DNA of 64,000 bases from Candidatus Poribacteria bacterium (lineage in GTDB: Bacteria; Poribacteria; WGA-4E; WGA-3G): assembly GCA_965242965.1 (NCBI GenBank), contig OZ251518.1, forward strand, positions 2,496,001-2,560,000, in the 5' to 3' direction. The translations under genes and the position numbers were made by a program. Positions 1-64,000 of the stretch are shown piece after piece. Positions within the stretch are counted from its first letter, which is position 1; each line of letters starts with the position of its first letter. The notes under the pieces were generated by a model that worked only from the letters and a program-made list of their open reading frames with translations, did no database searches and had not been told where the DNA came from.

Positions 1-168
1 CACACCGCTACGCCTTTAGACAAAAACGAAGGCGTGCGCTACCCAGGCGAAGGGATGCTCAGGACGCGTCACGAAAGTCTGGAAAAGGGAGTCGTCGTAG
101 ACGAGGCGCAATGGCAGGCGTTGTTGGCAATAGAAACAGCGACAAACCAACTGGGAGAAGAATCATGA
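1..168 (+). CDS. 3' end of Ldh_2-family oxidoreductase (YiaK/DlgD-like), partial
   Basis: Frame 1 reads HTATPLDKNEGVRYPGEGMLRTRHESLEKGVVVDEAQWQAL..., resembling the Ldh_2 C-terminus. Its TGA overlaps the next ATG (ATGA 165-168). Confidence 0.65.
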   Translation, partial: HTATPLDKNEGVRYPGEGMLRTRHESLEKGVVVDEAQWQALLAIETATNQLGEES

Positions 169-1289
169 CACTACGTGCAGGCATCGTCGGGTGTGGTGGG
201 ATTAGCCGGAGCCACGCCGCCGCTTACGCAAATCTGGAAGATGTCCGCCTCGCCGCGCTGTGCGATATCAATCGCGAGGCACTCAACACTCGCGCCGATG
301 AATACGATGTCCCAAGCCGATACCTTGACTACGAGGAGATGTTCGCAACCGAGGAGTTGGATATCGTGAGCGTCTGCACACACGCGCCGTTGCACGCACC
401 TATCGCAATCGCCGCGGCGAACGCCGGCATCCACGTCTTATCCGAAAAGCCGTTGTCGGTGGATTTAGAAACCGCCGACCGGATGTTAGCGGCGTGTGAA
501 ACCGCGGGAGTCCACTTGGCAGTCAGTCATCAGTTTCGGTTTACGCCGCTGTTCCGGCATGCTAAAGCGTGGATTGACGAAGGACGCATCGGCGAACTCC
601 GTTCTATCCGCGAGGTAGGCAAGGGACGCGAAGCAGGATTTGAACTGATGGAGATGGGCGTTCACTATTTCGACGAGATGGACTTTTTCCTAGATGGCAT
701 CGCATGGATTCAGGCACACATCACCTATCAAGGACACGATGTCACGGCGGCGGACATTATGCACAGCAGTGAACTTTGCAAAACCGACCGGCGTGATAAC
801 GGTATCGTCGCGGGGGATACGATGCTGGTGCATATCGGCGGCGCGCGTGGAAACTACGGGATTATGGAACTCTACCGCCGTCCTCGCACACAGAATTGGA
901 TGATGGGCCCGCATCTTCTCGGTGCGGAGGGGCAACTCATCATCAAGCCTCACCCTGATACCGGCATCGATGAAATGTGGCACTGCCCCTCGGATGTCGC
1001 CTTTGCGGCGCATACCCCCGCATGGGAACGGGTAGAACTTGAACCCGAAGCGTCTCTTATCGCCGGAAAAGCGTGGCCGATGCGGCACACTATCTGGAGT
1101 GCCAAAAACATGCGCGACGCGATTCTCAACGGAACGGCACCCGAACTCGGCGGACGTAACGCGGTTACCTCGCTTGAGTGCGTCAGCGCAACCTATGTCT
1201 CCCATTTTAGTGGGACAAAAGTGCGGTTGCCCTTGACAGAACGGAGTCATCCGCTTGTGGCTATCTCTAACAGAGGAGAAACTATATGA
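165..1289 (+). CDS. Gfo/Idh/MocA family oxidoreductase
   Basis: GIVGCGGIS Rossmann motif, EKP motif, MGVHYFD. Start moved to ATG 165 (GGAG RBS, coupled to upstream stop). Confidence 0.9.
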   Translation: MTLRAGIVGCGGISRSHAAAYANLEDVRLAALCDINREALNTRADEYDVPSRYLDYEEMFATEELDIVSVCTHAPLHAPIAIAAANAGIHVLSEKPLSVDLETADRMLAACETAGVHLAVSHQFRFTPLFRHAKAWIDEGRIGELRSIREVGKGREAGFELMEMGVHYFDEMDFFLDGIAWIQAHITYQGHDVTAADIMHSSELCKTDRRDNGIVAGDTMLVHIGGARGNYGIMELYRRPRTQNWMMGPHLLGAEGQLIIKPHPDTGIDEMWHCPSDVAFAAHTPAWERVELEPEASLIAGKAWPMRHTIWSAKNMRDAILNGTAPELGGRNAVTSLECVSATYVSHFSGTKVRLPLTERSHPLVAISNRGETI

Positions 1290-2134
1290 AACTTGCTTTC
1301 TTTAACGACTACCAACTCGGTGTGGTAACGGATGCTGGCATCGTTGACATCGGCGATGCACTCAGCGGCATCTCGTATCGCACCCCGCAAGAATTGATGA
1401 AAACGGTGATAACGGATTTTGATAACCTGCGTCCGGCGATAGAGGACGCAGCCGAAAACGGCGAGGCAATCGCTGTCGATAGCGTCAGTTTTAAAGCACC
1501 GCTGCCGCGTCCGGGACAACTCGTCTGTATGGCAGGCAACTACATTGAACCCGATAGTCCGTCGCGCGGCGATTTCAACGCCTTCCTCAAATCGCCCACC
1601 GGCGTTATCGCCACGAACGAGACAGTTCAGTTGCCGAAGGCTGATGTTACCGTGTTTCACTTTGAGCCGGAACTCGCGATTGTCATCGGCAAAACGGCGA
1701 AGCATCTTTCTGAAGAAAATGCGTTAGATTGCGTGTTCGGTTACACGCAGTTTATTGACGTGTCGGCGCGCGGCTTGCCGGGCGGCTTCTTTTTAGGGAA
1801 GAGTTGGCATACGTTCGCACCGATGGGGCCCGCGCTCGTCACCGCTGACGAAGTTGCCGATGGAAACGCACTCGGCGTGAAACTCTGGATTAACGACAAC
1901 TTGCAACACGATTTCTCTACTAACTCCATGGCACGGTTTCTCCCCGAATTGTTGGCGGAGGTTACCAACGTGCTGACGCTGGAGCCAGGGGATATCGTAT
2001 CGACAGGGACGCATCACGAAGCACTCACCGCCATCGGCGATGGCGATACGGTGAAGTTGTCCATAGAAGGCTTCGGACCGGAACTGGCAGTCTCTGTGCG
2101 CGACCCGCTGAAAAGGACGGAGTGGCGCGGGTAA
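1286..2134 (+). CDS. Fumarylacetoacetate hydrolase family protein
   Basis: FLKSP, HFEPELAIVIGK, DVSAR, GKSWHTFAPMGP, LEPGDIVSTGT; GGAG RBS. Confidence 0.92.
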   Translation: MKLAFFNDYQLGVVTDAGIVDIGDALSGISYRTPQELMKTVITDFDNLRPAIEDAAENGEAIAVDSVSFKAPLPRPGQLVCMAGNYIEPDSPSRGDFNAFLKSPTGVIATNETVQLPKADVTVFHFEPELAIVIGKTAKHLSEENALDCVFGYTQFIDVSARGLPGGFFLGKSWHTFAPMGPALVTADEVADGNALGVKLWINDNLQHDFSTNSMARFLPELLAEVTNVLTLEPGDIVSTGTHHEALTAIGDGDTVKLSIEGFGPELAVSVRDPLKRTEWRG

Positions 2135-2142
2135 GAAAAAAC

Positions 2143-2172
2143 TTGACAATCGCACCGATTTTTGTGTATAAT
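2143..2172 (+). promoter_or_regulatory. Sigma70-type promoter
   Basis: TTGACA-N18-TATAAT upstream of the gene at 2267. Confidence 0.7.
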
Positions 2173-2266
2173 AATGTTGTCGTTCGCAATGCGTTTGGCG
2201 GACCGGGACATTTTGACGTTGTTAAGAATTATGCTTCCTGTTTTTTGACAATAAGGAGACTCATCA

Positions 2267-3193
2267 ATGAAAAAACCCAAAAATATCGTCGTTCTGGCAC
2301 TCTTCGCGGTTTTTTGCGCGTGGATAGCCGGATGCGGCGGCTGTAATCCGGAACCCATGCCGACTGGGATGAACCCTACGCAGGGCCCCGAGAACGGCGG
2401 CACAACCGTCCGGATTACTGGCGAAAAATTTGATATGAAAAACGGCGTAACCGTCACATTCGACGGGAAGGCCGCGCAAAGCGTGACAGTACCGAGCCAG
2501 ACAGAAATCAGTGCCGTGGCACCGGGCGGCATGGCAGGACAATCTGTCGCCGTTGTCGTCACAAACAAAGGGAAACCTGAAGTGCAGGCGACGGTGCCGC
2601 AGCAGTTCACCTACACCGATGCAACACCACCGACGGTGACAATGACAGAGCCGAGCGATGGCACTGTCTTCTCTGACTACGAAGATTCGCTGAATGTGCG
2701 AAATAGCCTCTCGGTGACGTTCAGCGAACCGATTAGCAGCGATAGTGTCTCAATCAGTGTGGCTGTGGCTAAAACAGAGGATGCCATGAGCGAGCCGATG
2801 GAGGCGATGCTCCCTGGCACCGTGAGCGGTATCGGTGATTCTGTAACGTTCACCTCCGACATGCCGATGCGCGCGGGCCGCATGTATACCGTCACCGTCT
2901 CCGGTGCCACTGACATGGCGGGCAATGCTCTCGCGAGTGCGCATAGTTTCAGTTTCAGTGTGACGAGCCCGGAGGCAGTCTACAAGTATTACGTTCAGGA
3001 AGAAGATATTCAGGACGGCAACGGTGAACCTGCGCTCAAACGCATCGCCGCGCGCCCTGAGATTTTTGATAATGCCGAACAGTGGGAACGACTGATTGCC
3101 GCAAATCAGGACTATTACGTCTTCGACCGGAAGAGACTGAGCATTGGGCAGTTGCTGCTGATTCCACGTGGCTCTGCCTGGGGCGATAAGTAG
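2267..3193 (+). CDS. Lipoprotein with IPT/TIG, Ig-like (Big_5) and LysM-like domains
   Basis: Lipobox IAGC; PTQGPENGGTTVRITG (IPT); DATPPTV...VTFSEPI...ATDMAGN (Big_5); YYVQ...W..L..AN...GQLLLIP (LysM-like). Confidence 0.8.
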   Translation: MKKPKNIVVLALFAVFCAWIAGCGGCNPEPMPTGMNPTQGPENGGTTVRITGEKFDMKNGVTVTFDGKAAQSVTVPSQTEISAVAPGGMAGQSVAVVVTNKGKPEVQATVPQQFTYTDATPPTVTMTEPSDGTVFSDYEDSLNVRNSLSVTFSEPISSDSVSISVAVAKTEDAMSEPMEAMLPGTVSGIGDSVTFTSDMPMRAGRMYTVTVSGATDMAGNALASAHSFSFSVTSPEAVYKYYVQEEDIQDGNGEPALKRIAARPEIFDNAEQWERLIAANQDYYVFDRKRLSIGQLLLIPRGSAWGDK

Positions 3194-3240
3194 CCTTCAT
3201 AAGCGCGCTTTGCAAGCGTGCACCGACTGACGAACTGACG

Positions 3241-3272
3241 AAAAAGCCGTGTAACTACTACACGGCTTTTTT
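3241..3272 (+). terminator. Intrinsic terminator
   Basis: aaaaagccgtgta-actac-tacacggctttttt hairpin with T-run. Confidence 0.8.
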
Positions 3273-3293
3273 CATCAAAGGAACACGAAAACG

Positions 3294-5015
3294 ATGTTTG
3301 GCACTCAAAACCATCCCGATAAACGCCTCGCTGAATACCGAAGCAATTTGACAGGCACCAAACACCTCCACCGCTTAACGCCGATGCGTCCAGTGCCGAA
3401 TCAACCGATTACAGTGCATGTCACAACCTCTGGCGGGCTCCCTTACGATGTTGTCCGCTGTTGGATAAACGAAACTGCGTTTGACCTTGGCGTGGATAAA
3501 ACGGAATGGAATTCGCTTGAATGGCGATACGTTCAGCATTGGCACGGGAAAATTCCTCCGCAACCCAGCGGCACACTTCTCAACTATCGCATTGGCGGAC
3601 GCGTTATGGGCTCGGATACATGGATTTTTGCGGACAACCAAGCGCGCACGAAATCCGCCGCAACCGAATTTGCCATTGCCATTGACGATTATGAGATACC
3701 CGAATGGGCACGCAACGCCGTTATCTACCATATTTTCCTTGACAGGTTTTATCCCGGCGATGGGGTGCCGTGGAAGAAACCGACGAATCTCTCCGGATTT
3801 TTCGGTGGCACGTTACGCGGCGCGATTCAGAAGTTGGACTACATCCAGTCGCTTGGATGCAACGCGGTTTGGCTCTCACCGCTCTTCGCGAGTCCCTCGC
3901 ACCACGGTTACGATGCGACAGATTACGATACGGTAGAACCACGGCTCGGCACGAACGCCGAGCTCCACGAATTAATTGACGAAGCACATCGACGCGGCAT
4001 CCGCATTATTATGGACTTCGTTGCCAATCACTGGGCTGACCAACATCCAACCTTTCAAGATGCACAGCGGGATGCAGACAGTGAGTATCGGGAATGGTAT
4101 ACGTGGCAGCGATGGCCTGATGAATACGCCAGTTTCTTCGGGGTGAAGGGGATGCCGCAGTTGAATCTGAAGCACAAACCGGCGCGCGATGCTTTGCTGG
4201 CGTGCGCGCAGCGGTGGCTACGCGCCGGTATTGATGGGTATCGGCTGGATTACGCACCCGGCCCGCCGCGTCCATTTTGGGCAGAATTTCGCATGGCGTG
4301 CAAATCAGTGAATCCTGACGCGTTTCTGTTTGGAGAGGTGGTGAGTCATTCGGAGGTAATCGCATCGTATCTGCCGCATTTCGATGGGTGCCTCGATTTT
4401 CCGTTGGCAGATGCACTCCGAAAAACGTTCGCGTTGGAAACGTGGACACTGCAGGAGTTTGAGGCGTTCCTCGCCGCGCATGAAAACTACTTCCCGGAGG
4501 GATTCGCGCTCCCGGCGTTTTTGGACAATCACGACATGACGCGCATCCTCTACTTGGCAAAAGAAAACAAAGCGAAGGTGAGGCTGGCGGCTTTAGTGCT
4601 TTTCACGCTTCCCTGCGCGCCTATCCTTTACAATGGCACGGAGGTAGGGCTCTCACAGCGAAATCCTCTCGGTAGATTTGAGGAAGCACGCTTGCCAACT
4701 CCATGGGGAGATGAACAGGATAAAACGCTGTTGGCTTATTTCCGCCGTTTAGGCGAACTGCGCAATCAGTTTCCAGAGCTTTCTTCAGGCAAAAGGGAGG
4801 CAGTTTACCTTGATATCGGGAGTGGCACCTATGCTTATCACCGAGGTAAGGTGTTAGTTGTTCTTAATACGAGTCGCGTTCCTCGCACACTGAATATGGC
4901 AGTGCCAAACCTTTCCGATACTGCTCAAGATCTTCTCAATGGGTATCCGGTGGAAGTTTCAGGAGATGTCGTGCGAATCTCACTTCCGGCACAGAGTGGT
5001 GCCCTCATCGCCTAG
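3294..5015 (+). CDS. GH13 alpha-amylase family (neopullulanase/cyclomaltodextrinase-like)
   Basis: IYHIFLDRF, HHGYD, DFVANH, GIDGYRLD, GEV, FLDNHD conserved regions. Confidence 0.92.
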   Translation: MFGTQNHPDKRLAEYRSNLTGTKHLHRLTPMRPVPNQPITVHVTTSGGLPYDVVRCWINETAFDLGVDKTEWNSLEWRYVQHWHGKIPPQPSGTLLNYRIGGRVMGSDTWIFADNQARTKSAATEFAIAIDDYEIPEWARNAVIYHIFLDRFYPGDGVPWKKPTNLSGFFGGTLRGAIQKLDYIQSLGCNAVWLSPLFASPSHHGYDATDYDTVEPRLGTNAELHELIDEAHRRGIRIIMDFVANHWADQHPTFQDAQRDADSEYREWYTWQRWPDEYASFFGVKGMPQLNLKHKPARDALLACAQRWLRAGIDGYRLDYAPGPPRPFWAEFRMACKSVNPDAFLFGEVVSHSEVIASYLPHFDGCLDFPLADALRKTFALETWTLQEFEAFLAAHENYFPEGFALPAFLDNHDMTRILYLAKENKAKVRLAALVLFTLPCAPILYNGTEVGLSQRNPLGRFEEARLPTPWGDEQDKTLLAYFRRLGELRNQFPELSSGKREAVYLDIGSGTYAYHRGKVLVVLNTSRVPRTLNMAVPNLSDTAQDLLNGYPVEVSGDVVRISLPAQSGALIA

Positions 5016-5029
5016 CCAACGAAAGACAA

Positions 5030-5070
5030 AAGCACTGTGCAACTAAACAGATTGTAGTTACACAGTGCTT
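5030..5070. terminator. Hairpin between convergent genes (likely bidirectional terminator)
   Basis: aagcactgtgcaacta...tagttacacagtgctt inverted repeat. Confidence 0.6.
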
Positions 5071-5087
5071 CTGGTTATGGCGATAGA

Positions 5088-5990
5088 CTAGTTTCCAGCG
5101 GCTCCTGCATTGTCCGTGGTGCCACCGTTTTCCGTAGTGTCTCCACCGTTGGCGGCTGTGCCGGTATCACCGTCACCACCTTCAGTACCATCGGCCCCAT
5201 CGCCAGTTGCTCCATTGGCATCGCCTGTCATGTCGGCATCGCCGCCCATGTCGCCATTGGCATCGCCTGTCATGTCGGCATCGCCTGTCATGTCAGTTTC
5301 CATGCCATCAGTCATGCCATCAGTCATGCCATCAGTCATGCCATCAGTCATGTCACCGGTATCGCCAGTGGTATCCGTGTCGCTGTCATCGTCTTCAGTC
5401 ATCTCCATCATCATCTCGGCAGGGAGTTTGACAAAGACGCTGTCGGTAGTGGCTTGCGCGTGACAGCCGTGGCATCCGGCACTACTTCCACCCGGGATAT
5501 CCCCGGCTTGCGGCATGAGTTCGGCATCCGCGGTCTCACGTTGATATTGGACGTACTGCCATCCGTTGTGGGCGGCATACATTTCGTCTTCTGTCTTCAT
5601 CATCATCGCGAGACGGAAAACGAAGGTGTTGGTATCATCCATGATTTCCTTGGCAATCGCTGTCCCGGGAGGGAAGGTTGCCATCGTCGCGTCTTTCAAT
5701 GCGGTGACCCCGGCTTCGTTGATATAAACCGTTCGGGTACCCATGCCGTGCGCTCCACCTGTTTCTTCAGCAGGGCTCGTAGCGTCAAAAGCACCAGGTG
5801 CGTCAAGCATGACACTCGTCCAGGACGCGTACTCAGCCCGTGAGTCCATCATGTCCATCATGTCGGCGGGCATCGTATCTGCGGTGGGCTCTGCCGGTGC
5901 CATCATCTTCTGTGTCCGTTCGCAGGAAACGAAGGCGACACAACAGATAAGCATAGCAATCAAGCCTAATTGAAATTTCTGCATTGTCAA
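5088..5990 (-). CDS. Cytochrome P460-family c-type heme lipoprotein with acidic low-complexity tail
   Basis: Lipobox FVSC; FPPGTAIAKE, MMMK, GWQY, C-terminal CHGCH followed by DSVF; tail of MTDG / DADMTG repeats. Confidence 0.75.
   Translation of the reverse strand: MTMQKFQLGLIAMLICCVAFVSCERTQKMMAPAEPTADTMPADMMDMMDSRAEYASWTSVMLDAPGAFDATSPAEETGGAHGMGTRTVYINEAGVTALKDATMATFPPGTAIAKEIMDDTNTFVFRLAMMMKTEDEMYAAHNGWQYVQYQRETADAELMPQAGDIPGGSSAGCHGCHAQATTDSVFVKLPAEMMMEMTEDDDSDTDTTGDTGDMTDGMTDGMTDGMTDGMETDMTGDADMTGDANGDMGGDADMTGDANGATGDGADGTEGGDGDTGTAANGGDTTENGGTTDNAGAAGN
5207..5352. repeat. Coding tandem repeats (12-bp catgccatcagt x4; 18-bp gcatcgcctgtcatgtcg-like units)
   Basis: Directly visible; encode MTDG and DADMTG. 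Confidence 0.85.
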
Positions 5991-6157
5991 TGCTCCTTAT
6001 CTATTTGAAATAAAAGGTTGTTTGTTGGGCTCAGCGAGCTCAACCTACGTTTTCACAACTTCATCAAAAATTATACCACATTTGCGATTAATTTGCAAGA
6101 AAAAAAGATTTTTTGCGACAATTTGACCTTTTTTCACAATTTTCTTTACAAAAAACG

Positions 6158-6291
6158 TTGACAAAAAATGCGCTATTTGCTAAAATAGAACCAGTTTTAA
6201 CGTTTTTAGGCGAATTTTCGCGTGAATTCGACCGGTTTCACGATTTTTCGCAAAAAAATGTTTGACATTTATTGCATTTTTCGTGTATAAT
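6158..6291 (+). promoter_or_regulatory. Two tandem sigma70-type promoters
   Basis: TTGACA-N17-TAAAAT (6158-6186) and TTGACA-N18-TATAAT (6262-6291) in AT-rich DNA. Confidence 0.65.
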
Positions 6292-7041
6292 AATTGCAAA
6301 CGTGGTGAAACGCGCGAAAAAACGCGCCACCGCGAGACTGAAACCGAACAGAGGAACGATACCGTGAACCAGCGAATTGTTTTTTCCATTGCTAATGAGG
6401 TCACCGTAGACCTGCTTGGGCACCGTGAGATGCGCGCCTGCCGTGCGTCTATGCCCGTTGTCGCGCTGTCACGACGCGTTCCCGTTCGGCTTAATGCCCA
6501 GAGGGGAGGCTCGACCCCCCCCGACACCCACAGGCGTTAAGCAAAGTTTATTCGCTTGACAGCGGCGACTTTTGTCGTCATGTCGTCTTCTACCCCGCAC
6601 GCATTCTTTGCGTGGCGGGTTATTTTCGTTGCATCGGGACTGGCCCGATGCATGTTTTCCCTGCCACATTTCCCGTTGCACTCGCTTCCGTTTTTACCTC
6701 CTCTGTTTGTCATCCCTTGTATCGGTTGGATATTCCCGCGCGTTGCTTGTGTTGGGGCAGCGCAGCTGCGCGCTTTCGCCGAGCACCTGTGGGAAGAAAT
6801 GCTGATAAGGAAGAAAAATGGCGAGGTATTGAAGGGCAGCGTGAGAACAACTGGATGTTGGCAGATGTTTTTAACTTGATGCCGCGGAAAACTTCTGATG
6901 GAGTGTTACGCATTGAAATCTAGGTGCTTTAGAGGATTGTAAGGAACTCAATAGGCATCTCCGATGCAAACTCAATGTGCATTCGGCAAGGTGTTAAATC
7001 GACAAAAGATCTGCACACTTGTCGGAAAGGAGCCTGAACCT

Positions 7042-7182
7042 TTGAAAAAATTCCTGATCTATAGCCTCATCATCGTGCTAGGTTGTCTGGTGCTCTATGC
7101 GAAGTATAAAGGGATCCCTATCATAGACAAGATTGTTCTACCGATTTTGGAATGGCTTGCCAAACTGGTGAGGGCCCTATAA
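7042..7182 (+). CDS. Small membrane protein (46 aa, TTG start)
   Basis: AAGGAG RBS then TTG; hydrophobic helix FLIYSLIIVLGCLVLY. Confidence 0.5.
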   Translation: MKKFLIYSLIIVLGCLVLYAKYKGIPIIDKIVLPILEWLAKLVRAL

Positions 7183-7399
7183 CCCACTCGTTCTTGAAAG
7201 TCTCAAATTCATGCGAATCCATGGATACGCTGAATCATATCTTGAAATGAGGTATTGGCTACAAGTTATCTCCAATGCACCTATGTAGTTGCCGAGCTCG
7301 CCTAATTCTGAACAGGTCAAACTCCGGCGAGTTTGACCTACAGACGCGAGACAAATCGACGTAATTCGGTATTACTAGAAAGGAGGTGGAAAAACTCAC

Positions 7400-7936
7400 G
7401 TGGAAAATGATCCAGTAAGCTTTGTCGAGTGGATGACAATCCTTATGAAAGCGCAAGAAGGATTAAGATTCCACTGGGAATTTTACACAACTGCATACCT
7501 CATCATGGTCGGCTGGTTGATGTCTATGGCAAAGAAGGGCTTAACTGTCCGCAATAAGTTGATCGTCACTGTAGTGTTCCTTCTTGTATCCGGTGGCTTT
7601 GTTAGCAATCTGAGGGACTATTTCTTGTTCTTAAATGCAGGATATAGACATTTAGAGGACAAGTTGCCCACCTATTTTAAGGTTGAAGAAGATTCATCTA
7701 ACAAGAAAGATGAATCTAGGAACATGGAAGATGAATTTCATGACATGTTTTCATACTACCGTTATGAAATTCCCGGTTATGGTGCGTTTGGCTTTTCAAT
7801 GATTTTGTTGATTTATCTGATCTGGTCTTTACCACCTGATAAATCAGAAAAACGATTGAGACGCAATTATAGGCCTCATCGGGTGAGAGAGGGCACAAAG
7901 CACGTCTCGCAAAAACTACGAAACCGGTTGCGGTAG
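7400..7936 (+). CDS. Hypothetical membrane protein (about 3 TM)
   Basis: AGGAGGTG RBS, GTG start, hydrophobic segments; visibly AT-richer than flanking genes. Confidence 0.65.
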   Translation: MENDPVSFVEWMTILMKAQEGLRFHWEFYTTAYLIMVGWLMSMAKKGLTVRNKLIVTVVFLLVSGGFVSNLRDYFLFLNAGYRHLEDKLPTYFKVEEDSSNKKDESRNMEDEFHDMFSYYRYEIPGYGAFGFSMILLIYLIWSLPPDKSEKRLRRNYRPHRVREGTKHVSQKLRNRLR

Positions 7937-7959
7937 TTATGAGGAAGTTTTACATTTGC

Positions 7960-8222
7960 GGTAGGGAATTTGCCGAACGTCAACGGCAAACTCTCCTGCC
8001 TCAATCCAGCCAAGCAGTTGGGCATAACTTGTGATTCCGACAGACGAGACATGGGCGGGCACACGAGCCCGCATCACAACCTCCGTAGGCGCAGTTGCAA
8101 ACCGCGCATACCGGTGAGTTACCGTAGGGCGAGGGCCTGTCCCTCGCCTTGCATCAAAATCCGAATGAGGGTGGATGTCCATATCCGCCCTCTTCAGTAG
8201 GAGGGACCTCCTGGTCCCGACA
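7960..8222. repeat. Cluster of GTAG-type palindromic (REP-like) elements
   Basis: gtagggaatttgccg..cggcaaactctcc; gtaggcgcagttgcaaaccgcgc; gtagggcgagggcctgtccctcgcc; gtaggagggacctcctggtcccga. Confidence 0.75.
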
Positions 8223-8242
8223 ACAACAAGGAGAAATCTATC

Positions 8243-9871
8243 ATGAAAAAAATGACGCTTTTAACCTTAACGCTGGTGTTGACAGCGGCGATGGCACTAA
8301 CACCCGCCACCGCACAACAATACGTCCATACCGACACCCTGACAGGACACACAAAATCTGTCGAGGGGATAGCCTTCAAGGATAACGGGACACTCATCAG
8401 TGGGAGTCGGGACGACACTCTCCGTGCCTGGGATGTTACCACCGGCACACAACGCTGGGAACAGGATGTCGGCGATTATGTCTACGCCGTTGCGCTCCCC
8501 TCGCATAACCCCCACTTCATCGCCTATGGTGGACCTGGTAATCATAACATTCGGATGCGCTATAGCGACGATGGCGACTGGCGCGGCGACGTGGCGGGGC
8601 ATACAAACAGTGTCTATAGCCTCGCCTTCAAACCGAACAGTTATCTGCTGGCGAGTGGGAGTGGTGACAATACCATCCGCATCTGGGATGTGGAGGACAG
8701 AGACAATCTGCGGCATGTGCGCACGCTGCGTGGGCATACGGGTAGTGTCCACTCGGTTGCGTGGAGTCCGGATGGTAGGACGCTGGCGAGTGCGAGTGAG
8801 GATGGCACGGTGCGGTTGTGGAATCCGAACAACGGCATCAACTTCGCCGTGCTGCGCGGGCACACGGAGGCGGTCAACTGCGTGGCGTGGAGTCCGGATG
8901 GCCGCATCCTCGCGAGTGGGAGTCGGGATGCCACTATCCGCCTCTGGAATCCCGATACGCACGGCACGCTGCGCGTGATGCGACTGCCACGTTTCGTGGG
9001 GTCCCGTGAGTTTGCGTTAGCGTTCCATCCGAATGGGGAGACGCTGGCGAGTGGGAGTACGCCGCGTGGGGCAATCGGAGGCATCATCCGCCTCTGGGAT
9101 CCGAACACCGGTGTTCGCAAAGCCACGTTCAGGGGATACTACGGGTTCACGAACAATGGCTTAGCGTTTTCGCCGAATGGGCAGATTCTCGCGGGCAGAG
9201 GGCCCGGCAGCTACGACATCAGTTTGTGGCGGTTGCTCACGGTGGATGTGACAGGGAATGGTAAAATCAACGTGAACGATCTCGTGGAAGTGGCCAAAAA
9301 CTATGGGAAAACTGTCGGGGCTGGTGCAAACCGGAGGGCGGATGTTAATAACGATGGGAAGGTGGACATTGACGATTTCATTGCTGTGGCAAAGGCGGTG
9401 GACGCGGCCGCGGGTGCGCCTGCGTTGGCACAGGAAGACATCAAGACCGGGAGTCTACAGGCAGCAGATGTGCAACGGTGGATCCGTGATGCAAAGGCAG
9501 CAAACGCAGACCCGGCGGGAATCGCCGCGCTGGAACGGCTGCTGACCTCGCTCAGTAGGCGGGACCTCCCGGTCCCGAAGGAGACTGTCCTGCTCGCCAA
9601 CTATCCGAATCCGTTTAATCCGGAAACGTGGATACCGTACGAATTGGCAGAAGCAGCGGAGGTTCAGGTTTCCATCCACGCTGCAGATGGGACATTAGTC
9701 CGCGCTTTGGAATTAGGGCAGCGGTCTGCCGGCGTGTATCAGAGCCGCTCTCGCGCGGCGTATTGGGATGGCCGCAATGCACAGGGAGAGCCTGTTGCAA
9801 GCGGGGTCTATTTCTATACATTGACCGCGGGAGAATTCAAAGCTACCCGCAAGATGGTCATTCGGAAATAG
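8243..9871 (+). CDS. Secreted WD40 beta-propeller with dockerin-like and FlgD/T9SS-like C-terminal domain
   Basis: Signal peptide; GH..V..VAWSPDG..LASxS.D.T.RLW repeats; DVTGNGKINVNDL / DVNNDGKVDIDD; NYPNPFNPETWIPY...YWDGRN...GVYFY. Confidence 0.9.
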   Translation: MKKMTLLTLTLVLTAAMALTPATAQQYVHTDTLTGHTKSVEGIAFKDNGTLISGSRDDTLRAWDVTTGTQRWEQDVGDYVYAVALPSHNPHFIAYGGPGNHNIRMRYSDDGDWRGDVAGHTNSVYSLAFKPNSYLLASGSGDNTIRIWDVEDRDNLRHVRTLRGHTGSVHSVAWSPDGRTLASASEDGTVRLWNPNNGINFAVLRGHTEAVNCVAWSPDGRILASGSRDATIRLWNPDTHGTLRVMRLPRFVGSREFALAFHPNGETLASGSTPRGAIGGIIRLWDPNTGVRKATFRGYYGFTNNGLAFSPNGQILAGRGPGSYDISLWRLLTVDVTGNGKINVNDLVEVAKNYGKTVGAGANRRADVNNDGKVDIDDFIAVAKAVDAAAGAPALAQEDIKTGSLQAADVQRWIRDAKAANADPAGIAALERLLTSLSRRDLPVPKETVLLANYPNPFNPETWIPYELAEAAEVQVSIHAADGTLVRALELGQRSAGVYQSRSRAAYWDGRNAQGEPVASGVYFYTLTAGEFKATRKMVIRK

Positions 9872-10012
9872 GCATCTGGGTTTCAGGGCGGATCTCTGTA
9901 TCCGCCCACCGCTTCCTTGTAATTCAAGATCAGGCGGTCTTGAGTTATAGATGCGAGACAATCCCACGTCATTTGGTATCACTACATCACATAGGGAGGC
10001 AGAAAACATCTG

Positions 10013-10420
10013 ATGGGCAAAAGGGTTACGGTTAAGACTCCGAAAGAACTTGGAAAAGCCTTGAAGGACAAGGCTGACGAGATTCTCATTGAAGGCGATC
10101 TGAAGAAAAAAGTGTTTCGGATTCGGGTTACAGGCAAGGTTGCTTGGCTGGTAGCCATCGGTGCTATCGCGGCGGCTGTGGCAGCAATCATTGCTTCAGG
10201 TGGACTTGCCTTGGTACCAGGCGCGGCATTGGCTACACCTGTCATCTGGGGATCAGGAGCGGCACTGGCTGCCCCTGCTGTTGGCATTCTAGGTTTTCCT
10301 ACTACCGTTGCTGCTATATCTATTGCGATTGCGGCAGGCGGTGTGGGTGCACTGAATAAGTTACGGAAATATAAAGTGGTTGAACGCGGCGAGAATCGGC
10401 TTGTGTTAAGGCGCAAGTAA
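10013..10420 (+). CDS. Hypothetical protein with long Gly/Ala-rich hydrophobic hairpin
   Basis: GGGAGG RBS; about 70-aa hydrophobic core with basic termini. Confidence 0.75.
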   Translation: MGKRVTVKTPKELGKALKDKADEILIEGDLKKKVFRIRVTGKVAWLVAIGAIAAAVAAIIASGGLALVPGAALATPVIWGSGAALAAPAVGILGFPTTVAAISIAIAAGGVGALNKLRKYKVVERGENRLVLRRK

Positions 10421-10549
10421 GGAAGTTCAACTTCTTCGGTTTTCACCGAGTGCAAGGGACAGGCCCTCGCACTACGGTAAATCGGATGACGTAAGGGACA
10501 GATTTCGATATCCGCCCCTTACGCTATCTAACTTGATAAGGAGTTTCAC

Positions 10550-10912
10550 ATGCCAGACGAAATTCAAACGGATGAGGAGGGCACCGTCCGGATTGATTAT
10601 GGCGAAGTCTTAAAGGCTGTAGCAGGGGGAGTGGTTGGCAGCGGCTTAATGAGTCTGACACCCATTGGTATCCTTCTCCCGATGTTTACTGCGTTGAAGG
10701 CCTTGCAAAAGCCTCAGCAGCCTAACCCTTCCAACATTGATAACATCCGCGAGATTATCAAAGCGGGCAAGGAACAAGGCGTTAAGGAGATGGAAATCAA
10801 AGTGGATAAGTCAATTGCAGGCAAAATTGACTTAAGTCTTCTTGAAGACCTAGGGGTTGACTTGGAGATCGAGCGTCAGAACATCACACGTATCAAGGTT
10901 AAATATGCGTGA
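10550..10912 (+). CDS. Hypothetical protein
   Basis: AAGGAG RBS; one hydrophobic segment and a charged C-terminus. Confidence 0.7.
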   Translation: MPDEIQTDEEGTVRIDYGEVLKAVAGGVVGSGLMSLTPIGILLPMFTALKALQKPQQPNPSNIDNIREIIKAGKEQGVKEMEIKVDKSIAGKIDLSLLEDLGVDLEIERQNITRIKVKYA

Positions 10913-10969
10913 GTTCTGCGCTGTTTCCATGCCTTCAAGCTGCCTCTATAAAGGAACCGTCTGTTTCAA

Positions 10970-11605
10970 CGTAGGGCGAGAGCCTTTGCGTCGCCCTGCA
11001 TCGAGCCGCCCCTGGGATGTGCATCGAGACCGGGAGATCTCTCCTACGCCTACGCCTGTGCCTCGCGATAGATCAAGCCACCCACCCTCACCGTAGGGCG
11101 AGGGCCTGTCCCTCGCCGTTCGCCGGTCGTGACAGCAAACGTCCGTGGCTTCTGGGCTGCGGACGTTTCTCGTTTCGGCTGAGAGATCGCGGGGGACAGG
11201 CCCCCGCGCTACGTTCCAAGCGACGTTTTTCGTTTGAATCGAACGTTCGCGGGGGACAGGCCCCCGCACTACGGTAAGAAAGCAGACATTGCCGCCTGAC
11301 ACGTAGGGCGAGGGCCTGTCCCTCGCCGTGCGCAGGTCGTGATAGCAAACGTCCGTGGCTTCTGGGCTTCGGACGTTTCTTGTTTCGGCGGAGAGATCGC
11401 GGGGGACAGGCCCCCGCGCTACGGGCAATAGGACATTCGCGTTGACAAGAACCCCTCATCTTGCTAATCCTATAAACCCTGTAAATCCTGCTTCAGACTA
11501 TTAACATCGCGGGGGACAGGCCCCCGCGCTACGGTGATAAAGCAGCATTCCCTCGCCAAGAGCTCCTAATCCTACTAATCTCGTAAATCTTGTAAATCCT
11601 GCTTC
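10970..11605. repeat. REP/REPIN-like array
   Basis: Inverted pairs gtagggcgagggcctgtccctcgcc / cgcgggggacaggcccccgcgctac; two ~120-bp near-identical units starting at about 11091 and 11302; aatcctgta-type 9-mers. Confidence 0.9.
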
Positions 11606-13192
11606 TTATTTCTTACGGGAGGTTTTTGATAAAATTTCTGAACGGATTTTTAGGATATCTCGGTTTTCAGGGGCTTGCGCAGCCGCAGCTTCAATCTCAC
11701 GCCGGGCATCGGCGATGCGGTTGAGACGATAATAGACAAGCGCGAGTGTCGCCCGATGTGCCGGCCGTCCATCCAACGCGACGGCCGCTTTCGCAAGTTT
11801 GAGTGCCTCATCAAGGTTTCTGCCTTCTTCTGCGAAGAGCAAAGCGAGGGCATCCTTTGGAAAAGGCGCGTCCGGAGCGAGGTGGATGGCTCGGCGAAAG
11901 TCGCTTTCTGCACCGACGGTATCACCGCGCTTCCGACGCAGTTGCCCGCGCCGCCAATACCCCGGTGCCCATGTCGGTTCCTGTTGGATGCCTAGCGTCA
12001 AGGCATCTTCAGCCTCTTCTAAGTCACCTGATGCCTCGCGGAGCTGCGCGAGTTGAACGTAGGTATCCATGAAATGCGGCTCTTCACGAATCAGCGCGAG
12101 GAAGTGCGATGCCGCAGTATCGCGGTTTCCCGATTTAGCGGCTATCATGCCGAGGTGCAGCAGTGCCTGTCGCGATGCAGATTCTGCTGCGAGAACGCGA
12201 TGATACGTCTGCTTGGCTTCCTCTAACTTTCCGAGTTGCATCTGGACGTAGGCGTAATCTTTCATCGCAGGCATAAAAGTGGCATCTGCCTCTACTGCCT
12301 GCTGCAGCGGTGCTAATGCGCGCTGCGCCTGCCGTTTCTCAAGCAATCGATGCGCTTGGTGGAGATAGCCTTCGGCAAGCGTGCGCCGGTATCGCGCCTG
12401 CGCAGTTTCAGCACCCGACGTGTCACCGAGTTGAGAGAGGACACCCGCAAGTGCCTTGTGAAACCCAGGAACGTGTGGCGTGTGCTGGATAGCGCGTTGG
12501 TAAAAATCGCGCGCCACAGCGAATTGTCCGCGCTTTGCCGCGACTGAGCCGCGTCCGAAAGCCGCGCTTGCAAGCGTGCTATCTTGCGTCAGTGCCTCCC
12601 GAAAAACGGCATCCGCCTCGTCAAGCCGGTTCAACGTGAGGAGAACGTGTCCAAGGTTGTTATAGGCGGCGGTTGCGTCCGGATACAACTGCACCGTGAC
12701 GAGATAGTATCGGCGCGCCTTCTCCAGTTGACCGCGCTCGGTTTCAATCTGTCCCAAGGCGATATACCATGCCGGCGGCGCGTTTTCACCCGCGCTTGTG
12801 ATTGCTTTTTGGAACCACTCGTCAGCCTTCTCTAATGCTTTGTAACGATGATAAGCCGCGGCCAGTTTCGCCTGCAAATTCGGTTTGAGCGTTAAGCGTT
12901 CCGCTTGCGGCCTTTCAGTGAGCAGCTGCAAGGCGCGTTGAAAGGCGGCAATTGCACGCGGATAATCCTGCAATTTCACGGCGGCATCGCCTGCACCGAG
13001 GTGCGCTGGGATAAACATCGGCGCGCTTTTGGTGAGAGAGTCATATATTTGGAGAGCGTCCTCCCATTTCTCCGCTTGGAATGCACGATGCGCATCGGCG
13101 AGTAGCTGCTGTGGGGAATCCGCCGCGGCGGTGCAGAGTCCCAAGGCCAAAATCAGGAAACAGGTGCGCGCGAGAGGTAACAGGTTAGTCAT
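11606..13192 (-). CDS. Secreted TPR-repeat protein
   Basis: Signal peptide and many TPRs (AYNNLG, A..LG, EA...F..AL). Confidence 0.88.
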   Translation of the reverse strand: MTNLLPLARTCFLILALGLCTAAADSPQQLLADAHRAFQAEKWEDALQIYDSLTKSAPMFIPAHLGAGDAAVKLQDYPRAIAAFQRALQLLTERPQAERLTLKPNLQAKLAAAYHRYKALEKADEWFQKAITSAGENAPPAWYIALGQIETERGQLEKARRYYLVTVQLYPDATAAYNNLGHVLLTLNRLDEADAVFREALTQDSTLASAAFGRGSVAAKRGQFAVARDFYQRAIQHTPHVPGFHKALAGVLSQLGDTSGAETAQARYRRTLAEGYLHQAHRLLEKRQAQRALAPLQQAVEADATFMPAMKDYAYVQMQLGKLEEAKQTYHRVLAAESASRQALLHLGMIAAKSGNRDTAASHFLALIREEPHFMDTYVQLAQLREASGDLEEAEDALTLGIQQEPTWAPGYWRRGQLRRKRGDTVGAESDFRRAIHLAPDAPFPKDALALLFAEEGRNLDEALKLAKAAVALDGRPAHRATLALVYYRLNRIADARREIEAAAAQAPENRDILKIRSEILSKTSRKK

Positions 13193-13916
13193 CGTTGTCG
13201 TCGTCCGTGGGCGGTTTCAATTTCGCCCGTGCCAATTCGGCATCTAAAATGAGCCAATTGCCTTCATTTTTCCGTTCAGTGAGCCATGCGTCAAAATCGG
13301 CTTTTGCCTTCTGTTGGCGGCACCGTTCTAGGAGCTCCTCTTCTACTTCTGCATATTCGCTTGGGTTTCCATCGGCATCCTTAAACTCATCCTGATGCTG
13401 TTTAAAATAGTCAAGAGCCATTTTCTCAATCTCGGCAGTGTTGACAGTGCGGACAAATTTACGGCGGAAGAGGGCATCGACAACAAGGCGTGCATACACC
13501 CACGCCTTCACAGAGACGATTTCCAATCCGTTCTCTTGCAAGACTCGGTGGAATTCTGCCTCGGATGGAAATGTTGTCGCGATAGCCTGCAGCTGTGCTG
13601 CAACCTGCGCTCTGTAATTGCTATCCGAAATGGGGCGCGCGATATCGTTTGCATCAGACGTGACGACACCGATGCGTGCCGCTTCCAAAAGCGCGAATTT
13701 CCGCGCGATAAGCGTATCCAAGACAGCGCGTCTGTCAAAAACAGTCGGCTCAGGCGGATAGGATATCCCGGTAACCGCGGCGATGCGGAATTCGTCTTCT
13801 AGTTCGATTTGCGTGATGGCGTGCCCTTCTACCACTGCAATTACCGACTCGATGCGCGTTTGCGCGTGCACCGTTCCGAGCAACAACAGGAAAAAAAGAG
13901 GGAGGTAATGTTTCAT
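13185..13916 (-). CDS. SurA N-terminal-like periplasmic chaperone
   Basis: Signal peptide; IESVIAVVEGHAIT..EL, LDTLI...L..EA.R.G. Start at MKHYLPL. Confidence 0.65.
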   Translation of the reverse strand: MKHYLPLFFLLLLGTVHAQTRIESVIAVVEGHAITQIELEDEFRIAAVTGISYPPEPTVFDRRAVLDTLIARKFALLEAARIGVVTSDANDIARPISDSNYRAQVAAQLQAIATTFPSEAEFHRVLQENGLEIVSVKAWVYARLVVDALFRRKFVRTVNTAEIEKMALDYFKQHQDEFKDADGNPSEYAEVEEELLERCRQQKAKADFDAWLTERKNEGNWLILDAELARAKLKPPTDDDNDD

Positions 13917-13920
13917 GTTT

Positions 13921-15090
13921 TTAGCGCGGATTCCTCGGTGTGAGCCAGGCTTCATCAATTTTCAATCCGAGCCCGGGGCCGTCGTTCGGCGCGATATAAC
14001 TCTCTTCTGGAAGAGATTCTCCCTCAAACCGCTTGGTTTCCTCCAGTGGAACGCCGGGTGGGGTGCCGAGGTAGTATTCAACCCACGGCGTATTCGGCAT
14101 GGCGGCAGAGAGATGCAGTCCGGATTGCCGTAAGCCACCGCCGTGAAAAATGACGGTAATCCCCGCCGCATCGGCTATATGACAGATTTTGACGCACTCG
14201 GTTATGCCGCCTACCCAAAATGTGTCGGGTTGGAGGATATCCAAGCACCGCTTCTCAATAATCTGCAGAAAGGGGAAGCGGGTGTAGTGATGCTCGCCGC
14301 TTGCCAACGATACCCAATCGACTGCTTCTCTGACCTTGACGAGGCCGTCAATATCCTCTGGCATGAGGAATTCCTCAATCCATTTGAGGCGATAGGGACG
14401 GAGGCGTTGTGCCAAGCGGATGGTGTAATCCACATCAAACGCCATGTAGCAATCCAACATGATTTCAACGTCGTCGCCTACTGTCTCCCGCGTCTTCGCG
14501 ACGAGTTTCTCGTTCTCTTTCAGGCCCCACGCGCCATCTGCGGGGCCGTAAGGGCACGCCAATTTCACCGCTTTGAACCCGAGCTCCAATTGCCAGTCCG
14601 TATCGTTGCCGGTGGCGTAGGCGAAGAGTTTCTCGCGCACCGGGCCGCCGAGGAGTTCGTAAACCGGCTGGTTCTTAATCTTGCCGTTCAGATCCCACAG
14701 CGCGATATCAATGCCGCTCATCGCGCAACTGGTGAGGCCCTGAGAACCGTAGGGTTTTGACATGCGGAACATCATGTCCCAAATCTTTTCGACAGCAAAG
14801 CAGTTTTCGCCTATCAGCATCGGCGCGAAATGTTCGTCAATAATCGCCGCAACCGGGGTGCCGAAGGAAGTTTCGCCGATGCCCCAGGTCCCGTCTTCCG
14901 CCGTGACTTTCACGTAGACAGTGTCCCACTTCGGCATCCAGCTGGAACGGTGCCGTTTGTATTTAGGGTAGCGCGACATCGGGTTCGCCACTTCGGCGTG
15001 CACGTTCCACGGCTCGCGCCGAGGTGGAGTGCGCTGGCCCTCGCGCGAGGGAACGTTAATTCGGACTGTTTGGATGTCTCTGATTTTCAT
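13921..15090 (-). CDS. Mandelate racemase/enolase family, L-rhamnonate dehydratase-like
   Basis: VANPMSRYP, AMSGIDIALWDL, YATGND, KLACPYGP, MLDCYM, WIEE, GEHHYT, LQPD. Start at MKIRDI with GGAG RBS. Confidence 0.85.
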   Translation of the reverse strand: MKIRDIQTVRINVPSREGQRTPPRREPWNVHAEVANPMSRYPKYKRHRSSWMPKWDTVYVKVTAEDGTWGIGETSFGTPVAAIIDEHFAPMLIGENCFAVEKIWDMMFRMSKPYGSQGLTSCAMSGIDIALWDLNGKIKNQPVYELLGGPVREKLFAYATGNDTDWQLELGFKAVKLACPYGPADGAWGLKENEKLVAKTRETVGDDVEIMLDCYMAFDVDYTIRLAQRLRPYRLKWIEEFLMPEDIDGLVKVREAVDWVSLASGEHHYTRFPFLQIIEKRCLDILQPDTFWVGGITECVKICHIADAAGITVIFHGGGLRQSGLHLSAAMPNTPWVEYYLGTPPGVPLEETKRFEGESLPEESYIAPNDGPGLGLKIDEAWLTPRNPR

Positions 15091-15151
15091 CTTCGTCTCC
15101 TTTTTTTTAGGACGCGGAACCGCTTGTGACGGCATTATCTTTTTTCGCAGA

Positions 15152-17692
15152 CTATTCCCTGAATTTCAGAGAATGTCCCTGCACATCCGCCACGATTTCC
15201 TTCCGATAAAACCCATAAGGAAATTGTGAATCATTGAGCAGAATACTGAGGGTATCCCTGACAGTTGAACGGAAGAACATCGTCTGTCCTCTGATTTTCA
15301 GCAGCATCGCGATGGATTCACCTGCCGAAAGCGTTAACTCTGAGGGGAGATGCGGGGTATAGGAAAATTGGGACTTTTCAAATCGCACCCCGAAAACCCT
15401 CAATTCCCTTTCGCCCACGTTGGTAATTACCAAATGTCTCCCATCAAGTTGAATATCGGCGCGGCTCTCAACGATATCGGTTGCGAATGGCAGAGGTAGC
15501 GTTATTTCCGAACGCCGGGCTTTCAGATGTAAGACACCCCGACTCTCTTCGGCGGAAAGTGGGACTTGTGGGTTCAGAATAAACTGACAGCCTTCCGTTT
15601 TTTCCTCAACTGTCAATAGTTGATGTTGTGTTAACTTTTCAGGAATTTCGGCGGTGCATGCAACGGGCTCGCCATCGCTGCGGCGCACGCTTATCTCAGC
15701 ATGTTGCGGTTTATCAAACAAGTAGACCCGGGGAAAATAGAGAACAGGCGGCTCTGGCTTGAGATGAACTATCTCGTATTTCGCGACGAAAGGTAGCACA
15801 CGGCGGTTTGCGAGATAGCAATTCGTTATCAGCGACGCATCGCATTTGCTGCGATAGGCGTTTGAAGGCTTATCGCTCAAAAGTTGCACAAGAGGTTCGG
15901 TTCGAATGCGCTCAAAGGGTGCTGTATTCTGAACGCGGAAATGGCCTTCCGCAAACCGAAGTACGGTGCTCGGCTGAATTGTTCCCTTCAGTTCCCCTTG
16001 CCCAGAAATCTCAAGCAAAAGCGGAACGGCTTCGGTTTTGCCTTGCTGAATTTGCGGAAATTCTAACGCTGTCTTCCGGAGAAGCGGGACTGCCCCCTGT
16101 GTCAGCCCCATCACGAAAATTGGGGCACGAAACGTCCTCGCCGCTTCTTCCGCTGTGCTTATCTCAAGCCACCCTAAATTCAGCCCTGGCTGGAGCTCCC
16201 CAGGCGAAAACACTATCGTCACATCCGTTTTGCCCGAACTTGGAAGCGTCACAGCCGCTGGCTCAACTCGCATCCACTCAACCAAAGAGCGGCAATGAAG
16301 TTCAAGGGGCCGTTTTGATTTATTGCGGAGGGTAACTCGCTGTTTAGGCATCGCTACTTGGATTTTGGAGGCGACACCGTGTGAACAACAGACTATCTCC
16401 TGTAACCGGCCCGGGTCAAGGCGCGTTTCACCGTCAATTTCAGCACGGAAACGATAGACACCGTGAGGAACGCTCAGCGTGATACTGAACCCCTCATCGC
16501 CTTTTTCAAGCAAAAGCGTCTGGGGTGTCCACCGATTAAAATCACCGATGAGATAACCGGCGCGGGCCGCCGCGGCTGGAAATCGGAAACCTTTGTCCTC
16601 AAAAATCAGCACGGTTGGAGGCGTTTCCTGTGCCGGGATCACTTCAACCGGCAGCGGTTTCCCTTTTGCGGGGAAGTCGTAGACAATTGGCGTATCTGGC
16701 TTGGCGGGCTCAACCGTCAGTTCGGTTTCCCCGACGATTTGATACCATCCCCAACCCGGCATTTTCTTATCTGCTACCTCAATTTCCGCAAAATTACGTC
16801 CCGGTTTGAGTTTATCGACGTTCACGGAAACAAGGAGACTGGCAGTGGCATACGGTTCAACACCGATTGTTCGTTGAACCGAGAGCCATTCAGCATCTGA
16901 GCGAACGCGTCCCGAAAACGGGTGTGACGTGATGTTCGCAATTTGGACTACCTGTTGGAATTCTAATTTCGATGCCTCTTTCGATGCCTTGGGGCTCGTT
17001 TTTGGCATCACGGCACCCGGCCGCCGCGAATTCAACTCATAGTGGCGTGCGCCTTGCGGTGTTTCAAGAACAGCGTCATATTTCGATGTCTCTTGTTGTG
17101 TCACTGTAAGCCGTGTTGGCGACACGCGTCCGAAGTCCCCGAGCAGGAAAAAATCAACTGGTTTTGCTTGCGTAGAAACCAACGATACCTTCCATGCCGA
17201 GATCTCGCCAAAGTTGATGAACTCTGGCACTGCCACTTTTGCACCCGAGTCTTCAGGGAGGCGAACTCCTAACAACACTTTGCTGAATGCTTTACTTTTC
17301 GCGTCGGAGACAAGGTTCAACTCGGCGATGCTCACGGCTGCGGGGTTCGGCAACTCCTTTGGGAATAGCCTCAGTTCAATTTCTAGCGGCTCCGAAGCCA
17401 CCTTTAACTTCGTGGGCCTCGATTTTTGCGTTCTTTTCACCCAGCTGCTGCAAGCACGAGGAATGCGCACGCGCTCCACCCGCAGCGTTCCGCCACCGAC
17501 ATTCCATGCACGAACCTTTACGGTAGGCGTTGGATGCTCAAACCTATCCGCGTAGATATCCGGTTCAGTGTAAAGATACGGTTCATCGATTGGCGTAACC
17601 GTGAACGGAAGTGCCGATGCATCTGAGGCTGGCGGCAGGTATAACTGACGATGGATTGCTTTGAGGTGGTGAATCATTAAAAATGCCTCCAC
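15152..17692 (-). CDS. Large multi-Ig (BACON/ASH-like) protein with CBM48-like glycogen-binding module
   Basis: NVGGGTLRV, SDAEWLSV, LKPGRN, ITNVGERELRV Ig-type motifs; YLIGDFNRW...FSITLSVPHGVYRFRAEIDG (CBM48-like). Confidence 0.6.
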   Translation of the reverse strand: MEAFLMIHHLKAIHRQLYLPPASDASALPFTVTPIDEPYLYTEPDIYADRFEHPTPTVKVRAWNVGGGTLRVERVRIPRACSSWVKRTQKSRPTKLKVASEPLEIELRLFPKELPNPAAVSIAELNLVSDAKSKAFSKVLLGVRLPEDSGAKVAVPEFINFGEISAWKVSLVSTQAKPVDFFLLGDFGRVSPTRLTVTQQETSKYDAVLETPQGARHYELNSRRPGAVMPKTSPKASKEASKLEFQQVVQIANITSHPFSGRVRSDAEWLSVQRTIGVEPYATASLLVSVNVDKLKPGRNFAEIEVADKKMPGWGWYQIVGETELTVEPAKPDTPIVYDFPAKGKPLPVEVIPAQETPPTVLIFEDKGFRFPAAAARAGYLIGDFNRWTPQTLLLEKGDEGFSITLSVPHGVYRFRAEIDGETRLDPGRLQEIVCCSHGVASKIQVAMPKQRVTLRNKSKRPLELHCRSLVEWMRVEPAAVTLPSSGKTDVTIVFSPGELQPGLNLGWLEISTAEEAARTFRAPIFVMGLTQGAVPLLRKTALEFPQIQQGKTEAVPLLLEISGQGELKGTIQPSTVLRFAEGHFRVQNTAPFERIRTEPLVQLLSDKPSNAYRSKCDASLITNCYLANRRVLPFVAKYEIVHLKPEPPVLYFPRVYLFDKPQHAEISVRRSDGEPVACTAEIPEKLTQHQLLTVEEKTEGCQFILNPQVPLSAEESRGVLHLKARRSEITLPLPFATDIVESRADIQLDGRHLVITNVGERELRVFGVRFEKSQFSYTPHLPSELTLSAGESIAMLLKIRGQTMFFRSTVRDTLSILLNDSQFPYGFYRKEIVADVQGHSLKFRE

Positions 17693-17693
17693 G

Positions 17694-18728
17694 TTACTCG
17701 TCTAGTGGGTTCCTTGAAGTTGAATCTCTCGGCGGCAACAGCCCATCATCGGCATCCTCGTCCGGCCAGTTATCATCTCCATCCCCATTTGGGTTTGACA
17801 ACAGATAACGGTAAAGTAAATAGGCAATCGGTACCGCGATACCAACTAGAATGAAGATGATAGCAATGACATGGCCCGCGACGTTGTCTGTATCTGATGC
17901 TGTTGGCTGCACCGGCTTTGACTTTTCAGGGCTTGGTTCTACTGGCGGCGTTGTCGGTTTCGGTGCTGGAGTGGGCTGCACCGGTTCTGGGCGTTTTACC
18001 TTCTGTGGTTCCAGAGCCGGTCCGGTTTTAAAAGGCGTTAACGGCACAATGGTATCAACCTTGCGTGCATAAGCCGCCGGGACTGTGCCGACAGTCCATC
18101 CGGTGCCGGTTGTTTCGCAGTAGTAATAGTTCGTGCCATTATAGGCAAAAGCGGTGCCTTTGAAATCTCCGCTGACACCGAGGGCGATGTGTCCGGGCGT
18201 GAAGAGCAGCGCAGTGGATTCGCCTAAGCCGCTGAGAATAGCCGCCGCGAGGATAGTCGTATCTTCGCAGTCGCCTCCCCCTTCAATGAGCGTTTCAATA
18301 GCGTATCGCCGGAATTCGTCATATCCCGTAGTCACGTCATCAAGCGTATACGGCAGGGATTGCACGAAACTCAAGACAAAATCCACCCGTTCTTGCCGGG
18401 ACCAGGGACGATTTTTTCGGAAGGTTTTTTGAAACTCGCGCGTCAGATTGCCAATGACTCCTGTGCCTTCTGCCACCAATTTGGGGATGTCATAGCGTTC
18501 TTTACCGGCGTAAGAATTATACCGTTCCACGTCAATTATCATCAGCACGGTATAAGACTTCCCTTGGAAATTCCATACGTACCGCTTTCCAATGGTGCTA
18601 CGGTTATTTGGCGGACGTTGTTGGTTGATGCCTTCCACAATCAGGACTTCCCGGAGTGCATCCTCCCCAAAACTGTTCCCGCTGATAAAGCATCCGCTCA
18701 GTAGAAGCAGTGCAAGAAAAAGCCTCAT
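17694..18728 (-). CDS. Membrane-anchored transglutaminase-like (papain-fold) protein
   Basis: Signal peptide; FVQSLPY, GDCEDT, PGHIALG, YYCETT; Pro-rich linker; C-terminal TM. Confidence 0.75.
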   Translation of the reverse strand: MRLFLALLLLSGCFISGNSFGEDALREVLIVEGINQQRPPNNRSTIGKRYVWNFQGKSYTVLMIIDVERYNSYAGKERYDIPKLVAEGTGVIGNLTREFQKTFRKNRPWSRQERVDFVLSFVQSLPYTLDDVTTGYDEFRRYAIETLIEGGGDCEDTTILAAAILSGLGESTALLFTPGHIALGVSGDFKGTAFAYNGTNYYYCETTGTGWTVGTVPAAYARKVDTIVPLTPFKTGPALEPQKVKRPEPVQPTPAPKPTTPPVEPSPEKSKPVQPTASDTDNVAGHVIAIIFILVGIAVPIAYLLYRYLLSNPNGDGDDNWPDEDADDGLLPPRDSTSRNPLDE

Positions 18729-18729
18729 A

Positions 18730-19860
18730 TTACTCTCCTCGTATCACTACGGGTTTTTGCACGATGGTGCCGTCTGCTATCTGTTGCAGGCCGGGTAAAA
18801 CCACTTCAACAATGGTGCCAGGTTCATCCCCTGTCTGCCGTGAATTTTGAATTTCATGCACACGCGAATCGGCTTTGGTGTGCCCCACCTCAATCGGAAC
18901 GAGTTCGTAGCCGACAGAACGCAGAAATTTATCCAAACGTTCAGACAGCTGCTCAAACGGGATGCATCTTGCCAGACAGTTGAAAAGCCTGTCTGCGATG
19001 AACTGAGGCAGAAAAGCGTTGTATTCCGCTATGTCTACCTCGCGGCCGAGTTCATAACCGATGAGCATCCCTTCAAACCGCGCCTCATAAAGAGCACAAT
19101 CACGCCGGACATTCTCAAGTTCGGCATCCGTGATGCGCTCAATCTCCACCGAAAGTGGCGGTGGCGAAGGTGGTGATTCCCCACGGATTGTTTTCAATTT
19201 CGCGATGATATCCTCTTCCCGGTATGTCAGAACGTCAACAAGTTTGAGGCGCGCCTCACCGGAACGCATAATCGCCGTTTTCCATTTCCCGATGTCGCTT
19301 GCCAGCAGATTTAAAAACACTAGCACAGTCTGACTCGGTGTCGGCGTTTCAAGCTCACCTAATTCAATCGGCTGTCCCTCGCGATAGGCAAGTGCCAATG
19401 CCGACACACTCTCCCGCGTTTTCTGGACGATTGCCTCTGCTTCTGCTTTTAATCCCTCGGTTTCATCGATGTCTGCTTTTTGAGAATCCAAGGGGGTATC
19501 TGGTTCGGGACTTGGCTGTTCGTTTACAAGTTGCGGCTGTTCAATACCCTCAGGTGCTTTGGCATCATCCAATAGTTTCTTTAAATCTGCTATGGGAGCC
19601 CAGAAACGTCTTGTTTTTGATTGGAATCCGAAACCGAATTTTTCCCACTTATCGAATCCCTCGGGCAATGGTACCGTCTTTGAATTGGAAGGAGATAACA
19701 AGAAATCCCCACGAAGCTTCTTGTCGCGCCCTTGGTGTTCTTGTGAGTAAATCTCAATTTTTTCTTCGCTTTGACCGCGGTTGCTGAAAACCAGAATCGC
19801 CTGCTCATGTTCCCAGCCGGCTGAGATAGAAATATGCTCAATTAGTGTCACTTGCCGCAT
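18730..19860 (-). CDS. GrpE-like nucleotide exchange factor paralog (soluble)
   Basis: C-terminal D.RVHE...GTIVEVVLPG...G.IVQKPVV resembles the GrpE head. Confidence 0.7.
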   Translation of the reverse strand: MRQVTLIEHISISAGWEHEQAILVFSNRGQSEEKIEIYSQEHQGRDKKLRGDFLLSPSNSKTVPLPEGFDKWEKFGFGFQSKTRRFWAPIADLKKLLDDAKAPEGIEQPQLVNEQPSPEPDTPLDSQKADIDETEGLKAEAEAIVQKTRESVSALALAYREGQPIELGELETPTPSQTVLVFLNLLASDIGKWKTAIMRSGEARLKLVDVLTYREEDIIAKLKTIRGESPPSPPPLSVEIERITDAELENVRRDCALYEARFEGMLIGYELGREVDIAEYNAFLPQFIADRLFNCLARCIPFEQLSERLDKFLRSVGYELVPIEVGHTKADSRVHEIQNSRQTGDEPGTIVEVVLPGLQQIADGTIVQKPVVIRGE

Positions 19861-19877
19861 TTTCCAACCTTATCCCC

Positions 19878-21032
19878 TCACTCCCCGCGAATCACCACCG
19901 GTTTTTGAACGATAGTGCCTCCTCCTCGCGCCTGCAGTCCCGGTGAAACCACCTCAACAATGGTGCCAGGTTCATCCCCTGTCTGCCGTGAGGCTTGAAT
20001 TTCATGCACACGCGAATCGGCTTTGGTGTGCCCTACCTCAATCGGAACAACTTCATGCCCGACGAGATGTAGGAATTTATCCATGCGTTCGGGGAGTGCC
20101 TCAAACGGCATGCATCTTGCCACGCCGTTGAAAAGCCTGTCAGTGATGAACTGCGGAAAAAAGGTATTATATTCGGCTACGTCTACCTCGCGGCCCTGTT
20201 CATAGCCGATGAGCATCCCTCCAAACTGAGCCACATAAACAGTGCACGCATTCCGGATGTCGCTCAACTCAAGCTCTGTTTTCGGTGCAGTTTCCACTGA
20301 AAGTGGCGGTGGCGAAGGTGGAGACTCGCCACGGATTGCTTTCAGTTTCGCTGTGATGTCCGCCTCCCGGTATGTCAGAACGTCAACAAGTCCAGGGTGT
20401 GCTTCACCCGATTGCACGACTTCCGTTTTCCACTTCCCGATGTCGCTTGCGAGCAGATTTAAAAACACTAGCACAGTCTGACTCGGTGTCGGCGTTTCAA
20501 GTTCGCCTAGTTCAATCGGTTGTCCTTCGCGATAAGCGCGCGCCAATACCGAGACATGTTCCCGCGCTTTTTGGACAGCCGTTTCTGCTTCTCGCTGGTA
20601 GGTATCTTCTGGCACCGCGTCCGATGCCGAATCCTGCGAAGCCACCTCCAGATTGTGGAGCCGCGTATTGGTTTGCGCAAGGGTATTTCGGATATTCTCC
20701 TGTGCCTCTTGCATTTCTTGAAATTCGCGGGTGTTGTCCCTGCCACCCTTTTCAACACGCTCTACCCTTTGCGTCAAATCTTGTCTCAGTTGGCGAGATG
20801 TGGCGTTCCACCCTTCTTTCAGTTCTCGCAACTCCTTCTGCTGCCGAAGCATCCGGAAACCGAGGAAGACAAGCGCGGCGAGAATAACTAGCACACCGAG
20901 GATGACAAGGAATACCCAGAACCCCGCTATTGTTGATTGTTCGGCGTTGTCCTGCGCATACCCGAACGAGGCGAGCCCAAACAGGACTAAGACGATTAGC
21001 ATTGTTGCGCATTTGAAACGGTGCGTTGTCAT
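19878..21032 (-). CDS. GrpE-like paralog, membrane-anchored with coiled coil
   Basis: Signal peptide, TM and coiled coil; C-terminal about 230 aa paralogous to 18730-19860. Confidence 0.7.
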   Translation of the reverse strand: MTTHRFKCATMLIVLVLFGLASFGYAQDNAEQSTIAGFWVFLVILGVLVILAALVFLGFRMLRQQKELRELKEGWNATSRQLRQDLTQRVERVEKGGRDNTREFQEMQEAQENIRNTLAQTNTRLHNLEVASQDSASDAVPEDTYQREAETAVQKAREHVSVLARAYREGQPIELGELETPTPSQTVLVFLNLLASDIGKWKTEVVQSGEAHPGLVDVLTYREADITAKLKAIRGESPPSPPPLSVETAPKTELELSDIRNACTVYVAQFGGMLIGYEQGREVDVAEYNTFFPQFITDRLFNGVARCMPFEALPERMDKFLHLVGHEVVPIEVGHTKADSRVHEIQASRQTGDEPGTIVEVVSPGLQARGGGTIVQKPVVIRGE

Positions 21033-21085
21033 TTTTGATTCTCCTGAAAAATGTTGTGCCTTGATTGCGCGTGTCAGTCTATCTG

Positions 21086-22303
21086 TCAGGCCATCAAAAC
21101 CGGCACGGTAAACGCTACGTTCTGCGGTTCGCGTTCTTCAGGCAAATGGAGTGCAAAGGTGCCGTGGACAGAATCAGCCAAGGCAACCGAGAGGACAAAC
21201 TCCCTATTTTTCTTCTTTGCCGCCATATCTATCTCAAGCGTTGCGAGGTGATGCACATCGCTGCTATCTGTCAAAGACAAGCCGCAGAAAAGATGTATCT
21301 CAAATGGCGCGCGGGTTCCGCTGACGCGAAAGGCTTTTTTCCGTTGACACGGCGGAGCACACGCTTTCGGAATGAGTTCAACCCAACGTCCACCGGGTAA
21401 CCGCACACCGAAGCAGAAGTGATAGGTAAAGTGGAGCGGCTTTTCAAGGCTATTCGTCTCAAATTGCCGAACCAATTCCGCGCCGCCCAGAAGCGTAGCA
21501 TCTGCCTGTGGTTCCAAGAAGGTGGCACTACATCGCGCTTGCAACGATTTCATGATGGCACTGCCGGCAGAGGTTGCAAACGCGCCGGAAAAACCGACGA
21601 CAGCGGCATGTTTTGTCCCCACCTTTTTCAAGGATTGAAGGAAATCCGAGACAGGTTTCTCAGTATCCATGAAGAAGTCGGGATATCGCTGGATATCGCG
21701 CAACTCCACTTTCTCGCACGCCGTCTCCTGTTCACAAATCAGATGATAGAGCGTCACATCGTGCCGCGAAAAATTGAAGAGAAATGCCTGAAGTTCGCCT
21801 GAAGCGGCGAGGTTTTCCTGCCACGCCGTCCGATAAGAAAAAGCGAGACACAAACTCTGCGTGAGACAACTCCGAAGCACCGCGTTTGAGGCATTGAACG
21901 CTGGTTTCTCAATTCGCTTGAATGCTTTCCGAAGTTGCTGCCGATGCACAAATTTCCACTGATACGGCGTGATAACATATACCGACATCGCTTCTTGCGG
22001 TAGTAATTGCCGATGGAAAATTTCCTCCAAAAATGCGTGGAAGAGGCACTCCAAAGTTGGTGCGTCTGTAATCTCCTTGAGATGCACATCCAATTCTGTG
22101 AACCGGACTTCTGTCGGGCGGTTTGAGTCAAGCCGGTCAAACGCCTCCCCGAAACATGCCGATAAGGTGCCATCAGCTGTCTGCTGGAAACCTACCTCCC
22201 ACGGCAGATTCAGTTCATCGCGGGCTTCAAACCCATCGTCGCTTATCATCCCACCCTGAATTTCGGGTGCGGAAAGATCGATGATGCATACGCGTTTCTG
22301 CAT
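21086..22303 (-). CDS. Divergent Hsp70/actin-fold protein (probably inactive)
   Basis: IIDLS at N-terminus, VITPYQW...RQQLRKAF, ATLLGGA, C-terminal beta domain ELIPK..P....K.F; canonical DxGTT and DxGGGT are absent. Confidence 0.5.
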   Translation of the reverse strand: MQKRVCIIDLSAPEIQGGMISDDGFEARDELNLPWEVGFQQTADGTLSACFGEAFDRLDSNRPTEVRFTELDVHLKEITDAPTLECLFHAFLEEIFHRQLLPQEAMSVYVITPYQWKFVHRQQLRKAFKRIEKPAFNASNAVLRSCLTQSLCLAFSYRTAWQENLAASGELQAFLFNFSRHDVTLYHLICEQETACEKVELRDIQRYPDFFMDTEKPVSDFLQSLKKVGTKHAAVVGFSGAFATSAGSAIMKSLQARCSATFLEPQADATLLGGAELVRQFETNSLEKPLHFTYHFCFGVRLPGGRWVELIPKACAPPCQRKKAFRVSGTRAPFEIHLFCGLSLTDSSDVHHLATLEIDMAAKKKNREFVLSVALADSVHGTFALHLPEEREPQNVAFTVPVLMA

Positions 22304-22341
22304 GAGTTATCCAATTCCGACTTACAGCGGTGAATTGCTGA

Positions 22342-25128
22342 TTAAATTTCATCAACAAACGCAGGGTCCGCTCGCTGAACAGTCGATTTATATTCCTGGC
22401 CATCAACAAGCGCGATTAATTCAATTTCGCCGCTGGTTTTGACTGCCATTTTCAGACGTGCCTTTCTTAACGCAGCGTCGGGAACATCCTCCGGCAACTC
22501 TAGTGTGTAACTAGCGACTTGCGCGGTTTCTCCCAAGTTCTTCGCCGTGCCGAAGTGTTCTCGGACATCAACAAAAGTTGTCCCAGCAGGAAGCGGGAAA
22601 TCTGTTGTCCCAAAACTCTCGTCGGGTATCACTTTTCCCTGCGAGATGATTTCGTCAAAGACAGGCTTTCCCCCAGAAGACAACTTTACGACACCGAGCC
22701 GAGCTCTTGTCCGTTCCACATTGACGGGCCTGATTCTACCTCGGCCTGGCATCGTTTGGGAAAGGCTAAACTGTGCTGCACCGATGGCGACACACGCCTT
22801 GGGGTGCTCGGCAAGGTGAATGTCAACCCGGGTCTGGTATTTTTCCTGAAAGTGGGCACCCATCATCTCCTTCACCAACGGCATTTTAGATGACTGCCCG
22901 GCGAGGACGACGATATCAGGCGGGGCACTGCCACAGTCAGCAATCATCTCGTCAATCGCATCGAAGGTTTCATTCAGTTCATGTTGTATAAGCGTCTGCA
23001 ATTGCTCGCGTGAGAGTTCCACGTTCATTTCAGGTTGTGTGGACGTTTCAAGGGAGTCTTCTGCATTTCCAATGTGCGGGGCAGCAGGTGTATGCTGCCT
23101 CAGCAAGTCTTCAAGCATCCTGACGTTATCTCCTACCTTAACCTGCAGGTGACCTAAAAACCGGGACGTTACTTCTGACTTCTCGCTGAGCCCCTTTTTC
23201 ATCTCTTCGGCGGCATCGTAAACGAAAGCGTTTGCTCGGGTGGCCCTATCAACGGCTGGTTCTCCAGAAGGCTGCAGGATTTTCCGCCGCTTCAGATACG
23301 GGATGTCAAACCGGATGTCAGGATTGACACACCGAATCAGTTTCCTGCATTCAGCGAGAATGAAGTCAACGATTGCCTGCGTCACATCGTCTCCACCGTA
23401 TTTCGGATTGCCGCCGCGGACAAGCGGTTCAATCTGAATTTCGTTACCGGTGTTCGTCACCTGTGATAGAACGATGTCAATAGTGCCGCCCCCGAAATCG
23501 TAAACCATCAGTTTGGAATTCTCGCGCGGTGGTTTTTCACGGTGCTGAAAAATGGTGCCGATGGAAGCCGCCGAAGCTTCATCAATGAGGATAAGCTCTG
23601 TGATGCCGTTCTTCTCAAACGCGAGCCGAAGATCTTCTCGCTGCTGCAGCGTGAACATCGTCGGGTAGGTGGCAACACACCGTGTAATTTTTGACTGTGA
23701 TGTCAGCGTATCCAGATGCGCTTCCGCTGCCGTTATGATATGTTTGAGGATATCGGCCGCCACGTCACGCGGTTGCAACTCCAATTCGCGCGGAAATTGA
23801 CGATGCCATTGATACCCTAACCAACGTTTCACGGACGTGATGTAGTAAGCACCATCAATTTCACTTGTCCGATAATTTTCTGCAGCCGCTCCGACTGAAT
23901 ATGACGTTTCGTTTGTCGGGCGGCTGTGGTAGACAATTGCCGATGGGATAATCTCCGGAGAACTTGCTTCACCTCCCAACGGAATGAGTTTCGATTGGAA
24001 GGTATCTAAATCAATGTAGGCACAGCAAGAATTCGTGGTGCCGAAGTCAATAGCGACGTAATGTGGATACGCCTCCAACTTCTCTACCATGACGTTCAGC
24101 AGCTCATCCCGATACCGCGGGGATGTCTCACAATTGGAGATGATAGTGAACCCGATGGGATAGGCACCGGGCTCAATGCCGACTCCAGAAATTAATACCT
24201 CCACATTTTCGTGACTGCCGCCTTCAATTTCTATCGGATACTTGACATCGGGAAGGCTGACGAGGCCGGGCTGTCCTTCAATGTCAATCTCCTGGATTTT
24301 CAATAGAGACTCGCCTTGGTTCTGAAGGGTTAAAGTCTGGGTTCTCTTTCGTTCTTGGGTTATTTCCAGCGTCGCCTTCGGCACGAACAACTTCGGCGGT
24401 TCTGGCTCCACCTCTGCGTGTATGCGAACTGTCTGAGCAATCGGTTCGGCGAGTCCGTGGAGATAAAACTTCAAGGGTTCTTCATTAACCCCATCGCGGA
24501 GTTCCCTGCAATCAACCACAAGGCGAACGCGTTTCGCTGCGTTTCCTTCTTTATAGCGTCCTTTCATGAAGCGGACGCTCTTAATTTTCCCCGGCGAGTA
24601 ACCAACGTTGCTGATGTCAAATTGACTCCGCGTCACCTCAACCCGGAGTTCTATATCCATCGTCTCCGTGCCTTTACGGTAGCGCGCCACGCTTGGATTC
24701 GGCAAGAGTTTAAAAGCAGGCTCAGGCAATGCCCGAAGAGGTATCGATTTCTCCTCAAGGTTGGATAATCCTTCCTGAACGCGGACGCGGATGTCTTCAG
24801 GTTGCAGCGTTAACTTCCCCGCGTCTACGCGTATGGCAATTGCGGCAGATTGTCCGGCGTTCACTTTAAACGGCTGCGCATACGCGGTATCCACAAGTTG
24901 ATGCTTCGTCTGAATTGGTTGAAAAGTCATCGGGCAGCTGCCGGTGTTTTCGACAAGCAGCGTCACTTCGCGAGTGGCCGTGTCAGTCTTTATGGGGCTG
25001 TAAAACAGCGGTTCCTCCTGCCATCGCACTGAAAAATCGAAGGTTGAACAACCGCAATAGCCACAATGCCGCTCATGCGCGAAGATTTCCCAACCGACGT
25101 TGCAGTTTGAACACACCGTGCCTGCCAT
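22342..25128 (-). CDS. Hsp70-family ATPase with N-terminal Zn ribbon and Ig-like domains
   Basis: IDFGTTNS, IPSAI, KRWLG, DEASAA, VYDFGGGTIDI, GGDDVT, LAGQSSKMPLV; N-terminal CSNC/CGYC and Ig-like NTGSCPM/NQGESLL. Confidence 0.88.
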   Translation of the reverse strand: MAGTVCSNCNVGWEIFAHERHCGYCGCSTFDFSVRWQEEPLFYSPIKTDTATREVTLLVENTGSCPMTFQPIQTKHQLVDTAYAQPFKVNAGQSAAIAIRVDAGKLTLQPEDIRVRVQEGLSNLEEKSIPLRALPEPAFKLLPNPSVARYRKGTETMDIELRVEVTRSQFDISNVGYSPGKIKSVRFMKGRYKEGNAAKRVRLVVDCRELRDGVNEEPLKFYLHGLAEPIAQTVRIHAEVEPEPPKLFVPKATLEITQERKRTQTLTLQNQGESLLKIQEIDIEGQPGLVSLPDVKYPIEIEGGSHENVEVLISGVGIEPGAYPIGFTIISNCETSPRYRDELLNVMVEKLEAYPHYVAIDFGTTNSCCAYIDLDTFQSKLIPLGGEASSPEIIPSAIVYHSRPTNETSYSVGAAAENYRTSEIDGAYYITSVKRWLGYQWHRQFPRELELQPRDVAADILKHIITAAEAHLDTLTSQSKITRCVATYPTMFTLQQREDLRLAFEKNGITELILIDEASAASIGTIFQHREKPPRENSKLMVYDFGGGTIDIVLSQVTNTGNEIQIEPLVRGGNPKYGGDDVTQAIVDFILAECRKLIRCVNPDIRFDIPYLKRRKILQPSGEPAVDRATRANAFVYDAAEEMKKGLSEKSEVTSRFLGHLQVKVGDNVRMLEDLLRQHTPAAPHIGNAEDSLETSTQPEMNVELSREQLQTLIQHELNETFDAIDEMIADCGSAPPDIVVLAGQSSKMPLVKEMMGAHFQEKYQTRVDIHLAEHPKACVAIGAAQFSLSQTMPGRGRIRPVNVERTRARLGVVKLSSGGKPVFDEIISQGKVIPDESFGTTDFPLPAGTTFVDVREHFGTAKNLGETAQVASYTLELPEDVPDAALRKARLKMAVKTSGEIELIALVDGQEYKSTVQRADPAFVDEI

Positions 25129-25139
25129 ACCCGAATCCC

Positions 25140-28100
25140 CTATTTGAGCCGCTTAAGATCTACGTCTGCAACGGAGAACGGCTTAGGTGGTGCCGCCTGC
25201 TTGTCCGGCGCAGATTCAGGCGGCGGTTCTGAGGCAACTGCCTCAGTCGGTTCAGATGTCTGACCGGATTCCGTTCCCGGTTCGCCTTCAGCCCAAACAG
25301 ATTCGTCCTCCGCGGTGCTACTGCTTGAGGCAGTGGGATGTCGCTGCACATTTTCGCTTTCTGCTTCAGCGAAAGCACCAGAGATATGTTCAGCTTCTTC
25401 GGAGGAATGTTCTTCATAGCCTTCAGCCGATGTGTTCGGATTTGCCGTATTCCCGCCGATGGGGTTTGGGGGAACAGGGGGATTTTCAGCGGCGGCCGCA
25501 GGTGCCGCGTACGGCTGTTGTCCAGTCGTGTGGAAATGTGCGTAGACTATACCATCTGAATCGGGCGGTTCCACATTGCCTTCAGGATAGACTTCGTCCA
25601 AAAACGCCTTGTAAAAATCACTCAGTTTCCGGCGCGCGTCAAGGTTAGCAACATCCTTGAGCAATTGATTAATGACTCCATCGACAGTCTCACGTCCCAA
25701 CTGCGAGAATTTTGACTGAACCGCCTTGATGAACTCATCGTAAGAGGACTCATTTTCTTTACGCGAGAGCCGCTTAATTCCCCCCGGGTCATCGGACAAG
25801 CCAAGCGTTTGAACGAGCCCATCAACATAATACTCAAACACATATCTGCCGTGATGCAGCCGAAACACATCCGAAAACGCCTCGCTGTTGACACGACTGC
25901 AGATTTCAGGCACCAAACGCGCTAAAGCCCGACACCATCGCGTGAGCATATCGCCTTTGTGATGGAGCTCCAGGTCAAACAGATCTGGATTTTGATGAGT
26001 TCGATGCCCGTAAGCCGTCTGGCTCTGCTCAAAATGTTGCTTAAGCGTTTCGTAGGCTTCCAAGTCATCCAGCGCAAACCCGGCCTCCTCTTGGTAAAAA
26101 AAGAGGAGGTGGTCAACAGAAGATGGGCCGAGCCGCGGAAAGCCAAGATTCGGGCCGGTTAACTCGTGTTGTAGATTCGGCAATGCGTGCCCAGTCGGAT
26201 CGTGCCCGAAGATTATCTGCGGGGGTATTGCAAGCGCAAAGGGTTGATAGACAGAGCGGAACGTCTGATACGGATTCGAGCGGCCGGCTAGATTCCCAAT
26301 GTCGTTGCTTTTTTCGGTTAAAAGGGCCTGCGCTTTTGTAACGACAGCATCCACCTGAATTTGCGCTAACGCCAATTGGCGATAGGTTTCTGTCATTTGC
26401 CGCGTGATGTCTTCCGAGCTTCGTTCTAAAAACTCGCGCATCGTTTTCCCATTGAGCAATCTACTGTGAGTGTCCATGCTGGCGATTTGGTGGCGTAGCG
26501 CGTCAGCGTCAACATCAATCCGGTTTTGCGGGTTATTCGCGACGATTTTCACACACTCCGATTTAGGGGCGTTGACAGCAAAGTCGTAATCCGCCTTGAA
26601 TTTCCGAATACAGTTCCCCAGATGCGTCGCGACCTGGTCTAACCGCTGTTTAATCGTTTGTGGCGGATTGGGGCCGTCGGTATGCCTCGGTTGCACGCCA
26701 AAACCGAGCATCTCCCGAACCTCTTGCAAAACCGGCCGCAAAAAGTAATTCCGCAAACTGAGGTAAATACTCTCCCTGTCTCCGGAAATCAACCGGCAGT
26801 AGATGTCAATTAACGCTTTTCGATGCGCTTCGACCGATTGGGCTTGCAGGCCGATGAGTTTCGTCCACCGATTGTTCTCCGCGCGATGCATCGGCTCGAA
26901 ATCCAACCCATCAAGGTTTAAAGTGGACAACCGGTCTGGACAGGAATCAATCGTGTCCTTGATTTTTCCGTCTAGTGCTTGAAAGAACGCGCGGACATCC
27001 CCGAGGCCGTACGTGCCTTGGAAATCAATGCGGGCTAACTGGTTGTTCAAAGCAGCCCCAATTGCCTCGCGGAACTTCTTTTTACACTCAACCACCTGCA
27101 TGTCCATTAACTCAAAATATTGGCCGCCCTGGGCAAACTTGTGATGGAAAGGACCGCCTTCACCGGGTGGGAACGCTTGCATCAGGGTTTCCAATTGCCG
27201 AGATGTTGTGTTTTCCTTACCGAATTCTTGTCGCGCTTGACTCAGGTGTGACTCAATGCGGCTCTTGAGTGGCGACTGTCCTTCGGGATGGGTTAACACA
27301 TCCATGTTCCCTCTTAACATCGCCTTCCATTCCTGGTCTGCGTCCGCCACGCTGGTAGCCTTAGGGACATGCGCGCCTCGCCAATTTTCGCATAATTTCT
27401 CGCTGATTAAACATGCAGATGCGCTGGCGATACGATATTTGGGATACCACACCGCTGTCAGGCCAAAACTAGCGAGACATCTCACCATCATGGCAATCTC
27501 ACCTTCTTGCACGGGTTTTAAGTTCCCGTAACCAGGGTAACTTTCCCAATCGGTGCGGATGGCTTCTTTTTGGCCGTCAGTATCTCCAGCGGCCTCGGCG
27601 AAGAGATTCAGGGCAACCATCAGGTTCAAGCCCTCCTCATCAAATCCCCCGCCCGGGAGTGTAAACTTAAGGAGAGGGTTTTTGCCGCTACGGGAGACAA
27701 GCATCGCGTAGTCAAAAGGTTTTTGGGTAGGATTTCCTACCCCGTGCCCACTTGGAAAGGTAACATTATACCTCGTATTGGAGTGGTTATAGTAATTTAA
27801 TTCGGAAAGGCTCGCGTAGCAATTTGCGGCCCGAACAGCAGTATCTTGGTGTCCGGTCGCTTGCTCTTTGTCATACATCGTAAAAATGCCATAAATCCTG
27901 TTGGCATCGTTACCACTCAGAAGATTTCTGAAAAAGTATGCGATGTCAATGAGCATTCCGCTACAAGAACCGCCGCAGAGGGAGCCAACGACATAGACAT
28001 TAATGGCATCTGAGTCTACGAGTCGTCCATCGGGCACTTGCCCTTGGGCCGTGTAGTGCTGGTTCAGAATATCAACCGTCTCCTGCGTTGTCGCCGGTGC

Positions 28101-28535
28101 GATGATGGCATCTCGCGCCCGAAAGAACGTGTTCTGCATCTGCTCCCAATTTTCCCAGAGACACAGCCTTCCTGCCATCCGAATATTGCTGGCACCGGCT
28201 TGAAAACTTTGGGCAAAGTCCAAGAGCTGCGGATTGAGCCACTCCGCCAGCTGCGGTTTGTGAAGTGGATGACCGGGTGTCAGGCGGAGACGAATCGGGC
28301 CGGTGTCATCAATCGTCGCGCTGACAACCGTGATTTGCTCGTAATCTTTTTGTCTCTCCGTTGACATCAGACTCGGGTCTTCCCCTTTCTCATCGCCATC
28401 TGTCTCAATAGCAATATAACGGAAGATAGGCAGCCCGGCGCGCGTATATTCCTCAGCCATGAGTTGGCGGAGGCTCTTTAGAATTTTTGTGCCGGTTGTT
28501 CCAAGTCCGACAAATAGCGTTGGTTTAATCATCAT
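25140..28535 (-). CDS. Tubulin-like protein (Tubulin_2 / FtsZ-like 1 family) with long helical and acidic C-terminal region
   Basis: PTLFVGLGTTG, IETD, GASNIRMAGRL, VVGSLCGGSCSGMLIDIAY, ANCYASLSEL, KPFD, SFGLT; AAGGAG RBS. Confidence 0.85.
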   Translation of the reverse strand: MMIKPTLFVGLGTTGTKILKSLRQLMAEEYTRAGLPIFRYIAIETDGDEKGEDPSLMSTERQKDYEQITVVSATIDDTGPIRLRLTPGHPLHKPQLAEWLNPQLLDFAQSFQAGASNIRMAGRLCLWENWEQMQNTFFRARDAIIAPATTQETVDILNQHYTAQGQVPDGRLVDSDAINVYVVGSLCGGSCSGMLIDIAYFFRNLLSGNDANRIYGIFTMYDKEQATGHQDTAVRAANCYASLSELNYYNHSNTRYNVTFPSGHGVGNPTQKPFDYAMLVSRSGKNPLLKFTLPGGGFDEEGLNLMVALNLFAEAAGDTDGQKEAIRTDWESYPGYGNLKPVQEGEIAMMVRCLASFGLTAVWYPKYRIASASACLISEKLCENWRGAHVPKATSVADADQEWKAMLRGNMDVLTHPEGQSPLKSRIESHLSQARQEFGKENTTSRQLETLMQAFPPGEGGPFHHKFAQGGQYFELMDMQVVECKKKFREAIGAALNNQLARIDFQGTYGLGDVRAFFQALDGKIKDTIDSCPDRLSTLNLDGLDFEPMHRAENNRWTKLIGLQAQSVEAHRKALIDIYCRLISGDRESIYLSLRNYFLRPVLQEVREMLGFGVQPRHTDGPNPPQTIKQRLDQVATHLGNCIRKFKADYDFAVNAPKSECVKIVANNPQNRIDVDADALRHQIASMDTHSRLLNGKTMREFLERSSEDITRQMTETYRQLALAQIQVDAVVTKAQALLTEKSNDIGNLAGRSNPYQTFRSVYQPFALAIPPQIIFGHDPTGHALPNLQHELTGPNLGFPRLGPSSVDHLLFFYQEEAGFALDDLEAYETLKQHFEQSQTAYGHRTHQNPDLFDLELHHKGDMLTRWCRALARLVPEICSRVNSEAFSDVFRLHHGRYVFEYYVDGLVQTLGLSDDPGGIKRLSRKENESSYDEFIKAVQSKFSQLGRETVDGVINQLLKDVANLDARRKLSDFYKAFLDEVYPEGNVEPPDSDGIVYAHFHTTGQQPYAAPAAAAENPPVPPNPIGGNTANPNTSAEGYEEHSSEEAEHISGAFAEAESENVQRHPTASSSSTAEDESVWAEGEPGTESGQTSEPTEAVASEPPPESAPDKQAAPPKPFSVADVDLKRLK

Positions 28536-28564
28536 GCGCTCCTTCTGGATGCACTCTGGGTTCA

Positions 28565-28960
28565 CTACCTCTTTTTAGGGTTAGGATTCTCAACCCGCAT
28601 TTTTTCAGAGGACACGTTGGCTCTGGTTCCTGTCGCCCCTTGGGTTGATAGGGACACTAGCAGACAAACGTCCACAATCAAAATCAGCACATAGAGTGCC
28701 AGATAGATAGGGACATACCACCACTCGGCGAGCCGCGGGATGGCGCGGAGACAAATCCAGATGGACAGAACCGCTCCTCCAAATATGTGAGCCCCGAGCG
28801 CGATGCCCCACGCGAGCGTTGTCGCTCGTTCAATCCCGATTTTGTTCATCAATAACCGGGCAAATACAAACGCGAAGAACCACACGAAACCGTATGCGGC
28901 AACGTAAAGGTAAACAGGCAAAATCAACGGATCTACGAAAAAGTCAGCGATTATCTCCAT
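28565..28960 (-). CDS. Small 3-TM membrane protein
   Basis: Three hydrophobic helices; AAGGAG RBS. Confidence 0.75.
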   Translation of the reverse strand: MEIIADFFVDPLILPVYLYVAAYGFVWFFAFVFARLLMNKIGIERATTLAWGIALGAHIFGGAVLSIWICLRAIPRLAEWWYVPIYLALYVLILIVDVCLLVSLSTQGATGTRANVSSEKMRVENPNPKKR

Positions 28961-28995
28961 CTGAGCTCCTTGCGTTGAGATTTAACTCATTTTAA

Positions 28996-29025
28996 GTATA
29001 CCATATTCCCACCCAAATTTGCAAA
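28996..29025 (-). promoter_or_regulatory. Internal promoter of the tubulin/Hsp70 block
   Basis: Minus strand TTGCAA-N18-TATACT with TG extended -10, in an AT-rich gap. Confidence 0.5.
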
Positions 29026-29137
29026 TTAAAATTTGCTGGATTGGGTTCGGGAAATGTTCAGGTAACCTCGCTGTTAATCATAACATATTTTGCACATTTT
29101 TGCAAATTAAAAATGTGCCGGGGAATTTGTGCAAACG

Positions 29138-31069
29138 CTACCTGTCCAGCGGGTTGGAACCGTTGCCCTGTTCTACATCAATAGGAAAAGATTCCGGACC
29201 CTTCTCCTGTCCTCTCCCAATCTCCTCTGTCACGATTTCAAAATCAACATGAACCTGCTCGTCATCGCCGCGCGTTAAAATTAGCCGCTCTTGAGTCTCT
29301 AAGTGCCTGCCTTCATTGGCATCGGCATCCTCAAAAAGCAGAATCTCCGCGTTTTCGTCGCAGTACAAGAAAGCGGCACTTCCGACATCAAAATGCAAGC
29401 CAGCGTCGTCGTCTTGTCCAAACGCGAGAATTGTCTCTTTCGTCAGTGTAAAGTATCGCTTCTCGCCGAGGGGCGTTCCGGCTGCAGTGACTTGCGCTAA
29501 CCCAATCTGGTGCTCAATCTGCGGCCCTGTTATCCATGCTTTTCCTCGGCGCAGGAGGAAAAACAGCGCGCCGATTAGCAGAATAAGGAGAGGAATAACC
29601 AATAGCCACATCGGAAAACCGCCACCCCCGCCTTGGAGTTTAAACGGCACACCGATTGTCGCAAATCTCGGGGTCCCCTCGTAAGTATACTCAATATCCA
29701 ATGCCAACTTGTTGCCATACCAATCCAAGTCGTTCTCTTTCGGCACCTTGACGCTGAACGGCGTGTCTAAACTATCCGGTGTGTTTGACACGCTCGCAGC
29801 GCAAAGTTTACGGCCGTCTTTATACTGGACGTGTGAGCGGACCTGGGTGATTTGGAAAGCACCTTTGTTAGGGCTCTCACTCTGAACAACGAGTTTTACG
29901 GAATACGCGTCCTCCGAGAAAACTAGTTCCAACTGTTTGGCTGGTTGACGCGGATTCTCCTGATGGGAGATATAGACGCTATCAATCACCGCTGTGTAGT
30001 TCATGAGCGGCACTGGATGGACTTTGTCCACGCCGTCGTAGGTATAGGTGACTTCAAGTTTCAACTGATTGCCGGGAGTAGCGAGCTCAGGATTGGCGGG
30101 GAACGGTATCCGGAGCGCGTAAGGCGGCGAACTGCTACCTAGTGGGACCGGGTTGAGTTGGAGTGCCTCAACTTCGTTGTCTTGGTTCGCGACTTGAAGG
30201 GGCTTGCGGTTGTTATCGACAACTTCCACGGTAAGGCTGTCCAATTGAAATTTCGCCTTCTGGGAGTTTTTAGTGTCAATGACAAGGGTTTCGCTGATAA
30301 ATTGCCCCGCGTTGTCCTCTGAAAGGGACAACTTTGTGGCGGGCTCATCGGGCTTCATCTGATTGGCGATGAAAATGGTATCGATGTCGCGTCGTTTCTG
30401 AAGCTTGCGAACCTCGATTTTGACGTGGTTATTGACGAGAATCCCTAAGACGAGTGGCGAGTAGTATTCTTCCTCGATTTCGGCGAGCCGCTTCAGGATG
30501 GAGGCGATGCCGGTATCGCTTTTGCCGCTGTTATCAATGTCACCATCTGTCACGAAGAGCCAATAGGTTTCGTCGTCTCCTTCGCGGTATAACTCGTTGT
30601 AGACTTCGGTTTCGGCGCGGAGGAGGTAAGAGACGAGGCCGTAGAAAGATTCCTTCATCCGCGTCGGATTGGGCAGCTGCTTCTGAAATTCCGCCTTGTT
30701 CACCGGTTTTCGGCTGATTTTTTCGTTCCGCTGCTTTGCATATTCGGCGTAAGTCAAGACATCGCCGTTTTGGTAGAGCGGTTTGCTGACGTAAGCAGCA
30801 TCGCCTTCCTTGATGTAGGTGTCGTCAATGTCGCGCAGCGGATGCGCGGCGTTGGTGAAAAGCAGGTTTGTCACGTAGTCGTTGACGCGCCGAATGTCAT
30901 CGGATTCCATATAGGTAGTGTAGGTATCCTTGCCTGTCTTGAGGCGGAACATGCTGCCGGACACATCGTAGATGACGATGATGTGTTTGGCGGCGACAGG
31001 CGCGGCACAGATTATTATCAAAACGAGCAGAACGGCGAAGAGCATTGGGTAGCGTGATACATTCGTCAT
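29138..31069 (-). CDS. Membrane-anchored vWA-domain protein with Ig-like repeats
   Basis: Signal peptide; IVIYDVSGSM (MIDAS DxSxS), FVTDGD; two similar beta modules; TM FPMWLLVIPLL..; cytoplasmic tail. Confidence 0.8.
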   Translation of the reverse strand: MTNVSRYPMLFAVLLVLIIICAAPVAAKHIIVIYDVSGSMFRLKTGKDTYTTYMESDDIRRVNDYVTNLLFTNAAHPLRDIDDTYIKEGDAAYVSKPLYQNGDVLTYAEYAKQRNEKISRKPVNKAEFQKQLPNPTRMKESFYGLVSYLLRAETEVYNELYREGDDETYWLFVTDGDIDNSGKSDTGIASILKRLAEIEEEYYSPLVLGILVNNHVKIEVRKLQKRRDIDTIFIANQMKPDEPATKLSLSEDNAGQFISETLVIDTKNSQKAKFQLDSLTVEVVDNNRKPLQVANQDNEVEALQLNPVPLGSSSPPYALRIPFPANPELATPGNQLKLEVTYTYDGVDKVHPVPLMNYTAVIDSVYISHQENPRQPAKQLELVFSEDAYSVKLVVQSESPNKGAFQITQVRSHVQYKDGRKLCAASVSNTPDSLDTPFSVKVPKENDLDWYGNKLALDIEYTYEGTPRFATIGVPFKLQGGGGGFPMWLLVIPLLILLIGALFFLLRRGKAWITGPQIEHQIGLAQVTAAGTPLGEKRYFTLTKETILAFGQDDDAGLHFDVGSAAFLYCDENAEILLFEDADANEGRHLETQERLILTRGDDEQVHVDFEIVTEEIGRGQEKGPESFPIDVEQGNGSNPLDR

Positions 31070-31070
31070 A

Positions 31071-32474
31071 TCAGTCTCCTAATAGATTCAGGCAAACGAG
31101 CCGGGCTTTGCACAGAATAAAGAGTTTGTTACTATATTGAATAGGCGCGGCAACGGGAGCAGGATTATCTGGTTTCCCCATGGCCAGTGATTGATGCAAC
31201 ACGGCGTGAGTGGGTTCAAGTCGCTGGATGGTAAGTCCAGCGGAATGCGCGGAATAAATTCGGTTGTTCACGGCAATTGAGCGGTGTGGGACAAACCGGG
31301 CTTGCGGGTTGTTCTGAGGTAAACTCTTCCCTGCGGAGAAAACAGCGTCCCCATTACTATCGCTCAGGTAGATATAGAGTGTTTGTCCCCCGCGGTCGGA
31401 CAGGAAGAGCCGCTGTCCATCGGTGAGCGGCGGATGAACAAAGAGGTTCAGATGTTGTTCTACATTTGAAACTTCGTCTAAAGTTGCCACGGGGGACAGT
31501 CGTTTGGTTCGCGGTTCATAACGGGCAAGACTGCGCCTTCGGCTTTCGGTATGCAAGGCTTCAAAATAGACGCTACTGCCGAGTGATGTAGGCGAGGAGA
31601 AGAATAGCGAGGGATAAGACTTGACGACGCTGTTAAAGGCTCCCTTCTCAATGTTAATCGCGAAGATACGTCCCTGTTTGCAGGTGAAAACGACATGCTC
31701 GCCACAAAGCGTGGGAGACGTGGGACCGTTGTCGACGTTGAAGAAAGCGTGCGGGATGTAGTGTCCGTTGCGGCTAACTAGTTCTAAGAACAATACGCCT
31801 TGTTGCGTGCCGACAATCATGGTTGGTTTGCCGGCGACATTGCATTTTAGCGGAGCGCATTCAGGCAGCGGTTGAATTTGGGCGGCATCCACTCCTCTTA
31901 TCTCAACGGGTTCCGATTTCCCATTTAAAACGGAGGTTTTGTGAATGCCGCCTGCAACGACGTAATAGAGATGGAGTCCATGGTAGATAGGCGTGCAGCC
32001 GTGCGTCAGCGGCGCGTCGAACGGAATACTCCATTGCCGCGAGAGGTGCTGTTGTTCTGGGTGCTTGGCAATGGTATAGGCATCCAAACTTTGTGCGTCA
32101 GGATTCGGCACAATGAGGAGTCCATCAACGGCGAGTAGCCCCGGTAAGCCTTCCGCTGTTTCTATCTTGGGCATCTCCACAGCCCCCGAAAAGAACCCAC
32201 AATTGTCGGCGAGTGGGACATCGGAGGATTCGCCTCCCGGCAGTACCGCGGTGCGCTGCGGATTCGCATACGCCATCTCCCAGGCCGCCGGTTTTTTAAG
32301 TTTTTGCCCACACTGCGTGCAAAAGCGAGCGAACGCGCGGTTCCAATGCCCATCAGGACATCGGAAGGCAACGGTAGCACACTGCTGGCAATACGCCACA
32401 TTTGAGGGGTGTCTGTCATTCGCCGCGGGCAAATCGCAGGCGGTGTTTTGGCGTGCAGTGGGACAGATGTTCAT
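31071..32474 (-). CDS. Double Zn-ribbon plus PQQ-like beta-propeller protein
   Basis: YCQQC..CPDGHWN..ARFCTQCG; W.M...NPQRT, SSP, PPL, APIQY propeller motifs. Confidence 0.7.
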   Translation of the reverse strand: MNICPTARQNTACDLPAANDRHPSNVAYCQQCATVAFRCPDGHWNRAFARFCTQCGQKLKKPAAWEMAYANPQRTAVLPGGESSDVPLADNCGFFSGAVEMPKIETAEGLPGLLAVDGLLIVPNPDAQSLDAYTIAKHPEQQHLSRQWSIPFDAPLTHGCTPIYHGLHLYYVVAGGIHKTSVLNGKSEPVEIRGVDAAQIQPLPECAPLKCNVAGKPTMIVGTQQGVLFLELVSRNGHYIPHAFFNVDNGPTSPTLCGEHVVFTCKQGRIFAINIEKGAFNSVVKSYPSLFFSSPTSLGSSVYFEALHTESRRRSLARYEPRTKRLSPVATLDEVSNVEQHLNLFVHPPLTDGQRLFLSDRGGQTLYIYLSDSNGDAVFSAGKSLPQNNPQARFVPHRSIAVNNRIYSAHSAGLTIQRLEPTHAVLHQSLAMGKPDNPAPVAAPIQYSNKLFILCKARLVCLNLLGD

Positions 32475-33112
32475 TTTCCGTTCTCCATCTCGGAATAAAC
32501 GAGGATAATCTCAATTCGGCGGTTTTTCGCGCGGCCTACCTTTGTCCAATTGGTGGCAACCGGGTGGTGTTCGCCGTATCCTGTCGCGTTGAGCGTGCGC
32601 GCGTCGATGCCGATTTCATCAACGAAAAGCCGTAATACGGCAATTGCGCGTGCCGATGAGAGCTCCCAGTTTGATGGAAACTGCTCAGTCTCAATCGGAA
32701 TGTTGTCGGTATGTCCGTTGATTTGCACGCTCTGGTATAACCGCTTGCCTTTCTCGTCGATTTTGTAACGCTGCAATAATCTCCCGACAGCAGTGAGCGT
32801 CGTCCGTCCGAGGGGTTGCAATTCTGCTTCCGCGGTGTGGAAGAGGATCCTGTCGCTAAAACTAAACCGTTGCAGGTTTCCATCGCTTTCAATTGCAATG
32901 GTGCCGTTCGCTATCTCTCTTGCAAACGCTTTCGCGAACGCCGCTTGGATAGTCTCCTGCTTTTTCTCCATCCGAATTTTCAGAATCAGTTTGCTGTTGG
33001 CAATGAACTGAATGAAAAGGAAGAACAGGAAGATAAGCAGCATCGCGATTGCGACATCGGTAAAAGCGGGCCAGATATTCAGAACGGAAGTCTGCCGCAT
33101 GCGTAAATCCAT
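32471..33112 (-). CDS. MotB/ZorB-like OmpA-domain stator subunit
   Basis: TM IWPAFTDVAIAMLLIF with conserved Asp; ILF...AEL, GHTDNIP, NWELSSARA, NRRIEI. Confidence 0.88.
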   Translation of the reverse strand: MDLRMRQTSVLNIWPAFTDVAIAMLLIFLFFLFIQFIANSKLILKIRMEKKQETIQAAFAKAFAREIANGTIAIESDGNLQRFSFSDRILFHTAEAELQPLGRTTLTAVGRLLQRYKIDEKGKRLYQSVQINGHTDNIPIETEQFPSNWELSSARAIAVLRLFVDEIGIDARTLNATGYGEHHPVATNWTKVGRAKNRRIEIILVYSEMENGK

Positions 33113-33126
33113 TGAAATCTCCCCCG

Positions 33127-35259
33127 CTACTTTTCTCCCCGGAACCACCGGTGGATTGCAGCATTCCAACGGGCTACCCAGGTTTGACGCGCGATGCTCT
33201 GAAGGCCGTCTAGTTTTTGAGAAATTTCCCGCGTTTGACGCGCAGTGTCCTGAAGGCCGTCTAGTTTTTGAGAAATTTCCCGCAACAAATCCATTACAGC
33301 CGGTTGCAAATTGTCAGGAGTTTGCGGACCTCCTGCCCCCGGCGCAGGTTGTTGGGGAAGTTGTTGCATATTCTGGACTAAGTTGCGGAGGAGTTGATTC
33401 TGCTCCTGAGTCAGGCCGCCTGACTCAACGAGATGGCTTTCAATTTCCTGCAACACCCGATTTTGCGTCTCCAAAGTTGGACGAATCTGCAGCTCATTTG
33501 CGAGATGTCTAAACAACTGGTTCTGCGTATCAAGTGCCGCACCAATCTGCAACTCATCCGCAATTCGTTGAAGTAGCTGGTTTTGCACATCAAGTGCCGC
33601 ACCAATCTGCAACTCGCCTTCCAATCGCCGGATGGCCTGTAGGATGTCCCGTTGAATCGCCTCGCTGGCCTGAAAGGATGCGCCAAACTGTTGTCCGTTT
33701 ATGTCAAGTTGTTCTTTAATCCGCTCAAACGCCTGATTCTGTGCCTCAATTGCCGGGCGGATTTTCAACTCATCTGCTAATTGCGTCAGGACCTGGGCGA
33801 CATTCTGCTGCTGTCCTGTGATGCCGCGAATCTCGGCGAGCAACGCATTAGAAAGATTGTTAAGGAGTTCAGATTGTGAGTCCTGATACTCGCGAAGTGC
33901 GGCGTGCGATGCCTCCCGTTCCTCCGTTACCAATTGCATCAGGTTATCTGTCAATTGCGTGAGGAACTGCACGACATTCTGCTGCTGTCTTGTGATGTCC
34001 TGCATCTCGGTGAGCAAGTCATCGGAGAGTTTCTTAAGGTATTCGGATTGCGATGCCTGATACTCACGAAGTGCGGCGTGTGATGCCTCCCTCTCCTCCG
34101 CTACCAATTCCATCAAGGCACGCACCGTATCCTGCTGCCGCTCTGATACGGTTTGAACTTGGGTTTGCAAGGCAGTGGAGAGTTTGTCAATGAGCTCGGA
34201 TTGCGATGCCTGATACGCTTGAATCGCCGCTTGCAACGCTGCGCTCTCGTCTTCTAACCGCGGCACCGACTCTTCTAGGGCTTGGTTCAGCGCGTCTTGA
34301 TAGCCGCCAATTTCAGCCCTTGACTGCGCTGTCATGTCCTTAAACGAGTCAATAGCAGATGTAATCACCACCTGATACTCGTTGATTCCCGCTAGGCTTT
34401 TCAGGAGATTCTCCGCGGTTTCGTCAAACTTGAATGCCAGTATCTGTTGTTGCTCAAGATACCCACCCGATGAAGTCCGCATGAATTCTTGAATAGCGTT
34501 CTGCATCGCTGCGACATTTTCATCTGTAGTGAACTTCAACATTTTGGTGCATTCGGCGAGTTGCTTAACAGCGGAATCAATGGAGGCTTCCGGCGTTTGC
34601 GTGAAACGCGGTAATATTTCCTTTGACACGAATTCCTCAAGCGCGGTGCGAAAAGACGATTGCACGCGATTGAAAACCAAACCGACGAGACCTAAAACCA
34701 GGGACGTTAGTAGCCCGGCTATCGTGGTGCCAAACGCCGTGCTCATCCCGCCGACGGTGAGTTCCAGTGTCTTAGAAATTTCAGCGAGTTCCTCAAAATC
34801 TTCGATGCCTGTCACAATGGGACGCACTTCGGTGAGCGCGGTAATTAAACCCCATAATGTCCCCACCAAACCGAGGATAATCAGGATACCGAGGATGTGG
34901 TTCGCGAAACTGGCTCTTCGGCTCTCCTTGCCGGTGAGAATGTCAGCGAGGGCATCGTTGTCAACCTGTCCGCCGCTGTCTCTAATTTGGAGCAAGGCCT
35001 TGATGCGCTGGTAAATAATGCTTTGATCCCACACCTTCGTCTCGTCGAGTATGGCAAGCAACTGGGAGATATCGCCGAACCCGTGGTTGCGCGTAAAATA
35101 GGTTTGGACGCGCCACAGATTTCCCCACTGCCTTCCTATCAACGCAATTTGCAAAAGGTAGTTGATAATACCAATTACAAAGAAACCGCAAATCGTCCAG
35201 ACGATGCTGCTACCGATGTCATTGTCAAGGGTGAAAATAAAAATGAAAAGTTCGCCCAC
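33127..35259 (-). CDS. MotA/TolQ/ExbB-family protein with ~480-aa coiled-coil tail (ZorA-like)
   Basis: LGLVGTLWGL and MSTAFGTTIAGL channel motifs; long Q/E/L-rich repetitive helical tail. Confidence 0.85.
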   Translation of the reverse strand: MGELFIFIFTLDNDIGSSIVWTICGFFVIGIINYLLQIALIGRQWGNLWRVQTYFTRNHGFGDISQLLAILDETKVWDQSIIYQRIKALLQIRDSGGQVDNDALADILTGKESRRASFANHILGILIILGLVGTLWGLITALTEVRPIVTGIEDFEELAEISKTLELTVGGMSTAFGTTIAGLLTSLVLGLVGLVFNRVQSSFRTALEEFVSKEILPRFTQTPEASIDSAVKQLAECTKMLKFTTDENVAAMQNAIQEFMRTSSGGYLEQQQILAFKFDETAENLLKSLAGINEYQVVITSAIDSFKDMTAQSRAEIGGYQDALNQALEESVPRLEDESAALQAAIQAYQASQSELIDKLSTALQTQVQTVSERQQDTVRALMELVAEEREASHAALREYQASQSEYLKKLSDDLLTEMQDITRQQQNVVQFLTQLTDNLMQLVTEEREASHAALREYQDSQSELLNNLSNALLAEIRGITGQQQNVAQVLTQLADELKIRPAIEAQNQAFERIKEQLDINGQQFGASFQASEAIQRDILQAIRRLEGELQIGAALDVQNQLLQRIADELQIGAALDTQNQLFRHLANELQIRPTLETQNRVLQEIESHLVESGGLTQEQNQLLRNLVQNMQQLPQQPAPGAGGPQTPDNLQPAVMDLLREISQKLDGLQDTARQTREISQKLDGLQSIARQTWVARWNAAIHRWFRGEK

Positions 35260-35303
35260 GCAGTTATCTCCATGAAGTGAAAACGATTAAGACTTATCCA
35301 TAA

Positions 35304-35332
35304 AGCATACCAAATTTCACCAAAAAAGTCAA
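35304..35332 (-). promoter_or_regulatory. Promoter of the ZorAB-like operon
   Basis: Minus strand TTGACT-N17-TATGCT with TG extension. Confidence 0.65.
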
Positions 35333-35349
35333 ATTCAATTTTTTCAAGC

Positions 35350-35750
35350 GCGCAGAATGCATTTGAAAGCGCGCCTACCGTCCGTAGGAGAGACCTCCCG
35401 GTCTCGATGCAATAGGGCTGCGCGCCTACCGGGGCCGCGGCGGCAGAAAGTCCCCCTTCATCGTAGGGCTTGGGCCCTCGCATGCCACACGCGCATCCGA
35501 GCGGGTTCCCCTCGCCAGCGTGCGTGCACGTGGAATCCAACGATCGCGGGGGACAGGCCCCCGCGCTACGAAAAAAAACGGCACTTCACCGTAGGGCGAG
35601 GGCCTGTCCCTCGCCATGCTGCGGTCTATCGAAAACTCGCGGAGGACAGGCCCCCGCGCTACGGGCACATCGAGACTAGGAGGTCTCTCCTACCGGAAAT
35701 CAAGCCCCGAGGTCTCTTCTACCGGCATGCATCGAGACCGGAAACGGCAT
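35350..35750. repeat. GTAG-REP cluster
   Basis: gtaggagagacctcccggtctcga, gtagggcgagggcctgtccctcgcc and cgcgggggacaggcccccgcgctac copies. Confidence 0.88.
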
Positions 35751-35776
35751 TCTTTTTGAAGGCAGTCGAAAATAAT

Positions 35777-35805
35777 TTGACATATTTCACAAAATGTAGT
35801 ATAAT
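35777..35805 (+). promoter_or_regulatory. Perfect-consensus sigma70 promoter
   Basis: TTGACA-N17-TATAAT. Confidence 0.8.
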
Positions 35806-35889
35806 TAATGATAGTTTTTAAGAGTAGGGAAACGTTGCAAGGAAACCGTTTTTTCTGCCGTTCCCCGCTCAAACCTAAAGGAGATATTT

Positions 35890-37524
35890 ATGAATACGAA
35901 ATATAGCGCAGTTCAAACACGCGCATTTTCAATTGTCACGGCGATTTTTGTCGCACTGTTTTCACTCTCGGCAGTGTTGCTGTCCGGGTGTGAACGAATG
36001 AGTGAAGTGGTAGCCCCACCGGATACCACAGCGGCGACGTTGAAGGTTGGCGTGATTCAGCCTTCAAAGTATTATACCTCTTACACCAAAGGCGCGGAGC
36101 TCGCCCGGGCTGAGCTCAACGCTGCAGGGGGTATCCTCGGCATGCAGGTGGAGTTTGTCCCCCGGGATAACCAGACTTCTCCGGATGCGTTTCCTATGCC
36201 GGAAGCAACTATCCAAGTCGCCACAGAGTTAGTTGAGATGGAGAAAGTCGCGGCCATCCTCGGTCCAATTTTCTCAACGAACGCGGTGGAGATTGCGCCG
36301 ATTATTGAGATTCCGACACTCGCTGCCGCAACGGATGCGAGGGTCACAAAGGCAGGCGAGTTTATCTTTGTCGTCGGCGCGCCTAACAGTTTACACGGCC
36401 AGGGCATTGCGGAATTCGCCGTGAATGAACTGGAAGCCAAAACAGCCGCCACGATTCACCAAGACGGCGATGTCTACTCCATGGGACATCTCAACGCTTT
36501 CAATGAGCGTTTTAAGGCACTCGGTGGAGAGATTGCTGTCGCCGATGTTTATCAATCCGGCGATACGGACTTTAGCGCGCAACTCGCGAAAGTGAAAGCC
36601 GAAGCACCGGATGTCCTCCTCCTCTCTAGTTTCGCACCTGAGGTGCCCTTGTTGATTAAACAAGCGAAGGAGATGGAGATTACTGCAACCATCATTGGTG
36701 GTGATGGATGGGCGGATCCCGAGCTATTTTTCACCACGTTAGAAGATAACACGCCGTTAGACGGAAGTTACTTCACAACGGGACTTTCCGACCTCTCAAA
36801 CGCGCCGCCAAGCACACAGACGTTCATCGCGGCCTATACTGAAATGTATGGGATGGCACCCGATAGTGTGGCAGCGTCGGGCTATGACGGGATGAAACTC
36901 TTGGCCATGGGCATTAAAGAGGCGGCATCAACAGATGCAGTCGCCGTGCGCGATGCAATCGCCGCAATCACGGACTACGCCGGTGCAACGCTCATCTCTC
37001 GTTACGATGAAAACCGCAACCCTGTCAAAGAAATTGGCGGTGTTCTGGAAATTCGTGATGGGAAAACCCAGCCCTACGTCGCAATGCCAGAAACGGATGC
37101 GATGCCTGATGCAGGGGACATGACTACGGATACTCCCGCAACGACAGATGAAACCGCGGGTGCTGAGGACATGCCTCCGGTAACAGATGAAACCGCGGGT
37201 GAGGATATGCCTCCGGCAACAGATGAACCCACCGATGAGAAGGCAGATCCTGCTAAAGAGAAGGACGCTGCTGATGCAGGGGACATGCCCAAGGATACTC
37301 CCGGGGCGACAGATGAACCCACCGATGAGACAAAGGATCCTGCTAAAGAGAAGGATACTGCCGGTGCAGGGGACATGCCCAAGGATACTCCCGGGGCGAC
37401 AGATGAACCCACCGATGAGACAAAGGATCCTGCCGATGCGGGGAACATGACCAAGGATAAACCTGCAACGACGGAGGATGAAACCGACGACACGACAGAC
37501 AAGTCTGAGGATACATCTAAGTAG
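35890..37524 (+). CDS. Branched-chain amino acid ABC-type substrate-binding lipoprotein with acidic repeat tail
   Basis: Lipobox LSGC; GAELA..ELNAAGGILG, GDTDFSAQL.KVK, GYDG; tail of DEPTD repeats. Confidence 0.88.
   Translation: MNTKYSAVQTRAFSIVTAIFVALFSLSAVLLSGCERMSEVVAPPDTTAATLKVGVIQPSKYYTSYTKGAELARAELNAAGGILGMQVEFVPRDNQTSPDAFPMPEATIQVATELVEMEKVAAILGPIFSTNAVEIAPIIEIPTLAAATDARVTKAGEFIFVVGAPNSLHGQGIAEFAVNELEAKTAATIHQDGDVYSMGHLNAFNERFKALGGEIAVADVYQSGDTDFSAQLAKVKAEAPDVLLLSSFAPEVPLLIKQAKEMEITATIIGGDGWADPELFFTTLEDNTPLDGSYFTTGLSDLSNAPPSTQTFIAAYTEMYGMAPDSVAASGYDGMKLLAMGIKEAASTDAVAVRDAIAAITDYAGATLISRYDENRNPVKEIGGVLEIRDGKTQPYVAMPETDAMPDAGDMTTDTPATTDETAGAEDMPPVTDETAGEDMPPATDEPTDEKADPAKEKDAADAGDMPKDTPGATDEPTDETKDPAKEKDTAGAGDMPKDTPGATDEPTDETKDPADAGNMTKDKPATTEDETDDTTDKSEDTSK
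37222..37440 (+). repeat. 90-bp coding tandem repeat (~2.4 copies)
   Basis: gatgaacccaccgatgaga at 37222, 37312 and 37402. Confidence 0.9.
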
Positions 37525-37590
37525 TCAGGGTGTTTCTGGGACAGATACGCTGTCAGTTGCTCTGTGGATAGCACAGACGCAAAACGATAA

Positions 37591-37628
37591 GGGTAGACGC
37601 GCTTTGTAAGCGCGCCTACCCGTTTTTA
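37591..37628 (+). terminator. GTAG-type hairpin acting as terminator
   Basis: gggtagacgcgctt-tgt-aagcgcgcctaccc followed by T-run. Confidence 0.6.
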
Positions 37629-37639
37629 TTGCAAGGTTT

Positions 37640-38915
37640 TGCGAGGGACAGGCCCTCGCTCTACGCGCACTAAAAACGTCCCTTCAAATCGTAGGGCGCG
37701 GGCCCTCGCAGGTTTCCACACGCGCAGGCGAGCGGGTTTCCCTCGCCATCGTTTCGCGCAAGTCAACCCGTGCGAAGGCCAGCACGCCGCCACCCCTATA
37801 GGTCAAGATCGCCCGATCTTGACCCGTTTGTGATCAGGCGATCACAAACTACAGAGCACGCCCCCTTCATCGTAGGGCGAGGGCCTGTCCCTCGCCATGC
37901 AACGATCGCGGGGGACAGGCCCCCGCGCTACGGCACCTAAAAACGTTCCTTCAAATCGTAGGGCGAGGGACAGGCCCTCGCCATGCGTCGGTCTTAGCAG
38001 CAAACATCCGTGGTTTCTGGGTTGCGGGCGTTTTCCGCCTAGGTTGAGAGATCGCGGGGGACAGGCCCCCGCGCTACGGCACCTAAAAACGTTCCTTCAA
38101 ATCGTAGGGCGAGGGCCTGTCCCTCGCCATGCCAATCGTCTGAAGCAGGATTTACAAGATTATAGGATTTACAAGATTATAGGATTTACAAGATTAGGAA
38201 CTCTAGTCTCCAACCGATGCAGAGCTGCAGGAAAACGATGCTTTAGGTCCGTAGGCCCTGAAGAAGCGGGCCTTTGCAAAAACAGCCTCACCAATCACAA
38301 GGGAGATAATCCTGAAAATCGTGTAAATCTTGCAAATCCTGCTTCAGACACCTAGAGGCATCGCGGGGGACAGGCCCCCGCGCTACGGTGCAGGCAGCAA
38401 ATTGCATCAAGACCGGGAGGTCTCTCCTACCGGGGGACAGGCCCCCGCGCTACGGTTGTCAAGACCGCCTCCGTTTCATCGTAGGGCGAGGGCCTGTCCC
38501 TCGCCGTGCCTAAGGTCCTTTAGGTCCTTAATGTCTATAGTTCCTCGCGACACGATGAACCTAAGGTCCTTTAGGTCCTTAATTGCAGTTGTGCCGTATG
38601 TCTCATTTCATTAAGGATCTAGCGGACCTTGAAAACGATGACAAGCACGTTTGTCTATAGACATGCAGGACCTAAAGGACCTGAAGAAGTGGGCCTTTGC
38701 AAAAACGGCATCACCAATCACAAGGGAGATAATCCTGAAAATCTTGTGAATCTTGTGAATCCTGCTTCAGACACCTAGAGGCATCGCGAGGGACAGGCCC
38801 TCGCGCTACGGTATCGCGGGCGTTATGATTTTGCGAGGGACAGGCCCTCGCGCTACGGTGAGCATGCGTTATGGTTTTGCGAGGGATAAGCCCTCGCATT
38901 CCGGTGAGCAGCGCG
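37640..38915. repeat. Large composite REP array (~1.3 kb)
   Basis: More than 10 gggacaggccc palindromes, gtttgtgatc..gatcacaaac, taggtccttaatgtctatag and aggatttacaagattat tandem units. Confidence 0.9.
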
Positions 38916-38917
38916 CA

Positions 38918-40060
38918 TTATGGCATATCAGGTGGAACAGGCAGATGCGCTACGACCCCTGCATGGTCTGACGGCCAGATACCCGAAGGAAGCATCTCTC
39001 CCTGTTTATCTCCCACCGTGTGCGTTACCACGGGACCGGCGAGCTTATAATTCCGCACGAAAACCTGATCGATGCGATAAGACAACCCACTCTCCATATT
39101 CCCAAGCCCAGCGGCTTGACAACAGGTATTCCCAGTAACACCCGCCTCCATCTGCCATACGTCAACGTATCCCGCCGATAACAGCATCTGGTAGGCAGTG
39201 CCATCGGGTGCCGCCGTGTTAAAATCGCCTAGTAAGATGATAGGCAAGGTTTCATCCTGAAGCAGCGTTATCAACTCCTGCGCTTGCGCAACCCGAATCG
39301 GTTCACCGAACGCCTCTAGGTGCGTATTAACAACGCGATAGGTAACCCCGCCAACCGTCGCATCTATCGCGACGTAACCTCTCGGCACTTCCAGCAGGAG
39401 CGTCTCAATAGAGAGCGCGTTCATAAAGTGCGCGCTTTCCACGCGTGAGACGATGACATCGCTGCGCGTGAGAATCACATCGGAGTCAGTCAGTCGCGCG
39501 TCGTCAATCCCGTTGTCAGTGAACATCGGCATCTCAATATCAATGTTTTCGACTTTAGCGGCGACCTGATAACTCAAACCTTCCGCTTGTAGCGCGTCCA
39601 TCAAAATTTGCTGAAAATCAAGGACGACCTCTTCCGCCTGCACTTCGCCGCCGGCAATTCGATCTCCCGGGGACTGCCGCCTCACCAAGGATACCTCTTG
39701 TAAGCCGACGATATGCGGTTGCGATGCCTTGATAGACTTGGCAATCGACGCGGCGCGAGACGGAAAATCAGAAGCGATAACGCCGTTATACATGTTAGCG
39801 ACTTCTGTCGGCACCTGGAGCAGGTTCGTTGTCGCCAAAAGCGGGTCTGCACTCGCGCCGACGTAGACGTTGTAAGTCATCACCGACAGTTGTTCCACTT
39901 CGGGGGCATCAACAGGCGGTGCGATGACGGTATCGGTTATTTTCTCGCATCCCGAAAGGAGAGCGAGAATGATTAAAAGGGAAAAAACCATTTGCGAGGG
40001 AAAGGCACTCGCGCTACGGTAACGTGTTGCTGTTCTGAGTTTTGGCATATTTATCTCCAA
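38918..40060 (-). CDS. Endonuclease/exonuclease/phosphatase family lipoprotein
   Basis: Lipobox LSGC; VMTYNV, VGLQEV, NTHLE, LGDFN, RIDQVF, PSDHAGV. Start uncertain. Confidence 0.88.
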   Translation of the reverse strand: MEINMPKLRTATRYRSASAFPSQMVFSLLIILALLSGCEKITDTVIAPPVDAPEVEQLSVMTYNVYVGASADPLLATTNLLQVPTEVANMYNGVIASDFPSRAASIAKSIKASQPHIVGLQEVSLVRRQSPGDRIAGGEVQAEEVVLDFQQILMDALQAEGLSYQVAAKVENIDIEMPMFTDNGIDDARLTDSDVILTRSDVIVSRVESAHFMNALSIETLLLEVPRGYVAIDATVGGVTYRVVNTHLEAFGEPIRVAQAQELITLLQDETLPIILLGDFNTAAPDGTAYQMLLSAGYVDVWQMEAGVTGNTCCQAAGLGNMESGLSYRIDQVFVRNYKLAGPVVTHTVGDKQGEMLPSGIWPSDHAGVVAHLPVPPDMP

Positions 40061-40075
40061 ATGCGTTGAGTGGGA

Positions 40076-41458
40076 TTATTGCACGCGTTGCGCATACAAA
40101 AACTCCCCCTCCATCGCGGTTAATTTGACGCGTAAAATGTCGTTAATCCACGTCTCTGGCCCTGTTTTTGGCCCTGTTTTTGTCGATGAATCCGACGTAT
40201 CCACGAGGACACGCAGATAGTTATCCGTAAAACCGGTGAGATGATTTTGCGCTTTGCCTTCCCGGCTGTCTTCCACGAGCAGTTCTGCGTGTTTTCCGAG
40301 CATCCGCCGCCGAAATGCCGTGCCGAGCCGCTCGCCTAACTGAATCATCGCGCGACTGCGCGCCGCGGAAACGTGCGGAGAAACCGCGTCTTCGTAGGTG
40401 GCAGCCGGTGTGCCTTTGCGCGGCGAATACCGAAACACATGCAACTGACTGAAGCCGATCTGTTCCACAAATCGGAGCGAGGTTTCAAAATCTACCTCGG
40501 TCTCACCGGGGAATCCTACCATGATGTCAGTCGTCATCCCGACATCATCGGTAAAGAGTGTGCGCAGTTTCTCAACGAGGTGTGCGAACTGCGCGGTGGT
40601 ATAACGGCGACGCATCCGCCGCAAGATGTTATCGGAACCAGATTGCAGCGGGAGATGGAAGTGCGGCATGCACTTCGGCAACGCAGCCATCCGTTCGGCG
40701 AGGATATCCGGAAAATACATCGGTTCAATTGAACTGAACCGGATGCGCGCGATGCCTTCGATTCCGTGAATCTGTTCCAAGATGTCGGCGATATTTTTGT
40801 CTCTACCCGTGTCCAATCCGTAAGCACCGAGGTGCACACCGGTAATGACGATTTCCTTAATGCCGTTATCGGCGATGCGGCGCGCTTCCTCAACGATGTC
40901 AGCAAGTGGCCGGCTCGTCATGCGGCCCCGCACATAAGGAATGATGCAGTAGGTGCAGAAGGCACTGCATCCATCTTGCACCTTGATGAGGGCGCGCGTC
41001 CGTTTCCCTGCACTACTCACGCCGCTGCTGAAACGCGCATGTTCGCGAACGGCATCGTGTTGCACCGGTTGAAGAGGGAGGAGCGTTTTCGGTGTTGTGG
41101 GCAGGCGTGGCATTTCAGCGTCTAACGCGTCTAGATACGTCTGAAAATCGGCTTTTTCGCGGTTGCCGAAGACGCAGGTTACGCCGGGGATTTGCTCAAT
41201 CGCACCCCGGTCGCTTTCGGCGTAACACCCTGTGACAAGCACTTTAGCATCCGGATTCTCGCGGAGGGCACGCCGAATTACCTGGCGTGCCTTCTGGTCC
41301 GCCGCATTGGTGACAGTGCAGGTATTGATAAGATAGAGATCGGCGCGAGGGGTGTCCTCAACGACGGTGTAGCCGTTGTGGAGGAGCGTCTCCTGCATCG
41401 ACTGCGTATCGTATTGGTTCACCTTGCATCCCATCGTAATGAGTTTAACTGTCTTCAT
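40076..41458 (-). CDS. mtaB: tRNA t6A37 methylthiotransferase MtaB
   Basis: TMGCKVNQYD, INTCTVT, VTGCYA, KVQDGCSAFCTYC radical SAM motif, F.YSPRKGTPAA. Confidence 0.92.
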   Translation of the reverse strand: MKTVKLITMGCKVNQYDTQSMQETLLHNGYTVVEDTPRADLYLINTCTVTNAADQKARQVIRRALRENPDAKVLVTGCYAESDRGAIEQIPGVTCVFGNREKADFQTYLDALDAEMPRLPTTPKTLLPLQPVQHDAVREHARFSSGVSSAGKRTRALIKVQDGCSAFCTYCIIPYVRGRMTSRPLADIVEEARRIADNGIKEIVITGVHLGAYGLDTGRDKNIADILEQIHGIEGIARIRFSSIEPMYFPDILAERMAALPKCMPHFHLPLQSGSDNILRRMRRRYTTAQFAHLVEKLRTLFTDDVGMTTDIMVGFPGETEVDFETSLRFVEQIGFSQLHVFRYSPRKGTPAATYEDAVSPHVSAARSRAMIQLGERLGTAFRRRMLGKHAELLVEDSREGKAQNHLTGFTDNYLRVLVDTSDSSTKTGPKTGPETWINDILRVKLTAMEGEFLYAQRVQ

Positions 41459-41504
41459 TTCTTTGTTGTTCCTAGCGGTTGTTCGAGGTTTGATGTGCCG
41501 CCTA

Positions 41505-42320
41505 TTAGTAATATTCATAAGCGACAGCGGCGACAGCGGCAATCGCGGCGGTTTCTGTCCGCAAGATATTTTGTCCGAGTGTTACAGGAATGCATCCGTT
41601 TTCAATAGCGGCGTTCACTTCTTCCACCACAAACCCGCCTTCCGGTCCGACGAAAATTGAGATGGTTTCAGGTTTAGGCGAGTCCAAACTGTTCTGTGCC
41701 TGTCCTTCGCGCTTTTCACGTGGCGCGAGATATTTTTCTGTCTTTGCTCCCTCGCCATGCCTCAACACCGTTTTGATGTGTTGTTCCGTTACAGATTCGC
41801 AGCAGATGAGACTGCGCGTAAACCGTTTGACTTGCGCGAGGCACGCCTCAAACTGTTGGGGACCTGACAATTCGGGCAGCCAAGCACGTTTGCACTGTTT
41901 CGTTGCAGAGACAACGACGCGCTGCCACCGTTCACACCGTTGCTGACTCGGTTTCTGCAACGAACGTTCCGAATGCATCGGGATTATCTGTGTCACACCG
42001 AGTTCTGTCGTCTTTTGCAGAATGAGTTCCATTTTATCGTGCTTTGGCACTCCCTGAAAAAGCGTGAGCGAAGGCAAACGCGGGGTGTGAAATTCAGCGG
42101 ACAGAATCTCTGCCTGCGTAGTATCCGCCATCGCTGTATCAAGCACCTTCGCGATATAGACAGTGCCTTTGCCATCAATCAGACGGATGTTTTCCCCCGT
42201 TCGGATGCGGCGCACATTTCGGAGATGGTGATGCTCATCGCCTGTTATCATCGCGATGCCTCCATCAAACTGCGTGGGCGGAACGTAAGACGTGTGCATT
42301 CGTTTCTCTGTTATGTTCAC
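41505..42320 (-). CDS. rsmE: 16S rRNA m3U1498 methyltransferase RsmE
   Basis: HHLRNVRR, QKTTELGV, VGPEGGF, LGQNILRTETA. Confidence 0.93.
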   Translation of the reverse strand: MNITEKRMHTSYVPPTQFDGGIAMITGDEHHHLRNVRRIRTGENIRLIDGKGTVYIAKVLDTAMADTTQAEILSAEFHTPRLPSLTLFQGVPKHDKMELILQKTTELGVTQIIPMHSERSLQKPSQQRCERWQRVVVSATKQCKRAWLPELSGPQQFEACLAQVKRFTRSLICCESVTEQHIKTVLRHGEGAKTEKYLAPREKREGQAQNSLDSPKPETISIFVGPEGGFVVEEVNAAIENGCIPVTLGQNILRTETAAIAAVAAVAYEYY

Positions 42321-42339
42321 GGGCGGCTTGAACGATCCG

Positions 42340-43017
42340 CTAGGAACAACAAAAACACGCTTGCCGCAATTGCTTAATGACCTTTTCCGGATGCGGACTT
42401 CTGAAAATAGCCGTGCCTGCGACGAGGATCGTCGCGCCGCGCTGCACGGCGAGTGGTGCTATTTCGGTTGTTACGCCGCCATCAGCAGAAATCTCAACGT
42501 CCAAGTTTTGTTTGTCAATCCTTTGCCGCAAGCGCGCTATTTTTTCAAGCGCGCTCGGTTGAAACGTTTGTCCACCGCGTCCCGGCTCAACGCTCATCGG
42601 TAGCACGAGCGCAATACGTGAGAGATAGGGGAAAACCGCATCAACCGATATCCCCGGTGATAAAGCCACGCCTGCCTTGATACCGTGCGCTTGAATTGCC
42701 GAGATGACAGTTTCCGGTGCATCGGCACTTTCGATATGGAACGTAATCATATCCGCACCCGCTGTTGCAAGCGCGTCAATATAACGAAGTGGGCGCGTTA
42801 CCATGAGATGGACATCAAAAGGCACATCTGTCGTCTTGCGGAGCGCGGCGATAGTCATGGGACTGATAGCGAAATAGGGAACGAATTCGCCGTCCATGAC
42901 ATCAAAATGGAGCAGATTTGCCCCGGCCGCGACTATCCGCGTCACCTCTTCACCGAATCGGGTGAAATCGGATGCCAGCATCGAAGGTGCAATTTTCGCA
43001 ATGCGTTCAATATGCAT
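42340..43017 (-). CDS. rpe: Ribulose-phosphate 3-epimerase
   Basis: IAPSML, HFDVMDGEFVP, DVHLM, MSVEPG.GGQ, DGGV, VAGTAIF. Confidence 0.95.
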   Translation of the reverse strand: MHIERIAKIAPSMLASDFTRFGEEVTRIVAAGANLLHFDVMDGEFVPYFAISPMTIAALRKTTDVPFDVHLMVTRPLRYIDALATAGADMITFHIESADAPETVISAIQAHGIKAGVALSPGISVDAVFPYLSRIALVLPMSVEPGRGGQTFQPSALEKIARLRQRIDKQNLDVEISADGGVTTEIAPLAVQRGATILVAGTAIFRSPHPEKVIKQLRQACFCCS

Positions 43018-43054
43018 AATAGGTGCAAGAGTAAGCCGTCATCAACATCCCTGT

Positions 43055-43290
43055 TCTTGCTGGAAATCCCGCTCAATCTTGGAAATCCGAGCAGGATTAT
43101 CACGGTCACGCCTGTCAAGACAATCAGGTTTTCCTGATTGTCCCTCTTCCAAGATTTCACAGGATTAGGTCGCTGGGGCACCGGACACCGTTTTGGCAGC
43201 CCCCCGCGGTCTCGGTGCATCAGAAACCTAGCATCTTGCTAATCTTGCTCAATCTTGGAAATCCTGCTCAATCTTGGAAATCCTGCTCAG
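43055..43290. repeat. aatc(c/t)tg-type 9-mer short tandem repeats
   Basis: aatcttgctcaatcttggaaatcctgctc repeated; also at 44780-44925. Confidence 0.75.
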
Positions 43291-44766
43291 AAATAAGTCT
43301 GTTCGCCGCCGTAATGCCGTTCCGCCTTTGGACGTTCGTCTACCTGCCACGGCAAGGTGATAGGCAGCGTGCCATCCGCAAAATAGGCATCCGTTATCTG
43401 CCAAAACTGCAGGCGCGGGTAGTGCTTACCGTTATGCTCCAGCGTGCCTGCCGCTTCGGCGAGATTTCGCATGCCGCGCGTCACCGGATGCAACGTGATG
43501 AAAATGCCGAGGGCGGCATCGTTATCTTGCATCGCCGTTCGGAAGGCGCGCACCTGATTCGGGTTCAAACTCCTCCCGGATTTTACCTCGGCGATGACAG
43601 GCAGTTGCGTCTGCGTCGCCTCGGCGAGGTGATGATTCTCCCAAAGCACCACCTTCCCACTGCCGTCAAACCCGCCATCGTTGGTATTGGACGTAGGCGA
43701 AAGCCCGAGTCGGGTGACGGCCCAGTTGGCGAAATCATGCGGATTCTGCTCGGCGAGGAGGATGGCATCCTGCCATGTCCCCGGATACCCCTCAATGGTA
43801 TAATCCACCTTTGGACGAAGCCCGTGACGTTCGCGCAGCCGACGCTCCATCGGTTCTAACGCAAGCACCGTCAAGTCAATGCCAACCCAGTGCCGCTTGA
43901 GGCCGTGGGCGGCATCTAACGCTGTGCCACAGCCACAAAACGGATCGAAGACAATGTCGCCGGGGTTCGTGGAGGCTTTGATGATGCGTTCCAACAGCGC
44001 GAGCGGCTTCTGTGTCGGATAAATTCGCTCCGGGGACCAGGTCTGCAATGAATTAATATCTGTCCACCAGTCTGGCATCGTCGCTCCCCGTTCCAAATCT
44101 CGCACCTTGCCATCGATGCTCGTTCCGCCTCGACTTGATACCAACTTACGGCTGGCCTCAGAATAAGGAACATATTGCTTGTTGAACACGTTCCCCTTGC
44201 CTTTAGCGTAGAAGAGTATGATGTCATGCTTACGAGCGAAAGCGTTCTTAGGCACACCCCCGCCTCTATAACACCAAATAATCTCGTTTCGGCAATTCGT
44301 CGCGCCGAAAATCGTATCCATCATCACTTTCAAATAGTGACTCGCGTGCGGATCGCAGTGCAGATACACACTCCCGCTCGGTGTTAGCAACCGCCAAATC
44401 TCCGCCAAGCGCGGTGCCATGAAGGCGAGATACGCGCGCATCGATTCTGCATCGCTGATTGGGTTAGACCCCCCCCTTCAAAATATTGTCAAAACCACTT
44501 AAACACGCCGCTAAGTTGTCCATCGTCTCGACAAGTTCCGGGTGTCTGCCATCGTAATGGAGCACGGCCGCCTGATTGTGGCGCGCCGCATCGTCCCATC
44601 GCCAGATGTCGTCAAACGCCTTGCGTTGCGCTTTGGAGGCGGCGAGGAAAATGTTGTAGTTGCGGCCGCTGTTGAACGGCGGATCGAGATAACAGATGTG
44701 ATAACTGCCTGTCTGCATCTCGCGCATGACATTGAGGTTATCACCAAAATAGAGTGCGTTTTTCAT
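43287..44766 (-). CDS. Beta-class N6/N4 DNA methyltransferase with C-terminal Mrr-like domain, copy 2; split by +1 frameshift at G8 tract (44469-44476)
   Basis: GDNL..YLDPPF in 44464-44766; YPTQKP, DPFCGCGT, DGGFDG..EVKSG in 43287-44441. G7 fuses the two frames (KGGSNPISDAESMRAY). Confidence 0.88.
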
Positions 44767-44925
44767 ATTTTCGTTAGCCTGAATCCCGGAAATCTTGGGA
44801 ATCTTGAAAATCCTGCTCAGAAATCCATCTTAACGAAGGGAAAAAGAGACATGGTTATCAACGAAATCCCTCATCCTGGAAAGCTTGGGAATCTTGAAAA
44901 TCCTGCTCAATCTTGGAAATCCCGC

Positions 44926-46402
44926 TCAAAAATAAGTCTGCTCGCCGCCGTAATGCCGTTCCGCCTTTGGACGTTCGTCCACCTGCCACGGCAAGTGGAT
45001 AGGCAGCGTGCCATCCGCAAAATAGACATCCGTTATTTGCCAGAATTGCAGGCGCGGATAGTGCTTACCGTTATGCTCTAGCATGCCAGCGGCCTCGGCG
45101 AGGTTCCGCATGCCGCGCGTCACCGGATGCAGTGTGATGAAAATACCGAGGGCGGCCGCCGTATCCTGCATCGCCGTGCGGAAGGCGCGCACCTGATTCG
45201 GGTTCAAACTCCTCCCCGATTTTACCTCGGCGATGACAGGCAATTGCGTCTGCGTCGCCTCGGCGAGGTGATGATTCTCCCAAAGCACCACCTTCCCACT
45301 GCCATCAAACCCGCCATCGTTGGTATTGGACGTGGGCGAAAGCCCCAGGCGAGTCACTGCCCAATTGGCGAAATCGTGCGGATTCTGCTCGGCGAGGAGG
45401 ATGGCATCCTGCCATGTCCCCGGATACCCTTCAATGGTATAATCCACCTTTGGACGAAGCCCATGGCGTTCGCGCAGCCGACGCTCCATCGGTTCCAAAG
45501 CCAACACGGTTAAATCAATGCCAACCCAATGGCGTTGCAATCCATGCGCGGCATCTAACGCTGTGCCACAGCCACAAAACGGATCGAAGACAATGTCACC
45601 CGGTTTAGAGGAAGTTTTGATAATCCATTCCAAGAGCGCGAGCGGCTTCTGCGTCGGATAGCCGAGACGTTCTTTGGACATGGCATTCAGCGATGGCATG
45701 ACAAGCACGTCGTCAGGCGTTTTGCCTTTCGGCATCGCTTTGCCGGATTGCCCTCCCTTGGCGTATCGCCACTCTGTCATGCCGCTCTCAAAAGGCACAA
45801 GGATTTCATCGCGGTTGAAAGTGTAGTCCTTCGGCGATTTGCTATACCAGAGGAGGACATCGTGAGCCCTTGCGAGCCGCCGTTTGCCGCGCGAGGCATT
45901 TTTGTAATACCAGATAATTTCGTTCTGAAAGTTCACCGAACCGAAGATAACGTCCAGCATGCATTTCAGATAGTGACTCGCGTGCGGATCGCAGTGCAGA
46001 TACACACTCCCATTTGGCGTTAGCAGCCGCCAAATCTCTGCCAAGCGCGGTGCCATGAAGGCGAGATACGCAAGCATTGATTCAGTTTCACTTTGTCCTC
46101 TCGACCCCCCCCTTCAAAATTTGGTCAAAACCCGTTAAACAGTCTGACAAATTGTCCATGGTTTCAACGAGTTCAGGGTGCCGCCCATCGTAGTGAAGGA
46201 CAGATGCCTGATTTTCGCGCGCCGCGTCGTCCCACCGCCAGATGTCGTCAAACGCCTTGCGTTGCGCTTTTGAGCCGGCGAGGAAAATGTTGTAGTTGCG
46301 GCCGCTGTTAAACGGCGGATCGAGATAACAGATGTGATAACTGCCTGTCTGCATCTCGCGCATGACGTTGAGGTTATCGCCAAAATAGAGCGCGTTTTTC
46401 AT
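44926..46402 (-). CDS. Beta-class N6/N4 DNA methyltransferase with Mrr-like domain, copy 1; split by +1 frameshift at G8 tract (46105-46112)
   Basis: Same architecture as copy 2. G7 fuses the two frames (KGGSRGQSETESMLAY). Confidence 0.88.
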
Positions 46403-46441
46403 ATTTAGAACACCATAAAAACCGATAGGAACAACAAAAAA

Positions 46442-47419
46442 CTACTGATAGCGGACATCACGCAGTTTATTCTCATCTACGTAGATGCTCACCCGTGTGC
46501 TACCGAAAACCCGCACGCCTTGCTTCTCCAAGTCAATGACGGTGCCGGGGGCATATTTCCTGTCTACCACGGTGCGTTCGCCGTGTTCATCAACGACGAC
46601 GATACGGATGTGCCGCGACAGATTTCCTTCTTCGCTCACTTGATGCTTCAAGGGGAGTAGCCTGCCGATGTTTCTCGTGTTATCGCGCGTGCCGCTGACT
46701 TCCAATTGAACGATGCCGCCGCTTTGAACTAACTCGCCGGCTGCGGGTTTCTGCGTAATAATCCTCCCTTCCGGAATCTTCGGGTGCGGACTATATTGGA
46801 TGTCGGCGTGGAGCCCTGCTTCTTCTAGTTTTGGCATCACCTTACGTAGGGGTTGCGTGCGGAGATCTGGCAGCTGGATGCGCTGCGGCATCGCACCACG
46901 GCTGACCAGGAGGTTCACATCGCTGCCGCGCTGCTGCCCAACACCTTCCAGCGGCGTTTGCGCGATGACGGTGTCCGGCAGATACGCCGCCGAATGAACG
47001 TAGGCAACCCGATTCGGGCGAAACCCGGCGGCGGTGAGGGCAGCGCGCGCCTCATTCAAAGGTCTGCCGATAACTGAAATGACCGGGGCTAACTCAGCAC
47101 CGATGCTCACCGCAATTTCCACCGGCTGATAGGATTTTACCCGGAAGTTCGCCGGTGGATTTTGGGAGACGATTTCCCCTTTCGGCGCACTGTTACTTGC
47201 CTGCTGAATAGTCTCTGCCGGGCGCAACCCGGCTTCATCTAGCACGCGCACCGCCTCATAGTAGGTTTTTCCCGTGACGTTCGGGACAAGGACCTCTTCT
47301 GTGCGAACCCACCATGGAATCACGATGAGCACCGTCAGCAAGCCGACAATGCCGAGCACAATCAAGCAGTAGAGTGAGACTTTGAATATCGCAAATAAAG
47401 GGTTGTTGATGCCTTTCAT
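46442..47419 (-). CDS. PASTA-domain membrane protein
   Basis: N-terminal TM; three PASTA repeats (VPNVTG..A...L, SQNPPA, VSxG). Confidence 0.88.
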   Translation of the reverse strand: MKGINNPLFAIFKVSLYCLIVLGIVGLLTVLIVIPWWVRTEEVLVPNVTGKTYYEAVRVLDEAGLRPAETIQQASNSAPKGEIVSQNPPANFRVKSYQPVEIAVSIGAELAPVISVIGRPLNEARAALTAAGFRPNRVAYVHSAAYLPDTVIAQTPLEGVGQQRGSDVNLLVSRGAMPQRIQLPDLRTQPLRKVMPKLEEAGLHADIQYSPHPKIPEGRIITQKPAAGELVQSGGIVQLEVSGTRDNTRNIGRLLPLKHQVSEEGNLSRHIRIVVVDEHGERTVVDRKYAPGTVIDLEKQGVRVFGSTRVSIYVDENKLRDVRYQ

Positions 47420-47440
47420 TATTTTTTTGTAGAGGTTCCG

Positions 47441-48427
47441 TTATGGCGGAGGCAAAAATCTCTCGCCGGTTTTGAGTTGGTAACCGTTGACAAAATCGCG
47501 CGCGGCCATCGCTTTCTTCGTTGCAGGCTGAACTTGCAAGAGTTCAAGTGTTCCTTCACCTGTAGCGACGCGGAGCTGCCCTCTGCCCGTAATTTCAATC
47601 GTTCCGGGAATAGGGGACAAAGCCTGCGAGTCAAGAGTTTGTGGGGGACAGGCCCCCGCGCTACGGAGAGAACATGGTAGACAACGGAGAATCTTGAGCC
47701 GCAGATTCTCTCTGAAAAAGGCATACGCCCCCGGCCAGCCTTCGGTACCTCTCACAAGATTGTGAATAGCGGTGGCAGAACAATGCCAGTCGATGCATCC
47801 TGTCTCTTTTGTGAGGCGTGGTGCGCGCGTCGCTTCGTCGTGACGCTGCGGCGTTGCGGACGGCGGTGCAGCTGCCGGCATCTCTTTTAGCACCTTCAAC
47901 AACAGATTCGCGCCCAAGCACGCTAACTTCTCCATCAATGTGACAGCGGTATCCGCATCTTGAATCGGAATTCGTTCCGCACAGATAATATCACCGGTAT
48001 CCTCGCCTGCATCCAACAACATTAACGTGATGCCTGTCTCTGTCTCGCCATTAATAAGTGCCCATTGCACCGGGGCAGCCCCTCGGTATTTCGGCAGGAG
48101 CGACGGATGCAGGTTAATCGTGCCGCACGGCGGGATGTCTAACATTGATTGCGGTAGCAGCTGCCCGAAAGCGGCGACGACGATGACATCCGGCGCGAGC
48201 CGTTCCAGCGTTCGGATAAAACCGCGCTGCCGCACCTTTTCCGGTTGATAGAACGGCAGGTTGTGTTGTTCTGCGACTACCTTGACAGGTGGCGGCGTGA
48301 GCCGTTTGCCGCGGCCACTGCGCCGGTCTGGTTGCGTGACGATACCAATGAGTTCAGATTCGTGGGCAATGAGTGTTTTCAGTGCTGGCACTGCAAATTC
48401 ACTTGTGCCCATAAATACGATACGCAC
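47441..48427 (-). CDS. fmt: Methionyl-tRNA formyltransferase
   Basis: MRIVFMGT, TQPDR..GRG, NLHPSLLPKYRGAAP, DTGD. Confidence 0.95.
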   Translation of the reverse strand: MRIVFMGTSEFAVPALKTLIAHESELIGIVTQPDRRSGRGKRLTPPPVKVVAEQHNLPFYQPEKVRQRGFIRTLERLAPDVIVVAAFGQLLPQSMLDIPPCGTINLHPSLLPKYRGAAPVQWALINGETETGITLMLLDAGEDTGDIICAERIPIQDADTAVTLMEKLACLGANLLLKVLKEMPAAAPPSATPQRHDEATRAPRLTKETGCIDWHCSATAIHNLVRGTEGWPGAYAFFRENLRLKILRCLPCSLRSAGACPPQTLDSQALSPIPGTIEITGRGQLRVATGEGTLELLQVQPATKKAMAARDFVNGYQLKTGERFLPPP

Positions 48428-48495
48428 TTAGAAACTCCAGATTCGTTCAGTGTAGCCCCCGTTCTTGATTGCGTCGGGACTCTACCGGCTCAAAA

Positions 48496-49083
48496 TTAGA
48501 ACCGAATAAGCAGGATAGGCACTGCAACTCCCGCCGCCGGTTCATTTGCCCACCGATTGAGCCTATTTCCTGAAGGAACGAAAGGGATGGGTGTCCCTCG
48601 CGCTACGGTAATCGGGACATTATGAGGGAGACGCGCGACAGGGCCCTCTATCGGCTCGCCTTCTACCGGCTCGCCTTCTTCAGTCGGTGGCGATGGAGGT
48701 GGCGGTGGCGGTTCAGGCTCCGGAATGCGTGGGGCAGAAATGTCTACATCGCGCGTGCGCCACCAATCCCACACCCCGATGAACAACGATAAGGATGCCG
48801 CGCCGATGCCGATTATCCGATAATCCCGCGGCGACAACTCCGGCGCAATCTGATTTTCGCGATACATCTTGACACCGCGCACCACCAAATAACTTTGAAC
48901 GGCGGTAAATGGCACGGAACTCAGCGTGATAATTTCAAACCGACGCAGCGCGCTTTCGTGATAGGTTTCCGCGGGGCGCGCTTGCTGCTGTTGTCCTTCC
49001 GGCGGTGCCTGCTGCGCTTGCGCCGCCGGAAGTATTGAAAGAGTTAGGCTGAACGTTAATATCTGAACCGTTAATTTGAACAT
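48496..49083 (-). CDS. Hypothetical secreted/membrane protein with Pro-rich region
   Basis: Signal peptide from MFKLTV (GAGG RBS); ESALRRFEII.L.S.PF; TM. Confidence 0.65.
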   Translation of the reverse strand: MFKLTVQILTFSLTLSILPAAQAQQAPPEGQQQQARPAETYHESALRRFEIITLSSVPFTAVQSYLVVRGVKMYRENQIAPELSPRDYRIIGIGAASLSLFIGVWDWWRTRDVDISAPRIPEPEPPPPPPSPPTEEGEPVEGEPIEGPVARLPHNVPITVARGTPIPFVPSGNRLNRWANEPAAGVAVPILLIRF

Positions 49084-49159
49084 GGTTGCCTCGGCTCGCG
49101 AGGGACAGGCCCTCGCGCTTTGATATTTGGTATGAGGGAGATGTGCGGTACTCCCTCGC

Positions 49160-49663
49160 CTAGAAATTCTCTTCGTGCCGATGTCGGTTGCGGAAGAGGT
49201 AAACAATCAGCATCCCCGCGCCAATACACACCGACATATCGGCAACGTTAAATGTCGGCCAAAACAGCCCACGGCTCTCAATTCCAAATTGGAGAAAATC
49301 GACAACTTCTCCCAGGTAAAGCCTGTCAATAAAGTTTCCGATTGCGCCGCCGAGCAGAAAGCCAGAGGCGATTTGCATCCACCGGCTGTCACGGAATTTG
49401 AGAAAATAGACAAAAATGAAAGCGAGCGCGACAAACGTGACCAGGATGAGGAATGTCCGATGTCCGGCTAACACGCCGAAAGCCGCCCCGCTGTTCCTAT
49501 CGTGCCGAAGGTTGAAGAAACCGGGAATGACAGGGTAGCCGTATCCGCGTGGGATGTGCTGTTGGATGAGCCATTTGCTCCCCCAATCCAATGCCAGCAT
49601 CGGCAGTGCCACACCGATGAAAGGGAGCACAGTTTTCCACGTGAGGTTCTTAAATAAGTTCAT
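49160..49663 (-). CDS. lspA: Lipoprotein signal peptidase II
   Basis: D..SK, NSGAAFG, GGAIGNFIDR, VVDF, FNVAD. Confidence 0.95.
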   Translation of the reverse strand: MNLFKNLTWKTVLPFIGVALPMLALDWGSKWLIQQHIPRGYGYPVIPGFFNLRHDRNSGAAFGVLAGHRTFLILVTFVALAFIFVYFLKFRDSRWMQIASGFLLGGAIGNFIDRLYLGEVVDFLQFGIESRGLFWPTFNVADMSVCIGAGMLIVYLFRNRHRHEENF

Positions 49664-52271
49664 CCTTGAGCGACTCCCAGTCAGTTTTTGCGTCAGGTTG
49701 TGCCGGGGGCAGGTGTAGCCAGCGTGTCAGGAAAATGCTATTCGGGGCATCGGTTGCTGTTTTCTTCTGGCTTTTGCCACCTGTGCTTATCACCGGCGCG
49801 CTACAGAGATTGTATCCATACTCGGCTAAAAAAGGCGTGAGCGGCGCGAGACGTTGCAGGAGGACGGTGAGTATCGCGGAGAAGGTGCGCCGCGCCGCGC
49901 TAATCGTCGACTTGGGCCGTTTTGCTATCAACCGCGCGTAAACCCCCAGGTCGGCGTTGCAGAAGTCAACGAGGATACGCCACATTTCGTGGAAATTCCC
50001 CACCGGGTAAGCCTGTTGCACGGCTTGCATGCACGCCTCGGTCGCGGCGAGCGCGAGCGCGTCAATGCGGCGATGCTTATCCTTTGTCTCTCGCGAGGGG
50101 GAAATCGCTTTCCCTTTGACAACGGAAGAGTCATAGCCGCCGAGGGCTTGCAGTTCAACCGCCATTTTTTCCAAGATGCTTTGCAGCTGCTGGTATTCCG
50201 CGAGGCATTGCGCGAGGGCAGTCTTCATTTGCGTCCGATTTATGTCAGGCATTATCGCGGCGAGCCGTCCGACATCTGCCGGGTAGTCGTCAAAAAACGC
50301 GTCGTCTAGTGTGAAATCTCTAGCGCGCTTTGCTTCCACCGGGATGTTCCGGAGCATGAACTGCTTAAACGGTTGGCTCTCTTTAATCGGGCGGCTCCGG
50401 CTGAGGCAGGCGCAGAGAATGCTAGTTTCCGCTAACCACGTTGAAAATCCAGTCTGTGGCACAAAGGCGACGCTGACAAGCCCGCCCGGCGGTTTCTTGA
50501 AATCGGAACTGTTCACTGCCTGCAGCAGGTTCGCGAAGTGGCTATCAAGAAGCATCGCTTCCTTCCGGAATTCCTTTGAACCGCATTTCGGGCAGAACGT
50601 ATCGGCGGGTAAGAGTTCTTCAACGCTCAGACGGAACCAAAGATCTGCCCCGCGGCGGACAGCATCGCGGATAGCGAGAAGCGTATTTTTATCCGCCAGC
50701 GGTTCATCGCATTCGTCACAGAACAGAATCGGCAGCGGCATCCCCCATTGACGTTTCCCGGAGACTGGCAGTGCCGAGAAATTCGCTACGGCTTTGCGAG
50801 TTTCGTTCATCTCGGCATGTTCGGCTGCACCGTAATTATCCCAATAAATCTGCGCACGGAGCTCTTGCGCTGTCGGATGTTTTTTAGCAACGCCGAATAC
50901 CCAATGCGAACACGGCCGGAAAACCGCCGCTGTCTCACAGCGAGGACAGTGGTGCGCGTGCATCTCGTGCTCGCAACCCGGTGACTGGAGGAGGTATCCA
51001 AACCGTTCTAATTCGGGGGCGATGAGTTTCTCCGCGGCATAAAGATTTAAGCCGCACAGCGTGCCTGCCTCTTCGGTGAACCTGCCGGCATCGTCGAAAA
51101 TCGCACTTGAACTTTTGCCTAACTTCTGAGCGATGTAGTAACTCCGCGCATCGTGCGCGGGATTCAACGGAATCACACCGGTGTCGGAATAGGGGGTTTC
51201 TACCGCAAATCCATTCTTTTTCAGCATCGACGCGGCGTATGTGGAAACCGCTTTTGGCATGGCGATAATTTTCAACGTTTTCGATGGATAGAGGGGATGC
51301 GACACCTCGCTTTTGGCGAGCGCGTCACAAGAGACTTCCTCAATAATTTCCGGTACCGCCGCGCCTTCGGGGAGAGACGATTGGAAACGTTCCAATTGCT
51401 GTTTCGCAAATAAGAGATATTCCCCTTCAAACTGCGTGATGCAGTAGGTGGCGTTTTTGGTAATGCCGAGCTCCGTGATACCGGCTATCTCCCACAGGTG
51501 CGCTACTTGGACACAGAAGGAGACATCCAACCCGTAGTGTTCCAAGCCAATGCTGAACGGGAATTTTACATACGCAGGAAGCACGGTGGTGGTTACCTGT
51601 TCTGTCGCGGTTTCGTCAAGCGGCGCGATACATTTAGGGCACCAGGGGCTGAGTTGCGCCCTGTCCAGCAGATGCCGGTCTTCCCGCAAACGGCTGAGCA
51701 GCGGAATCAACTTCGCCTCCTGACGAAAATCGAGATTTTTTTGCCCGGTATCCCAATCGGCAAAGTTACCGAGTTGATGTAACCGCTCGCTTTGCGCTAC
51801 TACCCGCTCCTGATAAAGCGTGCGACAGTCCTTCCGCAGCCGCGCCGGGGAAACAGGCGTTTTAGCGGGTGCCTTCTTCGCGACATCGTCCTCAATTCGG
51901 ACAGGATATTTCTCCCAAGCGGGGATGTAAATCACTTGGTGGCCTTGCATCATCTCCGTTTTGAGGAAGATATCTTGGTGAATTTTCCGACACAGCGTGC
52001 TGAGCGTCAGCGTGTGGATAGGGGTAGGCATCTCACGAATGGCGTAGGTAATCGGATGCTGTGCCTCGTCTTCGGGATTTTCGGCACTGCGGCGTGCGGC
52101 GCGCGGCACCTTGGTAGTCTGCACCTTCCCGCGCACTACCGGGTAAACCTTCGCATTTGCCCAATGACGGAGGATTGTCTCTTCGCGTGAGCGGCCAGCG
52201 ACAGCGGCGCGCCGCTTTTGGCGGCCATTGGGTTGCGTATTTTTCTTAGGCGGTCTGCCTCTTTTTTTCAT
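49650..52271 (-). CDS. Degenerate isoleucyl-tRNA synthetase paralog (HIGH/KMSKS lost)
   Basis: IleRS remnants WCPKC, YVKFP, HCPRC, RQWGMPLP, CPKCG..FRKE..LLD.HF, YPADVGRL; sits in the ileS position between yggT and lspA. Confidence 0.75.
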   Translation of the reverse strand: MKKRGRPPKKNTQPNGRQKRRAAVAGRSREETILRHWANAKVYPVVRGKVQTTKVPRAARRSAENPEDEAQHPITYAIREMPTPIHTLTLSTLCRKIHQDIFLKTEMMQGHQVIYIPAWEKYPVRIEDDVAKKAPAKTPVSPARLRKDCRTLYQERVVAQSERLHQLGNFADWDTGQKNLDFRQEAKLIPLLSRLREDRHLLDRAQLSPWCPKCIAPLDETATEQVTTTVLPAYVKFPFSIGLEHYGLDVSFCVQVAHLWEIAGITELGITKNATYCITQFEGEYLLFAKQQLERFQSSLPEGAAVPEIIEEVSCDALAKSEVSHPLYPSKTLKIIAMPKAVSTYAASMLKKNGFAVETPYSDTGVIPLNPAHDARSYYIAQKLGKSSSAIFDDAGRFTEEAGTLCGLNLYAAEKLIAPELERFGYLLQSPGCEHEMHAHHCPRCETAAVFRPCSHWVFGVAKKHPTAQELRAQIYWDNYGAAEHAEMNETRKAVANFSALPVSGKRQWGMPLPILFCDECDEPLADKNTLLAIRDAVRRGADLWFRLSVEELLPADTFCPKCGSKEFRKEAMLLDSHFANLLQAVNSSDFKKPPGGLVSVAFVPQTGFSTWLAETSILCACLSRSRPIKESQPFKQFMLRNIPVEAKRARDFTLDDAFFDDYPADVGRLAAIMPDINRTQMKTALAQCLAEYQQLQSILEKMAVELQALGGYDSSVVKGKAISPSRETKDKHRRIDALALAATEACMQAVQQAYPVGNFHEMWRILVDFCNADLGVYARLIAKRPKSTISAARRTFSAILTVLLQRLAPLTPFLAEYGYNLCSAPVISTGGKSQKKTATDAPNSIFLTRWLHLPPAQPDAKTDWESLKDELI

Positions 52272-52354
52272 AAGAACCCTAGCATCAGCGAGCGTGCCCG
52301 TAGAAGAGTGCCGAGGGCGACGCTTGCGCTTTTGTAACGGGAAAGACGTTGGGA

Positions 52355-52636
52355 CTATGCCCCAAGCATCCGCGCCATAACATGTAACAACATGATGAGG
52401 ATAAACGGTGAAATATCAATGCCAAAATTCGCTGTCACCGGTTCAATCAGGCGGCGTATCGGGTTCAGCACCGGATCTACGAAGCTGCTCGTGAACCAAT
52501 AAATGCGCCTGACGGTAAAGTTGCTGCGCGGGCCAAAAACGAACCATGACAGAATGACATTGAGAAAAACGACGATGATGTAAATCTCAAGCAGTTGCTT
52601 GAGGGCTGTGGCGACAACTGTGGCGACAATGTCCAT
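52355..52636 (-). CDS. yggT: YggT family membrane protein
   Basis: ILSWF, DPVL.PIRR, GIDISP. Confidence 0.88.
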   Translation of the reverse strand: MDIVATVVATALKQLLEIYIIVVFLNVILSWFVFGPRSNFTVRRIYWFTSSFVDPVLNPIRRLIEPVTANFGIDISPFILIMLLHVMARMLGA

Positions 52637-52670
52637 AAAAAGTCTACCTTTCGCGAGTGGAAGTTTGCTC

Positions 52671-53483
52671 CTACGCGCTCCCCAACTCCTTCGCGCGTTC
52701 GGTTGCGGCGAGGATGGCTTCCGTCAGCATTGCCCGCACGCCGCCCGATTCAAGCGCGTGGAGGCCCGCTGCTGTCGTCCCTCCCGGTGTCGTGACGCGG
52801 TTTTTCAGCAGTGCCGGGTGTTCCTCGGTTTCGGCTAACATCGTCGCTGTGCCTAACACGGTATGCGTTGCTAGTTTTTGTGCCGCCTGCCGCGGTAAAC
52901 CGACGTAGACACCTGCATCTGCTAACGCCTCAACGAAAAGCGCGACATAGGCAGGCCCGCTTCCGCTAAGCCCCGTAACGGCGTTGAGATGGTGTTCATC
53001 CATCACTAACGTCGTCCCGCAGGCGTTGAAAAGTTCGGTGGCTATCTCAATATGTGTCGCCTCGGCGCAACTTCCTTTGGTTAGCACAGAGATAGCGGCA
53101 CCGGCAGCGGCGGCGATGTTCGGCATCACTCGCACGATAGGCGGCGGCTTCGTAAAATAGGACTCCAGCGTTTTAGTGGACACCCCGGCGGCGATGCTCA
53201 TGAGCCAGTGTTGTGGCGACAGCCCCTCTGCCACCTGCGGCATGACATGCGGCACAACACCCGGCGGCACGGCGCACAATACCGCATCGGTATGCTGGGC
53301 AAGTTCGGCGATATTTGCAGCGGCGTTCACCCCTTTTTCATCGCGCAGTTGCGCGACGAGTGCCCTGTCAATGTCCGTAATCCAAATCTGGTTCGCGGGA
53401 AGAGCGCGGTTTGCAATGTTTTTGACGATAACGCCGCCCATTTTTCCAACGCCTATCACGCCGAGTCGAAAGTTTTCTGTCAC
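52671..53483 (-). CDS. proC: Pyrroline-5-carboxylate reductase
   Basis: IGVGKMG, SIAAGV, RVMPN, TGLSGSGPAY, VTTPGGTT. Confidence 0.95.
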   Translation of the reverse strand: MTENFRLGVIGVGKMGGVIVKNIANRALPANQIWITDIDRALVAQLRDEKGVNAAANIAELAQHTDAVLCAVPPGVVPHVMPQVAEGLSPQHWLMSIAAGVSTKTLESYFTKPPPIVRVMPNIAAAAGAAISVLTKGSCAEATHIEIATELFNACGTTLVMDEHHLNAVTGLSGSGPAYVALFVEALADAGVYVGLPRQAAQKLATHTVLGTATMLAETEEHPALLKNRVTTPGGTTAAGLHALESGGVRAMLTEAILAATERAKELGSA

Positions 53484-53509
53484 GTTTGGCTCCTATCTTA
53501 CACAACCTC

Positions 53510-53655
53510 AGTAGGAGGGACATCTGTTTGCGATTAGGCGAGCGCAAACTACAGAATAGGGAAATCCCGATACCGTCTCGGTAGGAGGGACATCCTTGTC
53601 CCGATACCGTTCCTACGCCGGTGATTCTGTCAAGACCGGGAGGTCTCTCCTACCA
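53510..53655. repeat. GTAG-REP cluster
   Basis: gtaggagggacatc.. twice and gaccgggaggtctctcctac. Confidence 0.75.
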
Positions 53656-53664
53656 GAACGCTCC

Positions 53665-54360
53665 CTACGCCGGCGGCTCGAAAATTGCCCTACCGATGCG
53701 CACGATGTTCGCGCCTTCTTCAACCGCGATTTCAAAATCGTTCGTCATGCCCATGGAGAGAAAGCGCATCTCAATCCCCGGATATTGCTGCGCCGTTACC
53801 TTATCTGCGAGTGCCTTGAGTGAAACGAAAGCCGGGCGATTCTCCTCTGGCGTATCGGTTAATTTCCCCATTGTCATCAACCCAAGGATGCGCACCCGTG
53901 GATATGCCAAAGCGGTTTCCATGAAGTCTAACACTGCATCGGGTTCTATGCCGTATTTGCGCGCCTCACCGGTTGTGTTCACCTGAATTAAGACATCAAT
54001 GTTTCTGCTTCGCGCCGTTGCACAGCGCGCAATTTCAGTTAAGAGCCGCACGCTGTCGACAGAATGAATCATCGAGAACATATCCAGAACCGATTTCACC
54101 TTATTTCGCTGCAAGTGGCCGATAAGATGCCAACTGCAGCCGCTGGGAAGCCGAATCTGCCGGTATTTCTCTTGCGCCTCTTGCACCCGATTTTCGCCGA
54201 TGAAACGCACACCGGCATCAAGGACTGCCTGAATTTCGGGGACAGAACGTCCTTTCGTGACAGCGACAACCGAGATGGCCTCGCGTGGACGACCGCTTCG
54301 TTTCGCGGCATCGGCAATGCGTTCCTTCACGTTGGTGAGATTTTCTGCAATTTGATTCAA
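53665..54360 (-). CDS. yggS: PLP homeostasis protein YggS
   Basis: VAVTK, GENRVQE, WHLIGHLQRNK, GLMTM, LSMGMTND, VRIGRAIF; TTG start overlapping the upstream stop. Confidence 0.93.
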   Translation of the reverse strand: MNQIAENLTNVKERIADAAKRSGRPREAISVVAVTKGRSVPEIQAVLDAGVRFIGENRVQEAQEKYRQIRLPSGCSWHLIGHLQRNKVKSVLDMFSMIHSVDSVRLLTEIARCATARSRNIDVLIQVNTTGEARKYGIEPDAVLDFMETALAYPRVRILGLMTMGKLTDTPEENRPAFVSLKALADKVTAQQYPGIEMRFLSMGMTNDFEIAVEEGANIVRIGRAIFEPPA

Positions 54361-54644
54361 CTGCCTTTTTCCTCTAACGGGTTCTTTTCTACGGCTGGGG
54401 CTCCTTTGTTCGCTTTGTTGCACAATAGGATGCCGACAACGGCGACTAACACGGCGAAACAGACGATACCGATGCCTACCGTCACTGTGTGCGTTGCTTC
54501 CGTGTAAATCTGCGTGACTTGAACTGCGCTGGCGGCTTCGGCTAATGTTTCCTGATATTGTGTAGGATGCTGGCTGCCGCGAAGGATAACGACGAAGCCG
54601 ACACTCCCGATACCGATAGATAGCAGTGCAAATAGCAAACGCAT
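54357..54644 (-). CDS. Small 2-TM hypothetical protein
   Basis: GGAG RBS; two hydrophobic helices; promoter TTGCAT-N17-TATCAT just upstream. Confidence 0.6.
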   Translation of the reverse strand: MRLLFALLSIGIGSVGFVVILRGSQHPTQYQETLAEAASAVQVTQIYTEATHTVTVGIGIVCFAVLVAVVGILLCNKANKGAPAVEKNPLEEKGS

Positions 54645-54727
54645 GTCCGAATTTTCTCCGCTATTAATTCAATCGCGCAAACTCCCTACTCTTAATGATA
54701 CCACATTTTGTGGGCAAATGCAAATTT

Positions 54728-55477
54728 TTATGCACGATTTCCGTTTGTGAGTTCGATAAAGGAGAGCATTCGTCCTGTCCGGCCGCCTTCTGCCCGGTGC
54801 GAATAAAAGTTTTCCGTGCAACAAGCCGTGCAAAACGGAGAGACTGAAATCGCCGATGGCGGCACACCTATCGCAGTCAATTGGATAACGTTCGCTGCCT
54901 GCAAGTCCAAGTTTGTTTCGTCATGCACAGAAGAACCGAAGTTTTCCACAAATTGCGCGATGAGTTCTGCGCTGACGGTATAGCAACATTTTTTGATGGA
55001 GATGCCTAAGTGGATAAGGCAGTCTTCCCTATTAGTGCCGAAAGATGTTTTCATGCGCGCGAGTGTGTGGACAGCGATGTTCGCCAGTGTGCCACGCCAT
55101 CCGGCGTGCGCAATCCCGATAGCCGGGGTTGCAGTATCTAAAATGAAGACAGGCACGCAATCCGCTGTGAACACGCCGATGGCATTTCCCGGCTTAGCAG
55201 AAATAATAGCGTCCGCCGTTTCTCGTGTATCCGCCACGGATTCGGCTTCAACGACTCGCACGCCGTGAATTTGATGGCAGTAAACCAGCTTCTTCACCCC
55301 GGTCTGCGCGAAGAAAATCTGCCTATTCGTTGCAACGGCTTTGGGGCAGTCTTCTACATGTTCGGCGAGGTTCAGGGATGCGTAAGGTGCTTGACTCACG
55401 CCGCCGTGTCGTAGGCTCGTCGCGGCGCGGACTACCCCAGTCGCCTCCAATGCCTGAATGGGGTGATAAATATTCAT
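54728..55477 (-). CDS. pgeF: PgeF/YfiH family (peptidoglycan editing factor / purine nucleoside phosphorylase)
   Basis: GGVS..PY.SLNL, QIHG, TADCVPV, HAGWRG, FYSHR, GRM. Confidence 0.9.
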   Translation of the reverse strand: MNIYHPIQALEATGVVRAATSLRHGGVSQAPYASLNLAEHVEDCPKAVATNRQIFFAQTGVKKLVYCHQIHGVRVVEAESVADTRETADAIISAKPGNAIGVFTADCVPVFILDTATPAIGIAHAGWRGTLANIAVHTLARMKTSFGTNREDCLIHLGISIKKCCYTVSAELIAQFVENFGSSVHDETNLDLQAANVIQLTAIGVPPSAISVSPFCTACCTENFYSHRAEGGRTGRMLSFIELTNGNRA

Positions 55478-55806
55478 GATGACATGTAGTCTTCGCGCGG
55501 TGGACTGAAGATATCCAATGCAACGGCGGGTTCGTCAAACGCCCGCGCGCTGTGCTTCACGTTGGAGGGTATGAGGTAAGCGTCTCCCTTCTTAATTCGC
55601 CGGGCTTCGCCGTCAATCGTCAGTTCAAACGTTCCCTCCAACACCATGCCCATCTGTTCGTGGGGATGGCTATGTTCCTCCACCACGCCGTGCGGTTGCA
55701 AGTTGACAAAGGACATCATCACCTTTTCGCCGTGAAGTGTGCGAATGGTGGTTTTCCCATCAAAAATGGACTTTTCGGGTTGTTCATCGATGACAAAAAA
55801 GGGCAT
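55474..55806 (-). CDS. Cupin domain protein
   Basis: HSHPHEQ, G...IPSNVKH, DIFSPPREDY. Confidence 0.9.
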   Translation of the reverse strand: MPFFVIDEQPEKSIFDGKTTIRTLHGEKVMMSFVNLQPHGVVEEHSHPHEQMGMVLEGTFELTIDGEARRIKKGDAYLIPSNVKHSARAFDEPAVALDIFSPPREDYMSS

Positions 55807-55831
55807 TTTGTGTTCCCTCCTACAGCACGGC

Positions 55832-56578
55832 CTACGACGGCGTATCCGATGCGGGCGGCTGCACGTAAAGGGCTCGCCTACAGCTAGAGCAGTAAACGAG
55901 TTTCTGATACTTCTGCGCTTCCTTGAGCGTCTGCGGTTGAATTGAGATGCGACAACTGCCGCAGAACCCGTTTAAGCCGAGGGCTAGGAAAGGGAGCCGC
56001 TGCCGCTCAATCCATCGATGATACTGGGCGAGGAGCCCCGGGTCGATTTGGGGAAGAAACGCTTTTCGTGCTTCTCGCTTCTGATCCCACACGGTTTTCA
56101 GACGCTGCTGTTCCTGCTGGAGAACGGATTTCTGCTGAGCGTTTCGTTCGTTTTCTTCGGCGGCTTCCGCCTCCATTGCCGACAATTCTACCTTGAGCCG
56201 GTCTGCTTCTTCCATGAGCACCAGGATTTCGTCTTCTAAGTCGGCATCCTGCTGGTTAAGGAATTCGATTTGGCGTTCAAGCGCGCTGTAAGCCTCGTTC
56301 GATGTCGCTATCCGCTGTTCCGTTTCGTATTTCTGGCGTTGCACGGCGTTCATTTCTAGGGCGGCGTTCTTTGAACGTTGCGCTTTCTCGACTTCGGCGA
56401 GAGCTGCAGCGGTGGCCGCGAGTGCCTGACTAGACTTCGTGGCGTTAGCGACTAACTTTTCAATCTGGCGTGGGAGGGCTTGCAACTGTTTGCGGATTGA
56501 CAACAAACCGAGGTCGTGCTCTTGCAACTGGTAAAGGGTAGCAAGCTGGTTTCTCAAAGAAGCGTCTGCGCTAGACAT
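55832..56578 (-). CDS. Coiled-coil C4 Zn-ribbon protein (DUF164/CT398-like)
   Basis: L..LQ..D, coiled coil, CGSC...CSSC.RALY. Confidence 0.85.
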   Translation of the reverse strand: MSSADASLRNQLATLYQLQEHDLGLLSIRKQLQALPRQIEKLVANATKSSQALAATAAALAEVEKAQRSKNAALEMNAVQRQKYETEQRIATSNEAYSALERQIEFLNQQDADLEDEILVLMEEADRLKVELSAMEAEAAEENERNAQQKSVLQQEQQRLKTVWDQKREARKAFLPQIDPGLLAQYHRWIERQRLPFLALGLNGFCGSCRISIQPQTLKEAQKYQKLVYCSSCRRALYVQPPASDTPS

Positions 56579-56697
56579 GATGTTTCAGTCTCCTTTGTAG
56601 TTAAGTGAGGGTGTTTCACAAATCTTTCAATGTCGCGGTGACAGGCTCCCGCGCGCTACGGTAAAAAACAGTCCCCTTCATCTGGCAAATAAGGCAT

Positions 56698-57519
56698 CTA
56701 TTCAACGAGATACGCGAAGAAAATGCCGAGTTGATATAACACAAATAGCGGCACCGCCATCAATATCATTGAGCCCGGGTCCGCCGGGGTGAGCAGTGCG
56801 GACATGACACAGATGCCCAGCAAGGCGTAATTTTGTTTCTCCCGAAACCCACGCGCGTTGATAACGCCGATGCGAGAGAGGAAGCCCATCACGATGGGCA
56901 GCTCAAAAGCGATACCGAATCCCAAAATGAGCCGCGTGACGAAGTTTACGTATTTTTCCAGATCCCACCGATTCGGTAACTCTGGCAACAATTGTGCTGA
57001 GAAGTGCAACACAACAGGCGTTACGATGAAATAGGCGAACACTGCGCCTAAAACAAAGAAAGCGACGATGATGAGGAACAGCGGCACCGCGAACCGCCGT
57101 TCGGTTCGGTTCAAGGCGGGGAAGACAAATGCCCATATCTGATAAAGCACTATCGGCAGTGATAAGACAATGCCGGTAGCCACGCCTATTTTCAGGTATG
57201 CCATGATGCCTTCGAGCGGGCCTACCTTGAAAAGTTCGGCGTTGACGTGTGAGGTTCCTGCGCGTAAAGCGAGCGCGAAGAATCCTAGGGTTGTGCCTTC
57301 TGTGCCGCCCAACGTCTCAATAGCCGTAGCAAGCAGGTCATTCATGGAAGTTTCCAATGGAAACGTGATTACCCTTTGAATCGGTTGACTAAAGGACAAA
57401 CTCAGCACCGTGAACACGGCGATTGCGATGGCTGACACGATGATGCGTCGGCGAAGTTCCTCAAGATGTTCCCAAAAAGTCATTGCTACATCGTCATGGG
57501 TTTCCGTAAGTTCTGGCAT
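56698..57519 (-). CDS. tatC: Twin-arginine translocase TatC
   Basis: M.F.EHLEELRRR, YQIWAFV.P.L, FELP, LTPADP. Confidence 0.95.
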   Translation of the reverse strand: MPELTETHDDVAMTFWEHLEELRRRIIVSAIAIAVFTVLSLSFSQPIQRVITFPLETSMNDLLATAIETLGGTEGTTLGFFALALRAGTSHVNAELFKVGPLEGIMAYLKIGVATGIVLSLPIVLYQIWAFVFPALNRTERRFAVPLFLIIVAFFVLGAVFAYFIVTPVVLHFSAQLLPELPNRWDLEKYVNFVTRLILGFGIAFELPIVMGFLSRIGVINARGFREKQNYALLGICVMSALLTPADPGSMILMAVPLFVLYQLGIFFAYLVE

Positions 57520-57581
57520 AATTCTAGATGGCCGCGAAGCGTTCGATGTTCCTCCGTTGGTGGCGCATCCCGGCAGTTGGG

Positions 57582-57794
57582 TTACGCCTCGGACTTGGGC
57601 GTTTTATCGCGTTTGTCCGTTTCGGTTTCGTTGACTGTCCGGTTCAATTCGTCTTTGATATCGTTGCCCGCGCTTTTGAATTCGCGGATGGCCTTGCCGA
57701 GGGAGCGTCCCATTTCCGGCAGCTTCTTCGGCCCGAAAATGACGAGCGCGATGACAAGGATAACTAGAATTTCTATTCCGCCGATTCCTCCCAT
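57582..57794 (-). CDS. tatA: Twin-arginine translocase TatA
   Basis: [28 protein letters not shown]. Confidence 0.95.
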
Positions 57795-57871
57795 TTTCCA
57801 TTCCTCCTTTGGTGAGATGTGGCAGATTGCCTAATGTAGAAAGTATATCATAAAATCGTTTTTATTGCAAA

Positions 57872-58264
57872 TTAATGGCCGGTTGCCGCGTGATAGGTAA
57901 GCGAAAAGAAAAGGTGGTTCTTCCCCACCGATGCCAATACCCCCTCACGTCCCTCGTGACGTTTCCACTCCAGAGGATTCATTTGAGCTCTCTGCAGTGC
58001 CTGAACAGGACTTTGGGGGCACGCGACGAGGAGGACATCTCCTAATTTCAACGGGGTAAATCCCCGGACATCAAAGTCTTCCCCGGTAATTGCCATCACG
58101 CGCGCAGCAATATCCACGTCCTGCTCTAACTCACCCGACTGTTCAGCCGCTTTCATTGCATCGGTGAACTGTTCCGGGGTTAGAATACGTAGTTCATAGT
58201 CCCCTTCCTGAAGTAACCAGTTATGGTCCATCAGGATATCCCCATAAAGCATTTTTGTTGCCAT
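57872..58264 (-). CDS. Hypothetical protein
   Basis: AAGGAG RBS before MATKML; no recognised family. Confidence 0.6.
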   Translation of the reverse strand: MATKMLYGDILMDHNWLLQEGDYELRILTPEQFTDAMKAAEQSGELEQDVDIAARVMAITGEDFDVRGFTPLKLGDVLLVACPQSPVQALQRAQMNPLEWKRHEGREGVLASVGKNHLFFSLTYHAATGH

Positions 58265-58409
58265 TTTAAACTCCTTCCGTGCGGCACGCCGCGCGAAAAC
58301 TTGCAATTCAACGACTATTATATCATAATCGCCATTGATATTGCAATAAAAAAATCACACCCGCAGCGCGATTTAATTAACGGAGGGTGTTTCATATTTC
58401 AATTTTTTT

Positions 58410-58690
58410 CGTAGCGCGGGGGCCTGTCCCCCGCGATCGCCATCGTCACGATGCGTTTTAGGTTCTACGGACCTAAAAGACGTTTTTTCATCTGTAGTTT
58501 GTGATCGCCTGATCACAAACAGGTCAAGATCAGGCGATCTTGCCCTACAGAGCCTGGCGCGCGAGCAATGGCGAGGGAAACCCGCTCGGATGCGCGTGTG
58601 GCATCCGAGGGCCCTCGCCCTACGATGAAAAGAGACTTTCTACCGTCCTATTGCATCGAGACCAGGAGGTCTCTCCTACCGGGATTTATG
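58410..58690. repeat. GTAG-REP cluster
   Basis: gtagcgcgggggcctgtcccccgcg, gtagtttgtgatcgcctgatcacaaac, gaccaggaggtctctcctac. Confidence 0.85.
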
Positions 58691-58702
58691 AAACACTCTC
58701 AA

Positions 58703-59893
58703 TTAACGACGCGGGAAAAATGTGTCAATGCCAGCCTCAATATCCTCGATCGGATGCCCGTATTGCTGCAGATAGTTGTCGTGGATACCCTGTTCTGTCT
58801 CGGTGAGTTCGGTTAGCGGAAAGGCGAGAGTTTCTCGGCTCCGTTTGCCCGATTCACTCATGGCAATATTCATCTCCTGGTCTTGCCGTGCAAGCCGCGC
58901 GCCGTATTCAGGCTCAGTGTCGTTGAGGATGGCATTGGCAATGCTGAGCAACTCATCCGCCACCGCAATCTGTCCTTCGGAGAGAGGATAGTGCTTGAGC
59001 GGGTTCTCCCACGTCACCGTCTGTTCAGGGAGTTCCAACGCAATTGTCTCAATGACGTTGACTCCGTCCACGTCAATCGTGGTGCGCTTAGGACGATGCG
59101 CGATGCCTTTCGCACCCGATTGCAGTTCTTCAGCAGGTGTCACATAGATATCCTCGCCGACGATGGTGCCTTTGCTGCCATCAATCTGCGAGATACCCGT
59201 TTGCCCGCGCCCCAAAGAACGCGCATGGATGACGTTGGAGTATACCATCAGCGCGGTCGCGCCGTTATCAAATTCGATGAAACCGAGGCTCCAATTCTCG
59301 CTGGTATGGTGCCGCTTCATCCTGTCAATAATCGGAATCACCGGGCTGGTTTGCGTGATGCCGAGTGCAGACTTCGGTTCGCCGCCAGCGCGAAGCCGCA
59401 GCATGCTCATCCCGTGATAGCCGCCTTCATAAAAAATGCGGTAAATCCGCGCGACATCGCCGATGACATCCGATGCGATAACCTTTGACAAAAACCGTTC
59501 CCGCGGCGCACGGTAGTAGTTTTCCGCCACTTCCAGTTTGACGTTATTCGCTTTGGCGCGGGCTATCATCAGATCGGTTGTCGGCAACGTGACAGCGATA
59601 GGCGTTTCACAGAGGATGTGAACGCCGGCATCCGCCATAAAGCAGGCAATCGCGTGATGCGCCACACCGGGCACGGTAATATCAACGACATCAAGTTCTT
59701 CCTGTTCAACGAGCGCGCGGACGTTGGTGTAAGGTGTCGCGCCGTATTGCTTGGCATAGCGCGTCGCTGTCTCCTCGTCTATATCACAAACCGCGACGAG
59801 GTTATAGACATCTTTGAGTTTTGCGATAACCGGCAGGTGCGCGCCACTGCCGCGCCTCCCCGCTCCGACTAAAGCGATGTTGAGTTTTGACAT
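58703..59893 (-). CDS. Gfo/Idh/MocA family oxidoreductase
   Basis: ALVGAGRRG, AVCD, CETP, AENY; GGAGG RBS. Confidence 0.85.
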   Translation of the reverse strand: MSKLNIALVGAGRRGSGAHLPVIAKLKDVYNLVAVCDIDEETATRYAKQYGATPYTNVRALVEQEELDVVDITVPGVAHHAIACFMADAGVHILCETPIAVTLPTTDLMIARAKANNVKLEVAENYYRAPRERFLSKVIASDVIGDVARIYRIFYEGGYHGMSMLRLRAGGEPKSALGITQTSPVIPIIDRMKRHHTSENWSLGFIEFDNGATALMVYSNVIHARSLGRGQTGISQIDGSKGTIVGEDIYVTPAEELQSGAKGIAHRPKRTTIDVDGVNVIETIALELPEQTVTWENPLKHYPLSEGQIAVADELLSIANAILNDTEPEYGARLARQDQEMNIAMSESGKRSRETLAFPLTELTETEQGIHDNYLQQYGHPIEDIEAGIDTFFPRR

Positions 59894-59917
59894 GAAAACC
59901 TCCTAATATGATCCAGA

Positions 59918-61300
59918 ACGTAGGGCGGGGGCCTGTCCCCCGCCATCGTTCGCGCGCCAGGCTCTGTAAGTCAAGATCGCCAGATCTTGACCTGTTTGTG
60001 ATCGGGCGATCACAAACTACAGTTTCTTAGGTCCGTAGGACCTTAATGTCTATAGCACGCGGCGACTAAAGAGCTCTAAGGTCCTTTAGGTCCTTAATGT
60101 GTTTTGCCAGGTCGGCGCGTGTTTTTATTAAGGTCTTAAAAGACCTTGAAAACGGGCTGACACATTTTTCTATAGACATTAAGGTCCTAAAGGACCTAAG
60201 AACGATGCATCCGAAAAAACGGCGTGCGTTACCGTAGGGCGTGGGCCTGTCCCTTGCCATCGCTCGCGCAATGGAAAAACGTCTTTTGTTCTCTTTAGGT
60301 CCGTAGGACCTTAATGTCTATAGCACGCGCGCCCGCGAAGAACCCTAAGGTCCTTTAGGTCCTTAATAGATTTTGACGCGCAGCGTGTTTTTTATTAAGG
60401 TCCTAATGGACCTTGATAGGGGCTGACACATTTTTCTATAGACATGTAGGTCCTAAAGGACCTAAGAACAATCCGTCCGAAAAAACGCCACCCCTCATCG
60501 TAGGGCGAGGGCCTGTCCCTCGCCATCGTTCATGCACGAGCACTCCAACGATCGCGGGGGACAGGCCCCCGCGCTACGGGCGGAGAAACGCCACCCTCAT
60601 CGTAGGGCGAGGGCCTGTCCCTCGCCGTGCCCGGGATAACCGAACGATCGCGAGGGACAGGCCCTCGCGCTACGGACACCCGGGCCGGTTTGGGAAATAA
60701 TCCGATTTCATTTCCACGATCGCGGGGGACAGGCCCCGCGCTACGATGAAAAAACGCCCCCCTCACCGTAGGGCGAGGGCCTGTCCCTCGCCATGCCTCG
60801 CGCAATGGAAAAACGTCTTTTGTTCTCTTTAGGTCCGTAGGACCTTAATGTCTATAGCACTCGGTGACCAAAAAGCCCTAAGGTCCTTTAGGTCCTTAAT
60901 GTGTTTTGCGATGCGGCGCGTGTTTTTTATTAAGGACCTAAAGGACCTTGCCGTGGGCTGACACGTGTTTCTATAGACATGCAGGACCTAAAGGACCTGA
61001 AGAGCCGTTTTTTCAAAAGCGGTTTTGCCGCTGCGAAGGAGATAATCTTGCAAATCCTATAATCTTGCAAATCCTGATTCAGACAACTAGAGGGATGGCG
61101 AGGGACAGGCCCTCGCGCTACGGGCCACGGGCCGGAAACGTAGGGCGGGGGCCTGTCCTCCGCCATCGTTCGCGCGCCAGGCTCTGTAGGTCAGGATCGC
61201 CTGATCCTGACCTGTTTGTGATCAGGCGATCACAAACTACAGAAGGGAAACACACATCGGAACGATGACGATCGCGAGGGACAGGCCCTCGCGCTACGAA
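59918..61300. repeat. Large composite REP array (~1.4 kb)
   Basis: Three ~150-bp units built from taggtccgtaggaccttaatgtctatagcac..ctaaggtcctttaggtccttaat (about 60027, 60295, 60828) plus many gggacaggccc palindromes. Confidence 0.92.
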
Positions 61301-61318
61301 ACATGGCGTGGAATGCGC

Positions 61319-64000
61319 TCAATTACCAAGCCCCATCCGATACTTAATATCGTAGTTGATAATGAAGTCTAATTCCTCCTCCGTGAAACCGTAGTGTTCA
61401 GCGAGAACGCGATCGATTTTGTCGATAATCGGTTTGGAATGACGCGGATAAAATTCATCATAGACGACGCGCCCGGTGGCTTTATACTGCGTCTCCTTGC
61501 GCCGCGCGTGACGCTTCAAATCTGCCATCAATTCATCGGTAAGCGCAGAGAGACGTTGTTTTAAAGACGCGTCCATTTGCGCAAGGCCGATTGGAAAATT
61601 CCGAATCTCACGTAGCGTCAAACTTCGGCAATCAGAAAGCACAACAAACCACCAATAAAAAAGCGAACTGTTCAAAGTCGCCACGACTGCCTTCGCATCT
61701 AGCGCGGTTGCTAAATGCAGAGATTTAACGCTTGTTGAGATGCTTTCACCCTTTCGTTCGTTCCAAAAGTAGGGAACGAAGTCCATTACCCGAATCCAAT
61801 AACGTGGCGCACTATGGAAATATATTGGGCTGGCATCTCGTCTCGTGGTGAGGTGTTGACTTAAGCTGAGAATCTCATCAATTTTTTCCCAGACGTTTTT
61901 TGCCACCTCACAGTGGATTTTGGGGAGCGAATTTTGAAACCACGTAACATCGGCATATTCCACAACTTCGAAGAGGTAGGCGCGGAATTTTTCGTTCCAT
62001 CGACGATAGAAAGAGGCGTATATTGGATTGGCGTAAGACCCCCCGCCTGTAGGCCCTCTATGACCTTCTGCTTCGGAAGGCGTATAGCCCACCTCAGAAG
62101 GCTTCAAACGCCTTTGAACGATATAAATTGCCAAACGTTGTTCTGCGCCGACAAAGAGTTTTGCCGGACGAATCGCGTATGTTTGAACCCATCCTTGTCT
62201 AGAGGAATAGAATAGATTCTGGAGAGGGACCATTCTATCGGTGCTGTAAGCCGTGTTCGGGATAATCATCGATTTCCAACCGTTCGGTTGTAGAAGCCGA
62301 AAACTTCTCTCAACCACAAACGCATAGAGATTGCCGCAACTCTCTGTTTCATACCCGCGAATCGCGTAATCCTTCCTCACCTTGCTATATTCCACATACG
62401 GCGGATTGCCGATAATCACGTCAAACCCACCCGCTTTCAGGATACCGTAAAACGCGATGAACCAGTGGAACGGCTGATGCGATGAAAGCCACTGCCGATA
62501 GTCGTTATCTTTCGTCGGATCCACCCCATAGTCTCCCGCAAGGTAGCCGTTCAGTTCATCGGCTAACGCTGCCAGTTTCTCTCGCAACGCCTGTTTGTCG
62601 TCCAGCGTTACATCGCCGCCCAGTTCTGTCTGTTGCTGACGAAACAGGGAAAAGAGCGCGTCAACGTCCTCGGCGCGTTCGCGGATGCGCGCCATCGTAT
62701 CGTCAAAATCGAACTGTCCGGTGACAGCGTTTTCTACCTCTTCGTAGGTAGCGTAGCCGACGAGGGTGTTGCCTGCCTGCACGTTGAAGTCAATGTCCGG
62801 CAGCGGTTCGATCTGGTTTACGTCATCGAGTTGTGCTACCATTTTGAGGAAGAGTCGCAGCTTGCAAATCTCGACGGCTTCGTCCATAATATCTACGCCG
62901 TAAAGGTTGTTGATAATGATGGATTTGAGGATGAAATAGCGGCGGCTCGGGTGTTGCGCGGTGCGTGCGAGGATGTCGCGGAAGTCGGTGTAGCGCGCGT
63001 GGGACGGCGAATTCGAGACCGGGAGGTCTCTCCTACTCTGTAGTTCAGGATCGCCTGATCCTGACCCGTTCGGGATGTCGGTTTTCATCGAGACCGGGAG
63101 GTCTCTCCTACTGGAAGCATCTGCCTCATCAACGAACGCTTGCATCCGTTCAAGGCACGCATCGTAGAGGGGCTCTAAGATATTTAAGGCGGCGAAGAGG
63201 AACGCGCCGGAACCACACGTCGGATCGAGGACGGTGACCTGCGTGATGGCATGCCAAAACGCGCGGAGCAGGTCTGGCCCTTCGCATGTCTCAATCACAT
63301 CTTGCGCGAATTGACGGATGTTGAGATTCTCCGTGATAAGCGCGTTGATGTCGGTTATCTCGCCAGTTTCCAATTTGGCATGCACGCGTTTGTAACGCTG
63401 CCGCCGCGCGATGACTTCACGCCAAATCTCTGTGGGCAGTGCATACGGATCCGGCGCAAGGGTATTCCATGCGGCGCGCTGGGAGACATCGTCGATGCCG
63501 ACAGCAACCTTCGGGGGTAAGGGGTGTTCGATGCCCTTTTTGACAGCATCGTAGATATACCGGGCTGGGGCAATTCGGAGCAGCCGCCAGACACTGGCAT
63601 CGCCTTCAAAAGCAACGCGGCATCCCTTGCGCGCCGCATCGAAAAGAAACGGGATAATCGTGTTCTGGCTGATATATTCGGTGATGTCCTCCTGCGTGTA
63701 ATAGGCACCCATCTGCTTCTGATTGATGTATTTCTCGAAGATATAGCCGAGGACATCGGGGTTGATTTCGGTGTCGTTGTGCAGCGGCCGTTCGTCAAGA
63801 TGCCACTGATACTGCTCAAAGAACGTGAAGAGTTGCTCGAACGCCTTATCGGGGATGTCAATGTCTTCGCCGTGCTGTTGCTCGATATGATGCAGCTGGA
63901 AGATGCCGCCGTTGAGATAGGGCACATTTCCGAGCATCCGGTTTGTCGCATCGGAACGTTCGGTTTTCGGTTTCGCGAAACCCTCAAAGAAGAGGGGACG
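61319..64000 (-). CDS. Type IIG-like (Eco57I-type, gamma-class N6-adenine) restriction-modification methyltransferase, 5' part outside window
   Basis: YLNGGIF, LGYIFE, GAYYT, DPTCGSGAF, YGVDI, IIGNPPY, NSSLFYW; frame open to the window edge. Confidence 0.9.
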   Translation of the reverse strand, partial: RPLFFEGFAKPKTERSDATNRMLGNVPYLNGGIFQLHHIEQQHGEDIDIPDKAFEQLFTFFEQYQWHLDERPLHNDTEINPDVLGYIFEKYINQKQMGAYYTQEDITEYISQNTIIPFLFDAARKGCRVAFEGDASVWRLLRIAPARYIYDAVKKGIEHPLPPKVAVGIDDVSQRAAWNTLAPDPYALPTEIWREVIARRQRYKRVHAKLETGEITDINALITENLNIRQFAQDVIETCEGPDLLRAFWHAITQVTVLDPTCGSGAFLFAALNILEPLYDACLERMQAFVDEADASSRRDLPVSMKTDIPNGSGSGDPELQSRRDLPVSNSPSHARYTDFRDILARTAQHPSRRYFILKSIIINNLYGVDIMDEAVEICKLRLFLKMVAQLDDVNQIEPLPDIDFNVQAGNTLVGYATYEEVENAVTGQFDFDDTMARIRERAEDVDALFSLFRQQQTELGGDVTLDDKQALREKLAALADELNGYLAGDYGVDPTKDNDYRQWLSSHQPFHWFIAFYGILKAGGFDVIIGNPPYVEYSKVRKDYAIRGYETESCGNLYAFVVERSFRLLQPNGWKSMIIPNTAYSTDRMVPLQNLFYSSRQGWVQTYAIRPAKLFVGAEQRLAIYIVQRRLKPSEVGYTPSEAEGHRGPTGGGSYANPIYASFYRRWNEKFRAYLFEVVEYADVTWFQNSLPKIHCEVAKNVWEKIDEILSLSQHLTTRRDASPIYFHSAPRYWIRVMDFVPYFWNERKGESISTSVKSLHLATALDAKAVVATLNSSLFYWWFVVLSDCRSLTLREIRNFPIGLAQMDASLKQRLSALTDELMADLKRHARRKETQYKATGRVVYDEFYPRHSKPIIDKIDRVLAEHYGFTEEELDFIINYDIKYRMGLGN

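Follow-up and report, generated by a model that had tools for sequence, protein, structure and literature searches.

The ileS-lspA locus

The window, that is, the whole stretch of 64,000 nt of DNA analysed here, carries an uninterrupted pseudo-synthetase gene followed directly by lspA, which overlaps its end by 14 nt (Table 1). A sequence-only reading had proposed an intact ORF of 873 aa at this place; the ORF list and the translation showed that it is real and lies on the minus strand, and the plus-strand reading of the same interval is full of stops. Synteny comparison gave the conserved block order pgeF-yggS-proC-YGGT/DivIVA-(ileS slot)-lspA-def/fmt. At 19/20 loci of family f1, one of the families of the phylum, and at each of the 13 distant loci that were inspected, lspA stands right downstream of the paralogue. 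The paralogue occupies the ancestral ileS-lspA slot, and its neighbours pgeF, yggS, proC, YGGT, lspA and fmt are housekeeping genes which form no biosynthetic cluster.

Table 1. Genes of the locus and domain map of the pseudo-synthetase (positions are those of the window)
Feature	Residues	Position	Strand	Evidence and remarks
lspA (signal peptidase II)		49160..49663	minus	Peptidase_A8 140 bits; TIGR00077 119.6 bits
Pseudo-synthetase CDS, IleRS1-derived	1-873	49650..52271	minus	873 aa + stop, ATG start, uninterrupted; PF00133 and PF08264 above cut-offs
N-terminal Lys/Arg-rich tail	1-27	52191..52271	minus	MKKRGRPPKK..., net charge +11
Rossmann fold, first half	75-200	51672..52049	minus	alignment to canonical IleRS1
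Dead HIGH site IREMPTPIHTLTLSTLC	78-94	51990..52040	minus	alignment to IleRS1
CP1/editing-domain fold	201-400	51072..51671	minus	VAHLWEIA, GVIPLNPAHD; CxxC pair C211/C214
CP-core return	401-500	50772..51071	minus	CxxC pair C442/C445 completing putative Zn site 1
Second Zn-knuckle segment	501-570	50562..50771	minus	RQWGMPLPIL, CDEC, CPKC
Rossmann fold, second half	571-660	50292..50561	minus	DxWFDSG, DQ ribose motif and KMSKS lost
Helical anticodon-binding domain	661-830	49782..50291	minus	Anticodon_1 match; confident helices in model
Short C-terminal tail + stop	831-873	49650..49781	minus	no junction domain, no Zn finger
YGGT-family gene		52355..52636	minus	directly upstream of the pseudo-synthetase; Pfam YGGT

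Descent from IleRS1 and loss of the signature motifs

The pseudo-synthetase had been called collinear with type-1 IleRS (IleRS1), and it is indeed a full-length homologue by its Pfam domains, its solved relatives and the match of its predicted fold. Pfam tRNA-synt_1 (PF00133) covers residues 94-583 with 68.7 bits (threshold 22.7) and Anticodon_1 (PF08264) residues 740-860 with 36.0 bits (threshold 25.1), while the score with the NCBIfam ileS model (TIGR00392) is 171.9 bits, below the cut-off of 621.4, and 145.3 bits in a six-frame search of the genome. By sequence, the closest solved relatives are the type-1 enzymes 8c9e, 8c9f and 1ffy. The structure comparison with IleRS that had been suggested earlier led to the same place: the predicted fold is that of a type-1 IleRS, with 8c9f as the best match (Foldseek E-value = 6e-28), and fold matches to IleRS extend across 600-627 residues (Z about 21) spanning residues 25-873 of a model of moderate quality (pLDDT 67.8, pTM 0.52). 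The CP1/editing fold is the most confident part of this model, and pLDDT falls below 50 at residues 572-596 and 606-636.

Scoring of 7996 candidates led to 207 homologues at E<=1e-3, a number far beyond chance, and the best 120 of the 207 measure 837-957 aa. In a tree of 73 rows rooted on the IleRS2 of the same genome, 16/16 copies from the phylum and 12 metagenomic representatives form a single clade (SH-aLRT 100) nested in IleRS1; another 10 degenerate IleRS1-like metagenomic representatives form a separate clade, and further ones are scattered.

Motifs were compared in a MAFFT alignment of 70 sequences including canonical IleRS1 representatives. The sequence-only reading had listed a replaced HIGH signature, an absent KMSKS and degenerate editing motifs, and all of these can be seen in the alignment. 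The HIGH region HDGPPYANGxIHxGH reads IREMP-TPIHTLTLSTLC, and within it PPYANGxIHxGH aligns to P-TPIHTLTLST, with Thr at the two His positions (T89, T92) and a loop shortened by one residue. A search for K[MLI]SKS through the whole protein gave no match, and the segment aligned to it reads VEAKRARDF, with a length that varies within the family. The editing peptide WTTTPWT has become VAHLWEIA and the editing motif GTGxVHxAPGHG reads DTGVIPLNPAHDA; when membership was judged by WTTTPWT and GTGxVHxAPxHG, the protein offered VAHLWEIA and DTGVIPLNPAHD. The editing site has no Thr-rich peptide left, and R376/S377 stand at the place of the GEDDF aspartates. Two losses go beyond the earlier list: DVWFDSG is represented by LDSHFANLL, and EGSDQHRGWF, the ribose-binding DQ motif, by FVPQTGFSTWLAE. 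Six motifs are replaced in total (HIGH, KMSKS, DQ ribose, DxWFDSG and both editing motifs). Another change, in the first Rossmann half, is PAWE for PGWD. When the Ile-AMP contacts of Candida albicans IleRS (PMC7191050, excerpt) were mapped by motif spacing, His61 corresponded to T89, His64 to T92, Asp571 to P605 and Glu568 to A602/F603, and the KMSKR loop was missing. The family also has fixed motifs of its own, namely REMP, QDIFLK, RQWGMPLPIL and SRSRPIKESQPFKQ, and in the first Rossmann half E80, P82, Q99, D100, F102-K104, P117 and W119 are invariant. Judged by its motifs, the paralogue is catalytically degenerate, as are all the copies examined, and the term pseudo-synthetase proposed for it held in every motif test.

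The claim that internal Cys pairs are retained stands as well, as C211/C214/C442/C445 and C518/C521/C560/C563 are invariant in 44/44 aligned family members. Of 31 canonical IleRS1 representatives, 24-31 have Cys in these columns, depending on the column (26-27 for C442/C445), and the internal four-Cys sites are ancestral IleRS1 features. Comparison of the C-termini with canonical IleRS1 agreed with the reading that the C-terminal Zn finger is missing: the terminal CxxC...CxxC of the canonical representatives is absent and the pseudo-synthetase stops about 40 residues past the anticodon-binding domain, while a basal orthologue (G002) keeps CERC...CHKC at its C-terminus. The bacterial Zn-binding C-terminal domain is described as essential for N34 recognition (PMC11685878, excerpt).

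A search for a second ileS, proposed together with the idea that true IleRS activity is supplied elsewhere, led to an intact type-2 IleRS (967 bits) at G000:C1:2047132-2049666, about 496 kb from the pseudo-synthetase, which encodes that activity. It is an ORF of 1114 aa with WTTTPWT, KMSKS, DQTRGWF and GTGLVHIAPAFG, and its top solved match is the IleRS2 of P. megaterium (1024 bits, against 350 bits for IleRS1). Of the phylum's 121 genomes (assigned to Poribacteria by source annotation), 119 had a canonical IleRS scoring above the cut-off. Searches with the family model and the IleRS2 protein found none in G009 (99% complete, 120 contigs) and G119 (81% complete); since IleRS2 is present in all of the 30 other g2 genomes searched, a gap in the assembly is the likelier cause. 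These two genomes and the conserved core are what speaks for an active IleRS with unorthodox motifs, or for the only IleRS in some genomes, but with both class-I signatures, both ribose contacts and the editing site lost, an ileS score far under the cut-off and IleRS2 nearly everywhere, the window's own genome included, this explanation is scarcely tenable.

The resident IleRS2 has a non-canonical GVHH signature, of the G/AXHH type tied to mupirocin hyper-resistance (PMC10485003, excerpt), which suggests past exposure to such inhibitors. The dead IleRS1 could then be imagined as a decoy soaking up mupirocin-type IleRS1 inhibitors. However, mupirocin mimics Ile-AMP and hydrogen-bonds the KMSKS loop in IleRS1 (PMC10485003, excerpt), the paralogue retains neither the HIGH loop nor the ribose contacts nor KMSKS, and IleRS2 already confers resistance, all of which makes a decoy highly doubtful.

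Distribution, selection and the N-terminal tail

The paralogue was found in 105/121 genomes, with internal stops in none, and the family model revealed the further basal copy in G002. The slot has been emptied cleanly in f2 and f3-g7 genomes, where the order is proC-YGGT-lspA; this clean excision indicates that the paralogue is dispensable in some lineages. Median omega (dN/dS), by the pairwise Nei-Gojobori method on 43 non-independent pairs with dS of 0.05-1.2, was 0.141 for the paralogue against 0.050 for IleRS2 and 0.087 for lspA, and 115 columns are invariant across 44 family sequences with identity down to 34%. The dN/dS check that had been recommended, with its median of 0.14 and the uninterrupted frames in all 105 genomes, supports the view that the gene is kept rather than decaying: it is a constrained pseudo-enzyme, descended from IleRS1 and kept intact phylum-wide by selection. 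An ORF that is a decaying relic, or is kept merely for the transcription or translation of lspA, would fit the ancestral ileS-lspA operon, the loss of the gene in some lineages and the stop/start overlap, whose 14 nt suggest translational coupling. It is nevertheless hardly credible in view of the constraint (omega 0.02-0.05 in the core), the absence of stops and the invariant columns; lineages without the paralogue keep lspA in place, so lspA is independent of it.

Constraint is distributed unevenly along the protein. With domain borders that are approximate, omega of the paralogue and of IleRS2, respectively, was 0.047 and 0.016 in the N-terminal Rossmann half, 0.126 and 0.077 in the CP1/editing fold, 0.072 and 0.025 in the CP core, 0.108 and 0.011 in the KMSKS half (the largest relaxation of any domain), and 0.28 and 0.074 in the anticodon domain. 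No part of the paralogue is more constrained than the Zn2 segment, where omega is 0.018; the corresponding 70 residues of IleRS2 gave 0.070, and here it is the active enzyme that is under the looser constraint. In the active IleRS2, too, the core is more conserved than the anticodon domain, and only the departures of the KMSKS half and of Zn2 are specific to the paralogue.

The tight first Rossmann half bears on an amino-acid sensor or regulatory subunit like HisZ, whose cleft would take up isoleucine or a similar amino acid without activation and relay this to a protein partner or a nucleic acid. All AMP contacts are lost and an amino-acid subsite is possibly left: among the contacts given in the excerpt of PMC7191050, Pro53 is matched by P82, which is invariant, and Asp92 by E120, which is nearly so, and Gln572 and Trp576 possibly correspond to Q606 and W612. 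However, the Q...W spacing is off the canonical DQxRGW by at least two residues and varies within the family, which makes the alignment at Q606/W612 ambiguous, the conservation of Pro and Trp may have structural reasons alone, and no partner is evident among the housekeeping neighbours. We consider a sensor unlikely.

The Zn2 segment in turn could be taken to favour an enzyme with a new activity seated in the remodelled Rossmann cleft, for example an SbzA-like aminoacyl-tRNA-dependent transferase or a Zn-dependent reaction, as could the strictly conserved REMP, TLxT, PQ...WLAE and SRSRPIKESQPFKQ placed exactly at the old active site. SbzA, however, has HYGH, AMSKA and weak aminoacylation (PMC12945691, excerpt), and neither motif occurs in the paralogue; the housekeeping neighbourhood does not suggest a biosynthetic pathway, the KMSKS half is the most relaxed and worst-modelled part, and the "new" motifs vary between families of the phylum. 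Such an activity seems quite improbable.

The N-terminus MKKRGRPPKK was confirmed by the translation. Its KKRGRPPKK fits the AT-hook core, R-G-R-P flanked by basic residues, and residues 1-26 are predicted to be disordered (pLDDT <50). An AT-hook regulator, with the RGRP hook on AT-rich DNA and the IleRS body as scaffold, could be built on these features and on the strong charge of the tail. Comparison did not support the AT-hook claim as it stood, though: the RGRP core is present in only 6/121 homologues, the AT_hook family gave no Pfam match at E<=0.01 in the window protein, and the usual tail in the family reads MKKRNSxAKSTTRKRGK. We regard this regulator as very improbable. What is conserved is a basic composition, with a family median net charge of +7 (+11 in the window protein), an omega of 0.32 and a tail that starts from the first ATG in 20/20 f1 loci. 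Within the phylum the basic tail is confined to f1, the orthologues of f3, f4, f5 and f7 being without any; hence it cannot explain phylum-wide retention or carry a shared function. With the tail left aside, family members are neutral to acidic (median net charge -13, pI 6.1), and nothing in these values points to a general surface for binding nucleic acids.

Proposed role and known relatives

We are highly confident of the descent from IleRS1, the loss of all signature motifs, the presence of IleRS2 elsewhere, the phylum-wide retention and the purifying selection with a domain pattern of its own. Since the motifs are lost, selection keeps the gene and a working IleRS2 is present, the paralogue probably has a new non-enzymatic role. 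The best explanation as a whole is that a displaced IleRS1 is kept as a non-catalytic binding protein, to which we would give slightly better than an even chance. The ancestral housekeeping type-1 IleRS of the phylum is the source of the gene, which has stayed in the ileS-lspA slot, and aminoacylation is now the task of a type-2 IleRS. The old copy has lost its synthetic site (HIGH, KMSKS and ribose-binding residues) and its editing site, and in this family also the C-terminal domains reading the anticodon wobble base, but has kept the class-Ia fold and two Zn knuckles. In class-Ia editing enzymes the acceptor end of the tRNA is held between catalytic domain, CP core and editing domain. The remodelled cleft and the connective-polypeptide module (Zn knuckles, CP core and dead editing domain) may form the working surface, and the likeliest ligand would be an RNA 3' end or the acceptor arm of a tRNA, with no discrimination by anticodon; in f1 only, the disordered polybasic tail might add unspecific affinity for polyanions. 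This specific RNA or tRNA-acceptor binding mechanism is a tentative proposal, to which we would give somewhat less than an even chance.

The case highlights one fate of a displaced essential gene, in which the chemistry is lost while constraint and the ancestral locus are kept for the phylum's whole history. It can be read as a natural experiment placing a non-catalytic function of a class-Ia synthetase in the Zn-knuckle/CP module and not in the ATP site. Where "class I tRNA ligase" matches are counted, as in some tools for genome annotation and completeness, such genes may be taken for working IleRS. The pseudo-synthetase can be expressed and assayed without growing its host. A broader speculation, and in our opinion an improbable one, is that IleRS1 scaffolds have been repeatedly recycled after IleRS2 takeover into an unrecognised Zn-knuckle, non-aminoacylating class with a new function, the Poribacteria family being one instance and the separate clade of 10 metagenomic representatives, with the scattered ones, independent instances; if so, the proteins would be regulators that respond to tRNA/RNA or amino acids, or would carry an activity of a new kind in the remodelled cleft.

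We found no published description of this pseudo-synthetase in the literature, and the excerpts of aaRS reviews and of the IleRS phylogeny literature contain no dead IleRS paralogue with a new role. Dead aaRS paralogues with new roles are known in a handful of families, such as HisZ, SLIMP and LeuRS-I (PMC9437257, excerpt). Here, as in pseudo-synthetases of this kind, an active enzyme of the same specificity coexists with a paralogue that selection retains. With canonical type-1 IleRS (TIGR00392; 8c9e, 1ffy) it has in common the domain order, the CP Zn knuckles and the slot upstream of lspA, but it scores below the family cut-off and is devoid of the catalytic and editing motifs and of the junction and ZBD domains. 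In Bacillaceae both IleRS lineages coexist with ileS1 at a conserved locus, as here (Zanki et al., bioRxiv 10.1101/2022.02.09.479832, excerpt, in which the double ileS1/ileS2 state appears only in Bacillaceae in a tree of 278 sequences); there both enzymes are active, whereas the ileS1 descendant described here is degenerate across the phylum. SbzA resembles the window protein as an IleRS homologue with a non-translational role, but it is IleRS2-like, lies in a biosynthetic gene cluster and keeps HYGH/AMSKA, none of which applies here (PMC12945691, PMC9437257, excerpts). HisZ and SLIMP (HisRS- and SerRS-like) are non-aminoacylating paralogues kept as regulatory or binding proteins, SLIMP keeping tRNA binding; in contrast to the class-Ia window protein, they are class II and much smaller, and have as partners HisG, and SerRS2 and LON, respectively (PMC9437257, excerpt). 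LeuRS-I of Sulfolobaceae is likewise a full-length class-Ia paralogue beside an active enzyme, retained with a disrupted CP1 editing domain, a divergent C-terminus and no aminoacylation. It still makes leucyl-adenylate and binds tRNA-Leu (PMC9437257, excerpt), whereas adenylate formation is not expected of the window protein, as HIGH, KMSKS and the ribose contacts are lost. Unlike LeuRS-I, the window protein is bacterial, derives from IleRS1 and stands at the ancestral locus itself, not as an extra copy.

The IleRS1-like ORF and its lost motifs

In the window protein, Pfam tRNA-synt_1 (68.7 bits, residues 94-583) and Anticodon_1 (36 bits, residues 740-860) were both matched above their cut-offs, and the NCBIfam ileS equivalog gave 171.9 bits against a cut-off of 621.4. 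A plus-strand gene over the same interval was ruled out, as that reading is packed with stops. By sequence, the closest solved structures are the type-1 isoleucyl-tRNA synthetases (IleRS1) 8c9e (92.7 bits), 8c9f and 1ffy, aligned over query residues 93-580. In the protein Atlas, the window protein (P0001) and the metagenomic representative P0150 matched only generic IleRS/ValRS clusters, and homologues are annotated at source as 'class I tRNA ligase family protein [Candidatus Poribacteria bacterium]'. An AlphaFold2 model from a 44-sequence alignment was of moderate quality (pLDDT 67.8, pTM 0.52). Its confident parts are the predicted CP1 (CP, connective polypeptide) and anticodon-binding helices; residues 1-26 and 47-70 are predicted to be disordered and the old KMSKS region is ill-defined. 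Foldseek placed IleRS on top (8c9f, E-value = 6e-28; first 18 rows all IleRS). VIA-align gave Z of about 21 for IleRS chains (600-627 aligned residues, 17-20% identity) and Z of 20-27 for LeuRS chains over about 500 residues. The fold is therefore that of class Ia, and the IleRS1 assignment rests on sequence and locus.

Two alignments were used, one of 70 sequences, among them canonical IleRS1 representatives drawn from a 1.84-billion-protein library, and one of 16 phylum copies with six canonical enzymes. In both, all the motif losses named by the sequence-only reading were confirmed as described: aligned to canonical IleRS1, HDGPPYANGxIHxGH is replaced by IREMP-TPIHTLTLSTLC, WTTTPWT by VAHLWEIA and GTGxVHxAPGHG by DTGVIPLNPAHD, while KMSKS is absent. 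Two further losses were found, DVWFDSG to LDSHFANLL and EGSDQHRGWF to FVPQTGFSTWLAE. The protein ends about 40 residues past the anticodon-binding domain, with neither the junction domain nor the terminal Zn finger. None of the four internal CxxC pairs varies across the 44/44 aligned family members; their columns hold Cys in 24-31 of the 31 canonical IleRS1 representatives, and the pairs are ancestral IleRS1 features. The editing site has lost its Thr-rich peptide, and the GEDDF aspartates of Priestia megaterium IleRS1 align to R376/S377; of these two aspartates, the second is the conserved catalytic residue for editing. Both synthetic and editing motifs have thus been lost, and in family f1 the wobble-reading domains as well; that the protein is still an active IleRS is scarcely credible.

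The Ile-AMP contacts of Candida albicans IleRS, as given in an excerpt of PMC7191050, were placed on the family by fixed motif spacing. On that placement the AMP contacts are all lost (His61 to T89, His64 to T92, Asp571 to P605, Glu568 to A602/F603), and the KMSKR loop is missing from the family. The amino-acid subsite possibly survives: Pro53 may correspond to P82, which is invariant, and Asp92 to E120, which is nearly so; the equivalence of Gln572 with Q606 and Trp576 with W612 is uncertain, the Q...W spacing being off by at least two residues and variable within the family. An amino-acid sensor of the HisZ kind is an unlikely reading, and conversion of the altered site into a new enzyme a decidedly unlikely one.

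Features in the window and the working IleRS2 elsewhere in the genome
Feature	Position	Strand	Description
Pseudo-synthetase ORF	49650..52271	minus	873 codons, ATG start
lspA			directly downstream; 14-nt overlap with pseudo-synthetase end
236-aa ORF	48496-49206	minus	directly 3' of lspA; no Pfam or NCBIfam match
325-aa protein	46442-47419	minus	three PASTA repeats; after fmt in the conserved block
872-aa protein	61319-63937	minus	Eco57I/PglX-like N6-adenine DNA methyltransferase
Low-GC stretch (0.446; about 0.53 elsewhere) and local GC-skew spike (+0.157)	6001-8000 and 30001-32000
Working IleRS2	G000:C1:2047132-2049666	minus	about 496 kb from the window gene; locus L001, ORF 835..4179

Retention, selection and loss at the lspA locus

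At E<=1e-20, P0001 matched 105 of 121 genomes sampled from the phylum, distributed by family as f1 81/81 plus the window's own genome, f3 15/19, f4 3/3, f5 4/4 and f6 1/1. No match was obtained at this threshold in f2 (0/9), f7 (0/2) or f8 (0/1); the ileS model detected a sub-threshold copy of 445 bits in the f7 genome G002 that the P0001 search had missed. In 13/13 distant loci the same block was found: pgeF-yggS-proC-(YGGT or DivIVA)-IleRS1-like gene-lspA-small secreted ORF-def/fmt-PASTA protein. The slot upstream of lspA is the ancestral ileS slot.

The small ORF after lspA, with its signal-peptide-like hydrophobic start, is kept phylum-wide, including lineages that lack the pseudo-synthetase. 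The PASTA protein matches only C-terminal positions 338-563 of the Stk1/PknB PASTA-kinase model and therefore has no kinase domain. The methyltransferase gave weak BREX PglX matches, far under the cut-offs. A search for a leader or riboswitch with Rfam (E<=0.1, 44000-58000) returned no match. Scans of 48300-53700 gave 5 promoter-like sites (2.8 ± 1.9 in shuffles) and 6 terminator-like sites (7.3 ± 2.9 in shuffles), and nothing usable came of either.

Coding sequences from 20 f1 loci were compared by the Nei-Gojobori method in 43 pairs with dS 0.05-1.2. Median omega (dN/dS) was 0.141 for the paralogue, 0.050 for IleRS2 and 0.087 for lspA in the same genomes, the pairs being non-independent and the method approximate; between the window's genome and a congener, the paralogue omega was 0.20 at dS 1.09. 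The paralogue has been kept by selection throughout the history of the phylum, and a decaying pseudogene was rejected on the median omega and on internal stops being found in none of the 105 genomes with a match. By domain, compared with the working enzyme, the largest drop in constraint (about 10-fold) is in the ATP/KMSKS half and the smallest (1.6-fold) in the editing-domain fold; the second Zn knuckle is more constrained than in the working enzyme.

Omega by domain (42 pairs, non-independent; approximate method and domain borders)
Domain	Paralogue	IleRS2
Basic tail	0.32	n/a
First Rossmann half	0.047	0.016
CP1/editing	0.126	0.077
CP core	0.072	0.025
Zn2 segment (501-570)	0.018	0.070
KMSKS half	0.108	0.011
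Anticodon-binding domain	0.28	0.074

The N-terminal tail carries a charge of +11 in 27 residues (family median +7); outside the tail the protein is neutral to acidic, with a family median of -13 for net charge and a pI of 6.1. From the first ATG, a basic N-terminus is obtained in 20/20 f1 loci. The proposal of an AT-hook at this end found little support: RGRP occurs in just 6/121 homologues, the usual tail being MKKRNSxAKSTTRKRGK, and in the alignment the basic tail is absent from the f3, f4, f5 and f7 orthologues. The AT-hook look is probably a genus-level accident inside a family-level polybasic tail, and a DNA binder of this type is very improbable.

No IleRS1-like copy is present in f2 or f3-g7 genomes, where the locus reads proC-YGGT-lspA-small ORF-def-fmt (genomes G010, G001 and G003; loci L140-L142) and the gap left is just about 180 nt in G010. 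The pseudo-synthetase was cleanly excised there, and the gene is therefore dispensable; since f3-g9 and f3-g11 have kept it, there were at least two independent losses. For a gene that overlaps lspA but has been excised cleanly beside it, survival as a relic kept for the sake of lspA has next to no probability.

The working IleRS2 and the ancestry of the degenerate copies

One locus only exceeds the ileS cut-off in the window's genome (5.70 Mb, 2 contigs), and with this IleRS2 at 967 bits the window protein was rejected as sole IleRS. The 1114-aa ORF has WTTTPWT, GTGLVHIAPAFG, DCWFDSG, DQTRGWF and KMSKS. Among solved structures it is closest to P. megaterium type-2 IleRS (1012-1024 bits), headed by the hyper-resistant HIGH-motif mutant 8c8w, with type-1 IleRS at only 342-350 bits. 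In place of HxGH it carries GVHH, of the non-canonical G/AXHH type that part of PMC10485003 links to mupirocin hyper-resistance. That the window protein serves as an inhibitor decoy beside such an enzyme is highly improbable.

A canonical IleRS above the cut-off was found in 119/121 phylum genomes, of two kinds: one scoring 908-998 bits to the ileS model (frames mostly of 1045-1118 aa, with extremes of 770, truncated by a contig end, and 1146), and one, in f2-g8 and f3, with a two-piece match summing to about 670-700 bits (frames 1120-1194 aa). Family-model and IleRS2-protein searches found none in G009 (99% complete, 120 contigs) or G119 (81% complete). Since IleRS2 is present in every one of the other 30 g2 genomes searched, we attribute these two absences, short of proof, to assembly gaps.

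All phylum copies examined are degenerate at all six motifs, with replacements that vary by family. LREMP is common to f1, f3 and most of f4, whereas HDIPRPP occurs in f5 and IHTPPAK in f7. The f7 copy also retains TLNLPK at its N-terminus and, at its C-terminus, the CERC...CHKC Zn finger. A maximum-likelihood tree (IQ-TREE, LG+G4, SH-aLRT) of 73 rows, rooted on the genome's own IleRS2, included 16 phylum copies and 25 degenerate and 31 canonical representatives, picked from P0127-P0199 by length (700-1100 aa) with fragments and five full-length rows excluded. One clade (support 100), nested among canonical IleRS1 and with the G002 copy basal, holds all 16 of the phylum copies together with 12 metagenomic representatives, a topology open to long-branch attraction between degenerate sequences; the shared locus independently supports a single origin. 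IleRS1 is thus the ancestor of the window protein, whose former function IleRS2 has taken over.

A second, separate clade (SH-aLRT 99) comprises 10 degenerate IleRS1-like metagenomic sequences (P0135, P0143, P0150, P0165, P0166, P0169, P0171, P0173, P0190, P0191) that lack HIGH and KMSKS and retain a C-terminal Zn finger as well as GWDCHGLP and DQxRGWF. Another three degenerate sequences (P0141, P0176, P0192) stand singly beside canonical ones. An alignment search of genome contigs for the second clade locked on to the canonical FVPGWDCHGL motif, and its 80 hits were ordinary IleRS1 loci spread over many phyla (35-42% identity). Given this clade and the scattered sequences, degeneration of IleRS1 may be recurrent.

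Possible function and comparison with known systems

In the excerpt of PMC11685878, N34 recognition in bacteria is said to require the Zn-binding C-terminal domain, and class-Ia editing enzymes to grip the tRNA 3' end between their catalytic domain, CP core and editing domain. We favor a non-catalytic binding role, for which the CP/Zn module and the remodelled cleft would provide the surface. Our first choice is binding of an RNA 3' end or tRNA acceptor without anticodon discrimination, which in f1 the basic tail may assist. Against our reading count the body of the protein, which is not basic, the dispensability of the gene in f2 and g7, and the two of 121 genomes in which canonical IleRS was not found.

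Our full-text literature search found neither a dead IleRS1 paralogue nor an IleRS in Poribacteria described, and a 2026 preprint on the IleRS C-terminus mentions none of Poribacteria, pseudogene, inactive, degenerate or paralog. In its consulted part, the review PMC9437257 gives IleRS2 and SbzA as IleRS duplicates and LeuRS-I, SLIMP and HisZ as non-aminoacylating paralogues. Unlike the window protein, SbzA retains HYGH, AMSKA and weak aminoacylation (PMC12945691, in part), and ileS1 and ileS2 coexist only in Bacillaceae, both active there, according to part of the preprint of Zanki et al. The closest analogue is LeuRS-I, which still makes adenylate. As a variant for which we found no earlier description, the window protein belongs with the pseudo-synthetases.
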